Assembly: GCF_002087085.1 (NCBI RefSeq)
Contig: NZ_MWQY01000002.1
Coordinates: forward strand, 248,001 to 312,000
Direction of reading: 5' to 3'
Length of the DNA stretch: 64,000 nt
Below are positions 1-64,000 of this stretch, piece after piece; position 1 is the first letter of the stretch, and each line of letters starts with the position of its first letter. The position numbers were made by a program, and so were the translations under genes. The notes under the pieces were generated by a model, which had not been told where the DNA came from, did not search any database, and saw only the letters and a list, made by a program, of their open reading frames with translations.

Positions 1-759
1 GCGCAGATACCAGTCGTTTCCGAGAAGGCCGAGAGCCCGCTGTACCTCCGCGAGCCGCAGGGTGGAAAGATCCCCCCGGGGTCCGGCGTATCCTTCCTGA
101 AAAATCCCGGATTCCCCGTCGGTAAAGAGAACAAGGGCCGTATCAAGGTCCTTAAGGTCACAGTGGGCCATGAGGGCGCCAAAGTCGATGGACTCATCGT
201 CCGGATGGGCATGGATAAAGAGTATATCCGCCCTTTCTCCCGGCTCCTTACCGGACAAGGAACTGAGGTCGTCAGTTTCCGGCAGCAGAGCGGCGGTTTC
301 CACACCGGGCTGCGTCCCTGTTTCCCGGGGAACATGAAAATTGGCAAAAAATGCAGAAAGCCCGACGCTTATTCCAAGAACGAGAACGACAACTGCGGCA
401 GCGGGCTTCCAGGGGAATCCCGGCCCCGACAGGACCTCCTGATGCTCTTCGAAAAAGCCCGTAAAGCTGATCTTCAGCTTTCCATAGCGGAGAAAGGAGC
501 CCTGACTCAGTCTGCCTGAACGTCCTTCGACACCGGCAATCAGAATCCTCCTGCGGGAACTGACCCGGAGGCTTCCGCCTTCGGGGGCGAAGCAGAGTTC
601 ATCGGAGTACCGGGGACCTTTCCCCGGAACAGCGATAAAATGGCGCAGATCAATGTCGCTTTCATGGGAAAAACCGCAGCAGAATCTCTCGACAGGCAGA
701 TCGACTACATGCCAGACGCCATCGGGAGCATCCAGCCGTATACGAAGGTACCGACGCAT
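1..759 (-). CDS. PIG-L family deacetylase with N-terminal FHA-like region and a transmembrane helix (3' end outside window)
   Basis: Not in the ORF track because it runs off the edge. Manual translation from ATG 759 is open to base 1: MRRYLRIRLD...AAAVVVLVLGISVGLSAFF (TM)...ADILFIHAHPDDESIDFG...LFTDGE...RLAEVQRALGLLG. AHPDDE is the PIG-L/LmbE motif. Confidence 0.8.
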   Translation of the reverse strand, partial: MRRYLRIRLDAPDGVWHVVDLPVERFCCGFSHESDIDLRHFIAVPGKGPRYSDELCFAPEGGSLRVSSRRRILIAGVEGRSGRLSQGSFLRYGKLKISFTGFFEEHQEVLSGPGFPWKPAAAVVVLVLGISVGLSAFFANFHVPRETGTQPGVETAALLPETDDLSSLSGKEPGERADILFIHAHPDDESIDFGALMAHCDLKDLDTALVLFTDGESGIFQEGYAGPRGDLSTLRLAEVQRALGLLGNDWYLR

Positions 760-805
760 TATGGCTGAGGATCTCGTTGTGAACAGTTTCGGCAGCTGCA
801 TATAC

Positions 806-835
806 GAAAAATGCCGGGACCTTACGACCCCGGCA
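806..835 (-). terminator. Intrinsic terminator
   Basis: Minus strand TGCCGGGGTC-GTAA-GGTCCCGGCA followed by TTTTT, just after the 865..1503 gene. Confidence 0.65.
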
Positions 836-864
836 CTGTAACTATTCTTGGGAACAGTACAGAA

Positions 865-1503
865 TTACATGCCGAAACTGGCAGCCATTCCGTTGGTTCG
901 AAGGGCTATCCATTCGCCCTTCATGGGTTTGCCGTCTCCGATGTCAAAATAGACATAGTATCCGGGATACAGGTCACTGTAGATTCTCACCCGGCCGGTT
1001 AAACCGTTTACAACGATCCGCACAGGTACCTCGGTATCAAGGTTTTCCGCATTCAGCAGATAGGCGTATTTATTCAGATCGATGCTCTTGACCAGGTCCA
1101 TTCTGGTATGGCTGACACTGTGATACACCTGAGCGCTTAAACCTTTGGGTATATTGTCAGAAACAGGATCCGCATCATAGTTCAGCCATAACAGATAGGA
1201 TTTTCCGCTTCCCCAGGATTTGCGGGGATGAACAGAATCGGCAAAAACGTGTATGCCGAATCCACCGTGCAGGTCCTCTCCGCCTCCCTCGTAACGAACA
1301 TTGAAAGCGTAAACCATCGGCCCGGCCTGGGGGATTCTGATGTTTGCCTTCGCCAGTGGTTCATCCTCATCCATCTGGTAAAGACGGTCCCCCAAAAGCT
1401 TCCAATCTCCCTGGGCAAACTGATGTTCCGGCATGGGAAAATCCAGACCGAACATCGGGATCAGCAGTCCCAGGATTGCGAAAAGGGTTATAACCTTCTT
1501 CAT
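865..1503 (-). CDS. Secreted hypothetical protein, beta-rich (possibly concanavalin A-like fold)
   Basis: 212 aa, N-terminal signal peptide MKKVITLFAILGLLIPMFG, SD-like GAAGGTG upstream, terminator downstream. Confidence 0.7.
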   Translation of the reverse strand: MKKVITLFAILGLLIPMFGLDFPMPEHQFAQGDWKLLGDRLYQMDEDEPLAKANIRIPQAGPMVYAFNVRYEGGGEDLHGGFGIHVFADSVHPRKSWGSGKSYLLWLNYDADPVSDNIPKGLSAQVYHSVSHTRMDLVKSIDLNKYAYLLNAENLDTEVPVRIVVNGLTGRVRIYSDLYPGYYVYFDIGDGKPMKGEWIALRTNGMAASFGM

Positions 1504-1704
1504 AATGCTTCACCTTCCTCTCTATGTATTGAAGTATATTAATCAGACTTCTTCTATGGTAGGTCACTCCCCGGATGTCGTCAAGTTTTTTTTCCGCAAG
1601 TTCTTTCCATAAGAGGCGGAGATTCCCGCACAACTTGCCTCGAGGTACTCCCCTCCACTACTTTATACGTATAGAGAAAGATACTACACGCAAGGAGCGC
1701 GCTG

Positions 1705-2124
1705 ATGAAACAGACAATTTCCTGTGAGTGGAAGGGAGAGATGGCCTTTGAAAGCAGATTGGGAAATCACACGGTCCGTATGGACGCCGATGCCGAATCG
1801 GGAGGCAGCGACAGCGGGGTACGTCCCAAACCGCTTCTCCTGACAGCCCTGGCAGGCTGTTCCGGTATGGATGTGGCCGCCATGCTGTCGAAGATGAGAC
1901 AGCCTTTAAGCTTCTTTAACATGCAAGTCGATGCTGAGACCAGTGAAGAACATCCCAAAACCTATACCCGTATTGAGCTGGTCTATCAATTCAAAAAATC
2001 CGACGGGCTGGACGAGAGCAAGGTGGAAAAGGCGGTAAAACTGTCCCAGGAAAAATACTGCGGTGTTTCGGCGATGCTGAAGGAAGCATCCGACCTGTCC
2101 TTCAGGATTGAGTACCTGGACTAA
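1705..2124 (+). CDS. OsmC family protein (YhfA-like)
   Basis: G-x-R-P-x-x-LLLTALAGCSGMD and EKYCGVS motifs; AAGGAG SD. Confidence 0.9.
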   Translation: MKQTISCEWKGEMAFESRLGNHTVRMDADAESGGSDSGVRPKPLLLTALAGCSGMDVAAMLSKMRQPLSFFNMQVDAETSEEHPKTYTRIELVYQFKKSDGLDESKVEKAVKLSQEKYCGVSAMLKEASDLSFRIEYLD

Positions 2125-2142
2125 ACCCGGGTAAAAAACGTA

Positions 2143-2170
2143 CAGCCGTCCCCGATCAGGGGGACGGCTG
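2143..2170. terminator. Hairpin terminator between convergent osmC-like gene and hcp
   Basis: CAGCCGTCCCC ... GGGGACGGCTG, 11-bp arms. Confidence 0.8.
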
Positions 2171-2193
2171 CTTACGATACCGCTGAGCTTCTT

Positions 2194-3819
2194 TCAGGCG
2201 CCTGCCATCATGGCTTCCACATCGGCGGAAACCTCTCCAACGGGTTTTATGTCGAAGTTCTCCACCAGTACTTTGGCAACTCCGGGCGAAAGAAAGGCCG
2301 GGAGGGTCGGTCCGAGACGGATTCCCTTGACTCCGAGATGAAGCAGGGCCAGCAGAACCGCCACCGCCTTCTGTTCATACCAGGCCAGGTCGAAGGAGAT
2401 GGGCAGCTTGTTGATATCGTCGAGGCCGAAGACCTCCTTCAGTTTCAGGGCTATTACGGCCAGGCTGTAGGAATCGTTGCACTGTCCGGCATCCAGCACC
2501 CGGGGAATACCGCCGATATCGCCAAGGTTCAGCTTGTTGTAGCGGTACTTGGCGCATCCGGCGGTCAGTATAACCGCGTCCTGGGGCAGGGCTTCAGCCA
2601 CTTCGGTAAAGTAGCTCCGTTTCGGCTGACGGCCGTCACACCCAGCCATTACCACGAACCTCTTGATGGCGCCGCTCTTGACGGCTTCCACAACCTTATC
2701 CGCCAGGGCGATAACCTGCTTATGGGCAAAACCGCCGACGATTTCGCCTGTCTCGATCTCCGTGGGGGGATCACATTTCTTTGCAAGGGCTATGACCTCG
2801 CTGAAATCCTTCCGGGCTCTCCCTTCGGGTTCGGGCAGATGCTTTACTCCGGGGTACCCGGTTACACCGGTGGTAAAGATTCTATCCCTGTAGGCCTCCT
2901 TTACCGGTGTAATACAGTTGGTGGTCATGACGATGGGTCCGTTGAAGCTGGCGAACTCCTTGTCCTGCTTCCACCAGGAGCCTCCGTAGTTCCCCACAAA
3001 ATGGGAATACTTCTTGAAGGCAGGATAATAGTTGGCCGGGAGCATTTCGGAATGGGTATAGACATCCACACCGGTGCCCTCGGTCTGCTTTAAAAGATCA
3101 TCCATGTCCCTGAGGTCGTGTCCGGAGATAAGGATTCCAGGATTTTCCCCCACCCCGATGTTTACCTTTGTAATCTCCGGGGAACCGTAGGTTTCGGTGT
3201 TGGCCTTGTCCAGCAGGGCCATGGCGCTTACAGCGGTTTCTCCGGTCTTGAGGACGAGCTGGACCAGGTCATCGGCGCTCTTCTCTTCGAGACAGGCGTC
3301 CAGGGCTTCAAGTAAAAACCTGTAAATAGACGGATCCTCGAAGCCCAGACGTCCGGCGTGTTCGGTATAGGCGGCAATTCCCTTGCAGCCGTAGATGGTC
3401 AGCTCCTTGAGGGAGCGCACATCCTCGTTCTCCTCCGCGAGCACTCCCACCTGGGCGGCCTTGGCGGTCCACTGGTTTTCCGGAAGCGACCAGGTCGCTG
3501 CGTCTCCTTTAGAGGTCCCGCCGTTCTTTTTGACCAGCCGGTCCCGGAGGGAGAGGGTGTTTCTGATAGAACCCTTTAGTTTTTCATCGTCAAAGTTGGC
3601 ATTGGTGATGGTTGAAAAAAGCCCCAGGACGACCTGCCAGCCGGCACTCCTTATGCTCTCTTCATCTCCGGCCTCCATGGCGACCGCGGAAAGCCCTTTC
3701 AGGCTGTAGATCAGAAGATCCTGAACACCCGCGGTGTGGTCCTCCTTGCCGCAGACCCCTTTTACCGTGCATCCGGTATTCTTTGCTGCTTCCTGACACT
3801 GAAAACAGAACATTCCCAT
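2194..3819 (-). CDS. hcp: Hybrid cluster protein (hydroxylamine / NO reductase)
   Basis: N-terminal MFCFQCQE...GCT...[46 protein letters not shown]. Start placed at ATG 3819 behind AGGAGA. Confidence 0.97.
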
Positions 3820-3914
3820 AGCTTTCTCCTTAATCAAATAATCTCTTCCCGGGGGACTGCAATCCCCCGGTTTTCTAATTCCTTTGCCAGTATGCGCTTG
3901 ATGCAGGAGAGTTT

Positions 3915-3932
3915 CTGTAATATATGTTACCG
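3915..3932. promoter_or_regulatory. Candidate HcpR (Crp/Fnr family) binding site
   Basis: ctGTAAT-atat-GTTACcg near-palindrome between divergent hcp and the Crp/Fnr gene; centred at -41.5 relative to a CATACT -10 (3889-3894, minus strand). Confidence 0.7.
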
Positions 3933-3933
3933 T

Positions 3934-4626
3934 ATGGCTGAAATTCCCGAAAGAGCATATCAGGACCTGGCGGCGTCATCCCTGTTTACCGGCTTCAGCG
4001 TAAAGGAGATCCGCAGTCTCTGCCTGGATGCCCGCTGTATTTTTACCGCCTATCACAAGGACGCCCTGGTTGCCTTCCGCGGCGACAGCTACGAGCGGCT
4101 CCTTCTTCTTACCCGGGGCACCCTTATTGCGGAAATTATCGATGAGAAAGGAACCAGTCTGAAAATGGAGAACCTCGTGGGACCGACCCCCGTTGCCACG
4201 GCGGTCCTGTTCTCCAGCGAGGCGGTCCTGCCGGTGCAGCTCCGGGCGGAAACAGACGCCGAGGTCGTAACAGTCTCCCGCCAGGGGGTGCTGGATATCT
4301 GCCGTCGGGATGAGCGCTTTCTGCGTAACTACCTGAAGGATGCGGGGGACAAGATCAGTTTTCTCGCGGAAAAGATACGGCTGCTGCGTTTTACGACCAT
4401 ACGGCAGAAGATAGCAGGTTACTTCCTCGACCTCTCCAACCGGCAGGGATCGGACCATCTGCAGCTGCCCTACAGCCTGGAGAGCCTGGCGGACGTATTC
4501 GGAGTCACAAGGCCGGCCCTTTCACGCTGTCTGTCACAGATGGTGGACCAGAACATCCTTAGCCGGGACGGACGGGATTACAGTATCGTCTCCCCTAGAG
4601 ACCTGAAGGAGCTGCTGGAGGAGTGA
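3934..4626 (+). CDS. hcpR: Crp/Fnr family transcriptional regulator, HcpR-like
   Basis: cNMP-like sensor domain plus C-terminal [19 protein letters not shown]; divergent from hcp; start re-placed at ATG 3934. Confidence 0.8.
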
Positions 4627-5331
4627 TCAGTCGGATTTCTCTTCCCTCATACGGTATCCGATCCCCCTGACGGTCTCGATAAAGGCCCCGGACTCCTTCA
4701 GCTTTTTCCGGATATTCAGGATCTGAACATCCACGGAACGCTCGGTCACCGGATAATCATCACCCTTTATATTCGATATTATCTGGTTCCGGGAGTATAC
4801 CCAGCCGGGATTTCCCGCCAGAAAGAGCAGAATCTGGTATTCCGTCAGGCTCAGGTCAACAACTTCTCCGCCCCGTTCCACAAGATGGCGCCGGGGATCG
4901 ATGCTTATATCATGGATTGTAACTTTCCCGCCTGCTGCAGTCCCGGTATCACTGCCTGTGCGCCTGCGCAGGAGGGTCCGCACCCGGGCCACCAGCACCC
5001 TGGGACTGAAGGGTTTTGTCAGGTAGTCGTCGGCGCCGATTTCCAGGCCCAGAACGACATCGGAATCCTCATTCCTGGCCGTGACCATCAGAACAGGCAG
5101 GTCCCGTGTGGCCTCCTGCATACGCAGGTGCCTGCAAATATCGATACCGTTGGCTCCGGGAAGCATAAGATCCAGGATCAGCAGGTCGGGTATCCATCGT
5201 GCGACCTCTTTGATTACCTCGTTTCCCCGAAAAACACCATGAACCTGGAATCCTTCCTTTTCCAGATTAAACCGGATAAGTTCGAAAATCGGCTGTTCAT
5301 CCTCGACAACAAGGATTTTAGCTTTTTCCAT
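4627..5331 (-). CDS. OmpR/PhoB family response regulator
   Basis: REC domain (VVEDE, LDLMLPG, KPF) plus winged helix (ERSVDVQILNIRKKL, ETVRGIGY); no adjacent kinase. Confidence 0.92.
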   Translation of the reverse strand: MEKAKILVVEDEQPIFELIRFNLEKEGFQVHGVFRGNEVIKEVARWIPDLLILDLMLPGANGIDICRHLRMQEATRDLPVLMVTARNEDSDVVLGLEIGADDYLTKPFSPRVLVARVRTLLRRRTGSDTGTAAGGKVTIHDISIDPRRHLVERGGEVVDLSLTEYQILLFLAGNPGWVYSRNQIISNIKGDDYPVTERSVDVQILNIRKKLKESGAFIETVRGIGYRMREEKSD

Positions 5332-5471
5332 CCATTCCCCCCTGGCCCTTCAGGGATGGTACCACAGTTCCGGGGCCGGGAAAAGCTGCCAAAAACCCTG
5401 CCGGGGATTGATTTCTGCCTCAACGGGGCGTACACTGAAGATAGTAAAGACTATTGTTAAGAGAGGACTCC

Positions 5472-5855
5472 ATGACAGAAACCGCTCAGAATTACAGAAA
5501 ACGTATAGAGGCGCTCCCCGCTCATGACCGGAATGCCATAGATATAGCCGCAAAGCAGCTGGAAATGCTGCATGCCTCATTTTATACCGGAACAATGGAC
5601 CTCGACCTGAAACGAATGACAAAGGATGATGTGCTGAAAACCATAGACAGCCTGGAATCCATGGATGTGGATGCGATGCGTTCTTCCTGGATGTTCGAGC
5701 CTCCCTTTGACAGCCAGGACCCCGAAGGATGGCTCAAGCAGGCTAAACTGATCAGGATTACCTACCTCGTTGAGCAGTTCGAGCTGGTCTCCCGTCTCAG
5801 GGACGACGATCCCGAAGCCTGGGACGAGATCAATGAACTCTACTTTGACGATTGA
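5472..5855 (+). CDS. Hypothetical acidic helical protein
   Basis: 127 aa from ATG 5472 behind GAGAGG; fills the gap between genes. Confidence 0.7.
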   Translation: MTETAQNYRKRIEALPAHDRNAIDIAAKQLEMLHASFYTGTMDLDLKRMTKDDVLKTIDSLESMDVDAMRSSWMFEPPFDSQDPEGWLKQAKLIRITYLVEQFELVSRLRDDDPEAWDEINELYFDD

Positions 5856-5912
5856 CAGGGTATATCCCGGAAAAGCCTCTTTTTAAAAACCCATGAATGG
5901 CTCATACTGCCC

Positions 5913-6887
5913 TTGAGAATGAAAAACCCGATCATTCTGCTTTTCCCGCTTTTTCTACCGCTGTTTCTTCTGCCCTTGAAACTCCGGGCTGATGAACCGT
6001 CGTGGAAAGTCGGGCTGATCGGAGAATACGGTTTCGGCGAAAGCTCCTATGAGCTCCGGGTGGACGACGGGACCGAGTCGGTGCGGAGCCTCCTGGTTTT
6101 TCCCCTGGATACCCTCTACCTTGGACTGGAGGCGGAGCATGAGAATACATCCGGATCACGGCGGTATGCAGTAAAACTCCTTACCAACGTCGCAGCTCCG
6201 GGAGACAGAATGACCGATGAGGACTGGCTTGATTTACTCGATCCTGCTGAACCTGAATTCATCTTCACCGAGTCCAATCTGGATTACCGCTCCCTGGACC
6301 TGGCTCTTGAGGGGATCTGGGAAATCGGGGATTACCGGTTTTTCCGGCTCTTTTTCGGGGCCGGCTACCGTTTTCTGTGGATACATCAGCTGATTACCGA
6401 TTATCAGGGATTTCGTCTGCATGATGACGATGAAAACGGCAGCATAGACAGGAAAGAGATAATCCCCTACACCGACAAAGATGCCATCGACTACAGCATT
6501 ATTTACCACATAATCGATGCAGGGCTCCACGGAGAGACGGATCTCGGCAGACACTCCCGCGTCGCGATCTCCGCAGCCCCGTCCCTGGGAATGGCCTTCG
6601 ACCGGGACGATCATCTTCTCAGGAGCAAGCTCTCCACAGGCCGGGGATTCGGCTACGGCTTCGTGCTCCGCGGGAATATTGAGTTCCGCAGGCCCGGGAC
6701 GGGACGGACCGTTACTCCCTATCTGAGGATCTACGGCTCCTACAGGTGGTTCTTCTCTCCCGGGGTACAGCGGCAGTACTGGTACGACGATGCGGACAAA
6801 CCCGAAGGAACGGAATACGACGGTCTGGTGCATGATATGGAGCTCATCGATCCCCGCATGGGAATCAGCGCGGGACTGCGTTTTTAA
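5913..6887 (+). CDS. Omptin-family outer-membrane beta-barrel protease
   Basis: Signal peptide, amphipathic beta strands, MTDEDW and DRDDHLLR motifs matching the omptin D-x-D and D-x-H catalytic pairs, C-terminal ISAGLRF. Confidence 0.72.
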   Translation: MRMKNPIILLFPLFLPLFLLPLKLRADEPSWKVGLIGEYGFGESSYELRVDDGTESVRSLLVFPLDTLYLGLEAEHENTSGSRRYAVKLLTNVAAPGDRMTDEDWLDLLDPAEPEFIFTESNLDYRSLDLALEGIWEIGDYRFFRLFFGAGYRFLWIHQLITDYQGFRLHDDDENGSIDRKEIIPYTDKDAIDYSIIYHIIDAGLHGETDLGRHSRVAISAAPSLGMAFDRDDHLLRSKLSTGRGFGYGFVLRGNIEFRRPGTGRTVTPYLRIYGSYRWFFSPGVQRQYWYDDADKPEGTEYDGLVHDMELIDPRMGISAGLRF

Positions 6888-7843
6888 GCCTTCTGTTCAG
6901 GCATGATCCTGTTGCGCCCCGCCTCTTTGGCACGGTAGAGGTTATCGTCTGCAACCTGCACCAGCTGTGAGGTGCTCTCCCCGTTCTGCAGAGAGTTCAA
7001 CCCGCCGCTGATGGTAACTTTTACACCCTGCTTACCCCAGGTATGGGACTCAATCTTTGAACGGATACGCTCGGCAATCACGAGCCCGCCCTCGAGGGAC
7101 GTATTGGGGAGAATAAGAATAAACTCCTCCCCGCCGTAGCGGCCCGGTACATCCCCTTCGCGGATACCGGAACGAATAATCTCCGCCACATCCACCAGAA
7201 CCGTGTCTCCAAAGGGATGGCCATGGGTGTCATTCAGCTCTTTAAAATAGTCAAGGTCCAGCATGGCCACGGTAAGGGGATTATCGTAACGCCTGGCATT
7301 GGCCGCTTCGTGCTGGAGCCGATCCATGCAGTGGGAATGGTTATACAGGCCAGTCAGCCCGTCGGTTATGGCAAGCTGCTGCAGCAGGGCATTCTGCTTG
7401 CCGAGTTCATCCATATAATGGATTATCAAACGCCGGTTACGAACCAGTTCAATATGGTTACGCACCCGCACCAGGAGCTCTTCCGCGTTGAAGGGTTTCT
7501 GGATGTAGTCAGCAGCTCCCAGCTTGAAACCCTTGATAACATCTTCGGTTTCTGTCCGGGCGGAGAGGAATATAACCGGGATGTCCTTCATTTCAACGGA
7601 TTCCTTCATAAGCCTGCAGGCTTCAAATCCGTCCATTTCCGGCATCATGACATCCATCAGGACAAGATCCGGCTTGACCCTGGGAATCATCTCCAGAGCC
7701 TTTTTTCCATTGGAGGCGGGGGCAATCTTGAAACCTTCTTCCTTGAGGAGCTTGCCCAGGAACTGGATATTAGCCGGGACATCATCCACAATCATGATGG
7801 CCATCTCTTCCTGTTCCTGAATGGGCGTGAGGGTTTCAATCAC
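6884..7843 (-). CDS. Response regulator diguanylate cyclase (REC-GGDEF)
   Basis: REC (VDD, LMDVMMP, KPF), TDGLTGLYN, DLDYFK, RxxD I-site (REGD) and GGEEF. Confidence 0.93.
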   Translation of the reverse strand: MIETLTPIQEQEEMAIMIVDDVPANIQFLGKLLKEEGFKIAPASNGKKALEMIPRVKPDLVLMDVMMPEMDGFEACRLMKESVEMKDIPVIFLSARTETEDVIKGFKLGAADYIQKPFNAEELLVRVRNHIELVRNRRLIIHYMDELGKQNALLQQLAITDGLTGLYNHSHCMDRLQHEAANARRYDNPLTVAMLDLDYFKELNDTHGHPFGDTVLVDVAEIIRSGIREGDVPGRYGGEEFILILPNTSLEGGLVIAERIRSKIESHTWGKQGVKVTISGGLNSLQNGESTSQLVQVADDNLYRAKEAGRNRIMPEQKA

Positions 7844-10800
7844 AGTGATTCCTCTGATTCGTTATTGTCGACGTCCAGAATACGCGGAAAATCCGCCATT
7901 GCCTTCTCTATCCCCTCGATATCAACCGCGGAAGCTGCCAGATGCAGCCCTATACCCCAGCGGCGAAGATCCTCGGCACCGCGTTCTCCCGCAGTTGCGG
8001 CAACTCGCATCGCGAAATCCTCCAGATCTTCAGTATAATATGAATCGGTCAGATTTCGCCACTCCTCAAGGAATAGTTCACGAAATTCCGCGTAAACTCC
8101 AGGCTCAGCGTGCAATTCTGCGGAAAGAGCTTCTTTTTTATAGGATCCTGCCCCTTTATCGTCTACAACAGGGCTCTGCTGCAGATCCAGAGGCAGATAG
8201 CGTTTCAGCAGGTCCATAAACACCCTGTGCCGCAGGGGTTTAACCAGGACCTCCCGTATGCCGGCTTCCACGGCACGGGCCCGGGTTTCGGGAATAATGG
8301 ATGCGGTGAGTCCGATAATGGGCACCTCGTCTCCCAGCACCTCCTTTAGATCCTCCGCGATTTTCATACCGCTTTTTCCCGTCAGCCCCAGAGAGACGAT
8401 AAGCAAATCCGGTCTCTCTTCTCTGGCAAGATCGACTGCAGTACTGCTGTCGGTGGCACTGATGAGCCGAAGGTTCCTGGCCGCATCCAGGTACTTTTTC
8501 AGCAGCAGCAGATTATCCTCCACATCGTCAACCGCCAGGATCGTGGCATCCCTGAAGTACATATCCCGATGCTCTTCCCGGTACTGATCGTCCCCATCCG
8601 CGGCTTTTCCGTAAACCGGAACTTTCCGGAGTACAAGAGAGAACTCGCTCCCCGAACCTGTTTCACTCTTAAGAGAGATCCCCCCCCCCATTATCCGTGC
8701 AAGACGCTGGGAGATCGTGAGCCCCAGTCCGGTTCCTCCGTACTTGTTGGTATCCTGACTTCGGACCTGATGAAAGGCCTGGAAGATGGCCTCCTGCTCC
8801 TCCGCCGGAATTCCGGTGCCCGTATCCCTGACGGCGAACACGATGTCCGCAGTTTTCTTCCCGCTCTTCAGGAGGCGGGCATCCAGTTCCACCCTGCCTT
8901 TTTCGGTGAACTTTACGGAATTACCGACAAGATTAAACAGGATTTGACGGAGACGGATTCCGTCCAGGATAAGCCTGGGGGGAAAATCATCTTCAATGCT
9001 GAAACTGATGTCGAGCCCCTTCTTTTCGCTGCTGACGGAGAAGATATCCATAACCTCCCGCCCCAGTTCATGGATACTCACCGGGCCGGGATTGAGCTCC
9101 AGTTTTCCGGCATCGATCTTCGAAAGATCGAGGATGTCATTGATCAGGCCCAGCAACGCGGCACCGCTCTTTTGAATAATGGACAGATAGGAACGATGGT
9201 CCGGATCGCCGATCTCCCTGAGAAGGACCTCGGTAAAGCCGAGGATAGCGTTCATGGGGGTTCTGATTTCGTGACTCATGTTGGCGATAAAATGGCTTTT
9301 TGCCTGGTTCGCCTCCTCGGCCTGGTGCTTTGCATCCTTCAGACGAGCCTCGGCGAGCTTTCGCTGGGAGATATCCCTGATAATGATCTGCACAATCCCT
9401 GCCCGGGGATCCAGCAGGGAGGCGGATATCTCAGTGTCGATCTCCTCGCCCTGCTTGTTGAACAGTACCTGCTCCTTTCGCAGCTGAACCCCCTGCTGCA
9501 GCTTGCGGATCATCTGGTCGATGCTGCTCTTCCTGCGATAGAGAGCCAGGACATTGAGACTCTCCAGTTCCTCCTTCTGATACGCAAAGAGAGCCGCTGC
9601 GCTCTCGTTAACCTCCAGGATGTCTCCGGAGGCGTCGTGAATTACAATGGCGTCGTTGGAGTTCTGAAAAAGGGCCCGGTATTTTCGTTCACTGTTCTCG
9701 AGCCGGATATTCCGCTCCCGCTCTTCGGTAATGTCCTCGTAGAGACCCAGGACCGCGACAGCCTTTCCCGAAGCGTCGATAATCGGGATTTTGCTGGAAC
9801 GTACATAATGGACAAGTCCCCCCGACCTGGGCATCGGTTCCTGGATATTCATCTTGGGGGTACGGGAACGAAGGATCTTCTCGTCATCCCGGTAGAAGAA
9901 CTGGGCTACCTCCGCGGGAGAAAGCTGATCGTCAGTCTTTCCGATAATATCCTGCGGCGACTCATACCCGGTATCCTCGGCAAAGCGTTTGTTGCAGCCG
10001 AGATAGACCCCGGAGGAGTCTTTCCAGAAAACGCTCATGGGTATATTGTCCAAAATAAGGGAGAGCATCTGCCGGGACTGCTGCAGCTCCCGTGTCCGGG
10101 AATCGACCAGAGATTCCACCTCCGCCTCGCGGTTGATGCTGTTGAGTAGGTAAGAAAATGCCAGGAGGATAAAGATTATTCCAAAGGAAAGTACTATCTC
10201 CGGTAAATATAGACCGGCCCCGATAAGAATCCACCCGGCAGGCCCCTGATACCAGCTGTTCGCAGTTGCGGAAAGAACCTCGAATGCCACTGCAGTGAAG
10301 ATTATTCCAAGAACCGTCAAAATAAAGACGGAACGATACCGTCCCCTCAGAACCCGGGTCAGGCGCCGTTCCCGCATATAATTGAGGGCCATAACAAAGC
10401 CGTACACAACAACTGCGACGGAAGACAGGAACAATACAATCGGGACCAGAGTTCTGACAATACCGCCCCTGTTGAAAATGCCTCCTTCGTTCAGCGAGCC
10501 CAGTAAAACGACCAGGACAGCACTGTTCAGCAGCATTCCCTGCTGACGCATACTGAAAAACAGGGGGCCGAGGAGAACCAGAAATATGGGCATATAAAGA
10601 AGAAAGGGATCAAGAAAATAACGGTGTAAGACACCGAAAGTCAGAACGGATACAAGAAAAAGAAGAAAGATAATCCGCTGGGTGACGGAATCAAGCTTTC
10701 CCGCAGACCGGGGATCAAAAAAAGAAAGCAGCCACGGGGTCATAACAAGGGCCGCACCAAAAATACTGATAAACCAGAGAATGAAATATCCGCCGGGATT

Positions 10801-11247
10801 GGCTCTGTTTCCAATTATGTAATATAAAACCATTTCCCCGGCTGACGCGGCAACCAGGGCAGCAACTGCAGATGCTGTTATTAATGGGAGAATATCCCTG
10901 CTTCTTCTGAGAGTGCTTCCATCGCCCAAAGACGGCCGCAACAGAAACCCGAAAACCCAGCTGGCTGCAGAGTAACCGATGGACATAATTACTGAAACCA
11001 GGAAAAAGGATATTGATGGAACACTGCGAGACCCTGCGGTATTGATTAAAAAAGGCAGAAATACCCCCAGGGTAATTCCCAGGTAACCATAGGTCCCGAA
11101 CAGATATCCGGCAGCCAGGGCGACTCCTGCAGCGGGCCAATAGGTCGAAACCATGGCATCGCCGAGCTCGAAAAACCGGCCAATTACCATAAACAGGTAG
11201 TACGCAGCAGCTGTACCCAGGACCTGAAGCAGTTTTTTACCCTTCAT
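7840..11247 (-). CDS. Hybrid sensor histidine kinase (MASE1-like TM region, 2 PAS, HisKA, HATPase, degenerate REC)
   Basis: YWPAAGVALA (MASE1-like), FWKD..GVYLGCN (PAS), SHEIRTPMNAI, NLVGNSVKFT, DTGTGI, GTGLGL. Confidence 0.92.
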   Translation of the reverse strand: MKGKKLLQVLGTAAAYYLFMVIGRFFELGDAMVSTYWPAAGVALAAGYLFGTYGYLGITLGVFLPFLINTAGSRSVPSISFFLVSVIMSIGYSAASWVFGFLLRPSLGDGSTLRRSRDILPLITASAVAALVAASAGEMVLYYIIGNRANPGGYFILWFISIFGAALVMTPWLLSFFDPRSAGKLDSVTQRIIFLLFLVSVLTFGVLHRYFLDPFLLYMPIFLVLLGPLFFSMRQQGMLLNSAVLVVLLGSLNEGGIFNRGGIVRTLVPIVLFLSSVAVVVYGFVMALNYMRERRLTRVLRGRYRSVFILTVLGIIFTAVAFEVLSATANSWYQGPAGWILIGAGLYLPEIVLSFGIIFILLAFSYLLNSINREAEVESLVDSRTRELQQSRQMLSLILDNIPMSVFWKDSSGVYLGCNKRFAEDTGYESPQDIIGKTDDQLSPAEVAQFFYRDDEKILRSRTPKMNIQEPMPRSGGLVHYVRSSKIPIIDASGKAVAVLGLYEDITEERERNIRLENSERKYRALFQNSNDAIVIHDASGDILEVNESAAALFAYQKEELESLNVLALYRRKSSIDQMIRKLQQGVQLRKEQVLFNKQGEEIDTEISASLLDPRAGIVQIIIRDISQRKLAEARLKDAKHQAEEANQAKSHFIANMSHEIRTPMNAILGFTEVLLREIGDPDHRSYLSIIQKSGAALLGLINDILDLSKIDAGKLELNPGPVSIHELGREVMDIFSVSSEKKGLDISFSIEDDFPPRLILDGIRLRQILFNLVGNSVKFTEKGRVELDARLLKSGKKTADIVFAVRDTGTGIPAEEQEAIFQAFHQVRSQDTNKYGGTGLGLTISQRLARIMGGGISLKSETGSGSEFSLVLRKVPVYGKAADGDDQYREEHRDMYFRDATILAVDDVEDNLLLLKKYLDAARNLRLISATDSSTAVDLAREERPDLLIVSLGLTGKSGMKIAEDLKEVLGDEVPIIGLTASIIPETRARAVEAGIREVLVKPLRHRVFMDLLKRYLPLDLQQSPVVDDKGAGSYKKEALSAELHAEPGVYAEFRELFLEEWRNLTDSYYTEDLEDFAMRVAATAGERGAEDLRRWGIGLHLAASAVDIEGIEKAMADFPRILDVDNNESEESL

Positions 11248-11273
11248 ACCTTACCATTTTAGATATATTTGAA

Positions 11274-11933
11274 TCATTTTTCCAGCAGAAAACTCCGGAA
11301 ATCCTCCACCCGGGTAAAGTATTTCCGACAGCGCCTCTGCATCTCTTTTCTGATGGATGAAACCTGATGACCCCAGCCGGCCCCCAGGGTATCTATACCC
11401 AGCTGGCTGGCCATCTCTATTCCGGGGGAAAGGTCATCGAGCACCGCTGCCTCCCCTGGAGCTATACCCAAACGCTTCAGAGCCTCCCGGGCGGGCCAGG
11501 GATGGGGTTTGCGTCGCTCAGGATCATCGTTCCAGCCGAAGACCAGATCCGGGACAAAGCCTTCCGCTCCGTGGGAGTAGTCCCGGAGAATATGCTCCTC
11601 CTCCGAATGGGACACCACGACCACCAGACCTCCGGCGTCGCGAAAACTTTTAAGAGTATCGACAATGCCGGGAAAGAAACCGGGGATACGGGTTGTGGTA
11701 TAGCTCCGCCAGATGGAGAACTCTTCCTTCATCTCTTCGGGGCTGAAGTTCAGTTCCCCCGTGTAGTAGTGAAACACGCCGGGATGGAAATTCTTTTCGA
11801 ACCATACATCCAGGGATTCCGGCTCCAGTCCGGGCCGCATCTGCCGAATGATCTCGCAATGGGCCGGATAATGGATGTGCCGGGTACTGTCGACGCAGGT
11901 ATCATCATGGTCGACAAGAAGACAACGATACAT
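11274..11933 (-). CDS. HAD family hydrolase
   Basis: DHDDT motif I, VVSH motif II, RKPHP motif III, LDD motif IV. Confidence 0.85.
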   Translation of the reverse strand: MYRCLLVDHDDTCVDSTRHIHYPAHCEIIRQMRPGLEPESLDVWFEKNFHPGVFHYYTGELNFSPEEMKEEFSIWRSYTTTRIPGFFPGIVDTLKSFRDAGGLVVVVSHSEEEHILRDYSHGAEGFVPDLVFGWNDDPERRKPHPWPAREALKRLGIAPGEAAVLDDLSPGIEMASQLGIDTLGAGWGHQVSSIRKEMQRRCRKYFTRVEDFRSFLLEK

Positions 11934-11996
11934 AACAACTCCCCTGGGATACTGATTTCTTGCGTTTCCCGACGTTTACTGGTACATTATTACAGC

Positions 11997-12374
11997 ATGC
12001 TTGTACGCAATAAAATTACAACGGAACATTTGGATTTCGCAATAGCCAACGGCGAGTTTCCCCGGGAAGTCCTGGAGGCCGCTCCTCTGGTGGCCTGTAT
12101 TATGACCCAGAGCTGGTGTCCCCAGTGGGTGTTCATGCGCAGCTGGCTGAAACAGCTGGAAAAATCCACCGACACTACTGAAGGTCTCAATATTCACACC
12201 TTCGAAGCAGAATACGATAAAATGTCGAATCTTCCCGAATTCCGCACTTTCAAGGAACAGGTCTGGAATAACTGGGAAGTCCCGTACATCCGCTACTACT
12301 CCGGCGGCAATCTTATTCACGAATCAAATTTCGTCTCCGCCATGATGTTCCTGGATAATCTGAAAAATCAGTAA
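11997..12374 (+). CDS. Small thioredoxin-like hypothetical protein
   Basis: C-terminal part of ORF 11367..12374 starting MLVRNKIT; TQSWCPQW and VPYIRYY..G resemble the thioredoxin fold with a single Cys. Confidence 0.6.
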   Translation: MLVRNKITTEHLDFAIANGEFPREVLEAAPLVACIMTQSWCPQWVFMRSWLKQLEKSTDTTEGLNIHTFEAEYDKMSNLPEFRTFKEQVWNNWEVPYIRYYSGGNLIHESNFVSAMMFLDNLKNQ

Positions 12375-12414
12375 AGGGATGCTCCAAAAACGTGGTATTT
12401 TGGGGAGGTGCCCT
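12375..12414. repeat. 40-bp inverted-repeat element; short relative of the 57589..57739 element
   Basis: AGGGATGCTCCAAAAACGTGGTA-TTTTGGGGAGGTGCCCT matches both ends of the reverse complement of 57589..57739. Confidence 0.6.
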
Positions 12415-12422
12415 GAAGCAGC

Positions 12423-13430
12423 TCAAACAGGCATTTCACCTCCGGGAATATAGAAAAAGCGCAGCATGCTCACAATATAGACGATATACAGGAATATCAG
12501 CACGAATCCCTTCCATCGGTGGAGGGTATGCCGGTGACGGGCAAGCAGAAGCATGGTAACGACCATAATGATCATGGATGGAAAGGCAAAGTAGATTACA
12601 TTTGTCCCCACCTGTATGGTGTTCGCCGCCGCCGCGGCACCGACAATCCAGAGAATGTTCAGAATATCCGCCCCGATAATATCTCCGAAGGCAAGATCGC
12701 CGTGCCCCTTGCGGGCGGCGGTAATGCAGGTGGCGATCTCCGGCAGGGATGTACCGATGGCGATAATCGTCAAACCGATTATGACCTCCGGGACCTGGAA
12801 AAACCGGGCGATATTCAGGGATGAACTGACGAGAAACTCACTGGCGATAATGACCCCTGCAACGCCGATAAAAAAGAGGAGCAGCTGTTTACCCAGGGAA
12901 CCGGGTTTTATGTGTTCTTCAATTTCCTCTTCCGGAGGCGGAGCAAGACCCGCATTCTTTTTGCTGCTGTGAACCATGACGATCAGATATCCCGCCAGGA
13001 TTGCGAGAAGCATGAATCCCTCAAGGCGACTGATTATGCCGTTGACCGCCAGTCCGAAGGCAAAGAGGTCTATAACAACAAGGAAAAGACCCACCCGCTT
13101 GAGGACTCCCGGATTTATAGTGATGGCCTTCGGAGCGACAAGTATTGCCAGGGCCAGTGCCACACCGTCATCGACTATTACCGAACCGATGGCGTTGCCC
13201 AGGGCGATCTCCGGAAAACCCCGTATCGCCGACATAAGAGAAACCGTGAACTCCGGTGCGGTTGTAGCGAAGCCGACCAGAACAATACCGATTATCACCT
13301 TGTCGATCCGGGCCTTCACCGCGACACCGACGGCTCCATCCACCAGGAAATCCGCACTCTTCGCGAGGACATAAAAACTGGCAGACAATACGAGAAAGTT
13401 AAGCACCATGTTTTCAGCGGGTAAATGCAT
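12423..13430 (-). CDS. Calcium/sodium antiporter (CaCA family, YrbG-like)
   Basis: Two alpha repeats GFATTAPEF...GNAIGS and AIGTSLPEI...GDIIGA; about 10 TM helices. Confidence 0.92.
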   Translation of the reverse strand: MHLPAENMVLNFLVLSASFYVLAKSADFLVDGAVGVAVKARIDKVIIGIVLVGFATTAPEFTVSLMSAIRGFPEIALGNAIGSVIVDDGVALALAILVAPKAITINPGVLKRVGLFLVVIDLFAFGLAVNGIISRLEGFMLLAILAGYLIVMVHSSKKNAGLAPPPEEEIEEHIKPGSLGKQLLLFFIGVAGVIIASEFLVSSSLNIARFFQVPEVIIGLTIIAIGTSLPEIATCITAARKGHGDLAFGDIIGADILNILWIVGAAAAANTIQVGTNVIYFAFPSMIIMVVTMLLLARHRHTLHRWKGFVLIFLYIVYIVSMLRFFYIPGGEMPV

Positions 13431-13579
13431 GAAACGCCTCTCATTTTCGATGGAAAAATCAGGATTGAGTGTAACCGTTGTGCCGTTTCCGTTGCAAGTG
13501 AAGAATACTCGCTGCCAGCTGCAGGGGGCTTTAAAATAATTTTCTGGCCTTCCCGGACTTTATCCGGCATAATGGGATT

Positions 13580-15256
13580 ATGGCAAATGATATCGAAATA
13601 GCCCGGAGTTACACCCTCAGGCCCATCGAAGAGATTGCGGCGGGCATTGGAATCGGAAAAGAAGATTTACGGAATTACGGACCCTACATTGCAAAAATCA
13701 GACAGCCGGCCCTTTCGAGACTCCTGGAAAAACCCCAGCGGGGAAAACTGATTCTTGTCAGTGCCATAACCCCCACCCCGGCGGGGGAAGGAAAAACGAC
13801 TACAAGCATAGCCCTTGCTCAGGGTCTGGCCAGAACAGGGAAAAACCCCATTGTAGCCCTCAGGGAACCGTCCCTGGGTCCGGTTTTTGGAATAAAAGGA
13901 GGCGCAACCGGGGGAGGCCACTCCCAGGTTCTTCCCATGGAGGACATCAACCTTCATTTTACCGGAGACCTCCACGCTGTAACCAGCGCCCATAATCTTA
14001 TTGCCGCTGCCCTGGATAACCGCCTGCATTACCGCCAGGGACTTCGCGTCTCACCGAGGAACGTCCTGTGGCCCCGGGTAATGGACATGAACGACCGCGC
14101 CCTGCGCAGCATGGTCATCGGCCTGGGGGGCAGCAGCCACGGTGTACCCCGGGAGTGCGGATTCGATATAACCGCTGCCTCCGAGATAATGGCGATCCTG
14201 TGCCTCTCCACGGGCTATGAAGACCTCAAGAACAGAATCGCCCGTATTCTGCTGGCCTTTACCGAGGATGGTGATCCTGTCCGGGTGGCGGATCTGAAGG
14301 TCCAGGGTGCTGCAGCCGCTCTTTTACGGGAGGCCCTGCTGCCGAACCTGGTGCAGACCGGGGAAGGCGTTCCGGCCCTGATTCACGGCGGCCCCTTTGC
14401 CAACATAGCCCAGGGAGCCAATTCGGTAATGGCCACAAACCTGGCTCTGCGCTGCTCCGACTACACCGTCACGGAGGCCGGCTTCGGCTTCGACCTGGGA
14501 GCTGAGAAATTCTTCGATATCGTGGCTCCCTCCGGAGGATTTTCCCCGGATGCCGTTGTACTCGTGGCCACCGTTCGGGCCCTTAAGATGCACGGAGAAG
14601 TCCCGAAGAGTGAACTTGACAGGCCGGACCCGGCGGCTGTGGCGAAAGGGGGAGAGAATCTGGAGAAGCACCTGGAGAACATCGCCAAATTCCGGGTTCC
14701 CGCGATTGTTGCCATCAACCGCTTTCCAGGCGATACGGATGAGGAAATCGAGGCGGTCAGGAAAATCTGCGAATCAAAAAATGCTGCCTACGCGGTCTCA
14801 ACGGGCTGGGCCGACGGCGGTAAAGGTGCGGTCGCACTGGCAGAGGAGGTCAGCAGGGTCTGCGAAACCGGAGAAAAGGGCAAGGCAGCCCGTCTGTATG
14901 ACTGGAAGCTCCCGGTGGAAGAAAAGATCGCCATAGTCGCCCACGAGATATACGGTGCCGAGGCGGTTGACTATACCACGGAGGCAAAAAAGGACCTGCG
15001 GCGAATTCAGAAGCTCGGCTACGGAGAGCTTCCGGTGTGCATAGCAAAGACCCAGAGTTCCCTCTCGGACAATCCCAGACTCCTTGGACGACCCAAGGAT
15101 TTCCTGGTTACCGTGAGACGTATTCTGATCTCCGCAGGGGCCGGATTCCTGGTTCCCCTTACAGGAGACATTCTCCGAATGCCGGGGCTGCCCCGTGTAC
15201 CGGCGGCGGAAAATATTGATATCGACGCAGAGGGCAACATCAGCGGTCTTTTCTGA
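13580..15256 (+). CDS. fhs: Formate--tetrahydrofolate ligase
   Basis: TPTPAGEGKTT, KGGATGGG, INLHFTGDLHA, HGGPFANIA, TEAGFGFDLGAEKF, MPGLP. Confidence 0.97.
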   Translation: MANDIEIARSYTLRPIEEIAAGIGIGKEDLRNYGPYIAKIRQPALSRLLEKPQRGKLILVSAITPTPAGEGKTTTSIALAQGLARTGKNPIVALREPSLGPVFGIKGGATGGGHSQVLPMEDINLHFTGDLHAVTSAHNLIAAALDNRLHYRQGLRVSPRNVLWPRVMDMNDRALRSMVIGLGGSSHGVPRECGFDITAASEIMAILCLSTGYEDLKNRIARILLAFTEDGDPVRVADLKVQGAAAALLREALLPNLVQTGEGVPALIHGGPFANIAQGANSVMATNLALRCSDYTVTEAGFGFDLGAEKFFDIVAPSGGFSPDAVVLVATVRALKMHGEVPKSELDRPDPAAVAKGGENLEKHLENIAKFRVPAIVAINRFPGDTDEEIEAVRKICESKNAAYAVSTGWADGGKGAVALAEEVSRVCETGEKGKAARLYDWKLPVEEKIAIVAHEIYGAEAVDYTTEAKKDLRRIQKLGYGELPVCIAKTQSSLSDNPRLLGRPKDFLVTVRRILISAGAGFLVPLTGDILRMPGLPRVPAAENIDIDAEGNISGLF

Positions 15257-15339
15257 ACAATCGTATCATATATTACTGCTCTTCCGGGATTATGTGAGTA
15301 ATTTTATCATATAAGACAAAATCCAGCCCGGGAGGCAGT

Positions 15340-16383
15340 ATGAAGAAAATTGCTTTCTTTGACACAAAACCCTATGACCGCCGCTACTTCGAGGCACAGC
15401 TTGACGGCAGGGAATTTGAAATCAGCTTCTTCGAGACCCGCCTGTCCCGGAAAACCGCGGACCTGGTGAAGGGCTTTGACGGGGTATGTGCCTTTGTCAA
15501 CGATACCATCGATGACAAAGTTATTGAAATTCTGAAGCGGGAAAATATCGGTGTCGTGGCGATGCGCTGCGCCGGCTACAACAACGTGGACCTGAAAGCC
15601 GCCTATAAGAGCGTGCATGTTCTCCGGGTCCCGGCCTATTCCCCCTATGCTGTTGCGGAGCATGCAATGGCGCTCATTCTTACCCTCAATCGCAGGACCC
15701 ATAAGTCCTACTTACGGACACGAGAGAGCAACTTTGCCCTGGCAGGTCTCGAAGGCTTCGATCTTAACAGGAAAACCGCCGGGGTAATCGGTACGGGTAA
15801 AATCGGCAGGGTCATGATCAGTATACTCAAGGGTTTCGGAATGAATATCCTGGCCTATGATCCCTATCCCGACCAGGATTTTGCCGGACGGGAAGGCTTT
15901 TCCTATGTGGATCCCGGCACCCTGTACTCCCGGTCCGACATACTATCCCTCCATTGTCCCCTTACCAGGGAAACCCATCATCTGATAAACGAGGAGGCCC
16001 TGGAGGCGATGAAACCCGGGGTCATGATTATCAACACCAGCCGGGGCGGTTTAATAGATACAAAAGCCCTGGTGGAAGGACTCAAGGGAGGAAAAATCGG
16101 TTACGCCGGCCTTGATGTATATGAAGAAGAGGGGGACTACTTTTTCGAAGACCTCTCGGGAGAAATTATCTCCGATGATATTCTGGCCCGGCTTCTGACC
16201 TTTCCCAACGTACTTATCACAGCTCACCAGGGCTTCTTTACCCGGGAAGCCCTGGCGAACATTGCGGAAACAAGCTTGGAAAACTTCCGTGCCTACTTTA
16301 ACGGCGGTCCTCTGGAAAACGAAGTCTGCTACCGCTGCGACCGTCCGGAATGCCGCAAGGAAACCGCAGGACGCTGCTTCTAG
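15340..16383 (+). CDS. ldhA: D-lactate dehydrogenase (D-2-hydroxyacid dehydrogenase)
   Basis: RCAGYNNVD, VPAYSPYAVAEH, GTGKIG, INTSRG, LDVYEEE, ITAHQGFFT. Confidence 0.88.
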   Translation: MKKIAFFDTKPYDRRYFEAQLDGREFEISFFETRLSRKTADLVKGFDGVCAFVNDTIDDKVIEILKRENIGVVAMRCAGYNNVDLKAAYKSVHVLRVPAYSPYAVAEHAMALILTLNRRTHKSYLRTRESNFALAGLEGFDLNRKTAGVIGTGKIGRVMISILKGFGMNILAYDPYPDQDFAGREGFSYVDPGTLYSRSDILSLHCPLTRETHHLINEEALEAMKPGVMIINTSRGGLIDTKALVEGLKGGKIGYAGLDVYEEEGDYFFEDLSGEIISDDILARLLTFPNVLITAHQGFFTREALANIAETSLENFRAYFNGGPLENEVCYRCDRPECRKETAGRCF

Positions 16384-18284
16384 CGGAAGAGTTTGTCGAT
16401 TTCCTCCTCGTAGAGCTCGGCGATAACATGGCGTTTAACCTCCTGTTTTGCCGAGAGCTCTCTGCCGATTTCAAAACTTCGGGGGATAAGGGCAAAACGA
16501 TAAATACGCTCAAAATGCTTGAAGCCGTTCTTTCCGCTGATAAGTTCCTGTATTTCGCTGTTGAAGAGTTCCCATACATCCGGCAGCTCCAGCATATCTT
16601 CGCGGGTAATATAGGGCACGTGGTTTGCTTTAATGTAATGCTCCACCTCTTTGGCATCGGGAACAATCAGAACCCCAAGGAACTTCCTGTCCTGCCCGAC
16701 CACCATAGCCTGCTCAATGTATATGGACTCCCTCAGTTTGGCCTCGATAGGTCCGGGTTCGATGTTTTCACCGCCGAAAAGGACTATGGTGTCCTTGGCC
16801 CGGCCGCGGATATCGAACTCCCCATCCCTGGTCCAGACGCCGAGGTCCCCTGTGTTTAACCATCCCTCTTCATCGACAATCCGGCGGGTAAGGTCTTCCC
16901 GTTTGTAATACCCCTTCATATTCTGGGGTCCCCGGGCCAGAACCACTCCCCGGGTATTCGGCGGAACATCCCTGCCTTCGTCGTCCACGATACGTATTTC
17001 CGTCTCAGGAAACACATCCAGGGTCAGAGGCACAGGGCGAAAATAATTCCGGACTGCCACAACCGGACCGGTCTCCGTCAATCCGTAACCGTTTAAAAGG
17101 CAGACCCCGGCGGCCTGAAAAAAGGAATCCACCGCCGCGGGAAGAGATCCGCCCCCCGATACACCTGCCCTGAAACGTCCGCCCAGTTTCTTCTTGATGG
17201 CGGAGAAGACGAGGACGTTCCCCAGCTGTTTAAAGGGGAAAAGCAGGATCAGCGGTACCAGACTGATAAGCTTGTCCAGCAGTCTGTTGCGGTATTCAAA
17301 GCGGGGCATCCGTCCGAGAAACATGTTCCGCATGGTGGCATAGACGCCGCCGACCCAGACAAAGAAGTGAAAAAGGACTCTGCTTACCACTGGCTTGGAT
17401 GCAACATTTCGATAGATGCCGGTTTTTACAGCCTCCCATATTCTGGGGACTGAACCCATCCACTGGGGCTGGACAGCCTGAAAATCCTGGAGCATGATCT
17501 TTCCAATGGGTTTTGAATAGGCAAGAGCGCTTACCGTTCCGATGGCGACATACTGTATAACCCGCTCAAAGGAGTGCCATACCGGAAGCACCGAAAGCCA
17601 TATATCCCCGGGCTGTATGTCCACTATTTTCTTGACCCCTTTCACCTGGTGCAGGTAGGAACGGTTTGTCAGCATTACCCCCTTGGGTTCCCCGGTGGTG
17701 CCGGAGGTAAATATTATGGTTACCACATCATCGATATCACCCTTATCTATTTCCTGTTCAAGAAACTCAGGGTCCTTTTTTATTGCTTTGGCCCCCCGTT
17801 CCATTACATCTCCATAGGTATGGAGTTTAAGGCCCCGGGGGATCTTTTCCAGCTCCGAAGGATCGAACTCCTGATCCAGTACAACCATGATTTTCATGGA
17901 CGGCAGTTCGTGAACAACGCTCAGTACCTTTTCCGCCATTTCCCTGTTTTCCACAAAGACAAGGCGGCACTCCGCGTAATTCAGAATAAACGCGATCTCC
18001 TGAGGCATGGAATCGCGTCCCCGGGGCACATCCATGGCGCCGAGACTGATGCTTGCCAGATCAGCCACAAGCCACTCTTTTCTGTTGTCCGCGATCAAAC
18101 CCAGATGATCACTGCGGCGAACACCCAGATCGTGCAGGCCGGAGGCGAATACGGATACCTCCCGATACAACTCAGAAAAGCTGACGGGAACAAAAGCCCC
18201 TCTGGAGTTCTTGGAATACTGGGCGGCATGGTCGGGATAATCCCGTACAATAGATCGAAAAAGTTGAGGTATAGTTGCAGTCAT
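16380..18284 (-). CDS. Long-chain fatty acid--CoA ligase
   Basis: IIFTSGTTGEPKGVML, GYGLTET, GWLNTGDLG, GRAKD, GENIEP. Confidence 0.92.
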   Translation of the reverse strand: MTATIPQLFRSIVRDYPDHAAQYSKNSRGAFVPVSFSELYREVSVFASGLHDLGVRRSDHLGLIADNRKEWLVADLASISLGAMDVPRGRDSMPQEIAFILNYAECRLVFVENREMAEKVLSVVHELPSMKIMVVLDQEFDPSELEKIPRGLKLHTYGDVMERGAKAIKKDPEFLEQEIDKGDIDDVVTIIFTSGTTGEPKGVMLTNRSYLHQVKGVKKIVDIQPGDIWLSVLPVWHSFERVIQYVAIGTVSALAYSKPIGKIMLQDFQAVQPQWMGSVPRIWEAVKTGIYRNVASKPVVSRVLFHFFVWVGGVYATMRNMFLGRMPRFEYRNRLLDKLISLVPLILLFPFKQLGNVLVFSAIKKKLGGRFRAGVSGGGSLPAAVDSFFQAAGVCLLNGYGLTETGPVVAVRNYFRPVPLTLDVFPETEIRIVDDEGRDVPPNTRGVVLARGPQNMKGYYKREDLTRRIVDEEGWLNTGDLGVWTRDGEFDIRGRAKDTIVLFGGENIEPGPIEAKLRESIYIEQAMVVGQDRKFLGVLIVPDAKEVEHYIKANHVPYITREDMLELPDVWELFNSEIQELISGKNGFKHFERIYRFALIPRSFEIGRELSAKQEVKRHVIAELYEEEIDKLFR

Positions 18285-18514
18285 GGCTTAAATATACAAT
18301 GACAATGTCCGGGACACAAGCAAATATTCGGCCGGTGGCCGACAAAAATAGAAGGGGATATTTATTCCCGGCTCCTGAACGGAAAAATAGGTTTATGGAT
18401 ATATTGCCTAGAGCTGATTCATCGTCTATTCTTTTATAAGAGGGCGATAGTAAAGGCTTTTACTATGGCTTCGAATTCACGCGGAACGTTGGAAGAACAG
18501 GTAAAGGAGCACAC

Positions 18515-19399
18515 ATGCAGATCCGCACAACAGGAAACAGCAAATATCTATTTCGAATACTGATCCCGGTATTCATTGTTCTACTGCTAATGGGAAGCTG
18601 CTCGACAATTGAAGGTGTCCTGAATCTGACCAGGCCCACTGCCGAGTTTGAAAAAGTGGAAATTACAGGACTGAGTTTTGACCGGGCAGACCTGCTCTTT
18701 TATGTTACCGTCCGCAACCCGAACTCCATCGGTTTAAAGCTTGCCGGTCTGGAGTACGATCTCGCAATGGAAAACCAATCACTGATCCGGGGTAATCTGG
18801 ACAAAGGGGTGGATCTGAGGGCCGGTGAGTCGGCCCTTCTGGAAGTACCTGTTTCCCTGGGCTATGCAAATATCTTCAATACCGTACAGACGGCCCGGGA
18901 GAAGGATGAGCTTGACTACAAGGTTGATCTGGGTTTTACCTTCACCATTCCCGGCTACAGCAGCCTGAAGGTACCCCTCTCTTTTACCGGGACCGTCCCG
19001 GTACCGAAGCTTCCTTCCCTGAACCTGGCATCCCTGCAGGTGAGAAACGTCAGTCTTACACGAATCGATCTTGAGCTGCAGCTCGAGGTATTCAATCCAA
19101 ACAAATTCACCATCGATCTGAATAATTTCAACTATGATCTGACCGTAGCCGGCCGGCCATGGGTCCGGGGAAGCAAGGTTCGACCCTTGAGTTTTCGCGG
19201 AAAAAGTACGAGTACCGCGGCGATTCCCCTCTCCCTCAACATTGTGGAAGTAGGCCGCTCGGTTGTGGATCTGCTGTCGGGGAACCGCAGGCTGGATTAT
19301 CAGCTCAGGGGCGACACCCGGATTGATACCGGGCTGCCTTTACTGCAGGACTATCTTTTCAGTTTTTCAAAAGACGGACAGGCGGAGGTTTTCCGCTGA
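18515..19399 (+). CDS. LEA type 2 (tandem WHy domain) lipoprotein
   Basis: Lipobox LLMGSC; two V-x-NPN repeats (VRNPNS, VFNPNK). Confidence 0.8.
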   Translation: MQIRTTGNSKYLFRILIPVFIVLLLMGSCSTIEGVLNLTRPTAEFEKVEITGLSFDRADLLFYVTVRNPNSIGLKLAGLEYDLAMENQSLIRGNLDKGVDLRAGESALLEVPVSLGYANIFNTVQTAREKDELDYKVDLGFTFTIPGYSSLKVPLSFTGTVPVPKLPSLNLASLQVRNVSLTRIDLELQLEVFNPNKFTIDLNNFNYDLTVAGRPWVRGSKVRPLSFRGKSTSTAAIPLSLNIVEVGRSVVDLLSGNRRLDYQLRGDTRIDTGLPLLQDYLFSFSKDGQAEVFR

Positions 19400-19402
19400 A
19401 AA

Positions 19403-20113
19403 CTAGTAATCCCTTCGGGAATATCGTCCTCCCCTTCGTTCAGACCGGGAGGACTTTCCGCTTACAAGCCTGACGATGAGAAGAAAAACAATCAGTCCCG
19501 CGGCTGCCCAGAGGAGGGTCCACAGAACGGGGGTTCCAAAAAGATACCCGGCCATACGGGTGGCATCGGAAATATGACCTGAAGGATTAATCAGATCTCC
19601 CCGGATATCAAATAGAACATAAAAAATTCCCAGCATCCCGAAGAGTTTCAGTACAAGATCGTTCAGAATTCCCGGAAGAAGAAACCCGATTAAAAAGAGC
19701 GCGATACCAAAGATAACCGCGTACACCATTGTAAGTCCCACGGAGGCAAAAACAAGGGAGAGAATAACGAGTCCAACCCCCAGCAGCATGGTCACAAGCT
19801 TGTCAAAACGGAAAACTGTGGAAGTCAAAAGAAGGAGAAAACCGAGAACCATGGCTCCGGCATAACCTGCGATAACAGTCAATCCTTCCGCTCCTCCGCT
19901 CACAGCTATGGTGAACCCGGATTCCAGTCCCGCACTGACGGAGTCTATTCTGCCGCCACTGATCACCACGGACAGGGCTCTCCCGCTGTCATACAGAAGG
20001 TCTGCAATAATCCTTATCGGGAGCAAAGCAGGAAACTCCCAGAACAGCCAGATTGCGCCGGTTAAAAGAATCAGCAACAGAAAATGAATCAAAGTAAAGC
20101 CGCTTCGCCTCAT
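19403..20113 (-). CDS. Peptidase M50B-like membrane protein lacking HExxH
   Basis: P-IRII-ADLLYDSGRAL...SGG, AGYAG and SDA follow the M50B layout; multiple TM helices. Confidence 0.7.
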   Translation of the reverse strand: MRRSGFTLIHFLLLILLTGAIWLFWEFPALLPIRIIADLLYDSGRALSVVISGGRIDSVSAGLESGFTIAVSGGAEGLTVIAGYAGAMVLGFLLLLTSTVFRFDKLVTMLLGVGLVILSLVFASVGLTMVYAVIFGIALFLIGFLLPGILNDLVLKLFGMLGIFYVLFDIRGDLINPSGHISDATRMAGYLFGTPVLWTLLWAAAGLIVFLLIVRLVSGKSSRSERRGGRYSRRDY

Positions 20114-20194
20114 AGGTTCCCTCACTCATCTGCTTTAATGATTTTTTTGTTATCGGATATGTACTGCATTCCCTGAAACACCACCCTGGATGAC

Positions 20195-21439
20195 TCACCG
20201 TGTATTTTGCAGAATGCTGACGATGGTATCTTTAATCGAGAGAAAAACATCTACAAGCTCAGGATCAAACTGTTTGCCCGCCTTGGTCTTTATATATAAA
20301 AATGCCGACTCTTCATCCCAGGGATCCTTGTAGGTGCGGGGAGAAACCAGGGCATCAAAAACATCTGCTATGGCCACAATTCTGCCGGAGAGGGGAATCT
20401 CCTTACCGGTTTTTCCCGGTCCCGGTTTGAGGGTGTCGGAAAATATATTCTCGACATGGCCGGGATACCCGTTCCCGTCCCAGCGTTCATGGTGGGAGAG
20501 GGTTACCTCAAACGCGACCCTGTCCCATACGGAACTGCGCCTGGAAAAGAGACGGGCGCCGTAAATGGTATGCCAGACCATTGTCTCCTTGTCATCCTCG
20601 GAAAACTCATCTCCCTTTGAAAGAAGCTCGGAATCGAGTCCGACCTTGCCGATATCGTGCAGCAGAGCTGCCAGCCGCAGGGCCTCCTTACCTCTGTTAC
20701 GCTGAACCAGGGGCGTACCCATCCGGGCGCCGAAGGCGTCAAACAGAGCGGCGGAGTACTCCCCCACTCTCTGGGCGTGCAGACGCGATTCGTGGGGATC
20801 CCGCAGCTGGGATATCTCCACAAGACGCAGGATCATCTCTTTTGCAAACTCGGCCTTCTCGAGGGCCATTGCAGCGTGCTGGGCAAAGTAGGAAATAAAA
20901 AGCCTGTCCTGCTGAGAAAAGGGCACAGGGTTTCCTGTTTTATCCAGGGCATTGATCAGCTGAATAACCCCCAGGATTTTCCCTTCAGTATCTTTCAGAG
21001 GAACCGCAAGGATGGACCGGGTACGATAGTTGCTTTTCCTGTCAAACTCCGGATTGAACTCAAAAGAGACATCCCCCGGAATGGAATACACATCATCGAT
21101 CAACAGGGACTGACCTGTCTCGGCAACGAACCCGGCAATGGATTTTGTGTTGGCCGGGATACTGCGCGTCGTATACAGGTACTTGTTGTTTTCCCGTTCC
21201 CCCCGGTGGAAGAGGGTATCGTTTTCTATAAAGGCAAAATAGAGTTGATTATCCCTGAGCTGGTACAGAGTCCCGGCATCGGCTCTGACAAAAGTTCTTG
21301 CTTCATGAAGAATGTTTTCCAGGATAATATCAACATCTTTGAGGGAATGCAGTCTTTCAATAACCTTAAGCAAAGCTCCGGCGTCACGTACAGCAGGCAT
21401 ATGCATAAGTATACCCGTCTTTGGAAAAAACTCAAACAC
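20195..21439 (-). CDS. GAF + HD-GYP cyclic-dinucleotide phosphodiesterase
   Basis: GAF (SIAGFVA, FD..SNYRTRSILAVPL), LLHDIGK, HHERWDGNGYP, IADVFDAL. Confidence 0.9.
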   Translation of the reverse strand: MFEFFPKTGILMHMPAVRDAGALLKVIERLHSLKDVDIILENILHEARTFVRADAGTLYQLRDNQLYFAFIENDTLFHRGERENNKYLYTTRSIPANTKSIAGFVAETGQSLLIDDVYSIPGDVSFEFNPEFDRKSNYRTRSILAVPLKDTEGKILGVIQLINALDKTGNPVPFSQQDRLFISYFAQHAAMALEKAEFAKEMILRLVEISQLRDPHESRLHAQRVGEYSAALFDAFGARMGTPLVQRNRGKEALRLAALLHDIGKVGLDSELLSKGDEFSEDDKETMVWHTIYGARLFSRRSSVWDRVAFEVTLSHHERWDGNGYPGHVENIFSDTLKPGPGKTGKEIPLSGRIVAIADVFDALVSPRTYKDPWDEESAFLYIKTKAGKQFDPELVDVFLSIKDTIVSILQNTR

Positions 21440-21478
21440 AGTTTCTATTTTTTCCGATAAAGGATATGCCGATTATAC

Positions 21479-24298
21479 TCAGAGATTCCGGCCGGACATC
21501 TCAATCCTCGCAAGATAGTCCTTGAGTCGCTTAAGCTCCGATTCGATTTCCTGCAGACAGGCCGGAGCATTCTGCATCGTACCGGCTTTTGCTTCAGCCT
21601 CCAGGAGCTTAGCCGCGGCGCCGACACTTTCAGCCCGGAGATTATAGGCCGCCCCTTTTACAGCATGGCTTTCCCGATGGACGACCAGATCGTCCATCGA
21701 ACTGACTCCCTGACGTATCCGCGCGATACGATCCTCCGCGTCGATAATAAAACCGGAAATGAGATCCCGGACGAAGCTTTTATTGTTGTTGAAATCAGAA
21801 AGGAGTCGTGAGAGATCTATGATTTCCCGGTGCGACGGCTCATTTCCATCCTCCCGGAAAAAATCCTCTGAAGCAGAATCTCCGCCGGAACTGCTCCAGC
21901 GCGCCGCCATATCGATCAGTTCATTCCGGCGGAAGGGTTTTACCAGTATATCGTTCATACCGGCCTCCATATATGCAGCGAAGTCCCTGGAATAGGCATT
22001 GGCCGTAAGGGCGATTACCGGAACAGAAATACCGGAGGAACGGATCCTTCTGACAACCTCGCATCCGTCCATATCCGGCATTGAAATATCCATAAAAACA
22101 CAATCGTATTCCCTGGTAAGAAGCAGATCCAGTGCTTCGGCCCCACCCCGGGCACATGCCACCCGGCAGCCTGCTTCAGCTAAATGGTGCTGTGCAATCG
22201 TGAGATTGCTTGGATAGTCATCCACGACCAGGATTCGGCAGTCAGGGGGAGGCAGCATACGGACAAGGGAATCCGGTCTCACCAGGGGATCGAAGATCCC
22301 GTCAGACTCGACACAACGCATCGGAACCTGTACATCAAAAACTGTCCCTTCCCCGTATACGCTGGAGACCCCGATGGTCCCGCCCATTTTATCAATAATC
22401 AGCTTGGAAATAGCTGTGCCCAGGCCAAAGCCCCGGGCACTCCGGGTGCGCCCCGCCTCCACCTGATAAAATTTGTCGAAAAGCCGTTTCAGATCGGCCT
22501 CTTTAATCCCGATGCCGGTGTCGGAGACGGTAAAATGCAGAAATACGATCTCCTCTGATTCATATTCACCGTCGGCGATCAGCGAAACCCTGCCCCGGGA
22601 GGTGAACTTGATACCGTTATCCAGAAGATTAATCAGTACCTGACGAAGTCTCAGTCCATCACCCAGAACCTGACGGGGCAGACCCGGACTGAGTTCCACA
22701 GAAAATCCTATGCCGCGGGCCTCCGCCTTGGGACGCAGGATCTCCTCAATTGACCGCAGAAGCTCGGGCACATCAAAGGGTTCCTCAATAAGGTCGAGTT
22801 TACCCGCCTCTATCTTGGATATATCGAGGAGCTGATCGATGAGTTCTGAAAGCCGTTGTGACTCTTCGACTATCAGTTCCGCGTACTGACGGGATCCTGC
22901 ATCCTGCCCCAGAGAGCCGGAAAGGGCCTCTCCGAATCCCATTATCGCATTCAAGGGGGTTCGCATCTCATGGCTGACATTGGCGAGAAAATCACTCTTC
23001 GCCCTGTTTGCTGTTTCTGCCCTCTCCGTTGCAGCATCGAGTTCAGCGGTTCGTTGAGCTACAAGGTCCTCGACCCTGGAGGTATAGTTTTCCAGCTCCG
23101 TTCTGGCCCGCATGGTCCTGAGAGCAAGGGAGGTAAAAATAGAGAGGTTGAAAATAAACAACCCCACCCCCTGAAGCCACATGAAGGGAGCTGCATACAG
23201 TCTGTTTCCGGAATCCGTCACCTTCAGTATGGCATAAACCATGTCATGCAGCCCGAAAAGAACGGCAATTACGATTCCGGCGAATATAAAGCGGGCGTCA
23301 GGATTACCGGTGAGCATGGCTTTGACGGTAATATGAAAGATATAAATCAGAACCGGAACCAGGGGAATGAGGGTTATGCTGAAAACGTCGTAGGCTTCGG
23401 ACTCATTTCCCGGAATAACAAGAATTATGGCGCTGAGAACCAGACTGTTGAGAAGAATCAGATACCGCAGCCACTTTCGTTCGTATATGGAAAAGTATTC
23501 CATAAAGGAGACGGCACAAAAGCCGATCGCCAGGGGAAGCGCGGCCTTTGATATGACAAAACTGAGCAGGGGGGGAAGAAAAAACGGTTCATAGGCCATT
23601 CGATAGAAGTAAAAGGCAAAGAACAGATTGGCCGCTCCTATGTAGAGATGAAAAATCTCGTTACGGCGCACCCGGAAATAGATAAGCGTATAGTAGACCA
23701 TGAAGATACAGAAAAAGGTATAAAGCTGGGCGTTAAAAAAATTAATACGCCGGGGGTTTATGAAATTGGAGAGTCCGTTCTTGCGGGCAATCTGGACATC
23801 ATGAACAAAGGCTTCCTGTTCCTGAATATCGAAATCCACAAAAACTTCGTTCACTCCGTTAAAATTGATCCTGTCCCGGGGCAGATCTATTAACGCAATC
23901 CTCCTCTGTTTTACGCTTCCGGTGGAAATCGGGCTGTCCTGCTCATCGAGGAGAGAACCATTCAGAAAAACCCGCAAAGAACCCAACACCTCCGTTTTCA
24001 GCAGAAATCCGCCGACGTTTCGGAACTGCGGGTTCACTGTGAACAGCGCGCGCTGCCGTATCTGTTTCGGCATACTTCCCTGGGGAAAATGCAGTATATC
24101 CCCGGGCTCGAGGAGTTGTCGGTGCTCACTGCCGTTATTCCAGATGATCTCCCATTGATACGCGACAGAACTCGGATCTTCTATTTTGTGAATATGTTTA
24201 GCCGCCGGATCTTCTCCCGAGAGGGGAAAAAGAAAGAGTACAAGAGCAGAGACAAACCAGACCCGCCAGACCGAAACGGAAGAACGATAATTCGCCAT
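21479..24298 (-). CDS. Hybrid sensor histidine kinase (extracellular domain, 7TM, HisKA, HATPase, REC, Hpt)
   Basis: Signal peptide, about 7 TM helices, SHEMRTPLNAI, NLLDNGIKFT, FMDISMPDMDG, HAVKGAA. Confidence 0.92.
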   Translation of the reverse strand: MANYRSSVSVWRVWFVSALVLFLFPLSGEDPAAKHIHKIEDPSSVAYQWEIIWNNGSEHRQLLEPGDILHFPQGSMPKQIRQRALFTVNPQFRNVGGFLLKTEVLGSLRVFLNGSLLDEQDSPISTGSVKQRRIALIDLPRDRINFNGVNEVFVDFDIQEQEAFVHDVQIARKNGLSNFINPRRINFFNAQLYTFFCIFMVYYTLIYFRVRRNEIFHLYIGAANLFFAFYFYRMAYEPFFLPPLLSFVISKAALPLAIGFCAVSFMEYFSIYERKWLRYLILLNSLVLSAIILVIPGNESEAYDVFSITLIPLVPVLIYIFHITVKAMLTGNPDARFIFAGIVIAVLFGLHDMVYAILKVTDSGNRLYAAPFMWLQGVGLFIFNLSIFTSLALRTMRARTELENYTSRVEDLVAQRTAELDAATERAETANRAKSDFLANVSHEMRTPLNAIMGFGEALSGSLGQDAGSRQYAELIVEESQRLSELIDQLLDISKIEAGKLDLIEEPFDVPELLRSIEEILRPKAEARGIGFSVELSPGLPRQVLGDGLRLRQVLINLLDNGIKFTSRGRVSLIADGEYESEEIVFLHFTVSDTGIGIKEADLKRLFDKFYQVEAGRTRSARGFGLGTAISKLIIDKMGGTIGVSSVYGEGTVFDVQVPMRCVESDGIFDPLVRPDSLVRMLPPPDCRILVVDDYPSNLTIAQHHLAEAGCRVACARGGAEALDLLLTREYDCVFMDISMPDMDGCEVVRRIRSSGISVPVIALTANAYSRDFAAYMEAGMNDILVKPFRRNELIDMAARWSSSGGDSASEDFFREDGNEPSHREIIDLSRLLSDFNNNKSFVRDLISGFIIDAEDRIARIRQGVSSMDDLVVHRESHAVKGAAYNLRAESVGAAAKLLEAEAKAGTMQNAPACLQEIESELKRLKDYLARIEMSGRNL

Positions 24299-24397
24299 TT
24301 AAATCCTGTTATTGCTGATATCCGGCTAAAATCCTATCCCAGAATTTGAAAGGGGTCAAACATCTTGATACACTGGGATCGAAAAATGGAGACACGC

Positions 24398-25336
24398 ATG
24401 CTGATTGAGGAGTTGAAAAAGAATCCCGCGCCCGGGCTCGGAAGCGCCGCCTTCGGAGTGATCCACCAGGGACATCAGGACGACAGGGATTCCCTCTCTG
24501 CCCTTATGACAGCCCTGGATGCCGGGGTACGTCATATAGACACCGCCGCCGCCTATGGTTCCGGGCACAGCGAAACAGTTATCGGCAGGCTTATCCGCCG
24601 TCGTCCGTCAGTACGGGACGGACTTGTTCTGGCAAGCAAGGGCGGTATCAAGGGCAGCAAAAAAAACTTTTTAAAAGAGATAGACAACAGTCGCCGTCGG
24701 CTGGGATGCGAGGTGGTCGACATATATTACATCCACTGGCCCATGGAAGGGGTTGATCCCAGGCCCTCCCTGGAGGCGCTGGCTGAAGCCAGGGAGAAAA
24801 GGATCATCCGGTACGCAGGGGTCTCGAACTTCAGCCCCCGACAGCTGCGGTCGGCCCATGCATTCATTCCCCTTGATGCCTGCCAGTTCCCGTACAACCT
24901 GATCTGGAGGAACCCTGAAACCGGACTCATCCCCCTCTGCGGAGAGCTTGGTATTGCCCGCGTCGCCTACGCCGCTCTTGCCCAGGGTTTTCTTACGGGC
25001 AAATATCCGCCGGGGAGCCGGTTTCCCCACGGCGATCACCGGGAGAGAACAGCATTCTTTGCAGAAGAAAATGCCCGGGCTCTGGGGGAGGGACTCAAAA
25101 AACTCAAGGGCCTGTGTGATGCCTATAATACGGCACTCCCGGTCGCGGCATTGCAGTGGATTGTCAGCAGGGAGCACATCGAAAGCGGTTTAGTCGGCGC
25201 CCGTACTGCCAGCCAGGCGAAGGAGAATTTTATTCTGCCTGCAGCCGATCCAGCACTGCTTCGGGAAATTGACAATGAGGGTAAAGAGATTGCTGCCTGC
25301 TTTGGGAATGCAGATACCTTTTTTACCTTTCCCTGA
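24398..25336 (+). CDS. Aldo/keto reductase
   Basis: DTAAAYGSGHSE, ASK, YYIHWP, GVSNF, QFPYNL. Start is uncertain (24365, 24386 or 24398); 24398 has a GGAG SD. Confidence 0.9.
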   Translation: MLIEELKKNPAPGLGSAAFGVIHQGHQDDRDSLSALMTALDAGVRHIDTAAAYGSGHSETVIGRLIRRRPSVRDGLVLASKGGIKGSKKNFLKEIDNSRRRLGCEVVDIYYIHWPMEGVDPRPSLEALAEAREKRIIRYAGVSNFSPRQLRSAHAFIPLDACQFPYNLIWRNPETGLIPLCGELGIARVAYAALAQGFLTGKYPPGSRFPHGDHRERTAFFAEENARALGEGLKKLKGLCDAYNTALPVAALQWIVSREHIESGLVGARTASQAKENFILPAADPALLREIDNEGKEIAACFGNADTFFTFP

Positions 25337-25343
25337 TCAGGGT

Positions 25344-26579
25344 CTATTCCTTGTCGGCGTACTTCTCGGCGATGGTCTGGATGGAAGGCAATACCTCGAA
25401 GAAAATATCCACAAGCTCGGGATCGAACTTGGTTCCCCTCATGCTGCGCATCTCACTGAGAACGTCATCCTCCGACCAGGCCTCTTTATATACCCTTTTG
25501 GACCGAAGGGCGTCATAGACATCGGCAATTGCCACAATACGGCCGAAGAGGGGGATTTCCGTGCCTTTTCTGCCGACGACCTTTTTTCTTCGTCCTAATG
25601 GTTTATTGGTCATGATATCCACATATCCCGGATACCCGGAACCGTCCCAGTTTTCATGATGGGTGAGGACGATTTCCCTTGCGATATCATCCAGTTCCGA
25701 GTGATTATCCACAAAGAGTTTTGCCCCGCTCAGGGTATGGGTCTTCATGATTTCGTACTCTTCATCGTTGAAGCGGGCGGGTTTTTTCAGAATGAGATCA
25801 CTGATCGCGACTTTACCCACATCGTGGAGCATGGCAGCCATACGCAGGTTATCCCGGTTCCGCTGTATCTCGTCCTCCGAGACACCATGATTCAGGGCCC
25901 ACTTCTCATAGATTTCCACCGAAAATCCGGCGACCCGGTTAACATGGGGTCCGGTCTCCTTGGGGTCCCGCAGCTCCGCCATACTGATCATGCGCAGCAG
26001 AATGGCCCTGGTCATCTGGGCCCTCTGCAGCGCCACCGTAACATTGGCTGCGAAATGGGTAACCAGGATCTCGTCCTCCCGGGTAAAGGGACAAATAACC
26101 CCGTCACATCCGATCTTGTTTATGAACTGGATAACCCCCAGTAAATCGTTATTGTTCGTTTTCAAAGGGATAGTGAGCATGGAACAGGAACGGTACCCCG
26201 AAAGCTGGTCGTACTTTTTGTTATACCCATAGGGTGCCCCTTCGGGGAGCTCATAGACATCGCTGATATTCAGCAGTTCTCCGGTGGCAGCGACATACCC
26301 GGATATGGATTTTTTGTCGATGGGAACCTCAAAAAACTTGTAAATAAGCTTGTTCCCCTTGGGCAGTTTGCGCTGCAGGCTGGCATTCTGTGCATAGGAT
26401 ATGGCAAGCTTATCCGCCTTCTTTATATAAATAGAGCCGGCATCGGCCTGCACAACCCGACGGGCTTCCGTGAGGATCCGCTCCAGGAGGATATCGACAT
26501 CCTTGATCTTGTTCAGTTCGGAATCAAGGGTTATTACATCCAATAGTTTTTCTGCATCAGCGCGGTAATCCCCGCTCAT
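25344..26579 (-). CDS. GAF + HD-GYP cyclic-dinucleotide phosphodiesterase (paralog of 20195..21439)
   Basis: ELRDPKETGPHVNRV, MLHDVGK, HHENWDGSGYP, IADVYDAL. Confidence 0.92.
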   Translation of the reverse strand: MSGDYRADAEKLLDVITLDSELNKIKDVDILLERILTEARRVVQADAGSIYIKKADKLAISYAQNASLQRKLPKGNKLIYKFFEVPIDKKSISGYVAATGELLNISDVYELPEGAPYGYNKKYDQLSGYRSCSMLTIPLKTNNNDLLGVIQFINKIGCDGVICPFTREDEILVTHFAANVTVALQRAQMTRAILLRMISMAELRDPKETGPHVNRVAGFSVEIYEKWALNHGVSEDEIQRNRDNLRMAAMLHDVGKVAISDLILKKPARFNDEEYEIMKTHTLSGAKLFVDNHSELDDIAREIVLTHHENWDGSGYPGYVDIMTNKPLGRRKKVVGRKGTEIPLFGRIVAIADVYDALRSKRVYKEAWSEDDVLSEMRSMRGTKFDPELVDIFFEVLPSIQTIAEKYADKE

Positions 26580-26692
26580 CAAATTCTCACCCCAGGTCTG
26601 GTATAATAATTAAAGGTCATTACCTTAAAATATAAACTGACGGTCCAGGAATGCAAACAGAGCCGTCCCGATTCTTTAAAAGATTTATTGCG

Positions 26693-26926
26693 TCACGCAC
26701 TGAGTTTCTGGAATGCCGGCTCATCCGCTGACAGGGATTCATCTTCAACCAGGTATCCGGTTTCGATACACATCTGAAAAAGCTCGCGGCTGATCCGGTC
26801 CTCATGGATACGTTCATCTTCACCGTTCAGTTTTGTTACAATAAGCAGGATCTCGTCTTCATGTTCTTCAGAAACCTGCACGTAGGTGACTGCCGGATTG
26901 TCTCCCTTAACACGATAGGTCTTCAT
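26693..26926 (-). CDS. Small hypothetical protein (77 aa)
   Basis: Strong GGGAGG SD, protein-like composition, sits in an otherwise empty gap. Confidence 0.7.
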   Translation of the reverse strand: MKTYRVKGDNPAVTYVQVSEEHEDEILLIVTKLNGEDERIHEDRISRELFQMCIETGYLVEDESLSADEPAFQKLSA

Positions 26927-27046
26927 ATCTATCCTCCCGATTTTCCATTTCCTCTTGTATCTTGTGTCTCCTCCATATTTTCGACACTTTGCTTCGCGGC
27001 CTTTACGTAATGTGGTATCAGCCGGAAAACCGGGTATGGAAGAAGA

Positions 27047-27823
27047 TTATCCGGCGGAAGGGACTTCCGGTCCATCCTGAACCGGCAGGTAGTCGAGATT
27101 GACCCTGCTCATTGATTCAAACATTTTATCCTTTACATACTCACCCCGGGAGGCAAGAAGCTCCAGGGCTTTTCTGGCTTCCAGACGTTTCGAGGTCTGC
27201 CCGTAGGGGCAGCTTGTCGCATAGGTGGAGAAACCCATGAGTTCCGCGAACTCTACAATCTCCCGCTCCTTTATATAGCACAGGGGACGGATTACCCGCT
27301 GGGGATACCTGTCGTATTTCATGACCGGCATCATGGTGGAGATTTCGCCTTTATAGGCCATATTCATAAGCAGGGTCTCCAGGACGTCGTCCTGATGATG
27401 CCCCAGGGCTATAACGCCGAAATCATGGGCCTCGGCGTAGCGCAGCAGTTCCATCCTCCGCTGGGTGGAACACCAGTAGCAGTTCAGGCTTCGTCCCGGT
27501 TTCAAGCGTCCCCTTATGGGTACATCCAGAATTTCGTAATCAACACCCCAGGAATCAATGATCTCCTCCATTCGTTCATCCGCCGAACAGCCGCTGAAAT
27601 CGCTCCGGATATGAAGGGCTTTTATATAAAACGGTGTTTTCCAGGATTTCTGCAGTCTGGTCAAAAGATAGAGCATGCTGAGACTGTCCTTTCCTCCCGA
27701 GAGGGCAACGAGGAGACGATCGTTTTCCTTCAGCATTGGAAAGTTAAGAAAGGCACGGGCGAGCTTTTTTGACAGTCTGGCTGCAGTCTGCCTGGCTTCC
27801 CGATCAAGAGGCTTCAGAATCAT
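27047..27823 (-). CDS. ttcA: tRNA 2-thiocytidine biosynthesis protein, TtcA family
   Basis: PP-loop SGGKDS, CYWC..RR, ALGHHQDD, IRPL, C-terminal CPY. Confidence 0.85.
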   Translation of the reverse strand: MILKPLDREARQTAARLSKKLARAFLNFPMLKENDRLLVALSGGKDSLSMLYLLTRLQKSWKTPFYIKALHIRSDFSGCSADERMEEIIDSWGVDYEILDVPIRGRLKPGRSLNCYWCSTQRRMELLRYAEAHDFGVIALGHHQDDVLETLLMNMAYKGEISTMMPVMKYDRYPQRVIRPLCYIKEREIVEFAELMGFSTYATSCPYGQTSKRLEARKALELLASRGEYVKDKMFESMSRVNLDYLPVQDGPEVPSAG

Positions 27824-27906
27824 GCCGGGAGGGTAACAAAAATTAGCAGAAATGTCAGCTATACCGGGATTGACATATTCCCGTTCGTCATCACAGACTG
27901 GGGAGG

Positions 27907-28869
27907 ATGAAGCATATCGAAATAGAAGACCCGAAGCTGCTTGCCCACCTGGAACAGCTTCCTGAAGACGGTCTGGACATATTCATTCTGGACGAAGAAC
28001 GGGACAATGCGGTGCGTGGAGCCGTTCTGAACGCCACCGCCCTCGTCAACGCAATGCGGAGTGCCCATGAACTGGGAATTCTGGAATCCCTTATCCTGGG
28101 CCAGGCCTATATAGGCTCTCTGCTCATGACCCGAAGCCTTAAGGGTACAGGACGGCTGAATCTGGAGATTGGCTGTGCAGGGCCCGTGGCGGGACTTTCC
28201 GTGGAAGCCACAGCTGCGGGGGATGTCCGGGGATACCTGAAGCAGGTACCGATCCCGGTGGAAGCGCCTCTGGAGAGCTTCGACACCTCCCCTTTCTTTG
28301 GTCCGGGGATTCTCACGGTACAGCGTTTTGCTGACAACAGCGACGTGCCTTTTACCGGAAATACGGATCTCTATTACGGAAACATCGGAGAGGATATTGC
28401 CCGTTATTACCTGGTCTCCGAACAGACACGGACATCCGTCTCGGTGAGCATGAAGTTTGACAGAGAGGGGAGAATTATCGGGGCGGGCGGTCTGTTTATC
28501 GAGGCCCTGCCCGGTGCTTCGGACAGTTTTCTTGAAGACATTCAGAAAAGAATATCCTCCATGGATTCAATCGGGGAGACAATCGCCGGGGGAACCGCAA
28601 ATCTTGAAATTCTCGAATCAATCTTTACGGGATGCCGCATGGAAAAAATGGAACACCGCAGTGTCCGTTTCCACTGTCCCTGCTCCCGGGAACGCTTTAA
28701 AGGTTTTATCCGGTCCATGAAACTGGAAGACCTGAATGATATTGCCCGGAAGGGCCCGTTTCCCCTGGTAACCCAGTGCCACAACTGTAACAGCACATAC
28801 ACGTTTTCCCGGGATGAGATTCGGGAACTGCTGGACTCGAGGAACGGCAGCGGGCGGAAGGAATACTAA
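27907..28869 (+). CDS. hslO: Hsp33 redox-regulated chaperone
   Basis: GDVRGY, YY..SEQT, AGGLFIEALPG, Zn motif CPC...CHNC. Confidence 0.92.
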   Translation: MKHIEIEDPKLLAHLEQLPEDGLDIFILDEERDNAVRGAVLNATALVNAMRSAHELGILESLILGQAYIGSLLMTRSLKGTGRLNLEIGCAGPVAGLSVEATAAGDVRGYLKQVPIPVEAPLESFDTSPFFGPGILTVQRFADNSDVPFTGNTDLYYGNIGEDIARYYLVSEQTRTSVSVSMKFDREGRIIGAGGLFIEALPGASDSFLEDIQKRISSMDSIGETIAGGTANLEILESIFTGCRMEKMEHRSVRFHCPCSRERFKGFIRSMKLEDLNDIARKGPFPLVTQCHNCNSTYTFSRDEIRELLDSRNGSGRKEY

Positions 28870-29603
28870 TCGACGTATATCATCCTGCGGGTCATTCCAC
28901 CGTCGACAACGAAATTCTGGCCGGTAATGAAACCCGCCTGGTCAGAAGCAAGATACGCCACCAGGGAGGCAACGTCCCGGGGAACCCCGACCCGTCCCGC
29001 CGGATGCTGACGGTTGTCCTCCAGCGAAAGGGACTCACCCGCGGAGTTTATCCACCCCGGACTGATGGAATTGACCCGGACCTCCGGTCCGAGGCTGACG
29101 GCCAGGGCGTGGGTTAGGGAGGCAAGTCCGCCCTTGCTGGCGGAGTAGGCTTCGGTGCCCGGCTCCGACATGAAGGCCCTGGTTGAACAGATATTGACGA
29201 TAGATCCCCGGGAAGCCCGGAGCATGGGGATACACTGACGGCTCATCAGAAAGGGACCTGTCAAATTGACCGCGAGAACCCGGTTCCAGTCTTCTATACT
29301 CAGGTCCGCCGGGGGGGATGGCTTCCTGACGGCAGCATTATTCACCAGCAGGGACACACCCCCAAAAGCGGATTTGCAGCGGGAAACCGCCAGTTCAACC
29401 TCTGTCTCTGACGCGACATCCGCAGCAATAAAATCGACCCGGCCGGAACCAAAGCGCTCCGACAGGGTCTTCTGTGCCTTCTCTCCCCCGTCGGGGTCGA
29501 TGTCCACAAGCAGAACCCGATAATTATTGGCTTCAAGAAGTACGCGGGCGATCTCAAAGCCGATCCCCCGTGCTGCTCCGCTGATTAGGGCTGTTCTTTC
29601 CAT
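28866..29603 (-). CDS. Short-chain dehydrogenase/reductase
   Basis: SGAARGIG, NNA, YSASK, SPGWI, VDGG. Confidence 0.93.
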   Translation of the reverse strand: MERTALISGAARGIGFEIARVLLEANNYRVLLVDIDPDGGEKAQKTLSERFGSGRVDFIAADVASETEVELAVSRCKSAFGGVSLLVNNAAVRKPSPPADLSIEDWNRVLAVNLTGPFLMSRQCIPMLRASRGSIVNICSTRAFMSEPGTEAYSASKGGLASLTHALAVSLGPEVRVNSISPGWINSAGESLSLEDNRQHPAGRVGVPRDVASLVAYLASDQAGFITGQNFVVDGGMTRRMIYVD

Positions 29604-29624
29604 GGGCCGCGACCTCCCGGAATA

Positions 29625-30971
29625 TTACATTGCCGCTCCGATCATCTTTTCAGGCAGCCAGGTAATTATACCAGGGAAAATAGTACAAAGCAAAAGGGTA
29701 AACATGATGATCATAACAAAGGGGATTACACCCTTGATAATGTGAGCCATGGTCACTCCCGTCTCAGGCGGAGCCGTTCCCTTCATGACAAAAATCGACA
29801 TAGCCATGGGGGGAGTCTGAAAAGCCATCTGCAGGTTTATACAGATCATCATCCCCGCCCAGAGGGGGTTGAAGCCCAGCTCCACAAGGATTGGAGAAAA
29901 GATGGGTACAATGATAAAGACGATACCGATCCACTCGATAAACAGTCCCAGCAGAAAGACTATCAGCATGATCACGAAGAAGGACGCCCAGCGGCCGCCG
30001 GGAACAGCCATGATCATGTCCGCCACAACGTCTCCGGCTCCGGCATTCATGAAGATCCCGACAAAGGCATAACAGAGGGCCGCTATCATGACGACGAAAG
30101 CGGATACCCGCAGTGTTTCCAGAGAGGCATGTTTAATCAACTGCCAGCTGAATTTGCGGTAGACTATGGCAAGGATAAGCGCAGCCGTACATCCCATCGC
30201 CGCAGCCTCAGTGGGAGGAGCTATTCCGGAGAATATGGTACCCAGTACCGCCATAATGAGCAGGACCGGAGGAAGCAGGGCCTTCATGAGACGGACCATC
30301 TTCTTCATGGAGAAGGGGGTAATCTGGTCTTCGGGAATTGCAGGGCCCAGAGCCGGATTCAGCTGACAACGGATCATGACATAGAGAATGTAGAGCCCGG
30401 AAAGGATCAGTCCGGGAAAGACAGCGCCCATGAACATCTGGCCGATGGATAATCCCGCCTGGGGACCGTATACAACCAGCATGATGCTCGGCGGTATAAG
30501 AATACCCAGGGTCCCCGCCGCCACAATTGATCCCGAGGCAAGAGAACGGTCATACCCGCGCTCGATCATCGGCCCCAGGGCGATCAGGGTAAGTATTGTA
30601 ACGGATGCGGCGATTACCCCGAGACAGGCAGCCAGGACCGTCCCGAAGACTATGGTGACTATAAGCAGTCCGCCCCTGACCCTGCCCAGAGCCTCATACA
30701 GGCTTGTATACAGGTCCCTGGTTATTCCCGAATGCTGGAGCACCACTCCCATAAAGGTAAAGAGAGGTACCGCCAGATAAGGATAATTCAGGGAAAGATC
30801 GTAGAACCTGCTGTAGAGAATGTGAAATGTCGTCGTCGGGCCGAAAACAACAAGACCGACAAAGAACGACACGCTTCCAATTACGAAGGCGATGGGATAC
30901 CCGGTTAAGACCAGAGCGAATACACCGCCGAGCATTAAAAATGCGACTATTTCCGCGCTTAATTCAATCAA
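29625..30971 (-). CDS. TRAP transporter large permease (DctM)
   Basis: LAVPLFTFMG, GTLGILIPPS, TPP; TTG start at 30971 overlaps the upstream gene end. Confidence 0.92.
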   Translation of the reverse strand: MIELSAEIVAFLMLGGVFALVLTGYPIAFVIGSVSFFVGLVVFGPTTTFHILYSRFYDLSLNYPYLAVPLFTFMGVVLQHSGITRDLYTSLYEALGRVRGGLLIVTIVFGTVLAACLGVIAASVTILTLIALGPMIERGYDRSLASGSIVAAGTLGILIPPSIMLVVYGPQAGLSIGQMFMGAVFPGLILSGLYILYVMIRCQLNPALGPAIPEDQITPFSMKKMVRLMKALLPPVLLIMAVLGTIFSGIAPPTEAAAMGCTAALILAIVYRKFSWQLIKHASLETLRVSAFVVMIAALCYAFVGIFMNAGAGDVVADMIMAVPGGRWASFFVIMLIVFLLGLFIEWIGIVFIIVPIFSPILVELGFNPLWAGMMICINLQMAFQTPPMAMSIFVMKGTAPPETGVTMAHIIKGVIPFVMIIMFTLLLCTIFPGIITWLPEKMIGAAM

Positions 30972-31482
30972 TTGATTCACCTCGTATAAGCATGTATACA
31001 TCCCGAACAAGGTTTGCCAGTCCCTGGAGCAGCATTAAAAAAAGTCCCAGGGCAAAAACTGTTCGATACGGTCCTGCCGGGGGGTACCAGAAGCTGTTGA
31101 ACATTATCTCATTGATTTTCCAGGCTTTGATTGCCCACCGGGTTGCAAGAACCAGCATGACAGTCATCAGGGGAAAAAAGAAAAGCAGCGAACAGATTAC
31201 ATTAATCAAAGCCCGCCCGCGATCAGAAAACTGGGAGTAGATCAGGTCCACCCGGGTGTGGGCATCATGCAGGTAATCAAAGGACGCGCCCAGCAGATAC
31301 ACGACACCACCGGCCATACAGAGCGAATCATAGGCCCAGATAGTCGGGGCATTGAAGAAGTGCCGTGATATTGTTTCGTAGGTACCGATAAGAACGAGCA
31401 GAAAGGCGAACCATTTGCCAACGGCTCCCGCTTTCTCACTTACAAGGTCCACGAATCTCAGCAGTTTGCGAATAACGGACAT
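30964..31482 (-). CDS. TRAP transporter small permease (DctQ)
   Basis: 4 TM helices, FNAPTIWAYD, HTRVD; GGAGG SD. Confidence 0.9.
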   Translation of the reverse strand: MSVIRKLLRFVDLVSEKAGAVGKWFAFLLVLIGTYETISRHFFNAPTIWAYDSLCMAGGVVYLLGASFDYLHDAHTRVDLIYSQFSDRGRALINVICSLLFFFPLMTVMLVLATRWAIKAWKINEIMFNSFWYPPAGPYRTVFALGLFLMLLQGLANLVRDVYMLIRGESID

Positions 31483-31506
31483 TGTATCCTCCATTCATAA
31501 GAAATT

Positions 31507-31529
31507 CTCCCCGGGTTATTCCCGGGGAG
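31507..31529. terminator. Intercistronic hairpin after the dctP-like gene
   Basis: CTCCCCGGG-TTATT-CCCGGGGAG. Confidence 0.55.
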
Positions 31530-31550
31530 TAGAGAGTCGCGCTTCCTTAT

Positions 31551-32624
31551 TTATTTGATGGAAGCGTATGCCTCGCCAAAATCTTTCATGGAGGTATAGA
31601 TCTCTTTGAAGATGGGAGGCTCGTTCTGGGATTTCTCTTCATAGAAAGCTGCAGCTTCAGCTACCAGAGCATCCGCGACTTCGGTGGGAAGCTTGTAGAC
31701 CTCGTTCCCGGCTTCCTTGAACTTCTCGACTGCCTTGATGGATTCGTTTACCAGATACTCGTGCTGAGCCTGGGTCCAGTAGGCGACCTCGGCCCGTACA
31801 ATACGCTGAAGGTCCGCGGGCAGTTCGTTAAAAGCGTCCTTGTTTACAAAAAACACCTGGGGATCGCTGGGAGCACGGGAAGGAGAAAGAATTACATACT
31901 TCGCAACCTCGTTGAAGTGCATCTCCCAGTTGGACGCCAGAGTGGAATATTCCATGGCATCGATGGTTCCCCGCTGCATTGCCTCATACAGATCACCTCC
32001 GGGAATAATTACCGTTGCAGCACCCATACGCTTCAGGATTTCTCCGCCGTCGCCCATGCAACGGGCCTTAAGACCTTTCAGGTCATCCACACTTTCAATC
32101 TTGACCTTGGAATGGAAGAATACCTCTTCCGGCAGGGGAGAAAGGGCCCCGGGAAAGGTCATTACGTTGTAGCTTTCCATCATCTTGTTCATAAGGTCCG
32201 CACCCCCGGCAAAATCAAACCAGGTACGCAGAGCCTCACCTGGAAGGGCCCCGGGTCGGGAACTTATGAGACCGGCTGCGGACCATTTGTCCAGGTTGTA
32301 CATCGGACAGGTGTAGGCCATCTGCAACACACCTTCGTGAACCGCATCAAGTTCCTTGTAGGCCGGCACAATCGAACCGCCGACAAAGGGTTTGACTTCC
32401 AGACGTCCGCCGGATGCCTCGGTTATTGCCTTACAGCACATGTCATGATAAAGTTGAGACGGGTCTGTAGCAGGACCATGACCGGAAGATTTCCAAACAA
32501 TCTTCTCAACCGTCTTTGCCGGTGCGTCGCCGGCATCGGCGGTTTTTGTCTGCTGGCAGGATAGCAGGGCGATTCCTGCAATGAGTACAACCAGCAACAG
32601 GGGAATTCTTTTTCGCTGAAACAT
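31551..32624 (-). CDS. TRAP solute-binding lipoprotein (DctP; TakP/monocarboxylate-like)
   Basis: Lipobox LLSC, SGGRLEV, DLKGLKAR, PGGDLYEAMQRGTIDA; AGGAGG SD before ATG 32624. Confidence 0.88.
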   Translation of the reverse strand: MFQRKRIPLLLVVLIAGIALLSCQQTKTADAGDAPAKTVEKIVWKSSGHGPATDPSQLYHDMCCKAITEASGGRLEVKPFVGGSIVPAYKELDAVHEGVLQMAYTCPMYNLDKWSAAGLISSRPGALPGEALRTWFDFAGGADLMNKMMESYNVMTFPGALSPLPEEVFFHSKVKIESVDDLKGLKARCMGDGGEILKRMGAATVIIPGGDLYEAMQRGTIDAMEYSTLASNWEMHFNEVAKYVILSPSRAPSDPQVFFVNKDAFNELPADLQRIVRAEVAYWTQAQHEYLVNESIKAVEKFKEAGNEVYKLPTEVADALVAEAAAFYEEKSQNEPPIFKEIYTSMKDFGEAYASIK

Positions 32625-32694
32625 CTGTAACCTCCTAGGTTTACCAATTATTTTAAGGCCTGTTTTCTTAAGCCTCGTAACCTGTTTATAGTTC

Positions 32695-33525
32695 CTACTC
32701 CACATAAAGACTCGAACCTGTCCGGTTGTGAAAATAGCGGCAGTTCGACGCGCGGAGTATATCCATGGCCTTTTCACCGGTGCAGTGAGAAACCCCCAGT
32801 ACCTTGAAGGAATCATCCGCCAGATAGCTGATGGATTTCTCCAGGCTCTCCCTGGAGGCCTCCACCAGGTGGGTTCCGCCGAGTACCGCGTAGACCGGAC
32901 GATTGAGAAGGCTTCTTACGGTGTCGATCATATTTTTCATACCCGGATGGGAACAGCCGAGAAGAATGATGATCCCCCGGGGAGAATCCACTGCAACCAG
33001 GACTTCATCGCTGAACTGGTCCGGGTCGAATCCATCGCTTTTCCGTAAGACAAAACGGGGACTTATGACTTCATCCATATGCCTTCGATCAAAGCCCGTT
33101 ATAACCCAGACCCCCTCCACAATTTCCGTGATCGGTGAATCGACAAAAGCGTAGGAAACACCGGAATCCCGGAGGAAGGCCTCGTTAAAATTGTTTCCGA
33201 TAAACTCGTAAGATCCGTTGTAAAAGGCATATTTCTCATCAAAAAAACCCTGTCCCAGGGTAAGTTCAAACCCGGAATGGACCTGAAGAAGAGAACGCAG
33301 CCCTCCACTGTGATCATAGTGACCGTGGCTGAGTACAACATGATCTATCGCAGTCATATCGAGACGCAGCTGACCGGCATTATGAATAAAATTTGCCGAC
33401 TGCCCTGAGTCGAAAAGTATTGAATGATTATCTTTCTCAATAAAAAAGCTGAGACCGTGCTCATTTTTTAACGCACGATGCTCTCCCTGGCTGTTCTCCA
33501 CCAGGGTTGTAATACGAACAGGCAT
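32695..33525 (-). CDS. MBL-fold metallo-hydrolase
   Basis: EHGLS, LFDSG, SHGHYDH, GCSH, GGTH, SHCTG. Confidence 0.9.
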   Translation of the reverse strand: MPVRITTLVENSQGEHRALKNEHGLSFFIEKDNHSILFDSGQSANFIHNAGQLRLDMTAIDHVVLSHGHYDHSGGLRSLLQVHSGFELTLGQGFFDEKYAFYNGSYEFIGNNFNEAFLRDSGVSYAFVDSPITEIVEGVWVITGFDRRHMDEVISPRFVLRKSDGFDPDQFSDEVLVAVDSPRGIIILLGCSHPGMKNMIDTVRSLLNRPVYAVLGGTHLVEASRESLEKSISYLADDSFKVLGVSHCTGEKAMDILRASNCRYFHNRTGSSLYVE

Positions 33526-33538
33526 AACTCCTCCTGCC

Positions 33539-34246
33539 TTAGTCCTTTTTTTCAGAGGACATTGATTTTCGAATATCATCTAGAGCGTTGTTCAGATGCA
33601 GCGTCATGGCCTGTTCCGCCTTCTGCGGGTTTCGGGAAACGATTGCCTCAACAACTTCCTTATGTTCAGCTACGGTTTTTTCGATACGTCCCGGGGTATG
33701 CAGGCTGGATATCCATCCTTCAGACAGGGAGTCGGTCATTGCCTTCATGAGGAAGTAGAGGGTCCTGTTCTTGGTTGCCTTTGCCAGGAGACGATGGAAC
33801 TCCTCGTCACACTTGATGATACCGGCGGTATTGTTGCTTCCGGAAAGCTGTTTGAACTTGTCACAGACCGTCGTCAATGATTCAATATCCTGCTCATCCG
33901 CCTTTTCCGCAGCGTAGGCCGCTGCTTTCGGATCGATCATCAATCTGACCTCAAAATGTTCAACGATGGATTGGGCATTATTCCTGAGCCAGCCGGAAAA
34001 CGCGGAAAAGGGATCTTCCACGGAATCGGTAATAAAGATTCCCCGCCCATGTTCCACCCTTACCTTTCCCACGGCCTCCAGGATACGAATCGCTTCGCGA
34101 ATGGAAGAACGGCTCACATTGAGTTTGGCGGTAAGCTGGTTTTCGGAGTAGAATTTGTCCCCCGGATTAAAACCATCCTTGACGATCATCTCTTTTATTG
34201 CGTCGATAACCTGTTCGGAAAGCCGGATCTTCGTTATAGGTTCCAT
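33539..34246 (-). CDS. GntR family, FadR-subfamily transcriptional regulator
   Basis: VSRSSIREA HTH, GRGIF, FCD domain DEEFH...EH...MTLHL. Confidence 0.93.
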   Translation of the reverse strand: MEPITKIRLSEQVIDAIKEMIVKDGFNPGDKFYSENQLTAKLNVSRSSIREAIRILEAVGKVRVEHGRGIFITDSVEDPFSAFSGWLRNNAQSIVEHFEVRLMIDPKAAAYAAEKADEQDIESLTTVCDKFKQLSGSNNTAGIIKCDEEFHRLLAKATKNRTLYFLMKAMTDSLSEGWISSLHTPGRIEKTVAEHKEVVEAIVSRNPQKAEQAMTLHLNNALDDIRKSMSSEKKD

Positions 34247-34273
34247 GGAGCTCCTCCGCTCATCTACTCTTAT

Positions 34274-34288
34274 ACTCATCAGACAAGT
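34274..34288. promoter_or_regulatory. Candidate FadR-subfamily operator
   Basis: ACTCATCAGACAAGT, an imperfect palindrome resembling LutR/LldR-type boxes, about 30 nt upstream of the regulator start. Confidence 0.55.
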
Positions 34289-34338
34289 TGATTCTATCCC
34301 AGCTTTTCCGGCAGGTCAAGGGAAAGTTTTGAAAAAGG

Positions 34339-34487
34339 GTGGTGTTCCGAAACGTGGGGATAAAAACCGGTTTATCAGGCAGCTGTAACAAGTTAGCTGA
34401 AAACGCCACTCTAATCCGGTATTTTTTCCAGATACATCGTGTGACATCGCTAATATGAATACCTGTCCCCACGATTCGGGACAGTAC
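34339..34487. mobile_element. MITE-like element with 24-bp imperfect terminal inverted repeats
   Basis: Left GTGGTGTTCCGAAACGTGGGGATA vs reverse complement of right GTACTGTCCCGAATCGTGGGGACA (19/24); internal palindromes; non-coding. Confidence 0.45.
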
Positions 34488-34575
34488 ATTTCTACACTGC
34501 AACAATTAGCCGGGACTTGATATGCCGCGGAATCTCCCCTATTCTTGATCGCAGCACAAAATACGGGAGTAACGG

Positions 34576-35550
34576 GTGAAAATATTGATACTCGGCGGGG
34601 CAGGATACATCGGCAGCCATGTTGCCAGGGAGTTTCTTGATAACGGGGCGGAGGTTACGGTATTCGACAACCTCTCCTCGGGACTGCGGGAGAACCTCTT
34701 CCCGGAAGCCTCTTTTATCCACGGATCAATACTTGATTACAATGCTCTTCGTCTGGCAATGGCCGGAGGCTTTGACGCCCTGGTTCATCTGGCGGCATTC
34801 AAGGCTGCCGGAGAATCCATGTCGGCTCCGGAGAAATACTCGGTAAACAATATTTCCGGGACCATCAATATTCTCAATGCCGCCGTGGAGACCGGTATCA
34901 GGCGCTTCATTTTCTCCTCATCCGCTGCTGTTTATGGCGAGCCCGAGTATCTCCCCATTGACGAAAAGCACCCCCTGAATCCGGAGAACTACTACGGTTT
35001 TACCAAGCTGGAGATTGAACGCATGCTCACCTGGTACGAGCGGCTCAGGGGAATAAAGTTTGCCTCCCTGCGCTACTTCAATGCCGCCGGATACGACGCC
35101 TTCGGGCGCATTCCCGGTCTTGAGCAGAACCCGGCGAATCTGCTGCCCGTCATAATGGAGGTCGCTGCGGGTGTCAGGTCCTCCCTGTCGATTTTCGGCA
35201 ACGACTACGACACAGCCGACGGAACCGGAATCCGGGACTACGTGCACGTCAGCGACCTGGCACGGGCTCACTATCTTGCCTGCGACTATCTCGAGGCGGA
35301 AAACTCATCCATTACCGTAAATCTCGGCAGCGAAAGCGGCTTGAGCGTCATGGACATTCTTGAGGCAGCCCGCAGGATCACCGGAAAGGTGATCCCGGCA
35401 GAAATATGCCCGCGACGGCCGGGGGATCCGGCCAAACTGGTCGCATCCTCCCGGCTCGCCCGGGAACGTCTGGGGTGGGAGGCACGGCACAGCGATGCTG
35501 AAAACCTCGTCACCACATCCTGGCGGGTATACGCTCCGGAGCCTGTTTAA
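34576..35550 (+). CDS. galE: UDP-glucose 4-epimerase
   Basis: GGAGYIGSH, HLAAFKAAGES, SSSAAVYG, YGFTK, LRYFN, RDYVHVSDLA, RRPGD. Confidence 0.93.
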   Translation: MKILILGGAGYIGSHVAREFLDNGAEVTVFDNLSSGLRENLFPEASFIHGSILDYNALRLAMAGGFDALVHLAAFKAAGESMSAPEKYSVNNISGTINILNAAVETGIRRFIFSSSAAVYGEPEYLPIDEKHPLNPENYYGFTKLEIERMLTWYERLRGIKFASLRYFNAAGYDAFGRIPGLEQNPANLLPVIMEVAAGVRSSLSIFGNDYDTADGTGIRDYVHVSDLARAHYLACDYLEAENSSITVNLGSESGLSVMDILEAARRITGKVIPAEICPRRPGDPAKLVASSRLARERLGWEARHSDAENLVTTSWRVYAPEPV

Positions 35551-35556
35551 GTCCGC

Positions 35557-36555
35557 TCAGGGACGTACTATGTACTCCCAGGGGTTCAGGAGCAGGCGTA
35601 CGTACTGGGAACGCTTGTAGATCTTCGGGTCCTTGTTATGTCTGGCATCCAGGCTTCCCCGGAAGTCCTTGATTGACTCGTAGCCTTTGGACCGCATCCA
35701 GCGTTTCAGTTCATCGTTGATTTCACCGATCAGGTCCACAGAGTGACGGTATATACCGCTTACAATCTGTACCGCATCCGCACCGGCAAGTATCTGTTTT
35801 TTCACTGTATCAGCCTTTTCGATTCCCCCGGAGGCGCAGATGGAGGCTCCGATCTCTCCGGAAAGCAGTCCTGCAAAGCGGAGGGGAAGCTGGTACTCAT
35901 TTCCGGTACTCAGATTATAGCGGTAATCGTTCTTGAGGTTCGCCGGATCAATGTCGGGCTGGAAAAAGCGGTTGAAAAGTACGACACCCTCAACACCGGC
36001 GGCGTCCATCCGCTTGATGATATTCAGGGGATTGGTGTAATAGGGACTGAGTTTAACCGATACGGGAACCGAAACAGCCTTGACTACAGCCTGTACGATC
36101 TTGACCTGTTCATCCTCGATCTGTGAAGCCGTCAGCTCCGGATCGGTGGGGAGGGAATAAAAATTGAGTTCCAGGGCATCAGCGCCGGCCTCCTCCAGCT
36201 TTTTGGCCCAGGGGACCCAGGTAGACTGTGTAACAGCGTTGAGACTCGCGATAACCGGAATATTCAGGGCCTCCTTTGCCTTCTTGACCCACACCAGGTG
36301 TTCATCCACACCGGAATACTCGAGGTCGGGAAAGATATCGGTCATTTCGGCATGCCAGTCATCGTACTGGACCATGTCCTCATCATGGCGATAGTGCTGC
36401 AGCTGGATCTGTTCTTCAAAAAGGGACGAGATCACCACTGCACCTGCTCCCGCTTTTTCCGCTTTCTTTATCGAGTCGATGTCGCTGGTCAAGCGTGAAG
36501 CACCGACGATAACCGGGGACTTAAGTTCAAGACCACAATAGCGTGTTTCGATCAT
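35557..36555 (-). CDS. Dihydroorotate dehydrogenase-like flavoprotein
   Basis: SLFEEQI, ASLN, DALELN, VKLSP, LFNRFFQPDID, SGGI, AGADAVQ. Confidence 0.85.
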   Translation of the reverse strand: MIETRYCGLELKSPVIVGASRLTSDIDSIKKAEKAGAGAVVISSLFEEQIQLQHYRHDEDMVQYDDWHAEMTDIFPDLEYSGVDEHLVWVKKAKEALNIPVIASLNAVTQSTWVPWAKKLEEAGADALELNFYSLPTDPELTASQIEDEQVKIVQAVVKAVSVPVSVKLSPYYTNPLNIIKRMDAAGVEGVVLFNRFFQPDIDPANLKNDYRYNLSTGNEYQLPLRFAGLLSGEIGASICASGGIEKADTVKKQILAGADAVQIVSGIYRHSVDLIGEINDELKRWMRSKGYESIKDFRGSLDARHNKDPKIYKRSQYVRLLLNPWEYIVRP

Positions 36556-36630
36556 CTTTTCTCTCCTTATTCTCTATCTTTCCGATATACTTAAAGGTCT
36601 TTATGCTTAGACGAATAGTCAAGTTCTAAT

Positions 36631-36661
36631 AAAAAAAACCCGTTCCTCCCCGGAACGGGTT
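36631..36661 (-). terminator. Intrinsic terminator of the peroxiredoxin gene
   Basis: AACCCGTTCC-N5-GGAACGGGTT with a T-run on the minus strand. Confidence 0.8.
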
Positions 36662-36683
36662 CAGAGAGCGCCGCAGACGGGAG

Positions 36684-37331
36684 CTACAGTTTTTTATGAC
36701 AGAACCACCAGTCATAGCCTTCGTAGCGGGAGAGTCTTTTCGCAGCTTCTTCGGTACTTCCGGGAGGGGGAATGATTACCCGGTCTCCAATCAATTCATT
36801 ATCGGGCCAGCCCGCGGGTACGGCGACTCCCTTGGAGTCCGAGATCTGCAGGGCCTTTACGGCACGAACGACTTCATCAATATTCCGGCCAATCTCCTGA
36901 GGATAATAGAGGACAAGCCGCACTTTTCCTTCAGGATCGCCGACAAAGACAGCCCGAACGGTATTTGTCCCCTTTCCGGGGTGAAGCATTCCCATTTTAC
37001 CGGCAATCGAATCATTGGCAGCTACAACAGGATAGGTAATCTCCACGCCGAGTTCCTCTTTTATCCATTCAACCCATTTGATATGGCTGAATACCTGGTC
37101 AACGGACATACCGATCAGTTTGACTCCCAGCTCATCAAACTGCTCAATGCGCTTCTGGAAAGCGACAAATTCGGTTGTACAGACCGGGGTAAAATCAGCG
37201 GGATGACTGAAGAGAACAAACCAGCTCCCTTTAAAGTCCCCGGGAATGTTCATCCGTCCATGGGTGGTGTTTACCTGTAATTCCGGAAAGTCATCCCCCA
37301 GCAAAGGCATCGTTAGTGCATGTTCTTCCAT
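36684..37331 (-). CDS. Peroxiredoxin (Prx6-type with C-terminal Cys)
   Basis: [23 protein letters not shown]-terminal DWWFC. Confidence 0.95.
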
Positions 37332-37368
37332 AGAGTTGCTCCTTATCGCATTTTTGTTTGGAATCGCT

Positions 37369-37389
37369 TAATAGTAATAGTTACTATTA
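37369..37389. promoter_or_regulatory. Fur/PerR-like operator upstream of peroxiredoxin
   Basis: Perfect 9-3-9 inverted repeat TAATAGTAA-TAG-TTACTATTA. Confidence 0.65.
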
Positions 37390-37512
37390 TAAGTGTCAAT
37401 TAGGCCAGCCTAATTTTACTCTATTTTGTTCAGTTGCAAGATAGTCTCCGGGCGGCTACAATAAGGACATCTCCCACCTTCAGTGAAGGGATACATCAAC
37501 AAGGAAGGGATT

Positions 37513-38685
37513 ATGGAAAAAGGAATGGCCCATATAATCTCCGGTTTGGGTGATCTTGAGGAACGCATCCGGGATTTACGAGAAATAATCCTCGCCAACC
37601 TGGTGATGCTATCGGAAATTCCCGCCCCCACCTTCAGTGAAGCGGCCCGGATGGAGTTCCTGGTCAACCGTTTTACCGAGCTTCAGCTTCTTAACTGTTC
37701 CACCGACGAGGTCGGAAACGGCCTGGGCATCATACCCGGAGAGACGGGGGACCGGAACATTCTGATCGTGGGACACATGGACACGGTTTTCGACGCCAAG
37801 GTTGATCACACAATAACCGTGGAACCCCATCGGATCATAGGTCCAGGAGTCGGGGACAACGGACTGGGACTGGCGGTTATTGCAACGCTTCCCCTGGTTC
37901 TCCAGCATCTGAACATAAAACCAAAGAGCAATATAATCCTGATGGGCAGCGCCCAGTCCCTGGGTATGGGCAATATCCGGGGCCTGAGGTTTTTCCTCGA
38001 CCATACGGATCTTCCCATAAATGCCGGAATCTGTGTGGAGGGGGTCAAACTCGGGAGGATCTCCTATTCTTCCATAGGTATGATGCGCTGCGGTATCAGC
38101 TTTTCCGTACCCGAGCAGTACGACTGGACCCGCTTTGGCGCGGTGGGCGCCATAGTAACCATAAACGATGCCATAAACCGTATCCTGGAAATCCCCCTGC
38201 CCAAGCGTCCGAAGACCAACATCGTTCTTGGATCGATCAGCGGGGGTACCGGCTTCAACACCATAGCGACCCAGGCTTCCCTCAAGTTCGAGATACGTTC
38301 CGAGTCCGGACGAATGGTCAAGAATATCGGCCAGAAGACCGAGTACATTGCCCACGAGGTCGCGAGTCACTCCGGGGCTGATGTCGATTTTCGCATCTAT
38401 GCCCAGCGGCGGCCCGGGGGAATCCCGTTTTCCCATCCCCTGGCACGAACCACCCGGGAAATAATGAAGGCCCTGGATATCCCCCAGCGCATTACCCCCT
38501 CCACCTCGGAACTCTCGGCTTTTATCGACAAAAAGATTCCGGCGGTAACCCTTGGACTCACCAACGGCGAGAACCTCAACCAGATGAACGAGACGATCGA
38601 TATAGAACCGATATTCAAGGGAGTGGCGCAGCTTCTGGGGCTTATTCTCGCCATTGACGGAGGACACTGTGACGAATCTAAATGA
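37513..38685 (+). CDS. M20-family peptidase homologue with degenerate active site
   Basis: EIPAPTFSE, DEVGN, GHMDTVF, PGVGDN, GGTGFNTIA; the expected EE and C-terminal H are absent. Confidence 0.8.
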   Translation: MEKGMAHIISGLGDLEERIRDLREIILANLVMLSEIPAPTFSEAARMEFLVNRFTELQLLNCSTDEVGNGLGIIPGETGDRNILIVGHMDTVFDAKVDHTITVEPHRIIGPGVGDNGLGLAVIATLPLVLQHLNIKPKSNIILMGSAQSLGMGNIRGLRFFLDHTDLPINAGICVEGVKLGRISYSSIGMMRCGISFSVPEQYDWTRFGAVGAIVTINDAINRILEIPLPKRPKTNIVLGSISGGTGFNTIATQASLKFEIRSESGRMVKNIGQKTEYIAHEVASHSGADVDFRIYAQRRPGGIPFSHPLARTTREIMKALDIPQRITPSTSELSAFIDKKIPAVTLGLTNGENLNQMNETIDIEPIFKGVAQLLGLILAIDGGHCDESK

Positions 38686-39709
38686 ATGGCTTAATAATAA
38701 CACTTACCATCACTCACAGTTCTGGGACTTGAAGCAGCTGGTCAAGGAAAAGGAGAAACAGGGAATAAGCGTCTCCCTGTGCATTCCGACCCTCAACGAG
38801 GAGAAGACCATCGGCAAGGAGATCGTGGTTTTCAAATCGGAACTGGTAAACCGCTATCCCCTGCTGGATGAGATTGCGGTGATCGATTCCGGCAGCGACG
38901 ACAAGACCCTGGAGGTCGCCGCATCCTTCGGTGCGGATACCTATCTGAGCTCCGAGATTCTGCCCGACCTTGAACCCAAACGTGGCAAGGGAGAGAACCT
39001 GTGGAAGGCAATATACCAGCTGAAGGGAGACATAATCGTCTACATCGACGCGGATATCAAAAATATCCATCCCCGTTTTGTTTACGGGCTTGTGGCTCCC
39101 CTGATCTATCGGCCGGAGGTAAAATACGTCAAGGCTTTCTACGACCGGCCACTGGCCTTCAGTCAGGGAGTCAGACCCTCCGGAGGCGGACGGGTCACGG
39201 AAATACTGGTGCGTCCTCTTTTCAGCCTCTTTCTGCCGGAACTGAGTGCCATAATTCAGCCCCTGAGCGGGGAATACGCCGTCCGCAGGTCCGTGCTGGA
39301 GGAGATCCCCTTCCCCATCGGTTACGGAGTGGAAACCAGCCATCTGATAGACGTCCACCAGATCTACGGCATGAGCGCCTTTGCGCAGACCGACCTTGAC
39401 CAGCGGGTCCATCGCAACCAGCAGACCAGGTCCCTGGGACGAATGTCCTTCGGCATCCTGCAGACCTTCCTTTCCCGATTGCAGAAGCTCGAGATTATCG
39501 GACAACTTCCGCCCCTGGAAACCGTTCTGCGTCAGTTTCAGGTCCATGACGAACGTTTCGAGGCCGTGGAGCATCTTATCGTGGAGGAAGAACGGCCGCC
39601 CATGCTTGACATCCCGGCGTACCAGGAAAAAAAGAAGGCTCTGCAGAAATCCGCAAAAAAAGGAACCCGAAAAAAACGAAGCGGAGAAGAAAAACAGACA
39701 GCGGGATAA
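38669..39709 (+). CDS. gpgS: Glucosyl-3-phosphoglycerate synthase
   Basis: IPTLNEE, DSGS.D, GKGENLW, DAD, KAFYDRP, GGGRVTE, QPLSGEYA, GYGVE, RVHRNQ; GTG start behind GGAGG. Confidence 0.88.
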   Translation: MTNLNEWLNNNTYHHSQFWDLKQLVKEKEKQGISVSLCIPTLNEEKTIGKEIVVFKSELVNRYPLLDEIAVIDSGSDDKTLEVAASFGADTYLSSEILPDLEPKRGKGENLWKAIYQLKGDIIVYIDADIKNIHPRFVYGLVAPLIYRPEVKYVKAFYDRPLAFSQGVRPSGGGRVTEILVRPLFSLFLPELSAIIQPLSGEYAVRRSVLEEIPFPIGYGVETSHLIDVHQIYGMSAFAQTDLDQRVHRNQQTRSLGRMSFGILQTFLSRLQKLEIIGQLPPLETVLRQFQVHDERFEAVEHLIVEEERPPMLDIPAYQEKKKALQKSAKKGTRKKRSGEEKQTAG

Positions 39710-39792
39710 TGAATCCTCAACCCTCTGCTCCGGGCAGCCGAAGATTAATCTGTACAGCTGAAGCCATTAAGATACAGGGGTAAGAATACCGG

Positions 39793-40248
39793 ATGGACGA
39801 TAGCATGAACTCAGACGAAATCTACTCACGGTTATCCGCTGTCCGGGAGCAGTACATGAGCTGCTTTGATCAGACCTGGTTTCGTATTCTTGCAGAAGAA
39901 TGCCCCATGGAACGGGGTCTTCAGGGAGAAATCCGGCTATTTCTTGATTCTCCCCGGGACGAGCTGGAAAAAAAGGACCTGCTGTACGGGGTTTCAAATC
40001 TGGAACACTTTGTCCGCATAATAGAAGCCTATCTTCTGCCCAATATCAAGGAGCTCCTCGGGGTCTCCGGGCTGCGTCCGGACCGACGGCTGAAGAACAG
40101 GGACCAGTATGTACATCATCGTCTGCTTGCCGAGGTCCTGCCGTATAACGTTTCGGTGCTGAAAAGCCGGGTGGGAGAGCTGAAAAAGGCTGCCGGAACC
40201 TGTACCCCTCCGGTTCTTCCCGAACTGCCGGAGTATCGCAGCGCCTGA
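39793..40248 (+). CDS. Hypothetical protein
   Basis: 151-aa ORF co-oriented with both neighbours and filling the gap. Confidence 0.6.
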   Translation: MDDSMNSDEIYSRLSAVREQYMSCFDQTWFRILAEECPMERGLQGEIRLFLDSPRDELEKKDLLYGVSNLEHFVRIIEAYLLPNIKELLGVSGLRPDRRLKNRDQYVHHRLLAEVLPYNVSVLKSRVGELKKAAGTCTPPVLPELPEYRSA

Positions 40249-40263
40249 TTCCTCTTCGACCAC

Positions 40264-40292
40264 TTGCGGGCTCCGGTAACGGAAGTTATACT
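40264..40292 (+). promoter_or_regulatory. sigma70-type promoter of the SMUG1 gene
   Basis: TTGCGG-N17-TATACT, 9 nt before ATG 40302. Confidence 0.55.
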
Positions 40293-40301
40293 CCTATCTG
40301 C

Positions 40302-41030
40302 ATGAACCTTCTTCAACTCACAGAAAAACTTGCAGCAGAAGTGGAAACACTGAAGTTTGACGGAAAAGTCGCCGCTGTTTACAATCCCCTCCGGTATGCG
40401 GAAAAACCGCACAGTGAGTATCTGAAACGTTACGGAGGGGGAAAAAAACGGGTACTGTTTCTGGGAATGAATCCCGGCCCCTGGGGCATGGCCCAGACCG
40501 GTGTACCCTTTGGCGAAATCGATGCAGTTCAGAACTGGCTCGGTATCCGGGAAAAGGTTGGCAAACCTCAAAGGGAACACCCGAAGCGCCCGATCGAGGG
40601 ATTTGAATGTACAAAAAGCGAGGTCAGCGGACGCCGCCTGTGGGGTCTTTTTCGGGAAAGGTTCGAATCCCCGGAGGCTTTTTTCCGGGACCATTACGTC
40701 GCCAATTACTGCCCCCTGGTCTTCATGGAGGAATCCGGCAAGAACCTGACTCCTGACAAGCTTCCCGCCCGGGAGTCCGCGGCGCTGTATACTATATGCG
40801 ACCGTTATATCGCAGGACTGATTGAACTGATGCGGCCCGAGTTTCTGATGGGTATCGGCAAGTTCGCTGCCAGACGCCTTTCCGACATCGCCTCAGATAT
40901 GCCGGTAGAGCTGATCCGGGGATGTACCATCGACTCTGTTCTCCATCCGAGTCCTGCGAATCCCGCCGCCAACCGCGGCTGGTCCGAAGCGGCGGAGAAA
41001 AAACTGAAGGCCATCGGAATCTGGAAATAG
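40302..41030 (+). CDS. SMUG1-type (family 3) uracil-DNA glycosylase
   Basis: YNPL.YA, GMNPGPWGMAQTGVPFG, SEVSGRRLW, NYCPL, HPSP. Confidence 0.92.
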   Translation: MNLLQLTEKLAAEVETLKFDGKVAAVYNPLRYAEKPHSEYLKRYGGGKKRVLFLGMNPGPWGMAQTGVPFGEIDAVQNWLGIREKVGKPQREHPKRPIEGFECTKSEVSGRRLWGLFRERFESPEAFFRDHYVANYCPLVFMEESGKNLTPDKLPARESAALYTICDRYIAGLIELMRPEFLMGIGKFAARRLSDIASDMPVELIRGCTIDSVLHPSPANPAANRGWSEAAEKKLKAIGIWK

Positions 41031-41038
41031 ACTCTCTT

Positions 41039-41833
41039 ATGGCAAACAGAAGGGGATCGTACCCGGCGGAAATCGAAAAGCGCCTGCATAATTCTATACA
41101 CAACAGACTCAGGGAAACAAAAGTCGCCGGCAGCGGGGCTTCGGCGGTACTTTTTCTGCTGTCTGAAAACCAGAAGCAAGAATTATCCCTGGTGCTGACA
41201 AAGCGTTCGGCCCTTGTCTCCCAGCCGGGAGACCTCTGCAGTCCGGGAGGAAGGGTTTCCCCGGTCCGGGACAGGCTGATAAGCCGCCTGCTGATGCTCC
41301 CGGGGATGCCCCTGAAGAGCTGGAAAACCTGGAAGAATATCCGAAAGCAGGATCAAAAAACCGCCGAATCCGCAGCAATGCTGGTATCTGCCGCTCTGAG
41401 GGAGACCTGGGAAGAGATAGGCCTCAATCCCTTCCGGGTGGAGCTCCTCGGAATACTGGAACCGCGACAGCTGACTGTCTTTGACAAGACGATTTTCCCC
41501 GTCTGCGCCTGGACCCGCACTATCCGAAGGCTACGGCTCAACCGGGAGGTGGAAAGCATCCACTGGATACCCCTTTCCCGGCTGCTTGACCCCGCAAACT
41601 ACGCGGCCTACACCATTCGCTCGGTTCAGGCAGTCTCCGGAGACCAGGCGCTGGAAAAGAAAACCATCTGCTACCGCCACAGGGAAGGAGAAAGGGAGGA
41701 GATTCTCTGGGGCGCGACCCTGGGGGTCACCCTCTCTTTCCTGAAGACTGTCTACGACTTTTCTCCACCGTCCAGGGAGACACTTCCCCTGGTGGAGGAT
41801 GTATTCAGTGAGAATTACTTTGGAGGGATTTAA
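41039..41833 (+). CDS. Nudix hydrolase, CoA-pyrophosphatase-like
   Basis: SAVL, LTKRS...QPGDLCSPGG, AALRETWEEIGL, NREVE, ILWGAT. Confidence 0.8.
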   Translation: MANRRGSYPAEIEKRLHNSIHNRLRETKVAGSGASAVLFLLSENQKQELSLVLTKRSALVSQPGDLCSPGGRVSPVRDRLISRLLMLPGMPLKSWKTWKNIRKQDQKTAESAAMLVSAALRETWEEIGLNPFRVELLGILEPRQLTVFDKTIFPVCAWTRTIRRLRLNREVESIHWIPLSRLLDPANYAAYTIRSVQAVSGDQALEKKTICYRHREGEREEILWGATLGVTLSFLKTVYDFSPPSRETLPLVEDVFSENYFGGI

Positions 41834-41836
41834 GCC

Positions 41837-42835
41837 TCATCCTGCAAGATACTCGTACACCCCCTGGGGGATGCTGATTCCTTCCCGCCGGGACTTCTGC
41901 ATTGTCTGGTTTTCAATTTCTCCGGGAATCATAACTCTCGAAAAACCCTCTGCGGGAGCCTGGCTGTGAAGCTCGTCTATCATCCTCTGGGTAGTCTCGA
42001 GATATGCATCTCCCCCGAATACAGCCGGATCAATTACGAGGATGAAGTTTGACAGATCCCGGGATTTATCCATGTCGCCGTACATCTTTGTCAAATGCGG
42101 GCCGAAAACTCCTCCTATCATGAGACCGGTAAGGGCTTCAACCATAATATTGATGCCATAACCCTTGGCCCCGCCGAAAGGAAAGAGGGATTTTGCCGCA
42201 TTGGGATCCGTCGTGGGGTTCCCCCGGGAATCCACGGCCCATCCCGCCGGAATGGGCTGCTCCTTTTCCCGGGCGTAGAAGATCTTGCCGAAGGCTACTT
42301 CGCTGGTGGCCATGTCCAGAAGTATGGATTCCTTTTTTCCCGGAAAACCGAAGGCGAAGGGATTGGTCCCGAAGAACGCCTGCCTTCCCCCGAAAGGGAC
42401 CACACAGGCATCGGTATTGACCATTACCATGGCCGCCATTCCGGCATTCAGGGCCATCTGCACATAATAGGCCAGGGCCCCGCAATGGCTGTTGTTGCGG
42501 ATTCCCATCATACAGATTCCCTCGGTTCCGGCAAGCTTTATGGCTTCGGCGCATGCAAAGCGGGTTGTGACATGGCCGGCTCCCCCCTGGGCATCCACGA
42601 GGCCGATGGAAGGTTTGAGCATCTCCACCCTAAGCTCAGGATTGCGGTTCATACCGCCGGATTTTATCCTGTTTACGTAGTGCTCGACCCGCAGGACCCC
42701 GTGGGAATGAACCCCCCGCAGATCGGCAAAGACCAGGACATCGGCGATAACCTCCGCATCCTTCCGGGGGATATCAACCTCCAGCAATCGCTGGACTACA
42801 AGTTTCTTGAGTTCGTCTTCGTTTATGCTGACCAT
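41837..42835 (-). CDS. allD: Ldh_2 family dehydrogenase, ureidoglycolate dehydrogenase-like
   Basis: ADLRGVHSHG, HCGAL, GTNPFAF, DMATS, KGYG, V.IPGE. Family is clear; substrate is not. Confidence 0.65.
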   Translation of the reverse strand: MVSINEDELKKLVVQRLLEVDIPRKDAEVIADVLVFADLRGVHSHGVLRVEHYVNRIKSGGMNRNPELRVEMLKPSIGLVDAQGGAGHVTTRFACAEAIKLAGTEGICMMGIRNNSHCGALAYYVQMALNAGMAAMVMVNTDACVVPFGGRQAFFGTNPFAFGFPGKKESILLDMATSEVAFGKIFYAREKEQPIPAGWAVDSRGNPTTDPNAAKSLFPFGGAKGYGINIMVEALTGLMIGGVFGPHLTKMYGDMDKSRDLSNFILVIDPAVFGGDAYLETTQRMIDELHSQAPAEGFSRVMIPGEIENQTMQKSRREGISIPQGVYEYLAG

Positions 42836-42897
42836 ACATACTTCCATTCCGGTTTTCTTCAATTATAGGATATAAACGGTCTGGAGGGAATAAAAGT

Positions 42898-42922
42898 CCG
42901 CCCGGGAACACGACCCGGGCGG
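42898..42922 (-). terminator. Hairpin after the TRAP large permease
   Basis: CCGCCCGGG-N7-CCCGGGCGG followed by ACTTTTATT on the minus strand. Confidence 0.6.
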
Positions 42923-42934
42923 TTAAGCATCTTT

Positions 42935-44242
42935 TTACAGGAATTCCGGCATAAACAATCGGGGCAGGAACATCGTCAATCCGGGGAAAACGATAATTGC
43001 CGAGAGTACCAGAAGCATAATGGCCAGGAAGATCCCGACCTCCTTGATTGCGTCCATACTGTTTATTCCGCCGATTTCACTGGATATCAGCAGACACAGT
43101 CCGTAGGGAGGTGTAATCAGCCCGAAACTTAATGCCACGATACCGGAAATGGCGTAATGCAGAGGATGGATGCCCGCGTGCTCCGCCAGGGGCATCAGCA
43201 GGGGCGTCATTATAACGATGGCCGGAATTGCATCCATGAAGGTTCCGACAATAAGAAAGAGCCCGACGATAATAAAGAGCATCACCGTTGGGGAGCTGGT
43301 AATATAGCCGATGGCCTCCACCATGTAGGCGGGCAGGCGATAGTAGGCCAGAACCCAGCCGTAAATTGATGCTGTTCCCACCGCGAAGAGAGAGAGGCCC
43401 CCAAGCTTTGCCGTTTCAAGGAGCAGACCGGAAACCCTTCCCGGTTTTATTGTCCGATAGACAAACAGCGCCAGGAACAGGGCGTAGGCTACCGCCAGCA
43501 GCGAAGCCTCCGTGGGGGTAACAAAGCCGCCCACTATACCGCCGATGATTATAACCGGAGTAATACCCGGCAGTATGGCGGCCTTGAAACTCAGCCCAAG
43601 TTCCTTCCAGTCCATGGCGTGTTCCTTGGGATACTTTCTCTTGATGGAAAAGATGTGTACCAGTCCCATCTGAGAAAGGGCGACCATAACTCCCGGAACG
43701 AACCCTGCGAGAAAGAGGGCCGCCACGGAGGTGTTGGACACGCCGCCCCAGACAACCATGATAATGCTGGGCGGTATAATCACCCCCATTACGCTGGAAC
43801 AGGCGGTAACCGCAACGGTGAAGAACCGGTCGTATTTTTCCTTTATCATGGCGGGGATCAGCACCGATCCGATACCGGCGGCATCCGCAGTGGAAGATCC
43901 GGATATGCCGGCAAAGAACATGCTGACAACAACATTTACATGGGCAAGCCCGCCGGGCAAATGCCCCACCAGGGCCTTGGAAAAGCGGATCAGCTTGTTG
44001 GTAATTCCCGAGGCGTTCATTACATTTGCGGCCATGATAAAGAAGGGGACCGACAGAAGAATGAAGGAATCGTAGGACTTCAGCATCCGCTGCAAAAGCA
44101 TTACGGGAGTCAGCCGGGGTTCCACGAGCAGAACCGGCACAACCGCCAGGGCCAGGGCATAGGCAACAGGAATTCGTAATACGATAAGCAGGATCAGACC
44201 GCCAAAAAGCAGAATGCCGACTATGGCTGGATCAAATATCAC
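42935..44242 (-). CDS. TRAP transporter large permease (DctM)
   Basis: LLSVPFF, GISGSSTADAA, IIPPS, TPTEA, ITPPYG. Confidence 0.93.
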   Translation of the reverse strand: MIFDPAIVGILLFGGLILLIVLRIPVAYALALAVVPVLLVEPRLTPVMLLQRMLKSYDSFILLSVPFFIMAANVMNASGITNKLIRFSKALVGHLPGGLAHVNVVVSMFFAGISGSSTADAAGIGSVLIPAMIKEKYDRFFTVAVTACSSVMGVIIPPSIIMVVWGGVSNTSVAALFLAGFVPGVMVALSQMGLVHIFSIKRKYPKEHAMDWKELGLSFKAAILPGITPVIIIGGIVGGFVTPTEASLLAVAYALFLALFVYRTIKPGRVSGLLLETAKLGGLSLFAVGTASIYGWVLAYYRLPAYMVEAIGYITSSPTVMLFIIVGLFLIVGTFMDAIPAIVIMTPLLMPLAEHAGIHPLHYAISGIVALSFGLITPPYGLCLLISSEIGGINSMDAIKEVGIFLAIMLLVLSAIIVFPGLTMFLPRLFMPEFL

Positions 44243-44751
44243 GGTAGTTCCCCCTCTTCAGGTTCTTGCTGCTTTGGCAGGCCTTTTCCAGTAATCAGCC
44301 GTGCGACCTGCTCAATAAGAAAGATGGTCCAGGTAAAACCCGCGAACGGGACCGAGGCATGAATCCAACCGAGATTTATGCCCGTCAGCTCTGACTGCTG
44401 AATGGTACCCATCTTCCAGTACCTGAACCCGAAGCGCAGGAAAATGTAGGAAACAGCAAACAGAAGAACATAGTAAAGAATGTCGAGGACCAGGTTGACC
44501 TTTGGGGACAGGTTGCGGGGCAGAAAGTCGACGTAGAAATGCCTCCGCTCCCTGAGCCCGATCATGGACCCGAGAAAGATCACCCAGATCAGCGACATTC
44601 GCGCCACCTCTTCCGCCCAGAGATAACGGGGAATAAAATGGATATAGCGGCCCATGATCTGCAGCGCGACGGAAAACATGAGCAGGTACATGAGCAGAAT
44701 AATTACCGCATTTATAATACGCACATAAACATCCAGAATCTTTGTAAACAT
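44239..44751 (-). CDS. TRAP transporter small permease (DctQ)
   Basis: WAEEVAR, HFYVD, 4 TM helices; start re-placed at ATG 44751. Confidence 0.9.
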   Translation of the reverse strand: MFTKILDVYVRIINAVIILLMYLLMFSVALQIMGRYIHFIPRYLWAEEVARMSLIWVIFLGSMIGLRERRHFYVDFLPRNLSPKVNLVLDILYYVLLFAVSYIFLRFGFRYWKMGTIQQSELTGINLGWIHASVPFAGFTWTIFLIEQVARLITGKGLPKQQEPEEGELP

Positions 44752-44842
44752 GGGAGTATTCCTTCCAGAAGATTTGACAGGAAGATAGAACAGGACAGGC
44801 AGCATGCAGCCGCCTGCCCCGGTTTCAGGCCGACCCTGGGGG

Positions 44843-45850
44843 TCAGCGCATGCTGTCTACATTCGCAAGGATCTCTTCAGCGCCGATTTCCTTGGCGAAA
44901 GCTTCAAGAGCCGGCCGTGCAGCAGCCTGCATCCTGGCCAGGTCCTCCGGAGGAAGTTCGATCAGCTTGATCTTGCCTTCGGCTTCCATCTCTTTCAGGG
45001 CCTCGGCGTCTTCCCGGGTTTCCGTAGCACGGTGCCAGGCAGCGGCCTCTTCTCCTGCCTTCAGAATGGCGTCCTGGAGCTCCTTCGGGAAACTCTGGAA
45101 GCGCTTTTCGCTGAAGAAAAGGGGCCGTACGGTAATAGCATGCCGGGTAAGCACGATATTCGGGGCTACCTCGTAGAATTTCATGGAGCGCAGTGCCGCC
45201 GACTCATTCTCGAGACCGTCAACTACACCGGTTTTGATTCCGTTATAGACCTCGAGATAATCCAGAGGAGTGGCCTTGAATCCGACTGCGTTGAAAACAT
45301 TTGCCTGAATGGGAGATCCCATTACACGAAGCAGGATATTGGGAAAGTCCTCAGTTCCCTTTACAGGCTGGTTCAGAATCAGGTTCCGGGTACCGCCGCC
45401 GCCGTATCCAACGATGCGCAGCCCCTTCTTGATCAGGTCCTCTTTTATAGGGGCAAAGGCATCTTCACTGAGGGCTCTGTCCCAGTGGTCCAGGTCCTTG
45501 AACAGGAAGGGAGGATCCATAAAGGAGACCCTCTTGTCCCAGGTAGCGGCCCAGGAGGGAGCGGCAATGGCGAAATCGACGGAGATACCTTCGATCATGA
45601 ACTCTACAAAGTCCTTCTCCTGACCAAGATCACCGGAGTGGTGTACCTCAATTTCGATGGGACCATCGTAGTATTCTTTAACCTTTTCGGCGAAAACCTC
45701 CATCATCCTGTAGAACACATAGTCGGCAGGAAGGTGGGTGGCACCCACCAGGCGGATGGGTCGCTCGGCACCGGCTTCTCCCTGGGCCCCGGCGAACAGG
45801 GTCCCGAATCCGATGATCAGCACAAGGGACACAATTAAAAACTTCTTCAT
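44843..45850 (-). CDS. TRAP solute-binding protein (DctP)
   Basis: Signal peptide ...LFAGAQGE, LGQEKD, LLRVM (carboxylate-binding Arg), EVYNGIKTGVVDGLEN, KFYEV. Confidence 0.92.
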   Translation of the reverse strand: MKKFLIVSLVLIIGFGTLFAGAQGEAGAERPIRLVGATHLPADYVFYRMMEVFAEKVKEYYDGPIEIEVHHSGDLGQEKDFVEFMIEGISVDFAIAAPSWAATWDKRVSFMDPPFLFKDLDHWDRALSEDAFAPIKEDLIKKGLRIVGYGGGGTRNLILNQPVKGTEDFPNILLRVMGSPIQANVFNAVGFKATPLDYLEVYNGIKTGVVDGLENESAALRSMKFYEVAPNIVLTRHAITVRPLFFSEKRFQSFPKELQDAILKAGEEAAAWHRATETREDAEALKEMEAEGKIKLIELPPEDLARMQAAARPALEAFAKEIGAEEILANVDSMR

Positions 45851-46036
45851 ACAACCTCCTTTACGGATTGTCCAAAATAAATATGCTTAATTGTAATCGC
45901 CAAAATTCAAAACCGCAATCTTTTTAGGTAAACAATCTGATATTTTCTGGAACAAATATCCGAGAAATTTCGAATACAAAAAAACAATCCGCAAAAAGCA
46001 TTATACAAAGTGAATAGTTTCACGGCATCCTGCTTT

Positions 46037-47308
46037 TCAGTCCAGAACAGGCAGCATATCAGCGGCATGAGTCAGGACGGTAATACCCGAAGAGGATCCT
46101 TTGCGTTTCAAAGCTTCGTCCAGGGCCTCCTGCACAGAGGAGAAATGGATAAACCCGAGTTTATCCGCCGTTTCCTTATCGATTCCGTGGGAAACAATAA
46201 AGACAGTCTCCCGTTCCTTTACCTGGGCCCAGGCGATAGCCAGGGCAGCAGCGACCTTGTCCCTGACCTCTCCCCTCTCCACCATTTCACGGAGTCTGCC
46301 TGAGGATTCTCCGGTTACTTCCAGAATATCATCATGGGTCATGGCCACACCTTCGTAACAGGGGGTAACGATAATGATGATACCCTTTTCCTTAACCGCC
46401 AGGTCCGAGGGATACAGGGTCTTGTGGGCCTGCCAGAACTCTATGTCGCAGGGATGGGAACTGGAAACAACAATATCCGCGGCTTGCGGGATGTTGACGG
46501 AAAAGACCTTTTTTGACCGCTCCACACCCTTTCGAAACGCGGCCTCCACATCACCGAAAAAAGCTTCCACCACCTCGCCGTAGCGATTCAGGACGGTATT
46601 GAATATGATATTCAGACCGACTTTTCTGGCTATGGAATCGAGCTCCCTGCGTACGGGGTTCTCGAGGACCCCCAGGTAGGAGCGCGGGGCCCGGACGGAC
46701 AGCAGATGGGTCTCTGCTGTGGTATCCTCACCGGACACTCCCGGCTGTATAATCTTTGAGCCCCCGGCAAAGCCTGGAATATGGTGGGGAACGATGCTGC
46801 CGACACCGATTACGAAATCCGCTTCACAGACCTCCCGGTTTATCATGATTTTCGTACCATTTTCCGTCGTCCCAAGATCCACAAGACTATCAAGGTCCCT
46901 GAAGGGATGGTTCCTGATTGTAATGCGGCGTACAACCTCGGGACCGAATTTCTTAAGGATCTCCTCGTCCGTCATGAAGCGGTGGGTCCCCAGGGCAATA
47001 ATCAGGGTAATCGCGCCGTCCGGGACACCCGCGGCATTCAAGGCATCCAGAACAGGAGGCAGAATCAGATCAGCAGGGGTAAGACGGGTGTTGTCGTCGG
47101 CTACAATGACTACCCTCTTTTTCCCCCTGGCCAGCTCATCCAGCCTTCCGGATCCGATGGGGTTTTCCAGAGCCCGCCGGACTTCCCGGCGGATATCGGA
47201 AACGGGAGGCACCTCCTCCGGGGAATAGACCCCGATGATGTTTTCTTCAGGGATATCTACACCGACCTCCGTATCGCCGTAGGGAAGACTTACATGCCTG
47301 GTTTTCAT
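46037..47308 (-). CDS. larA: Nickel-pincer-dependent lactate racemase family protein (LarA homologue)
   Basis: ALENPIGS, DNTR, ALGTHR, PHH..GFAGGSK, ETH, WQAHK. Confidence 0.85.
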   Translation of the reverse strand: MKTRHVSLPYGDTEVGVDIPEENIIGVYSPEEVPPVSDIRREVRRALENPIGSGRLDELARGKKRVVIVADDNTRLTPADLILPPVLDALNAAGVPDGAITLIIALGTHRFMTDEEILKKFGPEVVRRITIRNHPFRDLDSLVDLGTTENGTKIMINREVCEADFVIGVGSIVPHHIPGFAGGSKIIQPGVSGEDTTAETHLLSVRAPRSYLGVLENPVRRELDSIARKVGLNIIFNTVLNRYGEVVEAFFGDVEAAFRKGVERSKKVFSVNIPQAADIVVSSSHPCDIEFWQAHKTLYPSDLAVKEKGIIIIVTPCYEGVAMTHDDILEVTGESSGRLREMVERGEVRDKVAAALAIAWAQVKERETVFIVSHGIDKETADKLGFIHFSSVQEALDEALKRKGSSSGITVLTHAADMLPVLD

Positions 47309-47334
47309 TTTGTACCTCCTGAGGGGATAAGCAT

Positions 47335-47360
47335 AAAAAAGAGGCCCGCTTTCGCGGGCC
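47335..47360 (-). terminator. Intrinsic terminator between the ABC operon and larA
   Basis: GGCCCGC-GAAA-GCGGGCC followed by TCTTTTTT on the minus strand. Confidence 0.7.
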
Positions 47361-47374
47361 CTTACGGGCAGAAT

Positions 47375-48397
47375 CTACTCAGTAGTACCCGCCTGTTCAG
47401 ATTGTATGGCATCCAGTCGAATACATGCAACCATATGCCCCTTTCCTTTATCCACCAGTTCAGGTACACGCTTTTTGCACTCCTCCGCCGCAAATCTGCA
47501 GCGCGTGTGAAATCGGCACCCGGAAGGCGGATCTATTGCATTTGAGACATCTCCTTTCAGAATAATCCTCTTTCTGCTTCGCTCGATGTCGGGGTCAGCT
47601 TCCGGGACTGCAGAAAGCAGGGCCGTGGTGTAGGGATGCAATGGATTATCGAAAATCTCCTTCTTGTCAGCGATCTCCATGAGTTTACCCAGATACATAA
47701 CCGCGACACGATCGCTTATATGCCGTACAACCGCCAGGTCATGGGCAATAAACAGGTAGGTAAGATTATATTTTTCCTGAATGTCCATCAGCAGATTTAT
47801 TATCTGGGCCTGAATGGACACATCGAGAGCAGAAATCGGCTCATCGCATACAATAAACTCAGGATCACTGGCCAGAGCCCTGGCTATACAGATACGCTGT
47901 CGCTGCCCCCCGGAAAACTCGTGGGGATAGCGGTTGGCGACATTCGGACTCAGACCCACATCCCGGATCAGCTGAGCGACTTTTGGCTGGATTTCCTTCT
48001 CTGAGCAGATCTTGTGTACCCGCATGGGTTCTGCCAGGGCTTCACCGATAGTCATACGAGGATTCAAGGTGGAATAAGGGTCCTGAAAGACGATCTGCAC
48101 GTTCTTACGTACGCTCCGGAGTTCCTTTTCCTTGAGTTTGGATAGATCGACTCCGTCATATTCAACTGTTCCGGAGGTAGGCCGATACAGCTGCAGCAGG
48201 GTAAAGCCGGTTGTAGATTTCCCGCAGCCCGACTCACCCACCAGTCCGAGGGTTTCTCCCCGGTAAATATCGAAGGAAACTCCATCTATGGCATGCACGA
48301 TTGCCGATTTTTCACCAAAGGCACCGATTTTGACTGGAAACTCTTTTACCAGGTTTTTAACCCGCATTATCGGCTGTCGGCTTTCTGTTTCAGCCAT
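47375..48397 (-). CDS. Opp/Dpp-type ABC transporter ATP-binding protein
   Basis: GESGCGKST, FSGGQRQR, DEPISALD, CRFHTRC. Confidence 0.95.
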   Translation of the reverse strand: MAETESRQPIMRVKNLVKEFPVKIGAFGEKSAIVHAIDGVSFDIYRGETLGLVGESGCGKSTTGFTLLQLYRPTSGTVEYDGVDLSKLKEKELRSVRKNVQIVFQDPYSTLNPRMTIGEALAEPMRVHKICSEKEIQPKVAQLIRDVGLSPNVANRYPHEFSGGQRQRICIARALASDPEFIVCDEPISALDVSIQAQIINLLMDIQEKYNLTYLFIAHDLAVVRHISDRVAVMYLGKLMEIADKKEIFDNPLHPYTTALLSAVPEADPDIERSRKRIILKGDVSNAIDPPSGCRFHTRCRFAAEECKKRVPELVDKGKGHMVACIRLDAIQSEQAGTTE

Positions 48398-49395
48398 TAC
48401 CGCACCTCCCCGGTTTTAATATCAACCCAGCAGGCAATCCTGTGCCGCGATCCCGACTCCGCCCCGGGGATTATTTCCAGAGGCGGAACCTGTTTCGCGC
48501 AGATCTCCTTTTTGAAGGAACAGCGTGGCGCAAAAGGACAGCCCGTCGGTTTTACAAAAAGATTCGGAGGAGCTCCGCCTATGGAAGGCAGTCGGCTGCC
48601 CGCTTCAGTCTTGAGGCTGGGTATTGATTTCAGGAGTCCCAGGGTGTATGGATGCCGGGGGTCCTTGTAAATATCATCGAGCTTTGCCTCTTCTACAACG
48701 AAACCTGAATACATGACCATTATCCGGTCAACCATTCCGGCAAGGAGGCTGAGGTCATGGGTAATCCAGATAATGGATGTATTCATCTTCTCCCGCAGAT
48801 CCTTGACCAGCTCTACGATCTGGGCCTGTATGGTTACATCCAGTGCCGTCGTTGGTTCATCGGCGATAACCAGGGATGGTTCCCCCAAAAGCGCCATGGC
48901 GATCATAACGCGCTGCCGCATACCGCCGGAAAGCTGATGCGGGTACTCGTAGAGGCGATGCTCGGCGTTGGAAATACCAACCAGTTCAAGGTATTTTGCC
49001 GCTCGTTGCATAGCCTCGGTTTTTTTAATACTTTTATGATACATAAGACCTTCGCAAAGCTGTTTTCCGATTTTCATAAAGGGATTCAGCGATGTCATGG
49101 GATCCTGAAAAATCATCCCCACCTTCGAACCCCGTATTCTGTTCATTTCCGTTGTATTTGCCTTGCTGATATCTTTTCCGTCCAGAACGACACGACCGTT
49201 CGTAATTTCTGCGGACGGGGGGAGCAGTTTAATAAGGCTCATCATGGATACACTCTTGCCGCATCCGGACTCACCGACCACCCCCAGCATCTCTCCCTTA
49301 TCAAGGGTAAAAGAGACACCGTTTACTGCATACACAAAACCGTTTCTGGCTTTAAATCGTGTCTGCAGGTTCTCAACTTCCAGCAGTTTAGCCAC
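48397..49395 (-). CDS. Opp/Dpp-type ABC transporter ATP-binding protein
   Basis: GESGCGKSV, LSGGMRQR, DEPTTALD, CPFAPRC. Confidence 0.95.
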   Translation of the reverse strand: MAKLLEVENLQTRFKARNGFVYAVNGVSFTLDKGEMLGVVGESGCGKSVSMMSLIKLLPPSAEITNGRVVLDGKDISKANTTEMNRIRGSKVGMIFQDPMTSLNPFMKIGKQLCEGLMYHKSIKKTEAMQRAAKYLELVGISNAEHRLYEYPHQLSGGMRQRVMIAMALLGEPSLVIADEPTTALDVTIQAQIVELVKDLREKMNTSIIWITHDLSLLAGMVDRIMVMYSGFVVEEAKLDDIYKDPRHPYTLGLLKSIPSLKTEAGSRLPSIGGAPPNLFVKPTGCPFAPRCSFKKEICAKQVPPLEIIPGAESGSRHRIACWVDIKTGEVR

Positions 49396-49427
49396 TGGTA
49401 TCCCCCTTTCTCTGTCTGATCATTCTG

Positions 49428-50381
49428 TTACTTCCATTGCCGCGGGTTCAGGGCGTCATTCAATCCATCCCCAAGAAAACTGAATGCAATAATTACGACA
49501 GCCAGTACAATGGCGGGAGCAGCCAGAATGTGGGGATATAACTGCCATACCCGCAGTCCATCGGAAATCATGTTTCCCCAGCTTGGTATGGGAGGGCGGA
49601 CACCTACACCGAGGAAGCTGAAGGAGGATTCGAAGACCATGGCCTCTCCCAGTGAGGCACTCACAAACACGATAATCGGTCCAAGGGCATTGGGTACCAC
49701 GTACTTGCGCACGAGCTTTGAGGTAGGAACACCGAGGGCCCTGGCGGCCAGAACGTAATTCTTGTTTCGGATAGACAGAACCTGCCCCCGTATTATACGA
49801 GCAGCCTTGGGCCATTTGATAAGTGCGAGAGAACCGAACACCAGGACAAAATCGGCCCAGATGGTCTGACGGAAGAATTCGTTTCCCGTCAGAAGAAACT
49901 GTGCATCCATCCAGTTTACCAGCCGCGGCTTAAGGGACACGTTGATTACAATAACCAGCAGCAACGAAGGGATCGACATGGTAACGTCGATAAGCCAGCT
50001 TATGAAGGAATCAACCTTCCCGCCGAAATACCCGGCAATTGATCCCATAATCAATCCGATAATCAGACTCAATATGGTCGTTGAAAAAGCCACGATTACT
50101 GCAGTACGAGCACCGTAAATAACCCGACTCAATATATCCCTGCCAAGATCATCGGTACCAAACCAGTGCTGCCACGAAGGAGCCTGATTCCTGGCCTGAA
50201 GGTCCTGGGACAGAAAATCGTAGGGTGTAATATACGGACCGAAGAGTGCAATGAAAAACAGAAGAAAAACGATGGCGAGACCGATTATTGCAAGTTTATT
50301 GGCAACAAGGCGATCAAAAGCATCTTTCAGAAGGTTGTACTGTTTTTCTTCCTGCTCAAGCACAAGAGCTTTATCTTCCAT
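49428..50381 (-). CDS. Opp/Dpp-type ABC transporter permease (OppC-like)
   Basis: HWFGTDDLGRD, YVLAARALG, SWGNMI, GDGLNDALNPR. Confidence 0.95.
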   Translation of the reverse strand: MEDKALVLEQEEKQYNLLKDAFDRLVANKLAIIGLAIVFLLFFIALFGPYITPYDFLSQDLQARNQAPSWQHWFGTDDLGRDILSRVIYGARTAVIVAFSTTILSLIIGLIMGSIAGYFGGKVDSFISWLIDVTMSIPSLLLVIVINVSLKPRLVNWMDAQFLLTGNEFFRQTIWADFVLVFGSLALIKWPKAARIIRGQVLSIRNKNYVLAARALGVPTSKLVRKYVVPNALGPIIVFVSASLGEAMVFESSFSFLGVGVRPPIPSWGNMISDGLRVWQLYPHILAAPAIVLAVVIIAFSFLGDGLNDALNPRQWK

Positions 50382-51337
50382 TACTCATCTCCTGTTTTTT
50401 TGGCGGCAGCCCTGGGATCAAGCAGAGGATAGGCTATATCCACCAGCAGATTCGAAGCCATGACTACGGCGGAAAAAATAAAGACAATAGCCAGGATCAC
50501 CGGATAGTCCGAGGATTTTATTGCAGTTTCTGTCAAACGGCCCAGACCGGGAAGTCCGAATACCTTTTCAATAAGAATGGAGTTGTTCAGGGTCGCAATT
50601 ACCAGGAGCCCGATCTGGCTAACCACGGGGGTCATTACCGGGCGAAGTATATGACGAAAAACCACGATATGCCGCGGAAGGCCCTTGGCCCTGGCGGTGC
50701 GAACGTAATCTTCACTCAGGACTTCCAGTACCCCCGCCCGCGCCTGTCGGATAATCAGGGCCATGGGATTGAGTCCCAGTACAAGGAGCGGCACAATAAC
50801 CTGTGGACTGAAGAGCCCCTCCCAGCCGTAGGGTACATCCATTCCCATAACCAGAACGAGAAAAACAATCAGAAGAGGACCGGCGACAAAGACCGGCACC
50901 CCCCAGACCATAAGAGCGAACCCGACGATTATGTTATCCACCAGTTTATTTTGGTTCAGAGCTGCAATAACTCCGAGAAGTATTCCTATTAATGATAGAA
51001 GAAAGATCGCCGACAGTCCTATCTGAAAGGTTACCGGAACAGCGGCCTTGAGCATCGAGTTTACCGAACGGCCGGAAACCAGGGAGTTTCCGAAATTTCC
51101 GTGTAGAATATTCCAGACATAACCACCGAACTGTACCAGGAAGGGTCGATTAAGGCCGGCGGATTCACGTATGGCTTCAACGCGAGCTTCATCGTAGGCG
51201 ACATCTCCGGGGGCACGAAGAAAAATCAGTTTAATCGGGTCCCCGGCGCCGAAAAAAACAAGGGCGTAAATAAGCAAAAGTATAAACAGCACCGATGGAA
51301 TCCAGCGGAGCAGCCTATTCAATATATAGCGTCCCAT
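50381..51337 (-). CDS. Opp/Dpp-type ABC transporter permease (OppB-like)
   Basis: GNFGNS, DYVRTARAKG, EKVFGLPGLG, DIAYPLLDPR. Confidence 0.95.
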   Translation of the reverse strand: MGRYILNRLLRWIPSVLFILLLIYALVFFGAGDPIKLIFLRAPGDVAYDEARVEAIRESAGLNRPFLVQFGGYVWNILHGNFGNSLVSGRSVNSMLKAAVPVTFQIGLSAIFLLSLIGILLGVIAALNQNKLVDNIIVGFALMVWGVPVFVAGPLLIVFLVLVMGMDVPYGWEGLFSPQVIVPLLVLGLNPMALIIRQARAGVLEVLSEDYVRTARAKGLPRHIVVFRHILRPVMTPVVSQIGLLVIATLNNSILIEKVFGLPGLGRLTETAIKSSDYPVILAIVFIFSAVVMASNLLVDIAYPLLDPRAAAKKTGDE

Positions 51338-51406
51338 TTCAGTTCCTTATACGGGGTTTAATAAAGCACCGGGCTGCCAGGGCAACCCGGTACCATACGG
51401 AGCCTG

Positions 51407-53029
51407 TTACGGCTTCATTGACTCGTCAATACTCACATTCCAGGGCTCGATAACCTGCCAGTCATCGTTCTTGTCGAAGTTCATAACCCAGGGCATGGCC
51501 CATTTGGACATGACATCATAGTAATAGGGAATGTAGTTCCATTCGTCCCGGAAGATCCGCTGAGCTTCCCGGGCAAGTTCGATTCTTGCGGGATCTTTAA
51601 CTCCCTTTCCGGATGCCTCTTCCAGAAGAGAATCAATTTTGGGATTTTTGTATCCCCCCATCTTGACGGTTGCATTTCCCGAACCGGAATAAATAGAACC
51701 CATCAGATAGGAAACGGCATCGGGAACACGGGTCCCGACATCGTCACGAAAGATCTGTACACTTTTCTGGTCGGGACCGGAGTAGGTCTCGATGGCGGGT
51801 TTCATTTCCACGCCCTGAATACCGAGGATGCTTCTCCACTGTTCGGCTATGTACTGCGCTGCCGCTTCATGAGTGGGAGTACTAATTCCTACAAACATGA
51901 TTTTTGGCAGTTTTGCAGCACTGCCGTATTTGGATGCGGCAAGAGCAGCTTTGGCAGCCTCCGGATCAAAGGGATACTCGGGATAATCAGGATCTACACC
52001 GGGAACCTTGTTCAGGATCTGGGTAGCCGGGGTAAAAGGTCCGTCCGGGAAGGCTGCAAGGGCAAGCTCTTCCTTGTTGACCGACATGATCAGTGCCTTG
52101 CGCACGTTGATGTCGTCCATGGGAGGCTTATGCGCATCCAGCCAGAACTGCTGGCCCTTGGCAAGAGGAGGTCCGCCAAGAAAGCCGGGGCCAAGATCCT
52201 GGATAATCGTGGGAGTAATCAGCTCGGTGTGGGCATCCATTTCTCCGCGTTTCAGCATAAGGGTAGCCGTACTTGCGTCGGAAACGGTTTTAATTACGAT
52301 CTTGTCGAGCTTCGGTGCAGGACCAAAGAAGTTGGGATTCGGAACCATCACAATAATTCCCTGATCAAGATCCATGGATTCCGGCATGAAGGGACCGGAT
52401 ACAACTACTCCGTTGTCCGGATGCCACCATTCAGATTTTTCCCGACCGGAAGCATCCTCAGCCTGGGAAATCTTTACCGGAGGAATCAGGGCTGTCGAGA
52501 TCTTCTGATCGAAAATAGGATCGGGAGAAGACAGTGTAACCACAATGGTCTTGGCATCTTTAACAGCAAGCCCGGTCATGTCGTCAGCTTTGCCAAGCTT
52601 TACGTCGTCAAAGCCCTTGACCCCGCTGAGAAAGAGGTCAATTCGGGCATGCTTGGTATCCGGACGGGCACACAGGTTCCAGGTTCCCACAACATCTTCC
52701 ACGGTTATGGCTGAGCCGTCGGAGAAGACCGCATCGGGATTCATTTTCAGTGTCCAGGTTTTGTACGAGGAATCCGACTCTGCGCTGGAAAGAACATAGG
52801 GGGTGATATTCCCGTCCTTGTCGAAGTACATGGGGGCTGCCCACCAGAGGGACTGCCAGCGGGCGGAGTGTCCTCCTCCCTGCAGGGGCGACCAGTTCTG
52901 CTGCAGCACCGGATGGGCAATATTCAGGACCTGCCCTGCTTCTTCAGCAGCGGCATCTCCCTGTCCGCCTGCAAATACAAGACCCGTCAGTGCGAGTCCG
53001 AACAAAAGGATCAAGATACATCTTTTCAT
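51407..53029 (-). CDS. ABC transporter substrate-binding protein, family 5
   Basis: Signal peptide ...VFAGGQGD, FSDGSAITVEDV, SGPF, DINVRKAL. Confidence 0.9.
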   Translation of the reverse strand: MKRCILILLFGLALTGLVFAGGQGDAAAEEAGQVLNIAHPVLQQNWSPLQGGGHSARWQSLWWAAPMYFDKDGNITPYVLSSAESDSSYKTWTLKMNPDAVFSDGSAITVEDVVGTWNLCARPDTKHARIDLFLSGVKGFDDVKLGKADDMTGLAVKDAKTIVVTLSSPDPIFDQKISTALIPPVKISQAEDASGREKSEWWHPDNGVVVSGPFMPESMDLDQGIIVMVPNPNFFGPAPKLDKIVIKTVSDASTATLMLKRGEMDAHTELITPTIIQDLGPGFLGGPPLAKGQQFWLDAHKPPMDDINVRKALIMSVNKEELALAAFPDGPFTPATQILNKVPGVDPDYPEYPFDPEAAKAALAASKYGSAAKLPKIMFVGISTPTHEAAAQYIAEQWRSILGIQGVEMKPAIETYSGPDQKSVQIFRDDVGTRVPDAVSYLMGSIYSGSGNATVKMGGYKNPKIDSLLEEASGKGVKDPARIELAREAQRIFRDEWNYIPYYYDVMSKWAMPWVMNFDKNDDWQVIEPWNVSIDESMKP

Positions 53030-53053
53030 CTTTGTTCTCCTTATTGGATATTT

Positions 53054-53950
53054 TTAAGCATGCCAGGCACGCTCAAGACCAAAATTGTCAATAACCTCGT
53101 TCAATGCCGCATCTACTTCAGTCGATGGAACAAGGGATGGCAGCCGGTTGTTTCCAACCTCCCTGTCAAGCAGGTAGAGGATACGCTTGACCATGGCGGG
53201 GGGATATCCCGGAGCATAGAGGGCTTCCCTGAACCGGTTGACCCTTTCCTGGGCGGCATCGGCCGCTTCGGCGTCGCCCGATTCAAAGCTGTCCGCCACA
53301 TTACGGATCCAGGATGGAATCACATTCGCCAGACCGGATACACATCCGGAAGCACCCTTCCGCAGTCCATAGAGGATAAGTGAATCGGTTCCGGCGTAGA
53401 GTTCAAATCCCGGGTTTTCCGCCACTACCTGGGCCAGAGCATCCAGGCGTTCCTTTTTTCCGCTGGAATCCTTGACTCCCTTTACGTTCGGATGTTTTGC
53501 CAGTCGGGCGACGGTGTCCACATCTATCGAGTTTCCCGTCCGCGCAGGGATCTCGTAAATGAACACGGGAACCGGAAGGGAATCAGCTATCCGCGAGTAA
53601 TGACGGTAGAGCCCTTCCTGGGTACAGGAGATGAAATATGGGGTAATGGCGGCGACGGCCTCAACCCCGATCCGGGCAAACTCCCTGGCCAGGAGAATTG
53701 TTTCGTGGGTTGACGGGCAGCCCGCATTCGCAATCAGCCGGTTTTTCCCCTGCGTAACGGCAGCACAGGATTCCACGACTTTTACCTTTTCATCGAAAGT
53801 AAGGCTGGAAAAATCTCCGTTGGTGCCGCAGGCGAATATGTCGTTTCCGGCTGCTATCTGCCGGCGGGCCTCATCCCTGATCTTTTCGAAATTGACGGAT
53901 TCGTCTTCCCGGAAGGCCGTAACCAGGGCTACAAAGGTCGAAATACTCAT
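53054..53950 (-). CDS. DapA/NAL-family class I aldolase or dehydratase
   Basis: GTNGD, TPYF, IYEIPARTG, Schiff-base KDSS; ATG 53950 behind AAGGAG. Confidence 0.9.
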   Translation of the reverse strand: MSISTFVALVTAFREDESVNFEKIRDEARRQIAAGNDIFACGTNGDFSSLTFDEKVKVVESCAAVTQGKNRLIANAGCPSTHETILLAREFARIGVEAVAAITPYFISCTQEGLYRHYSRIADSLPVPVFIYEIPARTGNSIDVDTVARLAKHPNVKGVKDSSGKKERLDALAQVVAENPGFELYAGTDSLILYGLRKGASGCVSGLANVIPSWIRNVADSFESGDAEAADAAQERVNRFREALYAPGYPPAMVKRILYLLDREVGNNRLPSLVPSTEVDAALNEVIDNFGLERAWHA

Positions 53951-53963
53951 TAACTGTTCTCCT

Positions 53964-55124
53964 TTAACGTATACTCTCATAGAGTGCTTCAATATCTTTA
54001 ATGCTCATCTCTTTCGGATTATTGTTTAAAAGACGTTTGACCTGAAAAGCCGCTTCCGATAGTTCGGGGATTTTATCCGGTTTTATGCCGAACTCGGCCA
54101 TACTGGAGGGGATTTTAATCTCCCGCATCATTTTACGAAGATGCTCGATATATCTGTCCACTGTAGAGGAAGGATCAGCACCTGGTTCAATGCCGACTGT
54201 CCCGGCAACCTTCAGAAGCTTGTCCCGGACCGCGGTCTTGTTGAACTCGATGACCGGTACCAGCAGAATGGCATTGGAAACACCATGGGGAATCCGGTAG
54301 CGGCCGCCCAGGGGGTAGGACAGAGCGTGGACGGCGGTCGTTCCGGAAGAGGCAATGGCCATTCCTCCATAGAAAGATCCCAGCAGCATATCCGCCCGGG
54401 CCTGCATATTATCACCGTTCCTGCAGGCTTCACGGATCGCTCCGTCGATAAGGCGAATCCCCTCCAGCGCGACCATGTCGCTGTGGGGATTGGCTTTGTT
54501 GGAGATATAGCACTCAAGAACATGGCAATAGGCATCAACACCGGTCGATGCAGTAAGTGCAGGAGGAAGGGTTCTGGTCACGGCGGGATCGAGCACCACA
54601 TAATCCGGCATGAAGAAGGGACTGACCACCCCTACCTTGAGCTGTTTTTCCTTTAAAGCGACAATCGCATTGGGTGTCGATTCCGATCCGGTGCCGGCTG
54701 TTGTTGGAACCATAACACAAGGCAGCCCCGCCCCGGGAGCACCGGACTCCATAAGGGTAGCGACGGTACCTCCCCACTTCAGCAGAATCGAAAGAAACTT
54801 GGCGGTATCCAGTACGCTGCCGCCGCCCAGACCGACGATACAGCAGATATTCCTGCTGCCCAGGGATGAGGCCAGGGTCTCGATATCTTCGGAATATGGC
54901 TCCGGAGGAACCGAGTCGGCAAGTTCGGTCCTGAAACCTGCATCTGCAATACTCTTTGCAAGGGATGAGGGAATACCGGTTTTGCCGAAACCGGAATCCG
55001 TCAAGACAAGAACTGTTCCGCTTTTTTCGGGATTCAATATGGAAAGAAGGATTTCCGGAACGCGTTTGAGTTCACCCTCCCCAAAGAATACGTTTTTTGG
55101 AGCTGAAAAAGAAAAGCCTTTCAC
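53964..55124 (-). CDS. Iron-containing alcohol dehydrogenase
   Basis: GLGGGSVLD, PTTAGTGSE, DAYCH, HALSY, IPHG. Confidence 0.93.
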   Translation of the reverse strand: MKGFSFSAPKNVFFGEGELKRVPEILLSILNPEKSGTVLVLTDSGFGKTGIPSSLAKSIADAGFRTELADSVPPEPYSEDIETLASSLGSRNICCIVGLGGGSVLDTAKFLSILLKWGGTVATLMESGAPGAGLPCVMVPTTAGTGSESTPNAIVALKEKQLKVGVVSPFFMPDYVVLDPAVTRTLPPALTASTGVDAYCHVLECYISNKANPHSDMVALEGIRLIDGAIREACRNGDNMQARADMLLGSFYGGMAIASSGTTAVHALSYPLGGRYRIPHGVSNAILLVPVIEFNKTAVRDKLLKVAGTVGIEPGADPSSTVDRYIEHLRKMMREIKIPSSMAEFGIKPDKIPELSEAAFQVKRLLNNNPKEMSIKDIEALYESIR

Positions 55125-55190
55125 GCTGCTTTACCTCACTCTTAGTTAAACTCTGCACTTTTCAGTCAAAGGGACTATATACACACATAG

Positions 55191-55207
55191 TGCAGGTTTA
55201 GTGCCAA
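55191..55207 (-). promoter_or_regulatory. sigma54 (-24/-12) promoter of the Fe-ADH / DapA-like / ABC operon
   Basis: TTGGCAC-TAAAC-CTGCA with GG-N10-GC spacing, in an AT-rich intergenic region about 67 nt upstream of the start. Confidence 0.7.
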
Positions 55208-55444
55208 GTATCCATAATCCCTGAACCCGGATTACCCGATTGATCATATATTTTACATGATGTGCAATGGAGATATATAAAATCTTTCAAGAAAATAAGT
55301 TACGTAGACATACATTCAGCAATGAGGATTGTTGCAGGGGAGGAATTGTAAAGCCGGAAAACGATCTTCAGTGATGAAACATGTAATTGGTGAGGATTTA
55401 TCTATTAGCGGTGATATTCTCTACAGCTTTTACAGCATCATTCT

Positions 55445-55482
55445 AAAAAACCCCTTGAATGAACTGGTATACATTCAAGGGG
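55445..55482 (-). terminator. Intrinsic terminator after tctA
   Basis: CCCCTTGAATG-N10-CATTCAAGGGG with TTTTTT on the minus strand. Confidence 0.85.
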
Positions 55483-55509
55483 CGGCTGTATGCTGATCAG
55501 GTTTGCAGC

Positions 55510-57015
55510 CTACTCGGGCAAAACGGCAATCTCGCGCTTCAGGGTTGCCCGGATGTTAAGGGTAACGGTAACCGCTGTAATGGCAAGAAAAACAAGTGCT
55601 ATTGGCCGTGAGAAGAGAGAAAAAGCATCCATGGCAAACAGCTGAGACGATTTTCTAAGATTCATCTCGAACATGGGCCCGAGTATGAAACCGAGGATCA
55701 TTGGCGTCAACGGAACCCCGGCCTTGATAAGACCGTACCCGACAAGCCCGAACAGGAGGACACCCCAGACGTCGAAAATACTGTTACTGTCGCCGATGGC
55801 ACCGACACAACAAAGAATCACTATCAGAGGAAACAGGTACTGCTTGGGAATTTTCAGGATCCGTATAAATACCCTCATTCCCCCGAACTCGAGAATAAGC
55901 ATGGCTACGGCAGCTATGACCATCGCGACAAAAATGCCATATACCACCGGTCCGTTCCTGTCGAAAATGAGCGGTCCCGGTGCGATATCATGAACCATGA
56001 GACCGCCGAGCAGCATGGCAGTAACTGCATCACCGGGAATTCCCAGGGACAACAGTGGAATCATGGCACCCCCAATACTCGCATTATTCGCCGATTCCGA
56101 TGCCACAACACCATCCATTATACCAGTACCGAACTTGTCCGAATGTTTGGAGCTGTTTTTCGCGACCGTGTACGAAATCATACAGGCCGGACCACCGCCG
56201 ATCCCGGGCAGAATCCCGATACCAACGCCGATCAGGGCTGAACGTATCGTGTTGAACCACTGGGAGAAGAATTCCTTCAAGGAAAAACCGAATCCTCTGA
56301 TTTTGAAATCCTCATTTACTTCCGCTTCGTTATTGTTACGTACCTGTTCTGCATATTTTACCACTTCGGTTATTGCAAAGAGACCGATCAGAAAAACCAG
56401 CAGCTTGAATCCCGCAGTCAGGTTAACAGATCCGAAGGTAAAACGGGCTCTGGAGTCTATCGGCGATAGCCCTATAGTGGCGAACATGCAGCCGAGAATG
56501 GCGCTGATAAGACCTTTTACAATATCATCACCCGTTAATGCTATTACAAGGGAAAGGGAGAAGATTGCCAGCGCACAATATTCATATGCTCCGAATTTCA
56601 GTGCAAAACTCGCAACCTTCGGGGCCATAAACACCAGAATCCCGATTCCGATCAGGGTGCCGAAGAAGGAAAAAACAATTCCTGTACCAAGGGCTTTGCC
56701 GGCCATACCATTCTTCGCCATGGGTGCCCCGTCAAAGCAGGTCGCAACAGACGAAGGTGTACCCGGAATATTGAGCAGAATAGCCGAGATAAGGCCTCCC
56801 GAAATACCGCCTATATACAGGGCCACAAGGGTTGAAATTCCCTGTATGGGGGTCATCGTATAGGTCATGGGAAGAAACATCACTATCGACATCGTGGCAG
56901 TAAGTCCCGGAACAGATCCGAAAACAATACCCACCCCGACTCCGGAAAAAATCAATAACAGGATAAACGGATTGAAGGCGACGTTCGTCAATCCTTCTAT
57001 AAACGCAGAATACAT
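55510..57015 (-). CDS. tctA: Tripartite tricarboxylate transporter large permease
   Basis: GSVPGL, LLNIPGTPSS...DG, ESANNA, LGIPG. Confidence 0.93.
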   Translation of the reverse strand: MYSAFIEGLTNVAFNPFILLLIFSGVGVGIVFGSVPGLTATMSIVMFLPMTYTMTPIQGISTLVALYIGGISGGLISAILLNIPGTPSSVATCFDGAPMAKNGMAGKALGTGIVFSFFGTLIGIGILVFMAPKVASFALKFGAYEYCALAIFSLSLVIALTGDDIVKGLISAILGCMFATIGLSPIDSRARFTFGSVNLTAGFKLLVFLIGLFAITEVVKYAEQVRNNNEAEVNEDFKIRGFGFSLKEFFSQWFNTIRSALIGVGIGILPGIGGGPACMISYTVAKNSSKHSDKFGTGIMDGVVASESANNASIGGAMIPLLSLGIPGDAVTAMLLGGLMVHDIAPGPLIFDRNGPVVYGIFVAMVIAAVAMLILEFGGMRVFIRILKIPKQYLFPLIVILCCVGAIGDSNSIFDVWGVLLFGLVGYGLIKAGVPLTPMILGFILGPMFEMNLRKSSQLFAMDAFSLFSRPIALVFLAITAVTVTLNIRATLKREIAVLPE

Positions 57016-57030
57016 TTGACGTCTCCTCCT

Positions 57031-57537
57031 TTAGAATCCGAGAATGCCCCTGGGCAGAAGAACAGATAACAATCTTACAAAGAGAAAATCGATCACCACA
57101 GAAGAAACGATCGCAATAATCGCTGCGGTCCTGTAATTCCTCTTACCTGGAGGTGTAAGTAATACTGATAAAAAGAAGATAAAAAGAATCGACATTATCG
57201 TGAAACCGACATATCCCAATAAAGCGGTATATACCCCTAGACCGACAAAGGTCAGAATCACTTCGTAATTTCGGTTATAGAAATCTCTTAAGGTCAGTTT
57301 TTCTGTTGAAATATCCATGCCCTCTTTTATAGCAATCCTCCTGCCCCTGAACCCTCGCAATAAGAGACTGAGGCTCAACGCCAGAAGACAGATACCCCAA
57401 AATCTCGGAATGAATGTGGCATCCAGAGGAGTGGCCCCCAATCCAAGAAAAGGCACGATATCAAAAGAAAAATACAGATAGAGTACAGAAAAAATGGACA
57501 AGGAACTGCCTGCCACAATGTTGGTTCGATAGGTCAA
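57031..57537 (-). CDS. tctB: Tripartite tricarboxylate transporter small subunit
   Basis: 4-5 TM helices, FIPR, C-terminal L.V.LPRG; TTG start behind AAGGAGG. Confidence 0.85.
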   Translation of the reverse strand: MTYRTNIVAGSSLSIFSVLYLYFSFDIVPFLGLGATPLDATFIPRFWGICLLALSLSLLLRGFRGRRIAIKEGMDISTEKLTLRDFYNRNYEVILTFVGLGVYTALLGYVGFTIMSILFIFFLSVLLTPPGKRNYRTAAIIAIVSSVVIDFLFVRLLSVLLPRGILGF

Positions 57538-57588
57538 AACCTTCCTCCTTATGGATTTGAACTCACATAAAACCCGTACCGGTTCTCC

Positions 57589-57739
57589 AGGGCATCTCCA
57601 AAAACTACTCTTTTTCCCATTTTCAGGGTCGTCAAGATTTCCCGCGGTCCTCAACTCATGTTATCACAAGAATTTGCGGTCCTTACAAAATCTTTCTTTC
57701 CTGACTATGAAAAAACTACCACGTTCTTAGAGCTTCCCT
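57589..57739. mobile_element. 151-bp MITE/REP-like element forming a long imperfect hairpin
   Basis: Ends AGGGCATCTCCAAAAAC / GTTCTTAGAGCTTCCCT, nested inverted segments, related short copy at 12375..12414. Confidence 0.6.
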
Positions 57740-57743
57740 CTAT

Positions 57744-59036
57744 TTAAACGAACTCCAGGAGATTCCCTTCGTTATCGAATTTCATTTTCCTGGCATTTTC
57801 CACTATTTCTACCCCTTCAGTCTCCATAGCTTCCTGCTGCATCGCTTCAGATATATAGAGTTCGTCAAGACTCAGGGTATTTTTAATAAGGACGATTCTT
57901 ACCGTCTTCTTTTCAATATTTGTACATGTTTTTATTGCCGCTTTAATAGCCAGTTCATCATCTTCCATTACCATCGCTATTTTTCCCGGCGTAATAACGG
58001 TGGATGTAAGCATATTCGGATAAAGGGCAGTAAAATCGATCTTGTTAAACAGTCGCAGGGTAGTTACATCGGCCATCCCCACTCCCATTGCATTTCCATG
58101 GGATTTATCGGAGACATCGAGAACAACGGTCTTCTGCTTATAAATACCACCCGACCCATAGGGGGTTGCCCAGGTCCCGGTAACATTCGGATCCATACCA
58201 CTCCCGGAAAAATTCTTCCCGATCTGGGTTACAACAAGTACATCCGTTTCGGGAAAAAGGATTCTTGGCATCCGCTTTTTGGCATACTCCAAAAGAGGAG
58301 GTTCCTTTTCCGCGATCTCCTCCCCTTTGATAACTTCAATACGGCAGGTCTGATCATAAGCGTTCTCAATGACACCGACACCGAAAACTACATTATTATT
58401 ATTCATTATGACGCGGGCAAACTCCGGGATTCTTTCCTTGAAGGCGCCGAATCCCGCGGCATGAAGGGAATCCGCTCCCTTCTGTTTGCCAAGTCCGATG
58501 CCGAGCATCTTAAATAGTCCGGACTCATAGGGACCGCGAAATGCCGTGTGGGCTTTTATGCGTCCCACCACAACGATTGAATCAGACTCAGCTGTAAATT
58601 TATCGAAATATACAGGCAAACCATCCGGGGTGTAACCGGTAACGACGGTATCCATTGAGGAGTGAATCGGACAGGCGCAGAATTCTTCTGTAATACCGTA
58701 GTCTTCCAGGATCTCTTTCTGTCCCTCTGCCGAAGAACCTCCATGACTGCCCATGGCAGGAACAATGTACGGATGGGCCCCACAGCTTGTAATAAATGCA
58801 GCCAGCTCCCGGAGAATCACGTTCATGTTCGCAATTTCACGACTGCTCCCGGTCAGGACCACCCTGTCACCCTGTCGTATCCTTGCACTCAGGGACTGTT
58901 CTTTGAGTTGAGTTCTGATTGTTCCAGGAATATCCTCAACTCTGCTTCCGTCGAAGTGCTGCCGAACCTTTATCACTCCCGGTATTGGTACATCTTTGAG
59001 AAGATGTCGTATATTTGTCTGTTTCTTTATCTCCAT
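57744..59036 (-). CDS. Lactate racemase domain (DUF2088) protein, divergent LarA subfamily
   Basis: GSSREIAN, PAMGSHGG, RIKAHTAF, ESGLFKMLGIGLGK, GKNFSGSGMDPNV. Confidence 0.75.
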   Translation of the reverse strand: MEIKKQTNIRHLLKDVPIPGVIKVRQHFDGSRVEDIPGTIRTQLKEQSLSARIRQGDRVVLTGSSREIANMNVILRELAAFITSCGAHPYIVPAMGSHGGSSAEGQKEILEDYGITEEFCACPIHSSMDTVVTGYTPDGLPVYFDKFTAESDSIVVVGRIKAHTAFRGPYESGLFKMLGIGLGKQKGADSLHAAGFGAFKERIPEFARVIMNNNNVVFGVGVIENAYDQTCRIEVIKGEEIAEKEPPLLEYAKKRMPRILFPETDVLVVTQIGKNFSGSGMDPNVTGTWATPYGSGGIYKQKTVVLDVSDKSHGNAMGVGMADVTTLRLFNKIDFTALYPNMLTSTVITPGKIAMVMEDDELAIKAAIKTCTNIEKKTVRIVLIKNTLSLDELYISEAMQQEAMETEGVEIVENARKMKFDNEGNLLEFV

Positions 59037-59065
59037 AATTCCTGCTCAGCTCCGTGCATATAATT

Positions 59066-59095
59066 AACCCGAAAAGCCTTAAGGCTTTTCGGGTT
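59066..59095. repeat. Perfect 30-bp palindrome after tctC
   Basis: AACCCGAAAAGCCTT-AAGGCTTTTCGGGTT. Confidence 0.85.
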
Positions 59096-59112
59096 TTAAC
59101 CTGTATTTTCAG

Positions 59113-60090
59113 TTATCGCAGGTATTTGGAGAATTTCATGAAATGTTCACGCTGCTTCATCAGCTCCGCAATGGTGTCATCTACACTCAGAGCCCAGGGA
59201 TCCTGCAGGTTGAATTTTCGACACTCTGCAGCGTATTCAGGGTCATTGTTGACAACATCCAGAATCGCTGCGTTCATCTGTTCAACGATCTCCCTGGGAG
59301 TTCCTTTAGGAGCAAGACACACATACATGGTGTCCATAACAAGATCAGGAACACCGGTCTTGCTGGCCGAAGGAACATTCTTGAGCAGTGAGGGAGAATC
59401 GCTCAGCAATGTAGCAAGGGTTCTGATCTGCCCTGATTCTATATACTGTTTCGCCGTCGCATAGGGAACGATAGTCGCATCAACATGTTTTCCCAGAAGA
59501 GCAGTCATCCGGGATGCACCGTCACCCTGATCCATGACCGCAAACTCCGCACCTGACTGAGCCAGTATGACCGAAGCGATATAAACACCACCGCCGGTGG
59601 ATATTCCAAAGCGGATAGTATTCGGATTGGCTTTTGAAGCTTTTACCAGATCGTCAATGGACTGGTAGGGAGAATCGGCGGGAACGATAATGTTTTCGCC
59701 GGACTGCTTGCCGTAAATAGCGACCGGTTCAAAGGCATCCCATCCGAAAGAAGAAAGCCCGGTAGCCTCATTACCCATCACAGCCGTCGTATTGGTCATG
59801 ATAAAGGTATATCCATCGGGTTTGGCATTCCGGTACTGTTCCATGGCGATATTACCGTTGCTTCCGGTAACGTTGGTGGGAACAAGGGAAACCCCAAGTT
59901 TCTTTTCCACAAACCGGCTGATCAGACGACCGTTATAATCCGTATCTCCACCGGCACCATGGGTACCGATAATGGTGATATTCTGCTTTGGCCATTCAGC
60001 GGCCCCACTGCCTGCACTTTCCGATTTCCCTTCGGAAAAAACTGAAACTGTAAACAATAATACAAGCGCAGCTACAAGAAATTTTTTCAT
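59113..60090 (-). CDS. tctC: Tripartite tricarboxylate transporter substrate-binding protein
   Basis: Signal peptide, WP...I.II, AGGDTD, NVTGSNG, PDGYT, APKGTP; ATG 60090 behind GAGGGG. Confidence 0.9.
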   Translation of the reverse strand: MKKFLVAALVLLFTVSVFSEGKSESAGSGAAEWPKQNITIIGTHGAGGDTDYNGRLISRFVEKKLGVSLVPTNVTGSNGNIAMEQYRNAKPDGYTFIMTNTTAVMGNEATGLSSFGWDAFEPVAIYGKQSGENIIVPADSPYQSIDDLVKASKANPNTIRFGISTGGGVYIASVILAQSGAEFAVMDQGDGASRMTALLGKHVDATIVPYATAKQYIESGQIRTLATLLSDSPSLLKNVPSASKTGVPDLVMDTMYVCLAPKGTPREIVEQMNAAILDVVNNDPEYAAECRKFNLQDPWALSVDDTIAELMKQREHFMKFSKYLR

Positions 60091-60142
60091 GTAACCCCTC
60101 CTTAATAAATTATCCGATCCAGGACCGGATTGCGTAACATTG

Positions 60143-61120
60143 TCAAACACCCTTCCATTTCGGGTGCTCATAGACCTCCGGGTTGCATACATGAGGCCAT
60201 TTTTCTCCCTCAATAACCGCGAGGGTTCCCTGTACAGCCATGGTGACAACGGCGCTTGTCGTCTCCCTGGTCTGAGCCGCCATATGCGGACTGACGATGA
60301 GGTTGCTCAGCTTCATTAAGGGGTGCTCAGCTTTCATGGGTTCATCGGCCAGCACGTCCACCGCCGCTCCGGCTATACTTTCGTTCTTCAGGGCTTCAAA
60401 GAGTGCCGTTTCATCGACTATATCGCCCCGTGCACAGTTTATGAGAAATGCACTCTTCTTCATTGCAGCGAGGATTTGACTATTGATCATGTTACGGGTT
60501 TCCGGCATGGACGGCATATGGAGGCTCACGTAATCCCCAGCCTCAACAGCCTGTTGCAGGTCCCCTGCATAGGTGTATCCCAGAGCTTCCACGTCTTTTC
60601 GGTCGAGGAAGGGATCGTAGGCGCATACTTTCATGCCCACACCGGCGCAGAGCTGCGCGACGGTCCTGCCGATATTTCCCAGGCCTATTACACTGACTGT
60701 TTTTCCCAGCAGTTCGACGGCGGCATACTTGTTGCGAATGCCGAAATTCCCTTTTCTCGTCTCGACATCGCTTTCCACAATATTTTTTGATATGCCGAAG
60801 ATCAGGGCCAGAGTATGCTCGGCAACTGCCCGGGCATTGGCGGCGGGACAGATCACAACCGGAATACCCCGCTCCGTGGCGGCCTGAACATCAACATTAT
60901 CAACACCCACACCCGGACGGGTTATTACCTTGAGCTTTTCACAGGCATCAATAGCCTTACGATCGATCTTCCCAATTCGCAGAATGAAACCGTCGGCTTT
61001 TTTTAAATCCTCGATAATGATGTCACTGTCTCCATTATTCGGAATTATAAGATCTGCCTTACCGTTGATGGCATCCATCCCCGGTTTGTACAAGGGATGC
61101 GAGATCAGGACAGTAATCAT
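60143..61120 (-). CDS. D-2-hydroxyacid dehydrogenase (short PGDH-like, no ACT domain)
   Basis: GVGVDNVD, AVAEH, GLGNIG, INCARG, DV...EP, SPHMAA. Confidence 0.9.
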   Translation of the reverse strand: MITVLISHPLYKPGMDAINGKADLIIPNNGDSDIIIEDLKKADGFILRIGKIDRKAIDACEKLKVITRPGVGVDNVDVQAATERGIPVVICPAANARAVAEHTLALIFGISKNIVESDVETRKGNFGIRNKYAAVELLGKTVSVIGLGNIGRTVAQLCAGVGMKVCAYDPFLDRKDVEALGYTYAGDLQQAVEAGDYVSLHMPSMPETRNMINSQILAAMKKSAFLINCARGDIVDETALFEALKNESIAGAAVDVLADEPMKAEHPLMKLSNLIVSPHMAAQTRETTSAVVTMAVQGTLAVIEGEKWPHVCNPEVYEHPKWKGV

Positions 61121-61124
61121 ATCT

Positions 61125-62150
61125 TTACACCATCCTCACGCCCATCTCGATGGCCTGCAGCATGCTCTCAGGATTTGCCCGGCCTTCGCCGGCCTTTCCG
61201 AAGGCGGTACCGTGGTCCACGGAGGAGCGGATAATCGGCAGCCCCAGGGTAATGTTGACCCCGGACATGGAGAGCCAGGTATTGGTGTTACGGTCGTAGT
61301 TGAATCCCGCCAGCTTGGTGGGGATATGCCCCTGGTCGTGATACTGAACAACCACTATGTCGTACTGCCCGCCCTTCATTTTGGAAAAGACCGTATCCGG
61401 AGGGATCGGTCCTTCCACCGTCATGCCTTCGGCAACAGCCTGCTCGATGGCGGGAATAATCTCATCGATCTCTTCCCGGCCGAACATGCCGTTTTCACCG
61501 GCGTGGGGATTCAGACCTGCCACGGCAATTCTGGGCTGTTCGATGCCCAGCCGCTTCAGGGCCTCGTCCGCCAGCTTGATAACCCGGTAAACCCGTTCCT
61601 TTTTGCAGCGGTTTATTGCCTCCTGCAGGGATACGTGGGTGGAGACATGGACAACCCGGAAGTCCCCTTCGGCGAGCATCATGGCGTAATCCCTGGTCCC
61701 GGTAAGACGGGCGTAGATCTCAGTGTGTCCGGCTTCCTTGATACCGGCGGAGTTAATGGCCTCCTTGTTTATGGGGCCGGTGATAGTCGCATCAACTTCT
61801 TTTGCAAGGGCGAGCTGGATAACCTTCTCGATATATTCATAGCTGGCCTTTCCGGTCATGGCGGAAACGGTTTTATATTTCAGCCTGCTCATGTCTATAT
61901 TCTGCATATCGAGCACGTCTATGGTTCCGAATTCGTACCTGCCCTCCGCCGGAGACGAAACGGCCCTGGTTTTCAGGGAAAGCCCGGAAAACTCAATGGC
62001 CGCTTCCATGACTTTCAGATCACAGACTGCCAGGGGCCTGCAGATATCGTATACGTGCTTTTCATTCAAGGCCTTGGCGGTAATCTCCGGTCCGATACCC
62101 GCCGGATCGCCAACGCTGATTCCTAAAATTGGTCTCTTCTCAGTTTTCAT
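61125..62150 (-). CDS. pdxA: PdxA family dehydrogenase (PdxA2-type, tetronate 4-phosphate dehydrogenase)
   Basis: GDPAGIGPEI, GHTE, STH, LNPHAGE, YHDQGHIP.K, RSSVDHGTAF; adjacent to a DUF1537 kinase. Confidence 0.92.
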   Translation of the reverse strand: MKTEKRPILGISVGDPAGIGPEITAKALNEKHVYDICRPLAVCDLKVMEAAIEFSGLSLKTRAVSSPAEGRYEFGTIDVLDMQNIDMSRLKYKTVSAMTGKASYEYIEKVIQLALAKEVDATITGPINKEAINSAGIKEAGHTEIYARLTGTRDYAMMLAEGDFRVVHVSTHVSLQEAINRCKKERVYRVIKLADEALKRLGIEQPRIAVAGLNPHAGENGMFGREEIDEIIPAIEQAVAEGMTVEGPIPPDTVFSKMKGGQYDIVVVQYHDQGHIPTKLAGFNYDRNTNTWLSMSGVNITLGLPIIRSSVDHGTAFGKAGEGRANPESMLQAIEMGVRMV

Positions 62151-62172
62151 GGTCTGTTCCTTCTAGAAATAT

Positions 62173-63477
62173 TCATTTACGTTCCGGCTGCTGTTCCTGT
62201 CTGCCGGTAACGATTTTACACACCTGTGTCATTGCATTTTTCCTGCCGAAACCGCCGGCCTTTGAAATAAGGTAGACCGGCTTATCGGCATAGGGGGTAT
62301 CAAACCTTCCAATGGGGATGCCGGGCAGGATTTCGTCGAGTAATTCCACACCCTTGACTTTCAGTGACTCACTGACTCCGGCGGCAGTATTGCCCCCGGT
62401 AATAAATACTGCTTCAATCTGGCGCTGCATAAAGATACGGGCAACCAGCCTTCCCAGGAAACTGGAAACCCGCTCTCCCAGCTCCTTCTCATTTATACCC
62501 AGTTCCGCTGCATATGCGATGTCGTTCTTGTATTCACAGTCACCATCGAAGGTTTTGATCAGCACCGGAACATCCTTCCTCGACTGAGAATCCTCATGCA
62601 GAAGACGGGACAGTTCCTTTTCTTCGTCGTTAAGCAGGTTCTGCATGGCGACACAAAGGGATACAGGATCGATACTTTTTTCAAGTTCCGCCACCTGGGT
62701 TCTGGTAGTTTCCGTTACACTCCCTGCAACAAACAGCAGCTTCCCCTCATCGATAACGGGGAACTCCGGAGAGGACCCTTCCCCTGCGTCGGTGAGGGCT
62801 TCTGCAAGACCGGAGGCACCGGCAAACAGAACCGACTCATCTTCCCGGGCTGAAGCAAGGATCCGGAGGTCCTCCAGTGTTTCTGCATCGGCGACGATGG
62901 CCCGTGCGCCCTCCTGTCTCAGCTCTTTGAATCGTGTTAGAAAGGCATCCGAACCTTTGCGTATCGTTTCAAGATCGATATGCCCAACGCTGTTGCGAAA
63001 CCACCGTTCAAGAAGTCCCGGGACAAATGCAGACGCAACAGGAGTGAAAGGATCGATCTGGTGTCCGTTCTCACCGATGGGCACCCCGTTTACCAGACAG
63101 TTGCCTGCCACAACAGTACGCCCGTTCTTGGGAGCCGAAGGGGCCACAAGGGCGCAATCAAAATCTCCGGCATCCATGACGGCGGCAATCTCTTCGGGAA
63201 CATTTCCGCGAATGGTTGAATCGATTTTTTTGAAAAACTGCCGTACACCAAGTCTTCTGCAGGTTTCGACTACACTCCGCACCTTGTCATAGGAATCACT
63301 GGGAAGCATGAACCTGGATTCGGTACTGACGACAAGTACGTTATATAATTCAAGATCAACACCGGAATCCCAGTTCTGGAGGGCGAGAAACGGCGTATAT
63401 CCGTTCTTTCTGAACTGTACGGCAGAATCGCCGGCTCCGGTAAAATCATCAGCTATTATGCAAAGTTTTAAACCCAT
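62173..63477 (-). CDS. Four-carbon acid sugar kinase (DUF1537)
   Basis: IADDFTGAGD, TESR, KKIDSTIRGN, GASGLA, TGGNTA, KAGGFG. Confidence 0.92.
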   Translation of the reverse strand: MGLKLCIIADDFTGAGDSAVQFRKNGYTPFLALQNWDSGVDLELYNVLVVSTESRFMLPSDSYDKVRSVVETCRRLGVRQFFKKIDSTIRGNVPEEIAAVMDAGDFDCALVAPSAPKNGRTVVAGNCLVNGVPIGENGHQIDPFTPVASAFVPGLLERWFRNSVGHIDLETIRKGSDAFLTRFKELRQEGARAIVADAETLEDLRILASAREDESVLFAGASGLAEALTDAGEGSSPEFPVIDEGKLLFVAGSVTETTRTQVAELEKSIDPVSLCVAMQNLLNDEEKELSRLLHEDSQSRKDVPVLIKTFDGDCEYKNDIAYAAELGINEKELGERVSSFLGRLVARIFMQRQIEAVFITGGNTAAGVSESLKVKGVELLDEILPGIPIGRFDTPYADKPVYLISKAGGFGRKNAMTQVCKIVTGRQEQQPERK

Positions 63478-63491
63478 ACTTGGAAGTATTA

Positions 63492-63508
63492 AGCAATGAA
63501 CGTGCCAA
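63492..63508 (-). promoter_or_regulatory. sigma54 (-24/-12) promoter of the DUF1537-pdxA2-tct operon
   Basis: TTGGCACG-TTCA-TTGCT, a full match to the YTGGCACG-N4-TTGCW consensus. Confidence 0.85.
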
Positions 63509-63693
63509 GGTCACAGGTTTTTCATTTTCATTTTTCCATTTTCTCCCCGTTATCCGTAACGGAGACAAAGCATCGTCCATACTCGTATCTAAGTCTTTAC
63601 ACTGATGTACTTTAAGAAATTCCCCGAAACTGAAGGGCCGCACACCCGACGAAAAGTGTCTGAACCGGGATTATAGACTTTTGCGGAAAACAT

Positions 63694-63724
63694 CCGCTGG
63701 TGATGATTATATCACCACCAGCGG
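63694..63724 (-). terminator. Hairpin terminator of the rightmost gene
   Basis: CCGCTGGTGGTGAT-ATA-ATCATCACCAGCGG then ATGTTTT on the minus strand. Confidence 0.7.
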
Positions 63725-63745
63725 AGTAAAATATCCACATTGGGA

Positions 63746-64000
63746 CTATCTAATATGGAGCAGATATTTATTTACGATAATTACCAGCAGTGCAATAATG
63801 AGCCACACAAGAACAGATAACAGTATTGATGAACGATAGCTGTACCGGTTAAGAAAACAGTAAAAGGATATGAGAAAACCAAGGGTTGTCGGAAAGGATA
63901 CGATACTGAACAGGGCAATATTCTGCAGCTGCCGGGGAGAAGCACTTCTGCCTATGAAGAAAAATCCTATAACCGTCACTATTGGAAACAGGACCAGCAG
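63746..64000 (-). CDS. Small membrane protein, GlpM/DUF3147-like (5' end outside window)
   Basis: Frame open from the window edge: LLVLFPIVTVIGFFFIG...; about 3 TM helices visible. Confidence 0.55.
   Translation of the reverse strand: MLVLFPIVTVIGFFFIGRSASPRQLQNIALFSIVSFPTTLGFLISFYCFLNRYSYRSSILLSVLVWLIIALLVIIVNKYLLHIR

Follow-up and report, generated by a model that had tools for sequence, protein, structure and literature searches.

Enzymes of the LarA family invert the configuration at C2 of 2-hydroxy acids, and D-erythronate (2R,3R) and D-threonate (2S,3R) are C2 epimers of one another. In the published tetronate pathways a kinase and PdxA2 alone are enough; Zhang et al. are said to have reported in PNAS in 2016 that DtnK/DenK and PdxA2 turn D-threonate/D-erythronate into dihydroxyacetone phosphate (DHAP). 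A related route, the "aldolase-DUF1537" pathway for L-threonate/D-erythronate, consists of LtnD/DenD, OtnI, OtnK and OtnC in Ralstonia and Brucella, according to excerpts of PMC10580937. Some LarA homologues epimerise 4-deoxy-threonate/erythronate as a side activity (excerpts of PMC11770544), and no LarA homologue acting on tetronates was reported in the literature searched. LarA group 22 is listed with "Unknown function" (Desguin et al. 2020, Sci Rep). In the neighbour table of that study, which covers 20 group-22 members and three genes on either side, the neighbours are SDR, IlvD/Edd dehydratase, LarE, TRAP and sugar kinases, and neither DUF1537 nor PdxA. The link of group 22 to DUF1537/PdxA2 and to tripartite tricarboxylate transporters (TTT) that the gene neighbourhoods described here suggest is new in this analysis.

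The window, i.e. the whole 64-kb stretch of DNA that was analysed, carries a group-22 gene within such a neighbourhood on the minus strand. Gene families were assigned with Pfam and NCBIfam profiles, and in the minus-strand direction the order is DUF1537 kinase, PdxA2, 2HADH, TctC, LarA-like gene, TctB and TctA, with Fe-ADH and a DHDPS-family gene just downstream:

63693..63725, minus strand: terminator-like hairpin at the end of the preceding gene (15-pair stem with 8 GC pairs, then a T-rich tail)
63493..63507, minus strand: sigma-54-type -24/-12 motif TGGCACGTTCATTGC, exact match to TGGCAC-N5-TTGC
62173..63477, minus strand: DUF1537-family kinase (Pfam SBD_N, 194.5 bits; NBD_C, 102.4 bits)
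61125..62150, minus strand: PdxA-family dehydrogenase of the PdxA2 type (Pfam PdxA, 347.4 bits)
60143..61120, minus strand: D-isomer-specific 2-hydroxyacid dehydrogenase (2HADH), PGDH/McyI-like (Pfam 2-Hacid_dh_C, 192.4 bits; 2-Hacid_dh, 97.5 bits)
59113..60090, minus strand: TctC, periplasmic binding protein of a TTT (Pfam TctC, 106.3 bits)
59066..59095, minus strand: stem-loop between tctC and the LarA-like gene, perfect 13-bp stem without U-tract, read from the sequence
57744..59036, minus strand: LarA-like gene (DUF2088/Lar_N), group 22 (NCBIfam NF052515, 518.7 bits)
57031..57537, minus strand: TctB, small membrane subunit (Pfam TctB, 54.2 bits)
55510..57015, minus strand: TctA, large membrane subunit (Pfam TctA, 481.8 bits)
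53964..55124, minus strand: Fe-dependent alcohol dehydrogenase, Fe-ADH (Pfam Fe-ADH and ADH_Fe_C)
53054..53992, minus strand: DHDPS-family class I pyruvate aldolase/lyase (Pfam DHDPS, 200.1 bits)

The initial annotation had placed a DUF2088 gene between tctC and tctB, and the open reading frames bear this out on the minus strand. All genes that it named were recovered, but the 2HADH and the downstream Fe-ADH and DHDPS-family gene had been left out. It also had the transcription unit begin at the kinase, which is supported by the preceding terminator-like hairpin and the predicted sigma-54 motif. TGGCACGTTCATTGC lies 16 nt ahead of the ATG of the kinase gene and is the sole exact match in the window (0.10 expected) to TGGCAC-N5-TTGC, which we take to be the sigma-54 -24/-12 consensus. 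A motif of the same type lies upstream of 5/5 kinase genes in same-genus clusters. A sigma-54 promoter in front of the kinase gene is therefore probable, and the terminator-like hairpin would form the upstream border of the operon. The longest ORFs of TctC and TctB extend up to 60249 and 57654, the likely starts being ATG 60090 and TTG 57537, each with AAGGAGG in front. Using these starts, the genes from the kinase to TctA are spaced by 4–206 nt (22 nt between kinase and PdxA2), with one sigma-54 motif ahead of all of them. Two features caution against a single operon. The gap from TctA to Fe-ADH, which itself overlaps the DHDPS-family gene by 29 nt, amounts to 385 nt, and the hairpin between tctC and the LarA-like gene is stable (-23.1 kcal/mol, z = -5.33; 0/200 shuffles fold equally well). 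The latter may act as an mRNA stabiliser or attenuator.

The LarA-like protein matches NF052515 ("nickel pincer cofactor-dependent isomerase, group 22") above the cut-off of 400 bits, and Pfam Lar_N with 34.9 bits. Its AF2 model has a pLDDT of 94.4, and in a Foldseek comparison against the PDB LarA-family chains make up all of the best 16 among the matches listed (E 2e-11 to 1e-7). Sequence identity to the matched solved chains is just 12–19%, and phmmer with the protein retrieved no solved LarA. Residues R66, H98, H163, K176 and H192 are invariant among 39 sequences and align to LarA R75, H108, H174, K184 and H200, positions at which group 22 of Desguin 2020 likewise has R, H, H, K and H; the conserved residues also fit the signature "A R H H T D K H" given for group 22 in the Dataset of that study. 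Judged by this alignment both catalytic histidines and the Lys/His that bind the cofactor are preserved, so that inversion at C2 is mechanistically plausible. The protein shares fold, catalytic histidine pair and cofactor ligands with GntE (D-gluconate 2-epimerase, LarAH19/20), LarA, Mar, Hgr and the broad-spectrum LarAHs, characterised racemases/epimerases that invert C2 of a sugar acid within a catabolic cluster. Unlike in the characterised LarAs, D72 is not conserved and no residue aligns to Q295 or K298; substrate binding is therefore unlike that of known LarAs, a point against the tetronate-epimerase reading. Three basic residues, R159 and K161 near a catalytic histidine as well as K274, are invariant in group 22 and absent from canonical LarAs.

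As in the DUF1537 and PdxA2 pathways for D-threonate/D-erythronate, kinase and PdxA2-type dehydrogenase are adjacent. The kinase, the only DUF1537 copy in this genome (phmmer, six-frame ORFs), has the D-threonate kinase as its best NCBIfam model (259.2 bits, under the cut-off of 450), in contrast to 178.9 bits for the 3-oxo-tetronate kinase model. This preference (259 vs 179 bits) sets the locus apart from the aldolase-DUF1537 pathway, which according to the same excerpts likewise uses a DUF1537 kinase in the catabolism of four-carbon acid sugars and ends in DHAP; neither an OtnI isomerase nor a class II aldolase/decarboxylase was found by Pfam in the window cluster. The PdxA scores 278.7 bits against 2hi1 and 264.9 bits against 6e85 but 180.4 bits against E. 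coli PdxA (phmmer), and these scores place it nearer to the solved PdxA2/D-threonate-4-phosphate dehydrogenases than to the biosynthetic enzyme. It would be expected to carry out the oxidative decarboxylation of a 4-phospho-tetronate to DHAP and CO2. Against the NCBIfam equivalog it reaches 319 bits (cut-off 583), and the fact that both enzymes stay under their equivalog cut-offs counts against a tetronate-epimerase reading.

What distinguishes this locus from the described DUF1537 and PdxA2 pathways is that the pair, here and at nine other loci, is joined to a group-22 LarA and a TTT or TRAP transporter. Within the genus, a group-22 LarA beside DUF1537 and PdxA-family genes was found in this genome and in 3/5 further genomes, and in this genus 2HADH, DHDPS-family enzyme and Fe-ADH are joined as well. 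G002 and G005 have the order kinase-PdxA2-FeADH-2HADH-DHDPS-TctCBA-LarA, while in G001 the same gene set is split into two adjacent blocks. The kinase-PdxA2 clusters of all three include Fe-ADH counterparts (616–749 bits), and the DHDPS-family gene, one of 5 family members in this genome, also recurs in them, both genes being part of a set that travels together within the genus. In another phylum, 6/135 of the group-22 matches listed have a DUF1537 gene no more than 10 kb away, all six with PdxA too. LarA, kinase and PdxA are contiguous at L113, L114 and L115, and L117 represents a minimal operon (DeoR-kinase-PdxA-DctPQM (TRAP)-LarA). The kinase/PdxA-linked copies are spread over at least 3 separate clades of the family tree, so the association has arisen or been retained more than once. 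Co-occurrence of this LarA subfamily with DUF1537, a count which the initial annotation had proposed, points in the same direction: DUF1537 is present in 37/89 group-22-positive vs 52/312 group-22-negative genomes (raw counts, relatedness ignored). Taken from gene neighbourhoods, a functional link between LarA group 22 and the DUF1537/PdxA2 pair is supported. Most group-22 copies elsewhere are found in TRAP, Zn-ADH, or HpcH aldolase and 2HADH contexts, so the tie to tetronates does not extend across the whole family.

This LarA copy shares 49–51% identity with the same-genus cluster copies and falls into a different clade; it is therefore not orthologous to them. Its relatives L022 and L023 (57–58% identity) show the arrangement AraC / LarA-2HADH-DUF386, with no DUF1537 kinase or PdxA found within 10 kb. 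At L021 (72% identity) the locus sequence ends upstream of tctC; TctA of the window scores 852 bits against its L021 counterpart and about 530 bits against the same-genus cluster TctAs. DUF1537/PdxA genes were nearby at 0/50 genome loci and 0/24 metagenome loci retrieved with this LarA-like protein. The copy's own clade thus lends little support to a pairing with kinase and PdxA2.

The best reading of the LarA-like protein is a C2 epimerase for a tetronate kinase/PdxA2 route, because of the LarA fold and conserved residues together with kinase-PdxA neighbourhoods recurring in at least 3 clades. We tentatively propose, with somewhat less than even confidence, that the operon imports and catabolises a four-carbon acid sugar and that the group-22 LarA feeds the kinase and PdxA2. 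A tetronate would be imported via TctCBA. Using the nickel-pincer nucleotide, the LarA-like enzyme would transiently oxidise C2 and return the hydride on the other face, interconverting C2 epimers, of which D-erythronate/D-threonate would be the simplest pair. The DUF1537 kinase would then phosphorylate O4, and PdxA2 would oxidise C3 and decarboxylate the product to DHAP and CO2. Both the direction of flux and the choice of the free acid over its phosphorylated form as substrate are presumed in this scheme. An epimerase would make more stereoisomers usable by one kinase/dehydrogenase pair. Of the original proposal of a D-erythronate/D-threonate epimerase, the link to DUF1537/PdxA2 and the plausibility of C2 inversion hold up, while the substrate pair is one that we infer. 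The same three-gene partnership in unrelated bacteria gives a large uncharacterised enzyme group a testable function.

The 2HADH, DHDPS-family enzyme and Fe-ADH are conserved yet without a role in this model, which counts against it. They may form a side branch from 2-hydroxy acid to 2-oxo acid, followed by aldol cleavage and aldehyde reduction. Alternatively, the LarA-like enzyme could partner the 2HADH instead of the kinase, turning the 2S (L) into the 2R (D) form of an imported 2-hydroxy or deoxy sugar acid; the D-specific dehydrogenase would yield the 2-oxo acid, the DHDPS-family aldolase pyruvate and an aldehyde to be reduced by Fe-ADH, and kinase and PdxA2 would be a neighbouring, separate module. 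We consider this unlikely, though the likeliest of the alternatives. The best solved relatives of the 2HADH are McyI and short phosphoglycerate dehydrogenases, and its counterparts (316–327 bits) adjoin LarA genes of group 22 within the genus as well as at L022 and L023, the nearest relatives, where they directly follow LarA (316–320 bits). LarA-2HADH pairs also occur at L040 and L073, a DHDPS-family gene directly follows LarA at L119 (53% identity), and a paralogue in this genome (contig C1) and its same-genus counterparts combine LarA, TctCBA, GntR, HpcH aldolase and 2HADH. In G001 the LarA/TTT/2HADH/DHDPS block stands apart from kinase-PdxA2-FeADH-DHDPS, and the G005 block carries a sigma-54 motif of its own. 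However, the G001 LarA block includes its own DUF1537 kinase, LarA is joined to kinase and PdxA at L113–L115 and L117, where neither 2HADH nor DHDPS was detected, and in the window one sigma-54 motif precedes all closely spaced genes from kinase to TctA. Moreover, the data point to no nameable substrate for such a pathway.

Two further explanations keep the neighbourhood but change the chemistry. Epimerisation of 4-phospho-D-erythronate to 4-phospho-D-threonate and back, between kinase and PdxA2, seems very improbable to us. R159, K161 and K274 could bind phosphate, the gene order in L113–L115 leaves the reaction order free, and excerpts of PMC12611868 (2025) describe a phosphorylated sugar modelled into another divergent LarA subgroup, termed "highly speculative" there; yet free 2-hydroxy acids are the substrates of all characterised LarA homologues covered by excerpts of PMC7583248 and PMC11770544, and transporter genes nearly always adjoin the group-22 gene, which suits action on an imported compound. 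Another hydride-mediated isomerisation of sugar acids (e.g. 2-hydroxy/3-oxo shifts), or loss of activity in this strain for lack of cofactor synthesis, is improbable as well, if a little less so. No larB, larC or larE was found in this 97%-complete assembly, whereas larC-larE-larB are contiguous in 4/4 same-genus genomes searched for all three and in this assembly other genes occupy the syntenic site on an intact contig. Their absence despite nine LarA homologues counts against the tetronate-epimerase reading. A LarC match was also missing from 25/89 group-22-positive genomes of another phylum, and in five of these 25 that were checked LarB was not found above the cut-off. The residues by which LarA binds its substrate are also not conserved, and an excerpt of Desguin 2020 raises different hydride chemistry for divergent groups. 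On the other hand, both catalytic histidines are the hallmark of two-base inversion, and one of them is missing in the groups suspected of other chemistry. All nine homologues in this genome (four of group 22, five other) are intact open frames, LarE neighbours 30% of group-22 genes (Desguin 2020 Table S1), and LarC is commoner among group-22-positive (64/89) than among group-22-negative genomes (166/312).

The DUF2088 gene lies between tctC and tctB, as the initial annotation had proposed, and open reading frames and family searches reproduced its coordinates for the cluster. The genes listed there were all recovered; left out were a D-isomer 2-hydroxyacid dehydrogenase (2HADH) gene within the cluster and two genes downstream of tctA. 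In order of transcription the cluster reads:

62173–63477 (−): DUF1537 kinase, first gene, Pfam domains SBD_N and NBD_C
61125–62150 (−): PdxA-family dehydrogenase, second, 22 nt from the kinase gene
60143–61120 (−): 2HADH, third
59113 to about 60090 (−): TctC, fourth (Pfam TctC, 106.3 bits)
57744–59036 (−): LarA-like protein, fifth, between tctC and tctB
57031 to about 57537 (−): TctB, sixth (Pfam TctB, 54.2 bits)
55510–57015 (−): TctA, seventh (Pfam TctA, 481.8 bits)
53964–55124 (−): Fe-alcohol dehydrogenase (Fe-ADH), after a gap of 385 nt behind TctA
53054–53992 (−): DHDPS-family gene, overlapping the Fe-ADH gene by 29 nt

According to Pfam, all three components of a tripartite tricarboxylate transporter (TTT), TctA, TctB and TctC, are present together. 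Both in the window and in L021, the locus of its closest relative, the LarA-like gene interrupts them between tctC and tctB. A terminator-like hairpin of 15 pairs is located at the end of the upstream gene. Scanning with the sigma-54 −24/−12 consensus yielded a sole exact match in the window, 16 nt before the ATG of the kinase gene (0.10 expected), and the same type of motif precedes each of the five kinase genes found in same-genus clusters. Between tctC and the LarA-like gene the sequence folds into a stable hairpin (−23.1 kcal/mol, z = −5.3) that lacks a U-tract. From the sequence we infer that the genes of the cluster are probably co-transcribed. A search of the 11 kb past the end of the window found no sigma-54 activator. 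Sigma-54-type motifs were also seen at L018:4474 (+), ahead of TctB next to another group-22 paralogue of the same genome (G000), where a PrpR-type sigma-54 activator adjoins, and at L099:9012 (−), ahead of a 2HADH-DHDPS-TctCBA-LarA block in the same-genus genome G005. Group-22 modules of this genus seem to be under sigma-54 control.

Directly downstream of the cluster (42935–53029, minus strand) three more units follow:

51407–53029 (−): binding protein of an Opp/Dpp-type ABC transporter
47375–51337 (−): two permeases and two ATPases of the same transporter
46037–47308 (−): canonical LarA homologue (Lar_N, 213.6 bits, and LarA_C)
42935–45850 (−): TRAP transporter DctPQM

A nickel role for the ABC transporter is unsupported, as the NikA-type matches of its binding protein are weak (58.8 bits against a cut-off of 393).

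The LarA-like protein matches Pfam Lar_N weakly (34.9 bits) and the NCBIfam model NF052515, “nickel pincer cofactor-dependent isomerase, group 22”, with 518.7 bits (cut-off 400). The group corresponds to “Group 22” in Desguin et al. 2020 (PMC7583248), whose supplements give it 20 members and “Unknown function”; at LarA positions D72, R75, H108, H174, F175, F176, K184 and H200 its signature reads A R H H T D K H; the neighbours given are SDR (45%) and IlvD/Edd dehydratase, LarE and TRAP (30% each), and this neighbour list contains neither DUF1537 nor PdxA. By our search the group is large: 7919 of the 7999 candidates scored reached E 1e-5 or better.

An AF2 model of the protein (pLDDT 94.4, pTM 0.91) adopts the two-domain LarA fold. 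The 16 best Foldseek matches listed from the PDB belong without exception to the LarA family (E 2e-11 to 1e-7, TM about 0.4–0.55, identity 12–19%). With phmmer the protein matched no LarA among the PDB sequences, so that a profile was needed; the profile from an alignment of 39 group-22 members matched only LarA-family chains, weakly (E 0.08–0.6). Within this alignment R66, H98, H163, K176 and H192 are invariant. H98 and H163 fall on the catalytic histidines H108 and H174 of LarA, both in the HMM-versus-PDB alignment and in hhalign against the three canonical LarA homologues of G000 (probability 85.8%, E 5.4e-6). By hhalign the predicted cofactor residues K176, H192 and R66 correspond to the K184 tether, the nickel ligand H200 and R75, in agreement with the group-22 signature as given in PMC7583248. 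Counterparts of D72, Q295 and K298 were not found by hhalign, which places Ser at D72 and G287/A290 at the Q295/K298 columns, with low confidence in that part; K274 and D282, both invariant, may take over their role. Residues and fold together indicate that the protein retains the cofactor site and the pair of bases needed to invert C2, with a substrate site unlike that of known LarAs.

The neighboring kinase and dehydrogenase form the pair typical of the tetronate pathway: a DUF1537 kinase by Pfam and, 22 nt away, a PdxA-family protein resembling PdxA2. The latter scores 279 and 265 bits against solved chains of PdxA2/D-threonate-4-phosphate dehydrogenase, compared to 180 bits against E. coli PdxA. 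At the equivalog level neither protein qualifies as D-threonate kinase or D-threonate 4-phosphate dehydrogenase. The best NCBIfam model for the kinase is D-threonate kinase, at 259.2 bits below its cut-off of 450, and PdxA reaches 318.9 bits with NF002891 (cut-off 583) while passing the general pdxA model TIGR00557 (340.1 versus 290.35). The kinase gene is the sole DUF1537 gene of G000. The PdxA2-like PdxA, D-threonate kinase as best model and the single DUF1537 gene speak for the tetronate route proposed below. Among solved structures the 2HADH is closest to McyI and short phosphoglycerate dehydrogenases, and the DHDPS-family enzyme to DapA, then 4-hydroxy-2-oxoglutarate aldolase.

The DUF1537 kinases DtnK/DenK and PdxA2 reportedly turn D-threonate/D-erythronate into DHAP and CO2, as Zhang et al. 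are said to have described in 2016. By our own stereochemical reasoning, the C2/C3 geometry of PdxA's natural substrate is that of D-threonate; if kinase and PdxA2 are specialised for D-threonate, D-erythronate could be used only with the help of a C2 epimerase. The initial annotation had proposed the LarA-like protein as this epimerase. We regard this as the best single explanation, tentatively and at somewhat less than an even chance. A tetronate would be imported, epimerised at C2 by the group-22 LarA homologue, phosphorylated at position 4 by the DUF1537 kinase and oxidatively decarboxylated by PdxA2.

G000 holds nine Lar_N matches: four of group 22 including the one in the window, one group-18 “putative hexonate epimerase”, three canonical and one unclassified. 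The four group-22 copies share 44–57% identity, and the three paralogues score 521–526 bits with NF052515. They adjoin TRAP transporter genes, TctCBA-GntR-HpcH aldolase-2HADH and TctBA-GntR-Zn-ADH, respectively, and each of these contexts was found again in same-genus genomes. The cluster itself recurs in the genus in different arrangements. G002 and G005 both show kinase-PdxA2-FeADH-2HADH-DHDPS-TctC-TctB-TctA-LarA; G001 has kinase-PdxA2-PdxA-FeADH-DHDPS and nearby kinase-2HADH-DHDPS-TctCBA-LarA; in G004 the kinase-PdxA2 pair adjoins TRAP genes and the stretch lacks a group-22 gene, and G003 gave no group-22 match. The recurring gene content suggests that the functional unit in the genus is a nine-family set whose order was reshuffled among species. 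One in-frame TGA each was reported in the group-22 match of the G005 cluster (G005:C4:253212-254465) and in the G004 kinase match (G004:C34:25803-27089).

Outside the genus we recovered 50 genome loci (39–72% identity) and 24 metagenome loci (41–54%) with the LarA-like protein. Using phmmer with the proteins of the window, DUF1537 or PdxA was found within 10 kb in none of the 50 genome and none of the 24 metagenome loci. Relatives at 60–72% identity exist beyond the 54% ceiling of the metagenome loci. L021 (72%), the closest, has the order TctC-LarA-TctB-TctA like the window, on a 5-kb contig that stops inside tctC, and L022 and L023 (57–58%) show AraC / LarA-2HADH-DUF386. In a sample of the own phylum 13 of 301 genomes including G000 gave matches, none above 47% identity outside G000. 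In a 401-genome sample of another phylum the LarA-like protein reached E 1e-140 or better in only three genomes, too few for a survey of its own clade.

The co-occurrence of the subfamily with DUF1537, put forward with the epimerase proposal as a check, was counted there by family search: group 22 was present in 89, DUF1537 in 89 and both in 37 of the 401 genomes. Among the 135 group-22 matches listed, at least six have a DUF1537 gene within 10 kb on the same contig; these numbers are minimum values, as no more than four candidates were scored per genome. All six of these loci also contain PdxA-family genes:

L113: PdxA-LarA-kinase-PdxA
L114: GH31-PdxA-DmpF-DmpG-altronate/galactarate-type dehydratase-LarA-kinase-PdxA
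L115: LarA-kinase-PdxA-class II aldolase-Zn-ADH
L116: dehydratase-canonical LarA-DctPQM-LarA-PanB-like-kinase-PdxA
L117: DeoR-kinase-PdxA-DctPQM-LarA, with no other recognisable gene
L118: kinase-PdxA-canonical LarA-PanB-like-PanE-like-DctPQM, with the group-22 gene opposite

Several LarA-kinase clusters carry two distinct PdxA-family genes (L113:7853-8854 and 11404-12375; L114:4273-5301 and 11468-12439; L097:11094-13189), which might differ in stereospecificity. Genes similar to PanB (ketopantoate hydroxymethyltransferase) or PanE (ketopantoate reductase) were observed inside three LarA-DUF1537-PdxA clusters (L116:10090-10977, L118:9318-11235, L113:13137-14087), two of which also contain a canonical LarA homologue. 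By analogy this suggests a 2-oxo acid/hydroxymethyl branch as a possible counterpart of the 2HADH/DHDPS pair in the window. One homologue of 616 residues (P0058) combines Lar_N/DUF362 and TctB Pfam domains; it is a true LarA-TctB fusion or else the result of a gene call that ran across two genes adjoining as they do in the window.

We then placed 101 group-22 sequences in a quick maximum-likelihood tree (LG+G4, SH-aLRT). Kinase-associated copies fall in three places: a clade of L113–L118 plus one context-less fragment (support 97), in which long branches meet and the inner order is unsure; a clade of the same-genus cluster copies (support 100); and a clade of the window's copy, L021 and metagenome proteins (support 93), with L022/L023 as sister (support 99). 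The G005 copy is tagged “other” in the tree, as the duplicate locus retained ends before the kinase; L099 has the kinase 8 kb away. The window's copy and those of the equivalent same-genus clusters are therefore not orthologues. The TctA of its cluster reaches 852 bits with TctA of L021 and about 530 with the same-genus TctAs, so that the TctC-LarA-TctB-TctA block looks to have been exchanged as one unit. Since distinct group-22 lineages have been recruited to one and the same kinase-PdxA2 partnership, a functional link is a better explanation than inherited adjacency.

The minimal operon of L117 suits the four-step route. This route gives no role to the conserved 2HADH, DHDPS-family enzyme and Fe-ADH. 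The main rival accounts for these: the LarA-like enzyme would provide the D-isomer to the D-specific 2HADH, and the 2-hydroxy acid would pass via the 2-oxo acid to aldol cleavage. Analogous sets occur at other kinase-linked loci (PanE-like reductase with PanB-like transferase, DmpG aldolase with DmpF) and at kinase-free group-22 loci (HpcH aldolase with 2HADH; in L119 DHDPS directly behind LarA), and this recurrence of dehydrogenase/aldolase sets suggests a 2-oxo acid/aldol branch. For this branch we considered routes from C5–C7 deoxy sugar acids, and one in which a 2-oxo-tetronate would yield hydroxypyruvate and a C1 unit. We judge this rival rather unlikely. Other chemistry or an inactive protein appears improbable, and epimerisation of an already phosphorylated tetronate very improbable. 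Recycling of 4-hydroxythreonine for vitamin B6 was set aside, since neither the LarA-like enzyme nor the transporter nor the remaining enzymes would have a role in it.

We also searched for the genes of cofactor synthesis. In the G000 assembly, which is 97.2% complete, LarC gave no match, LarE at best 29.5 bits (cut-off 150) and LarB at best 40.9 bits (cut-off 175), the latter in a PurE gene adjoining PurD, the sole AIRC-family gene. Thus larB, larC and larE were not found, with presence in the remainder possible. LarC is present in five of five same-genus genomes, and a contiguous larC-larE-larB in all four searched for LarE and LarB (G001, G002, G004, G005). In same-genus genomes a FecCD-type ABC transporter precedes this trio. 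The site in G004 reads DeoR-FmdE-TrmO-FecCD-type ABC-LarC-LarE-LarB-x-aminotransferase-DUF1015, and the syntenic site in G000 (G000:C56:138000-144000, L123) DeoR-MetE-LysR-ArgZ-like-DUF1015 on an unbroken contig. With both flanks on one contig the absence of larCEB at this site is real; an assembly gap is rejected as its cause here, though not for the ~3% possibly unassembled. In the other phylum LarC was found in 64 of 89 group-22-positive and 166 of 312 group-22-negative genomes. The remaining 25 of the 89 gave no LarC match, the completeness of many of them not being known. None of five checked (G352, G596, G693, G387, G569) had LarB above the cut-off; G352 and G596 are single large contigs by appearance. 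Nine intact LarA homologues without larBCE in G000 raise the question whether microbes can share the nickel-pincer (NPN) cofactor, and the 25 of 89 add weight to it.

A joint reading, which we consider a long shot, would have group-22 LarAs admit substrates to the DUF1537/PdxA2 route by epimerisation and, with paralogous PdxAs and the dehydrogenase/aldolase branch, funnel several tetronate stereoisomers to central metabolism; in a sizeable minority of carriers, G000 included, they would act without larBCE of the cell's own. Such function would imply that the cofactor is taken up from neighbors or that the enzyme is armed by other means.

Group 22, though a large clade of LarAs, received no function in the 2020 classification and bears only a generic NCBI name; the recurrent partnership with DUF1537 kinase and PdxA2 provides a concrete, purchasable and testable substrate class. 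If true, nickel-pincer enzymology would gain a new reaction, tetronate 2-epimerisation, and a pathway described so far with two enzymes a third step. In the openly searchable literature only PMC11770544 came up for nickel-pincer enzymes and threonate, reporting 4-deoxy-threonate/erythronate epimerisation, and nothing came up for lactate racemase and PdxA. “PdxA” and “DUF1537” are absent from the main texts of PMC7583248 and PMC11770544. Within the searchable literature, which excludes subscription papers and PDF supplements, the link between group 22, DUF1537 and PdxA2 is unpublished.

A phmmer search over the six-frame ORFs of G000 (E 1e-15 or better) additionally revealed 37 DctM-like and 34 DctP-like TRAP components as well as 8 TctA, 13 2HADH and 11 Fe-ADH family members. 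Organic-acid uptake seems to be a speciality of this organism.
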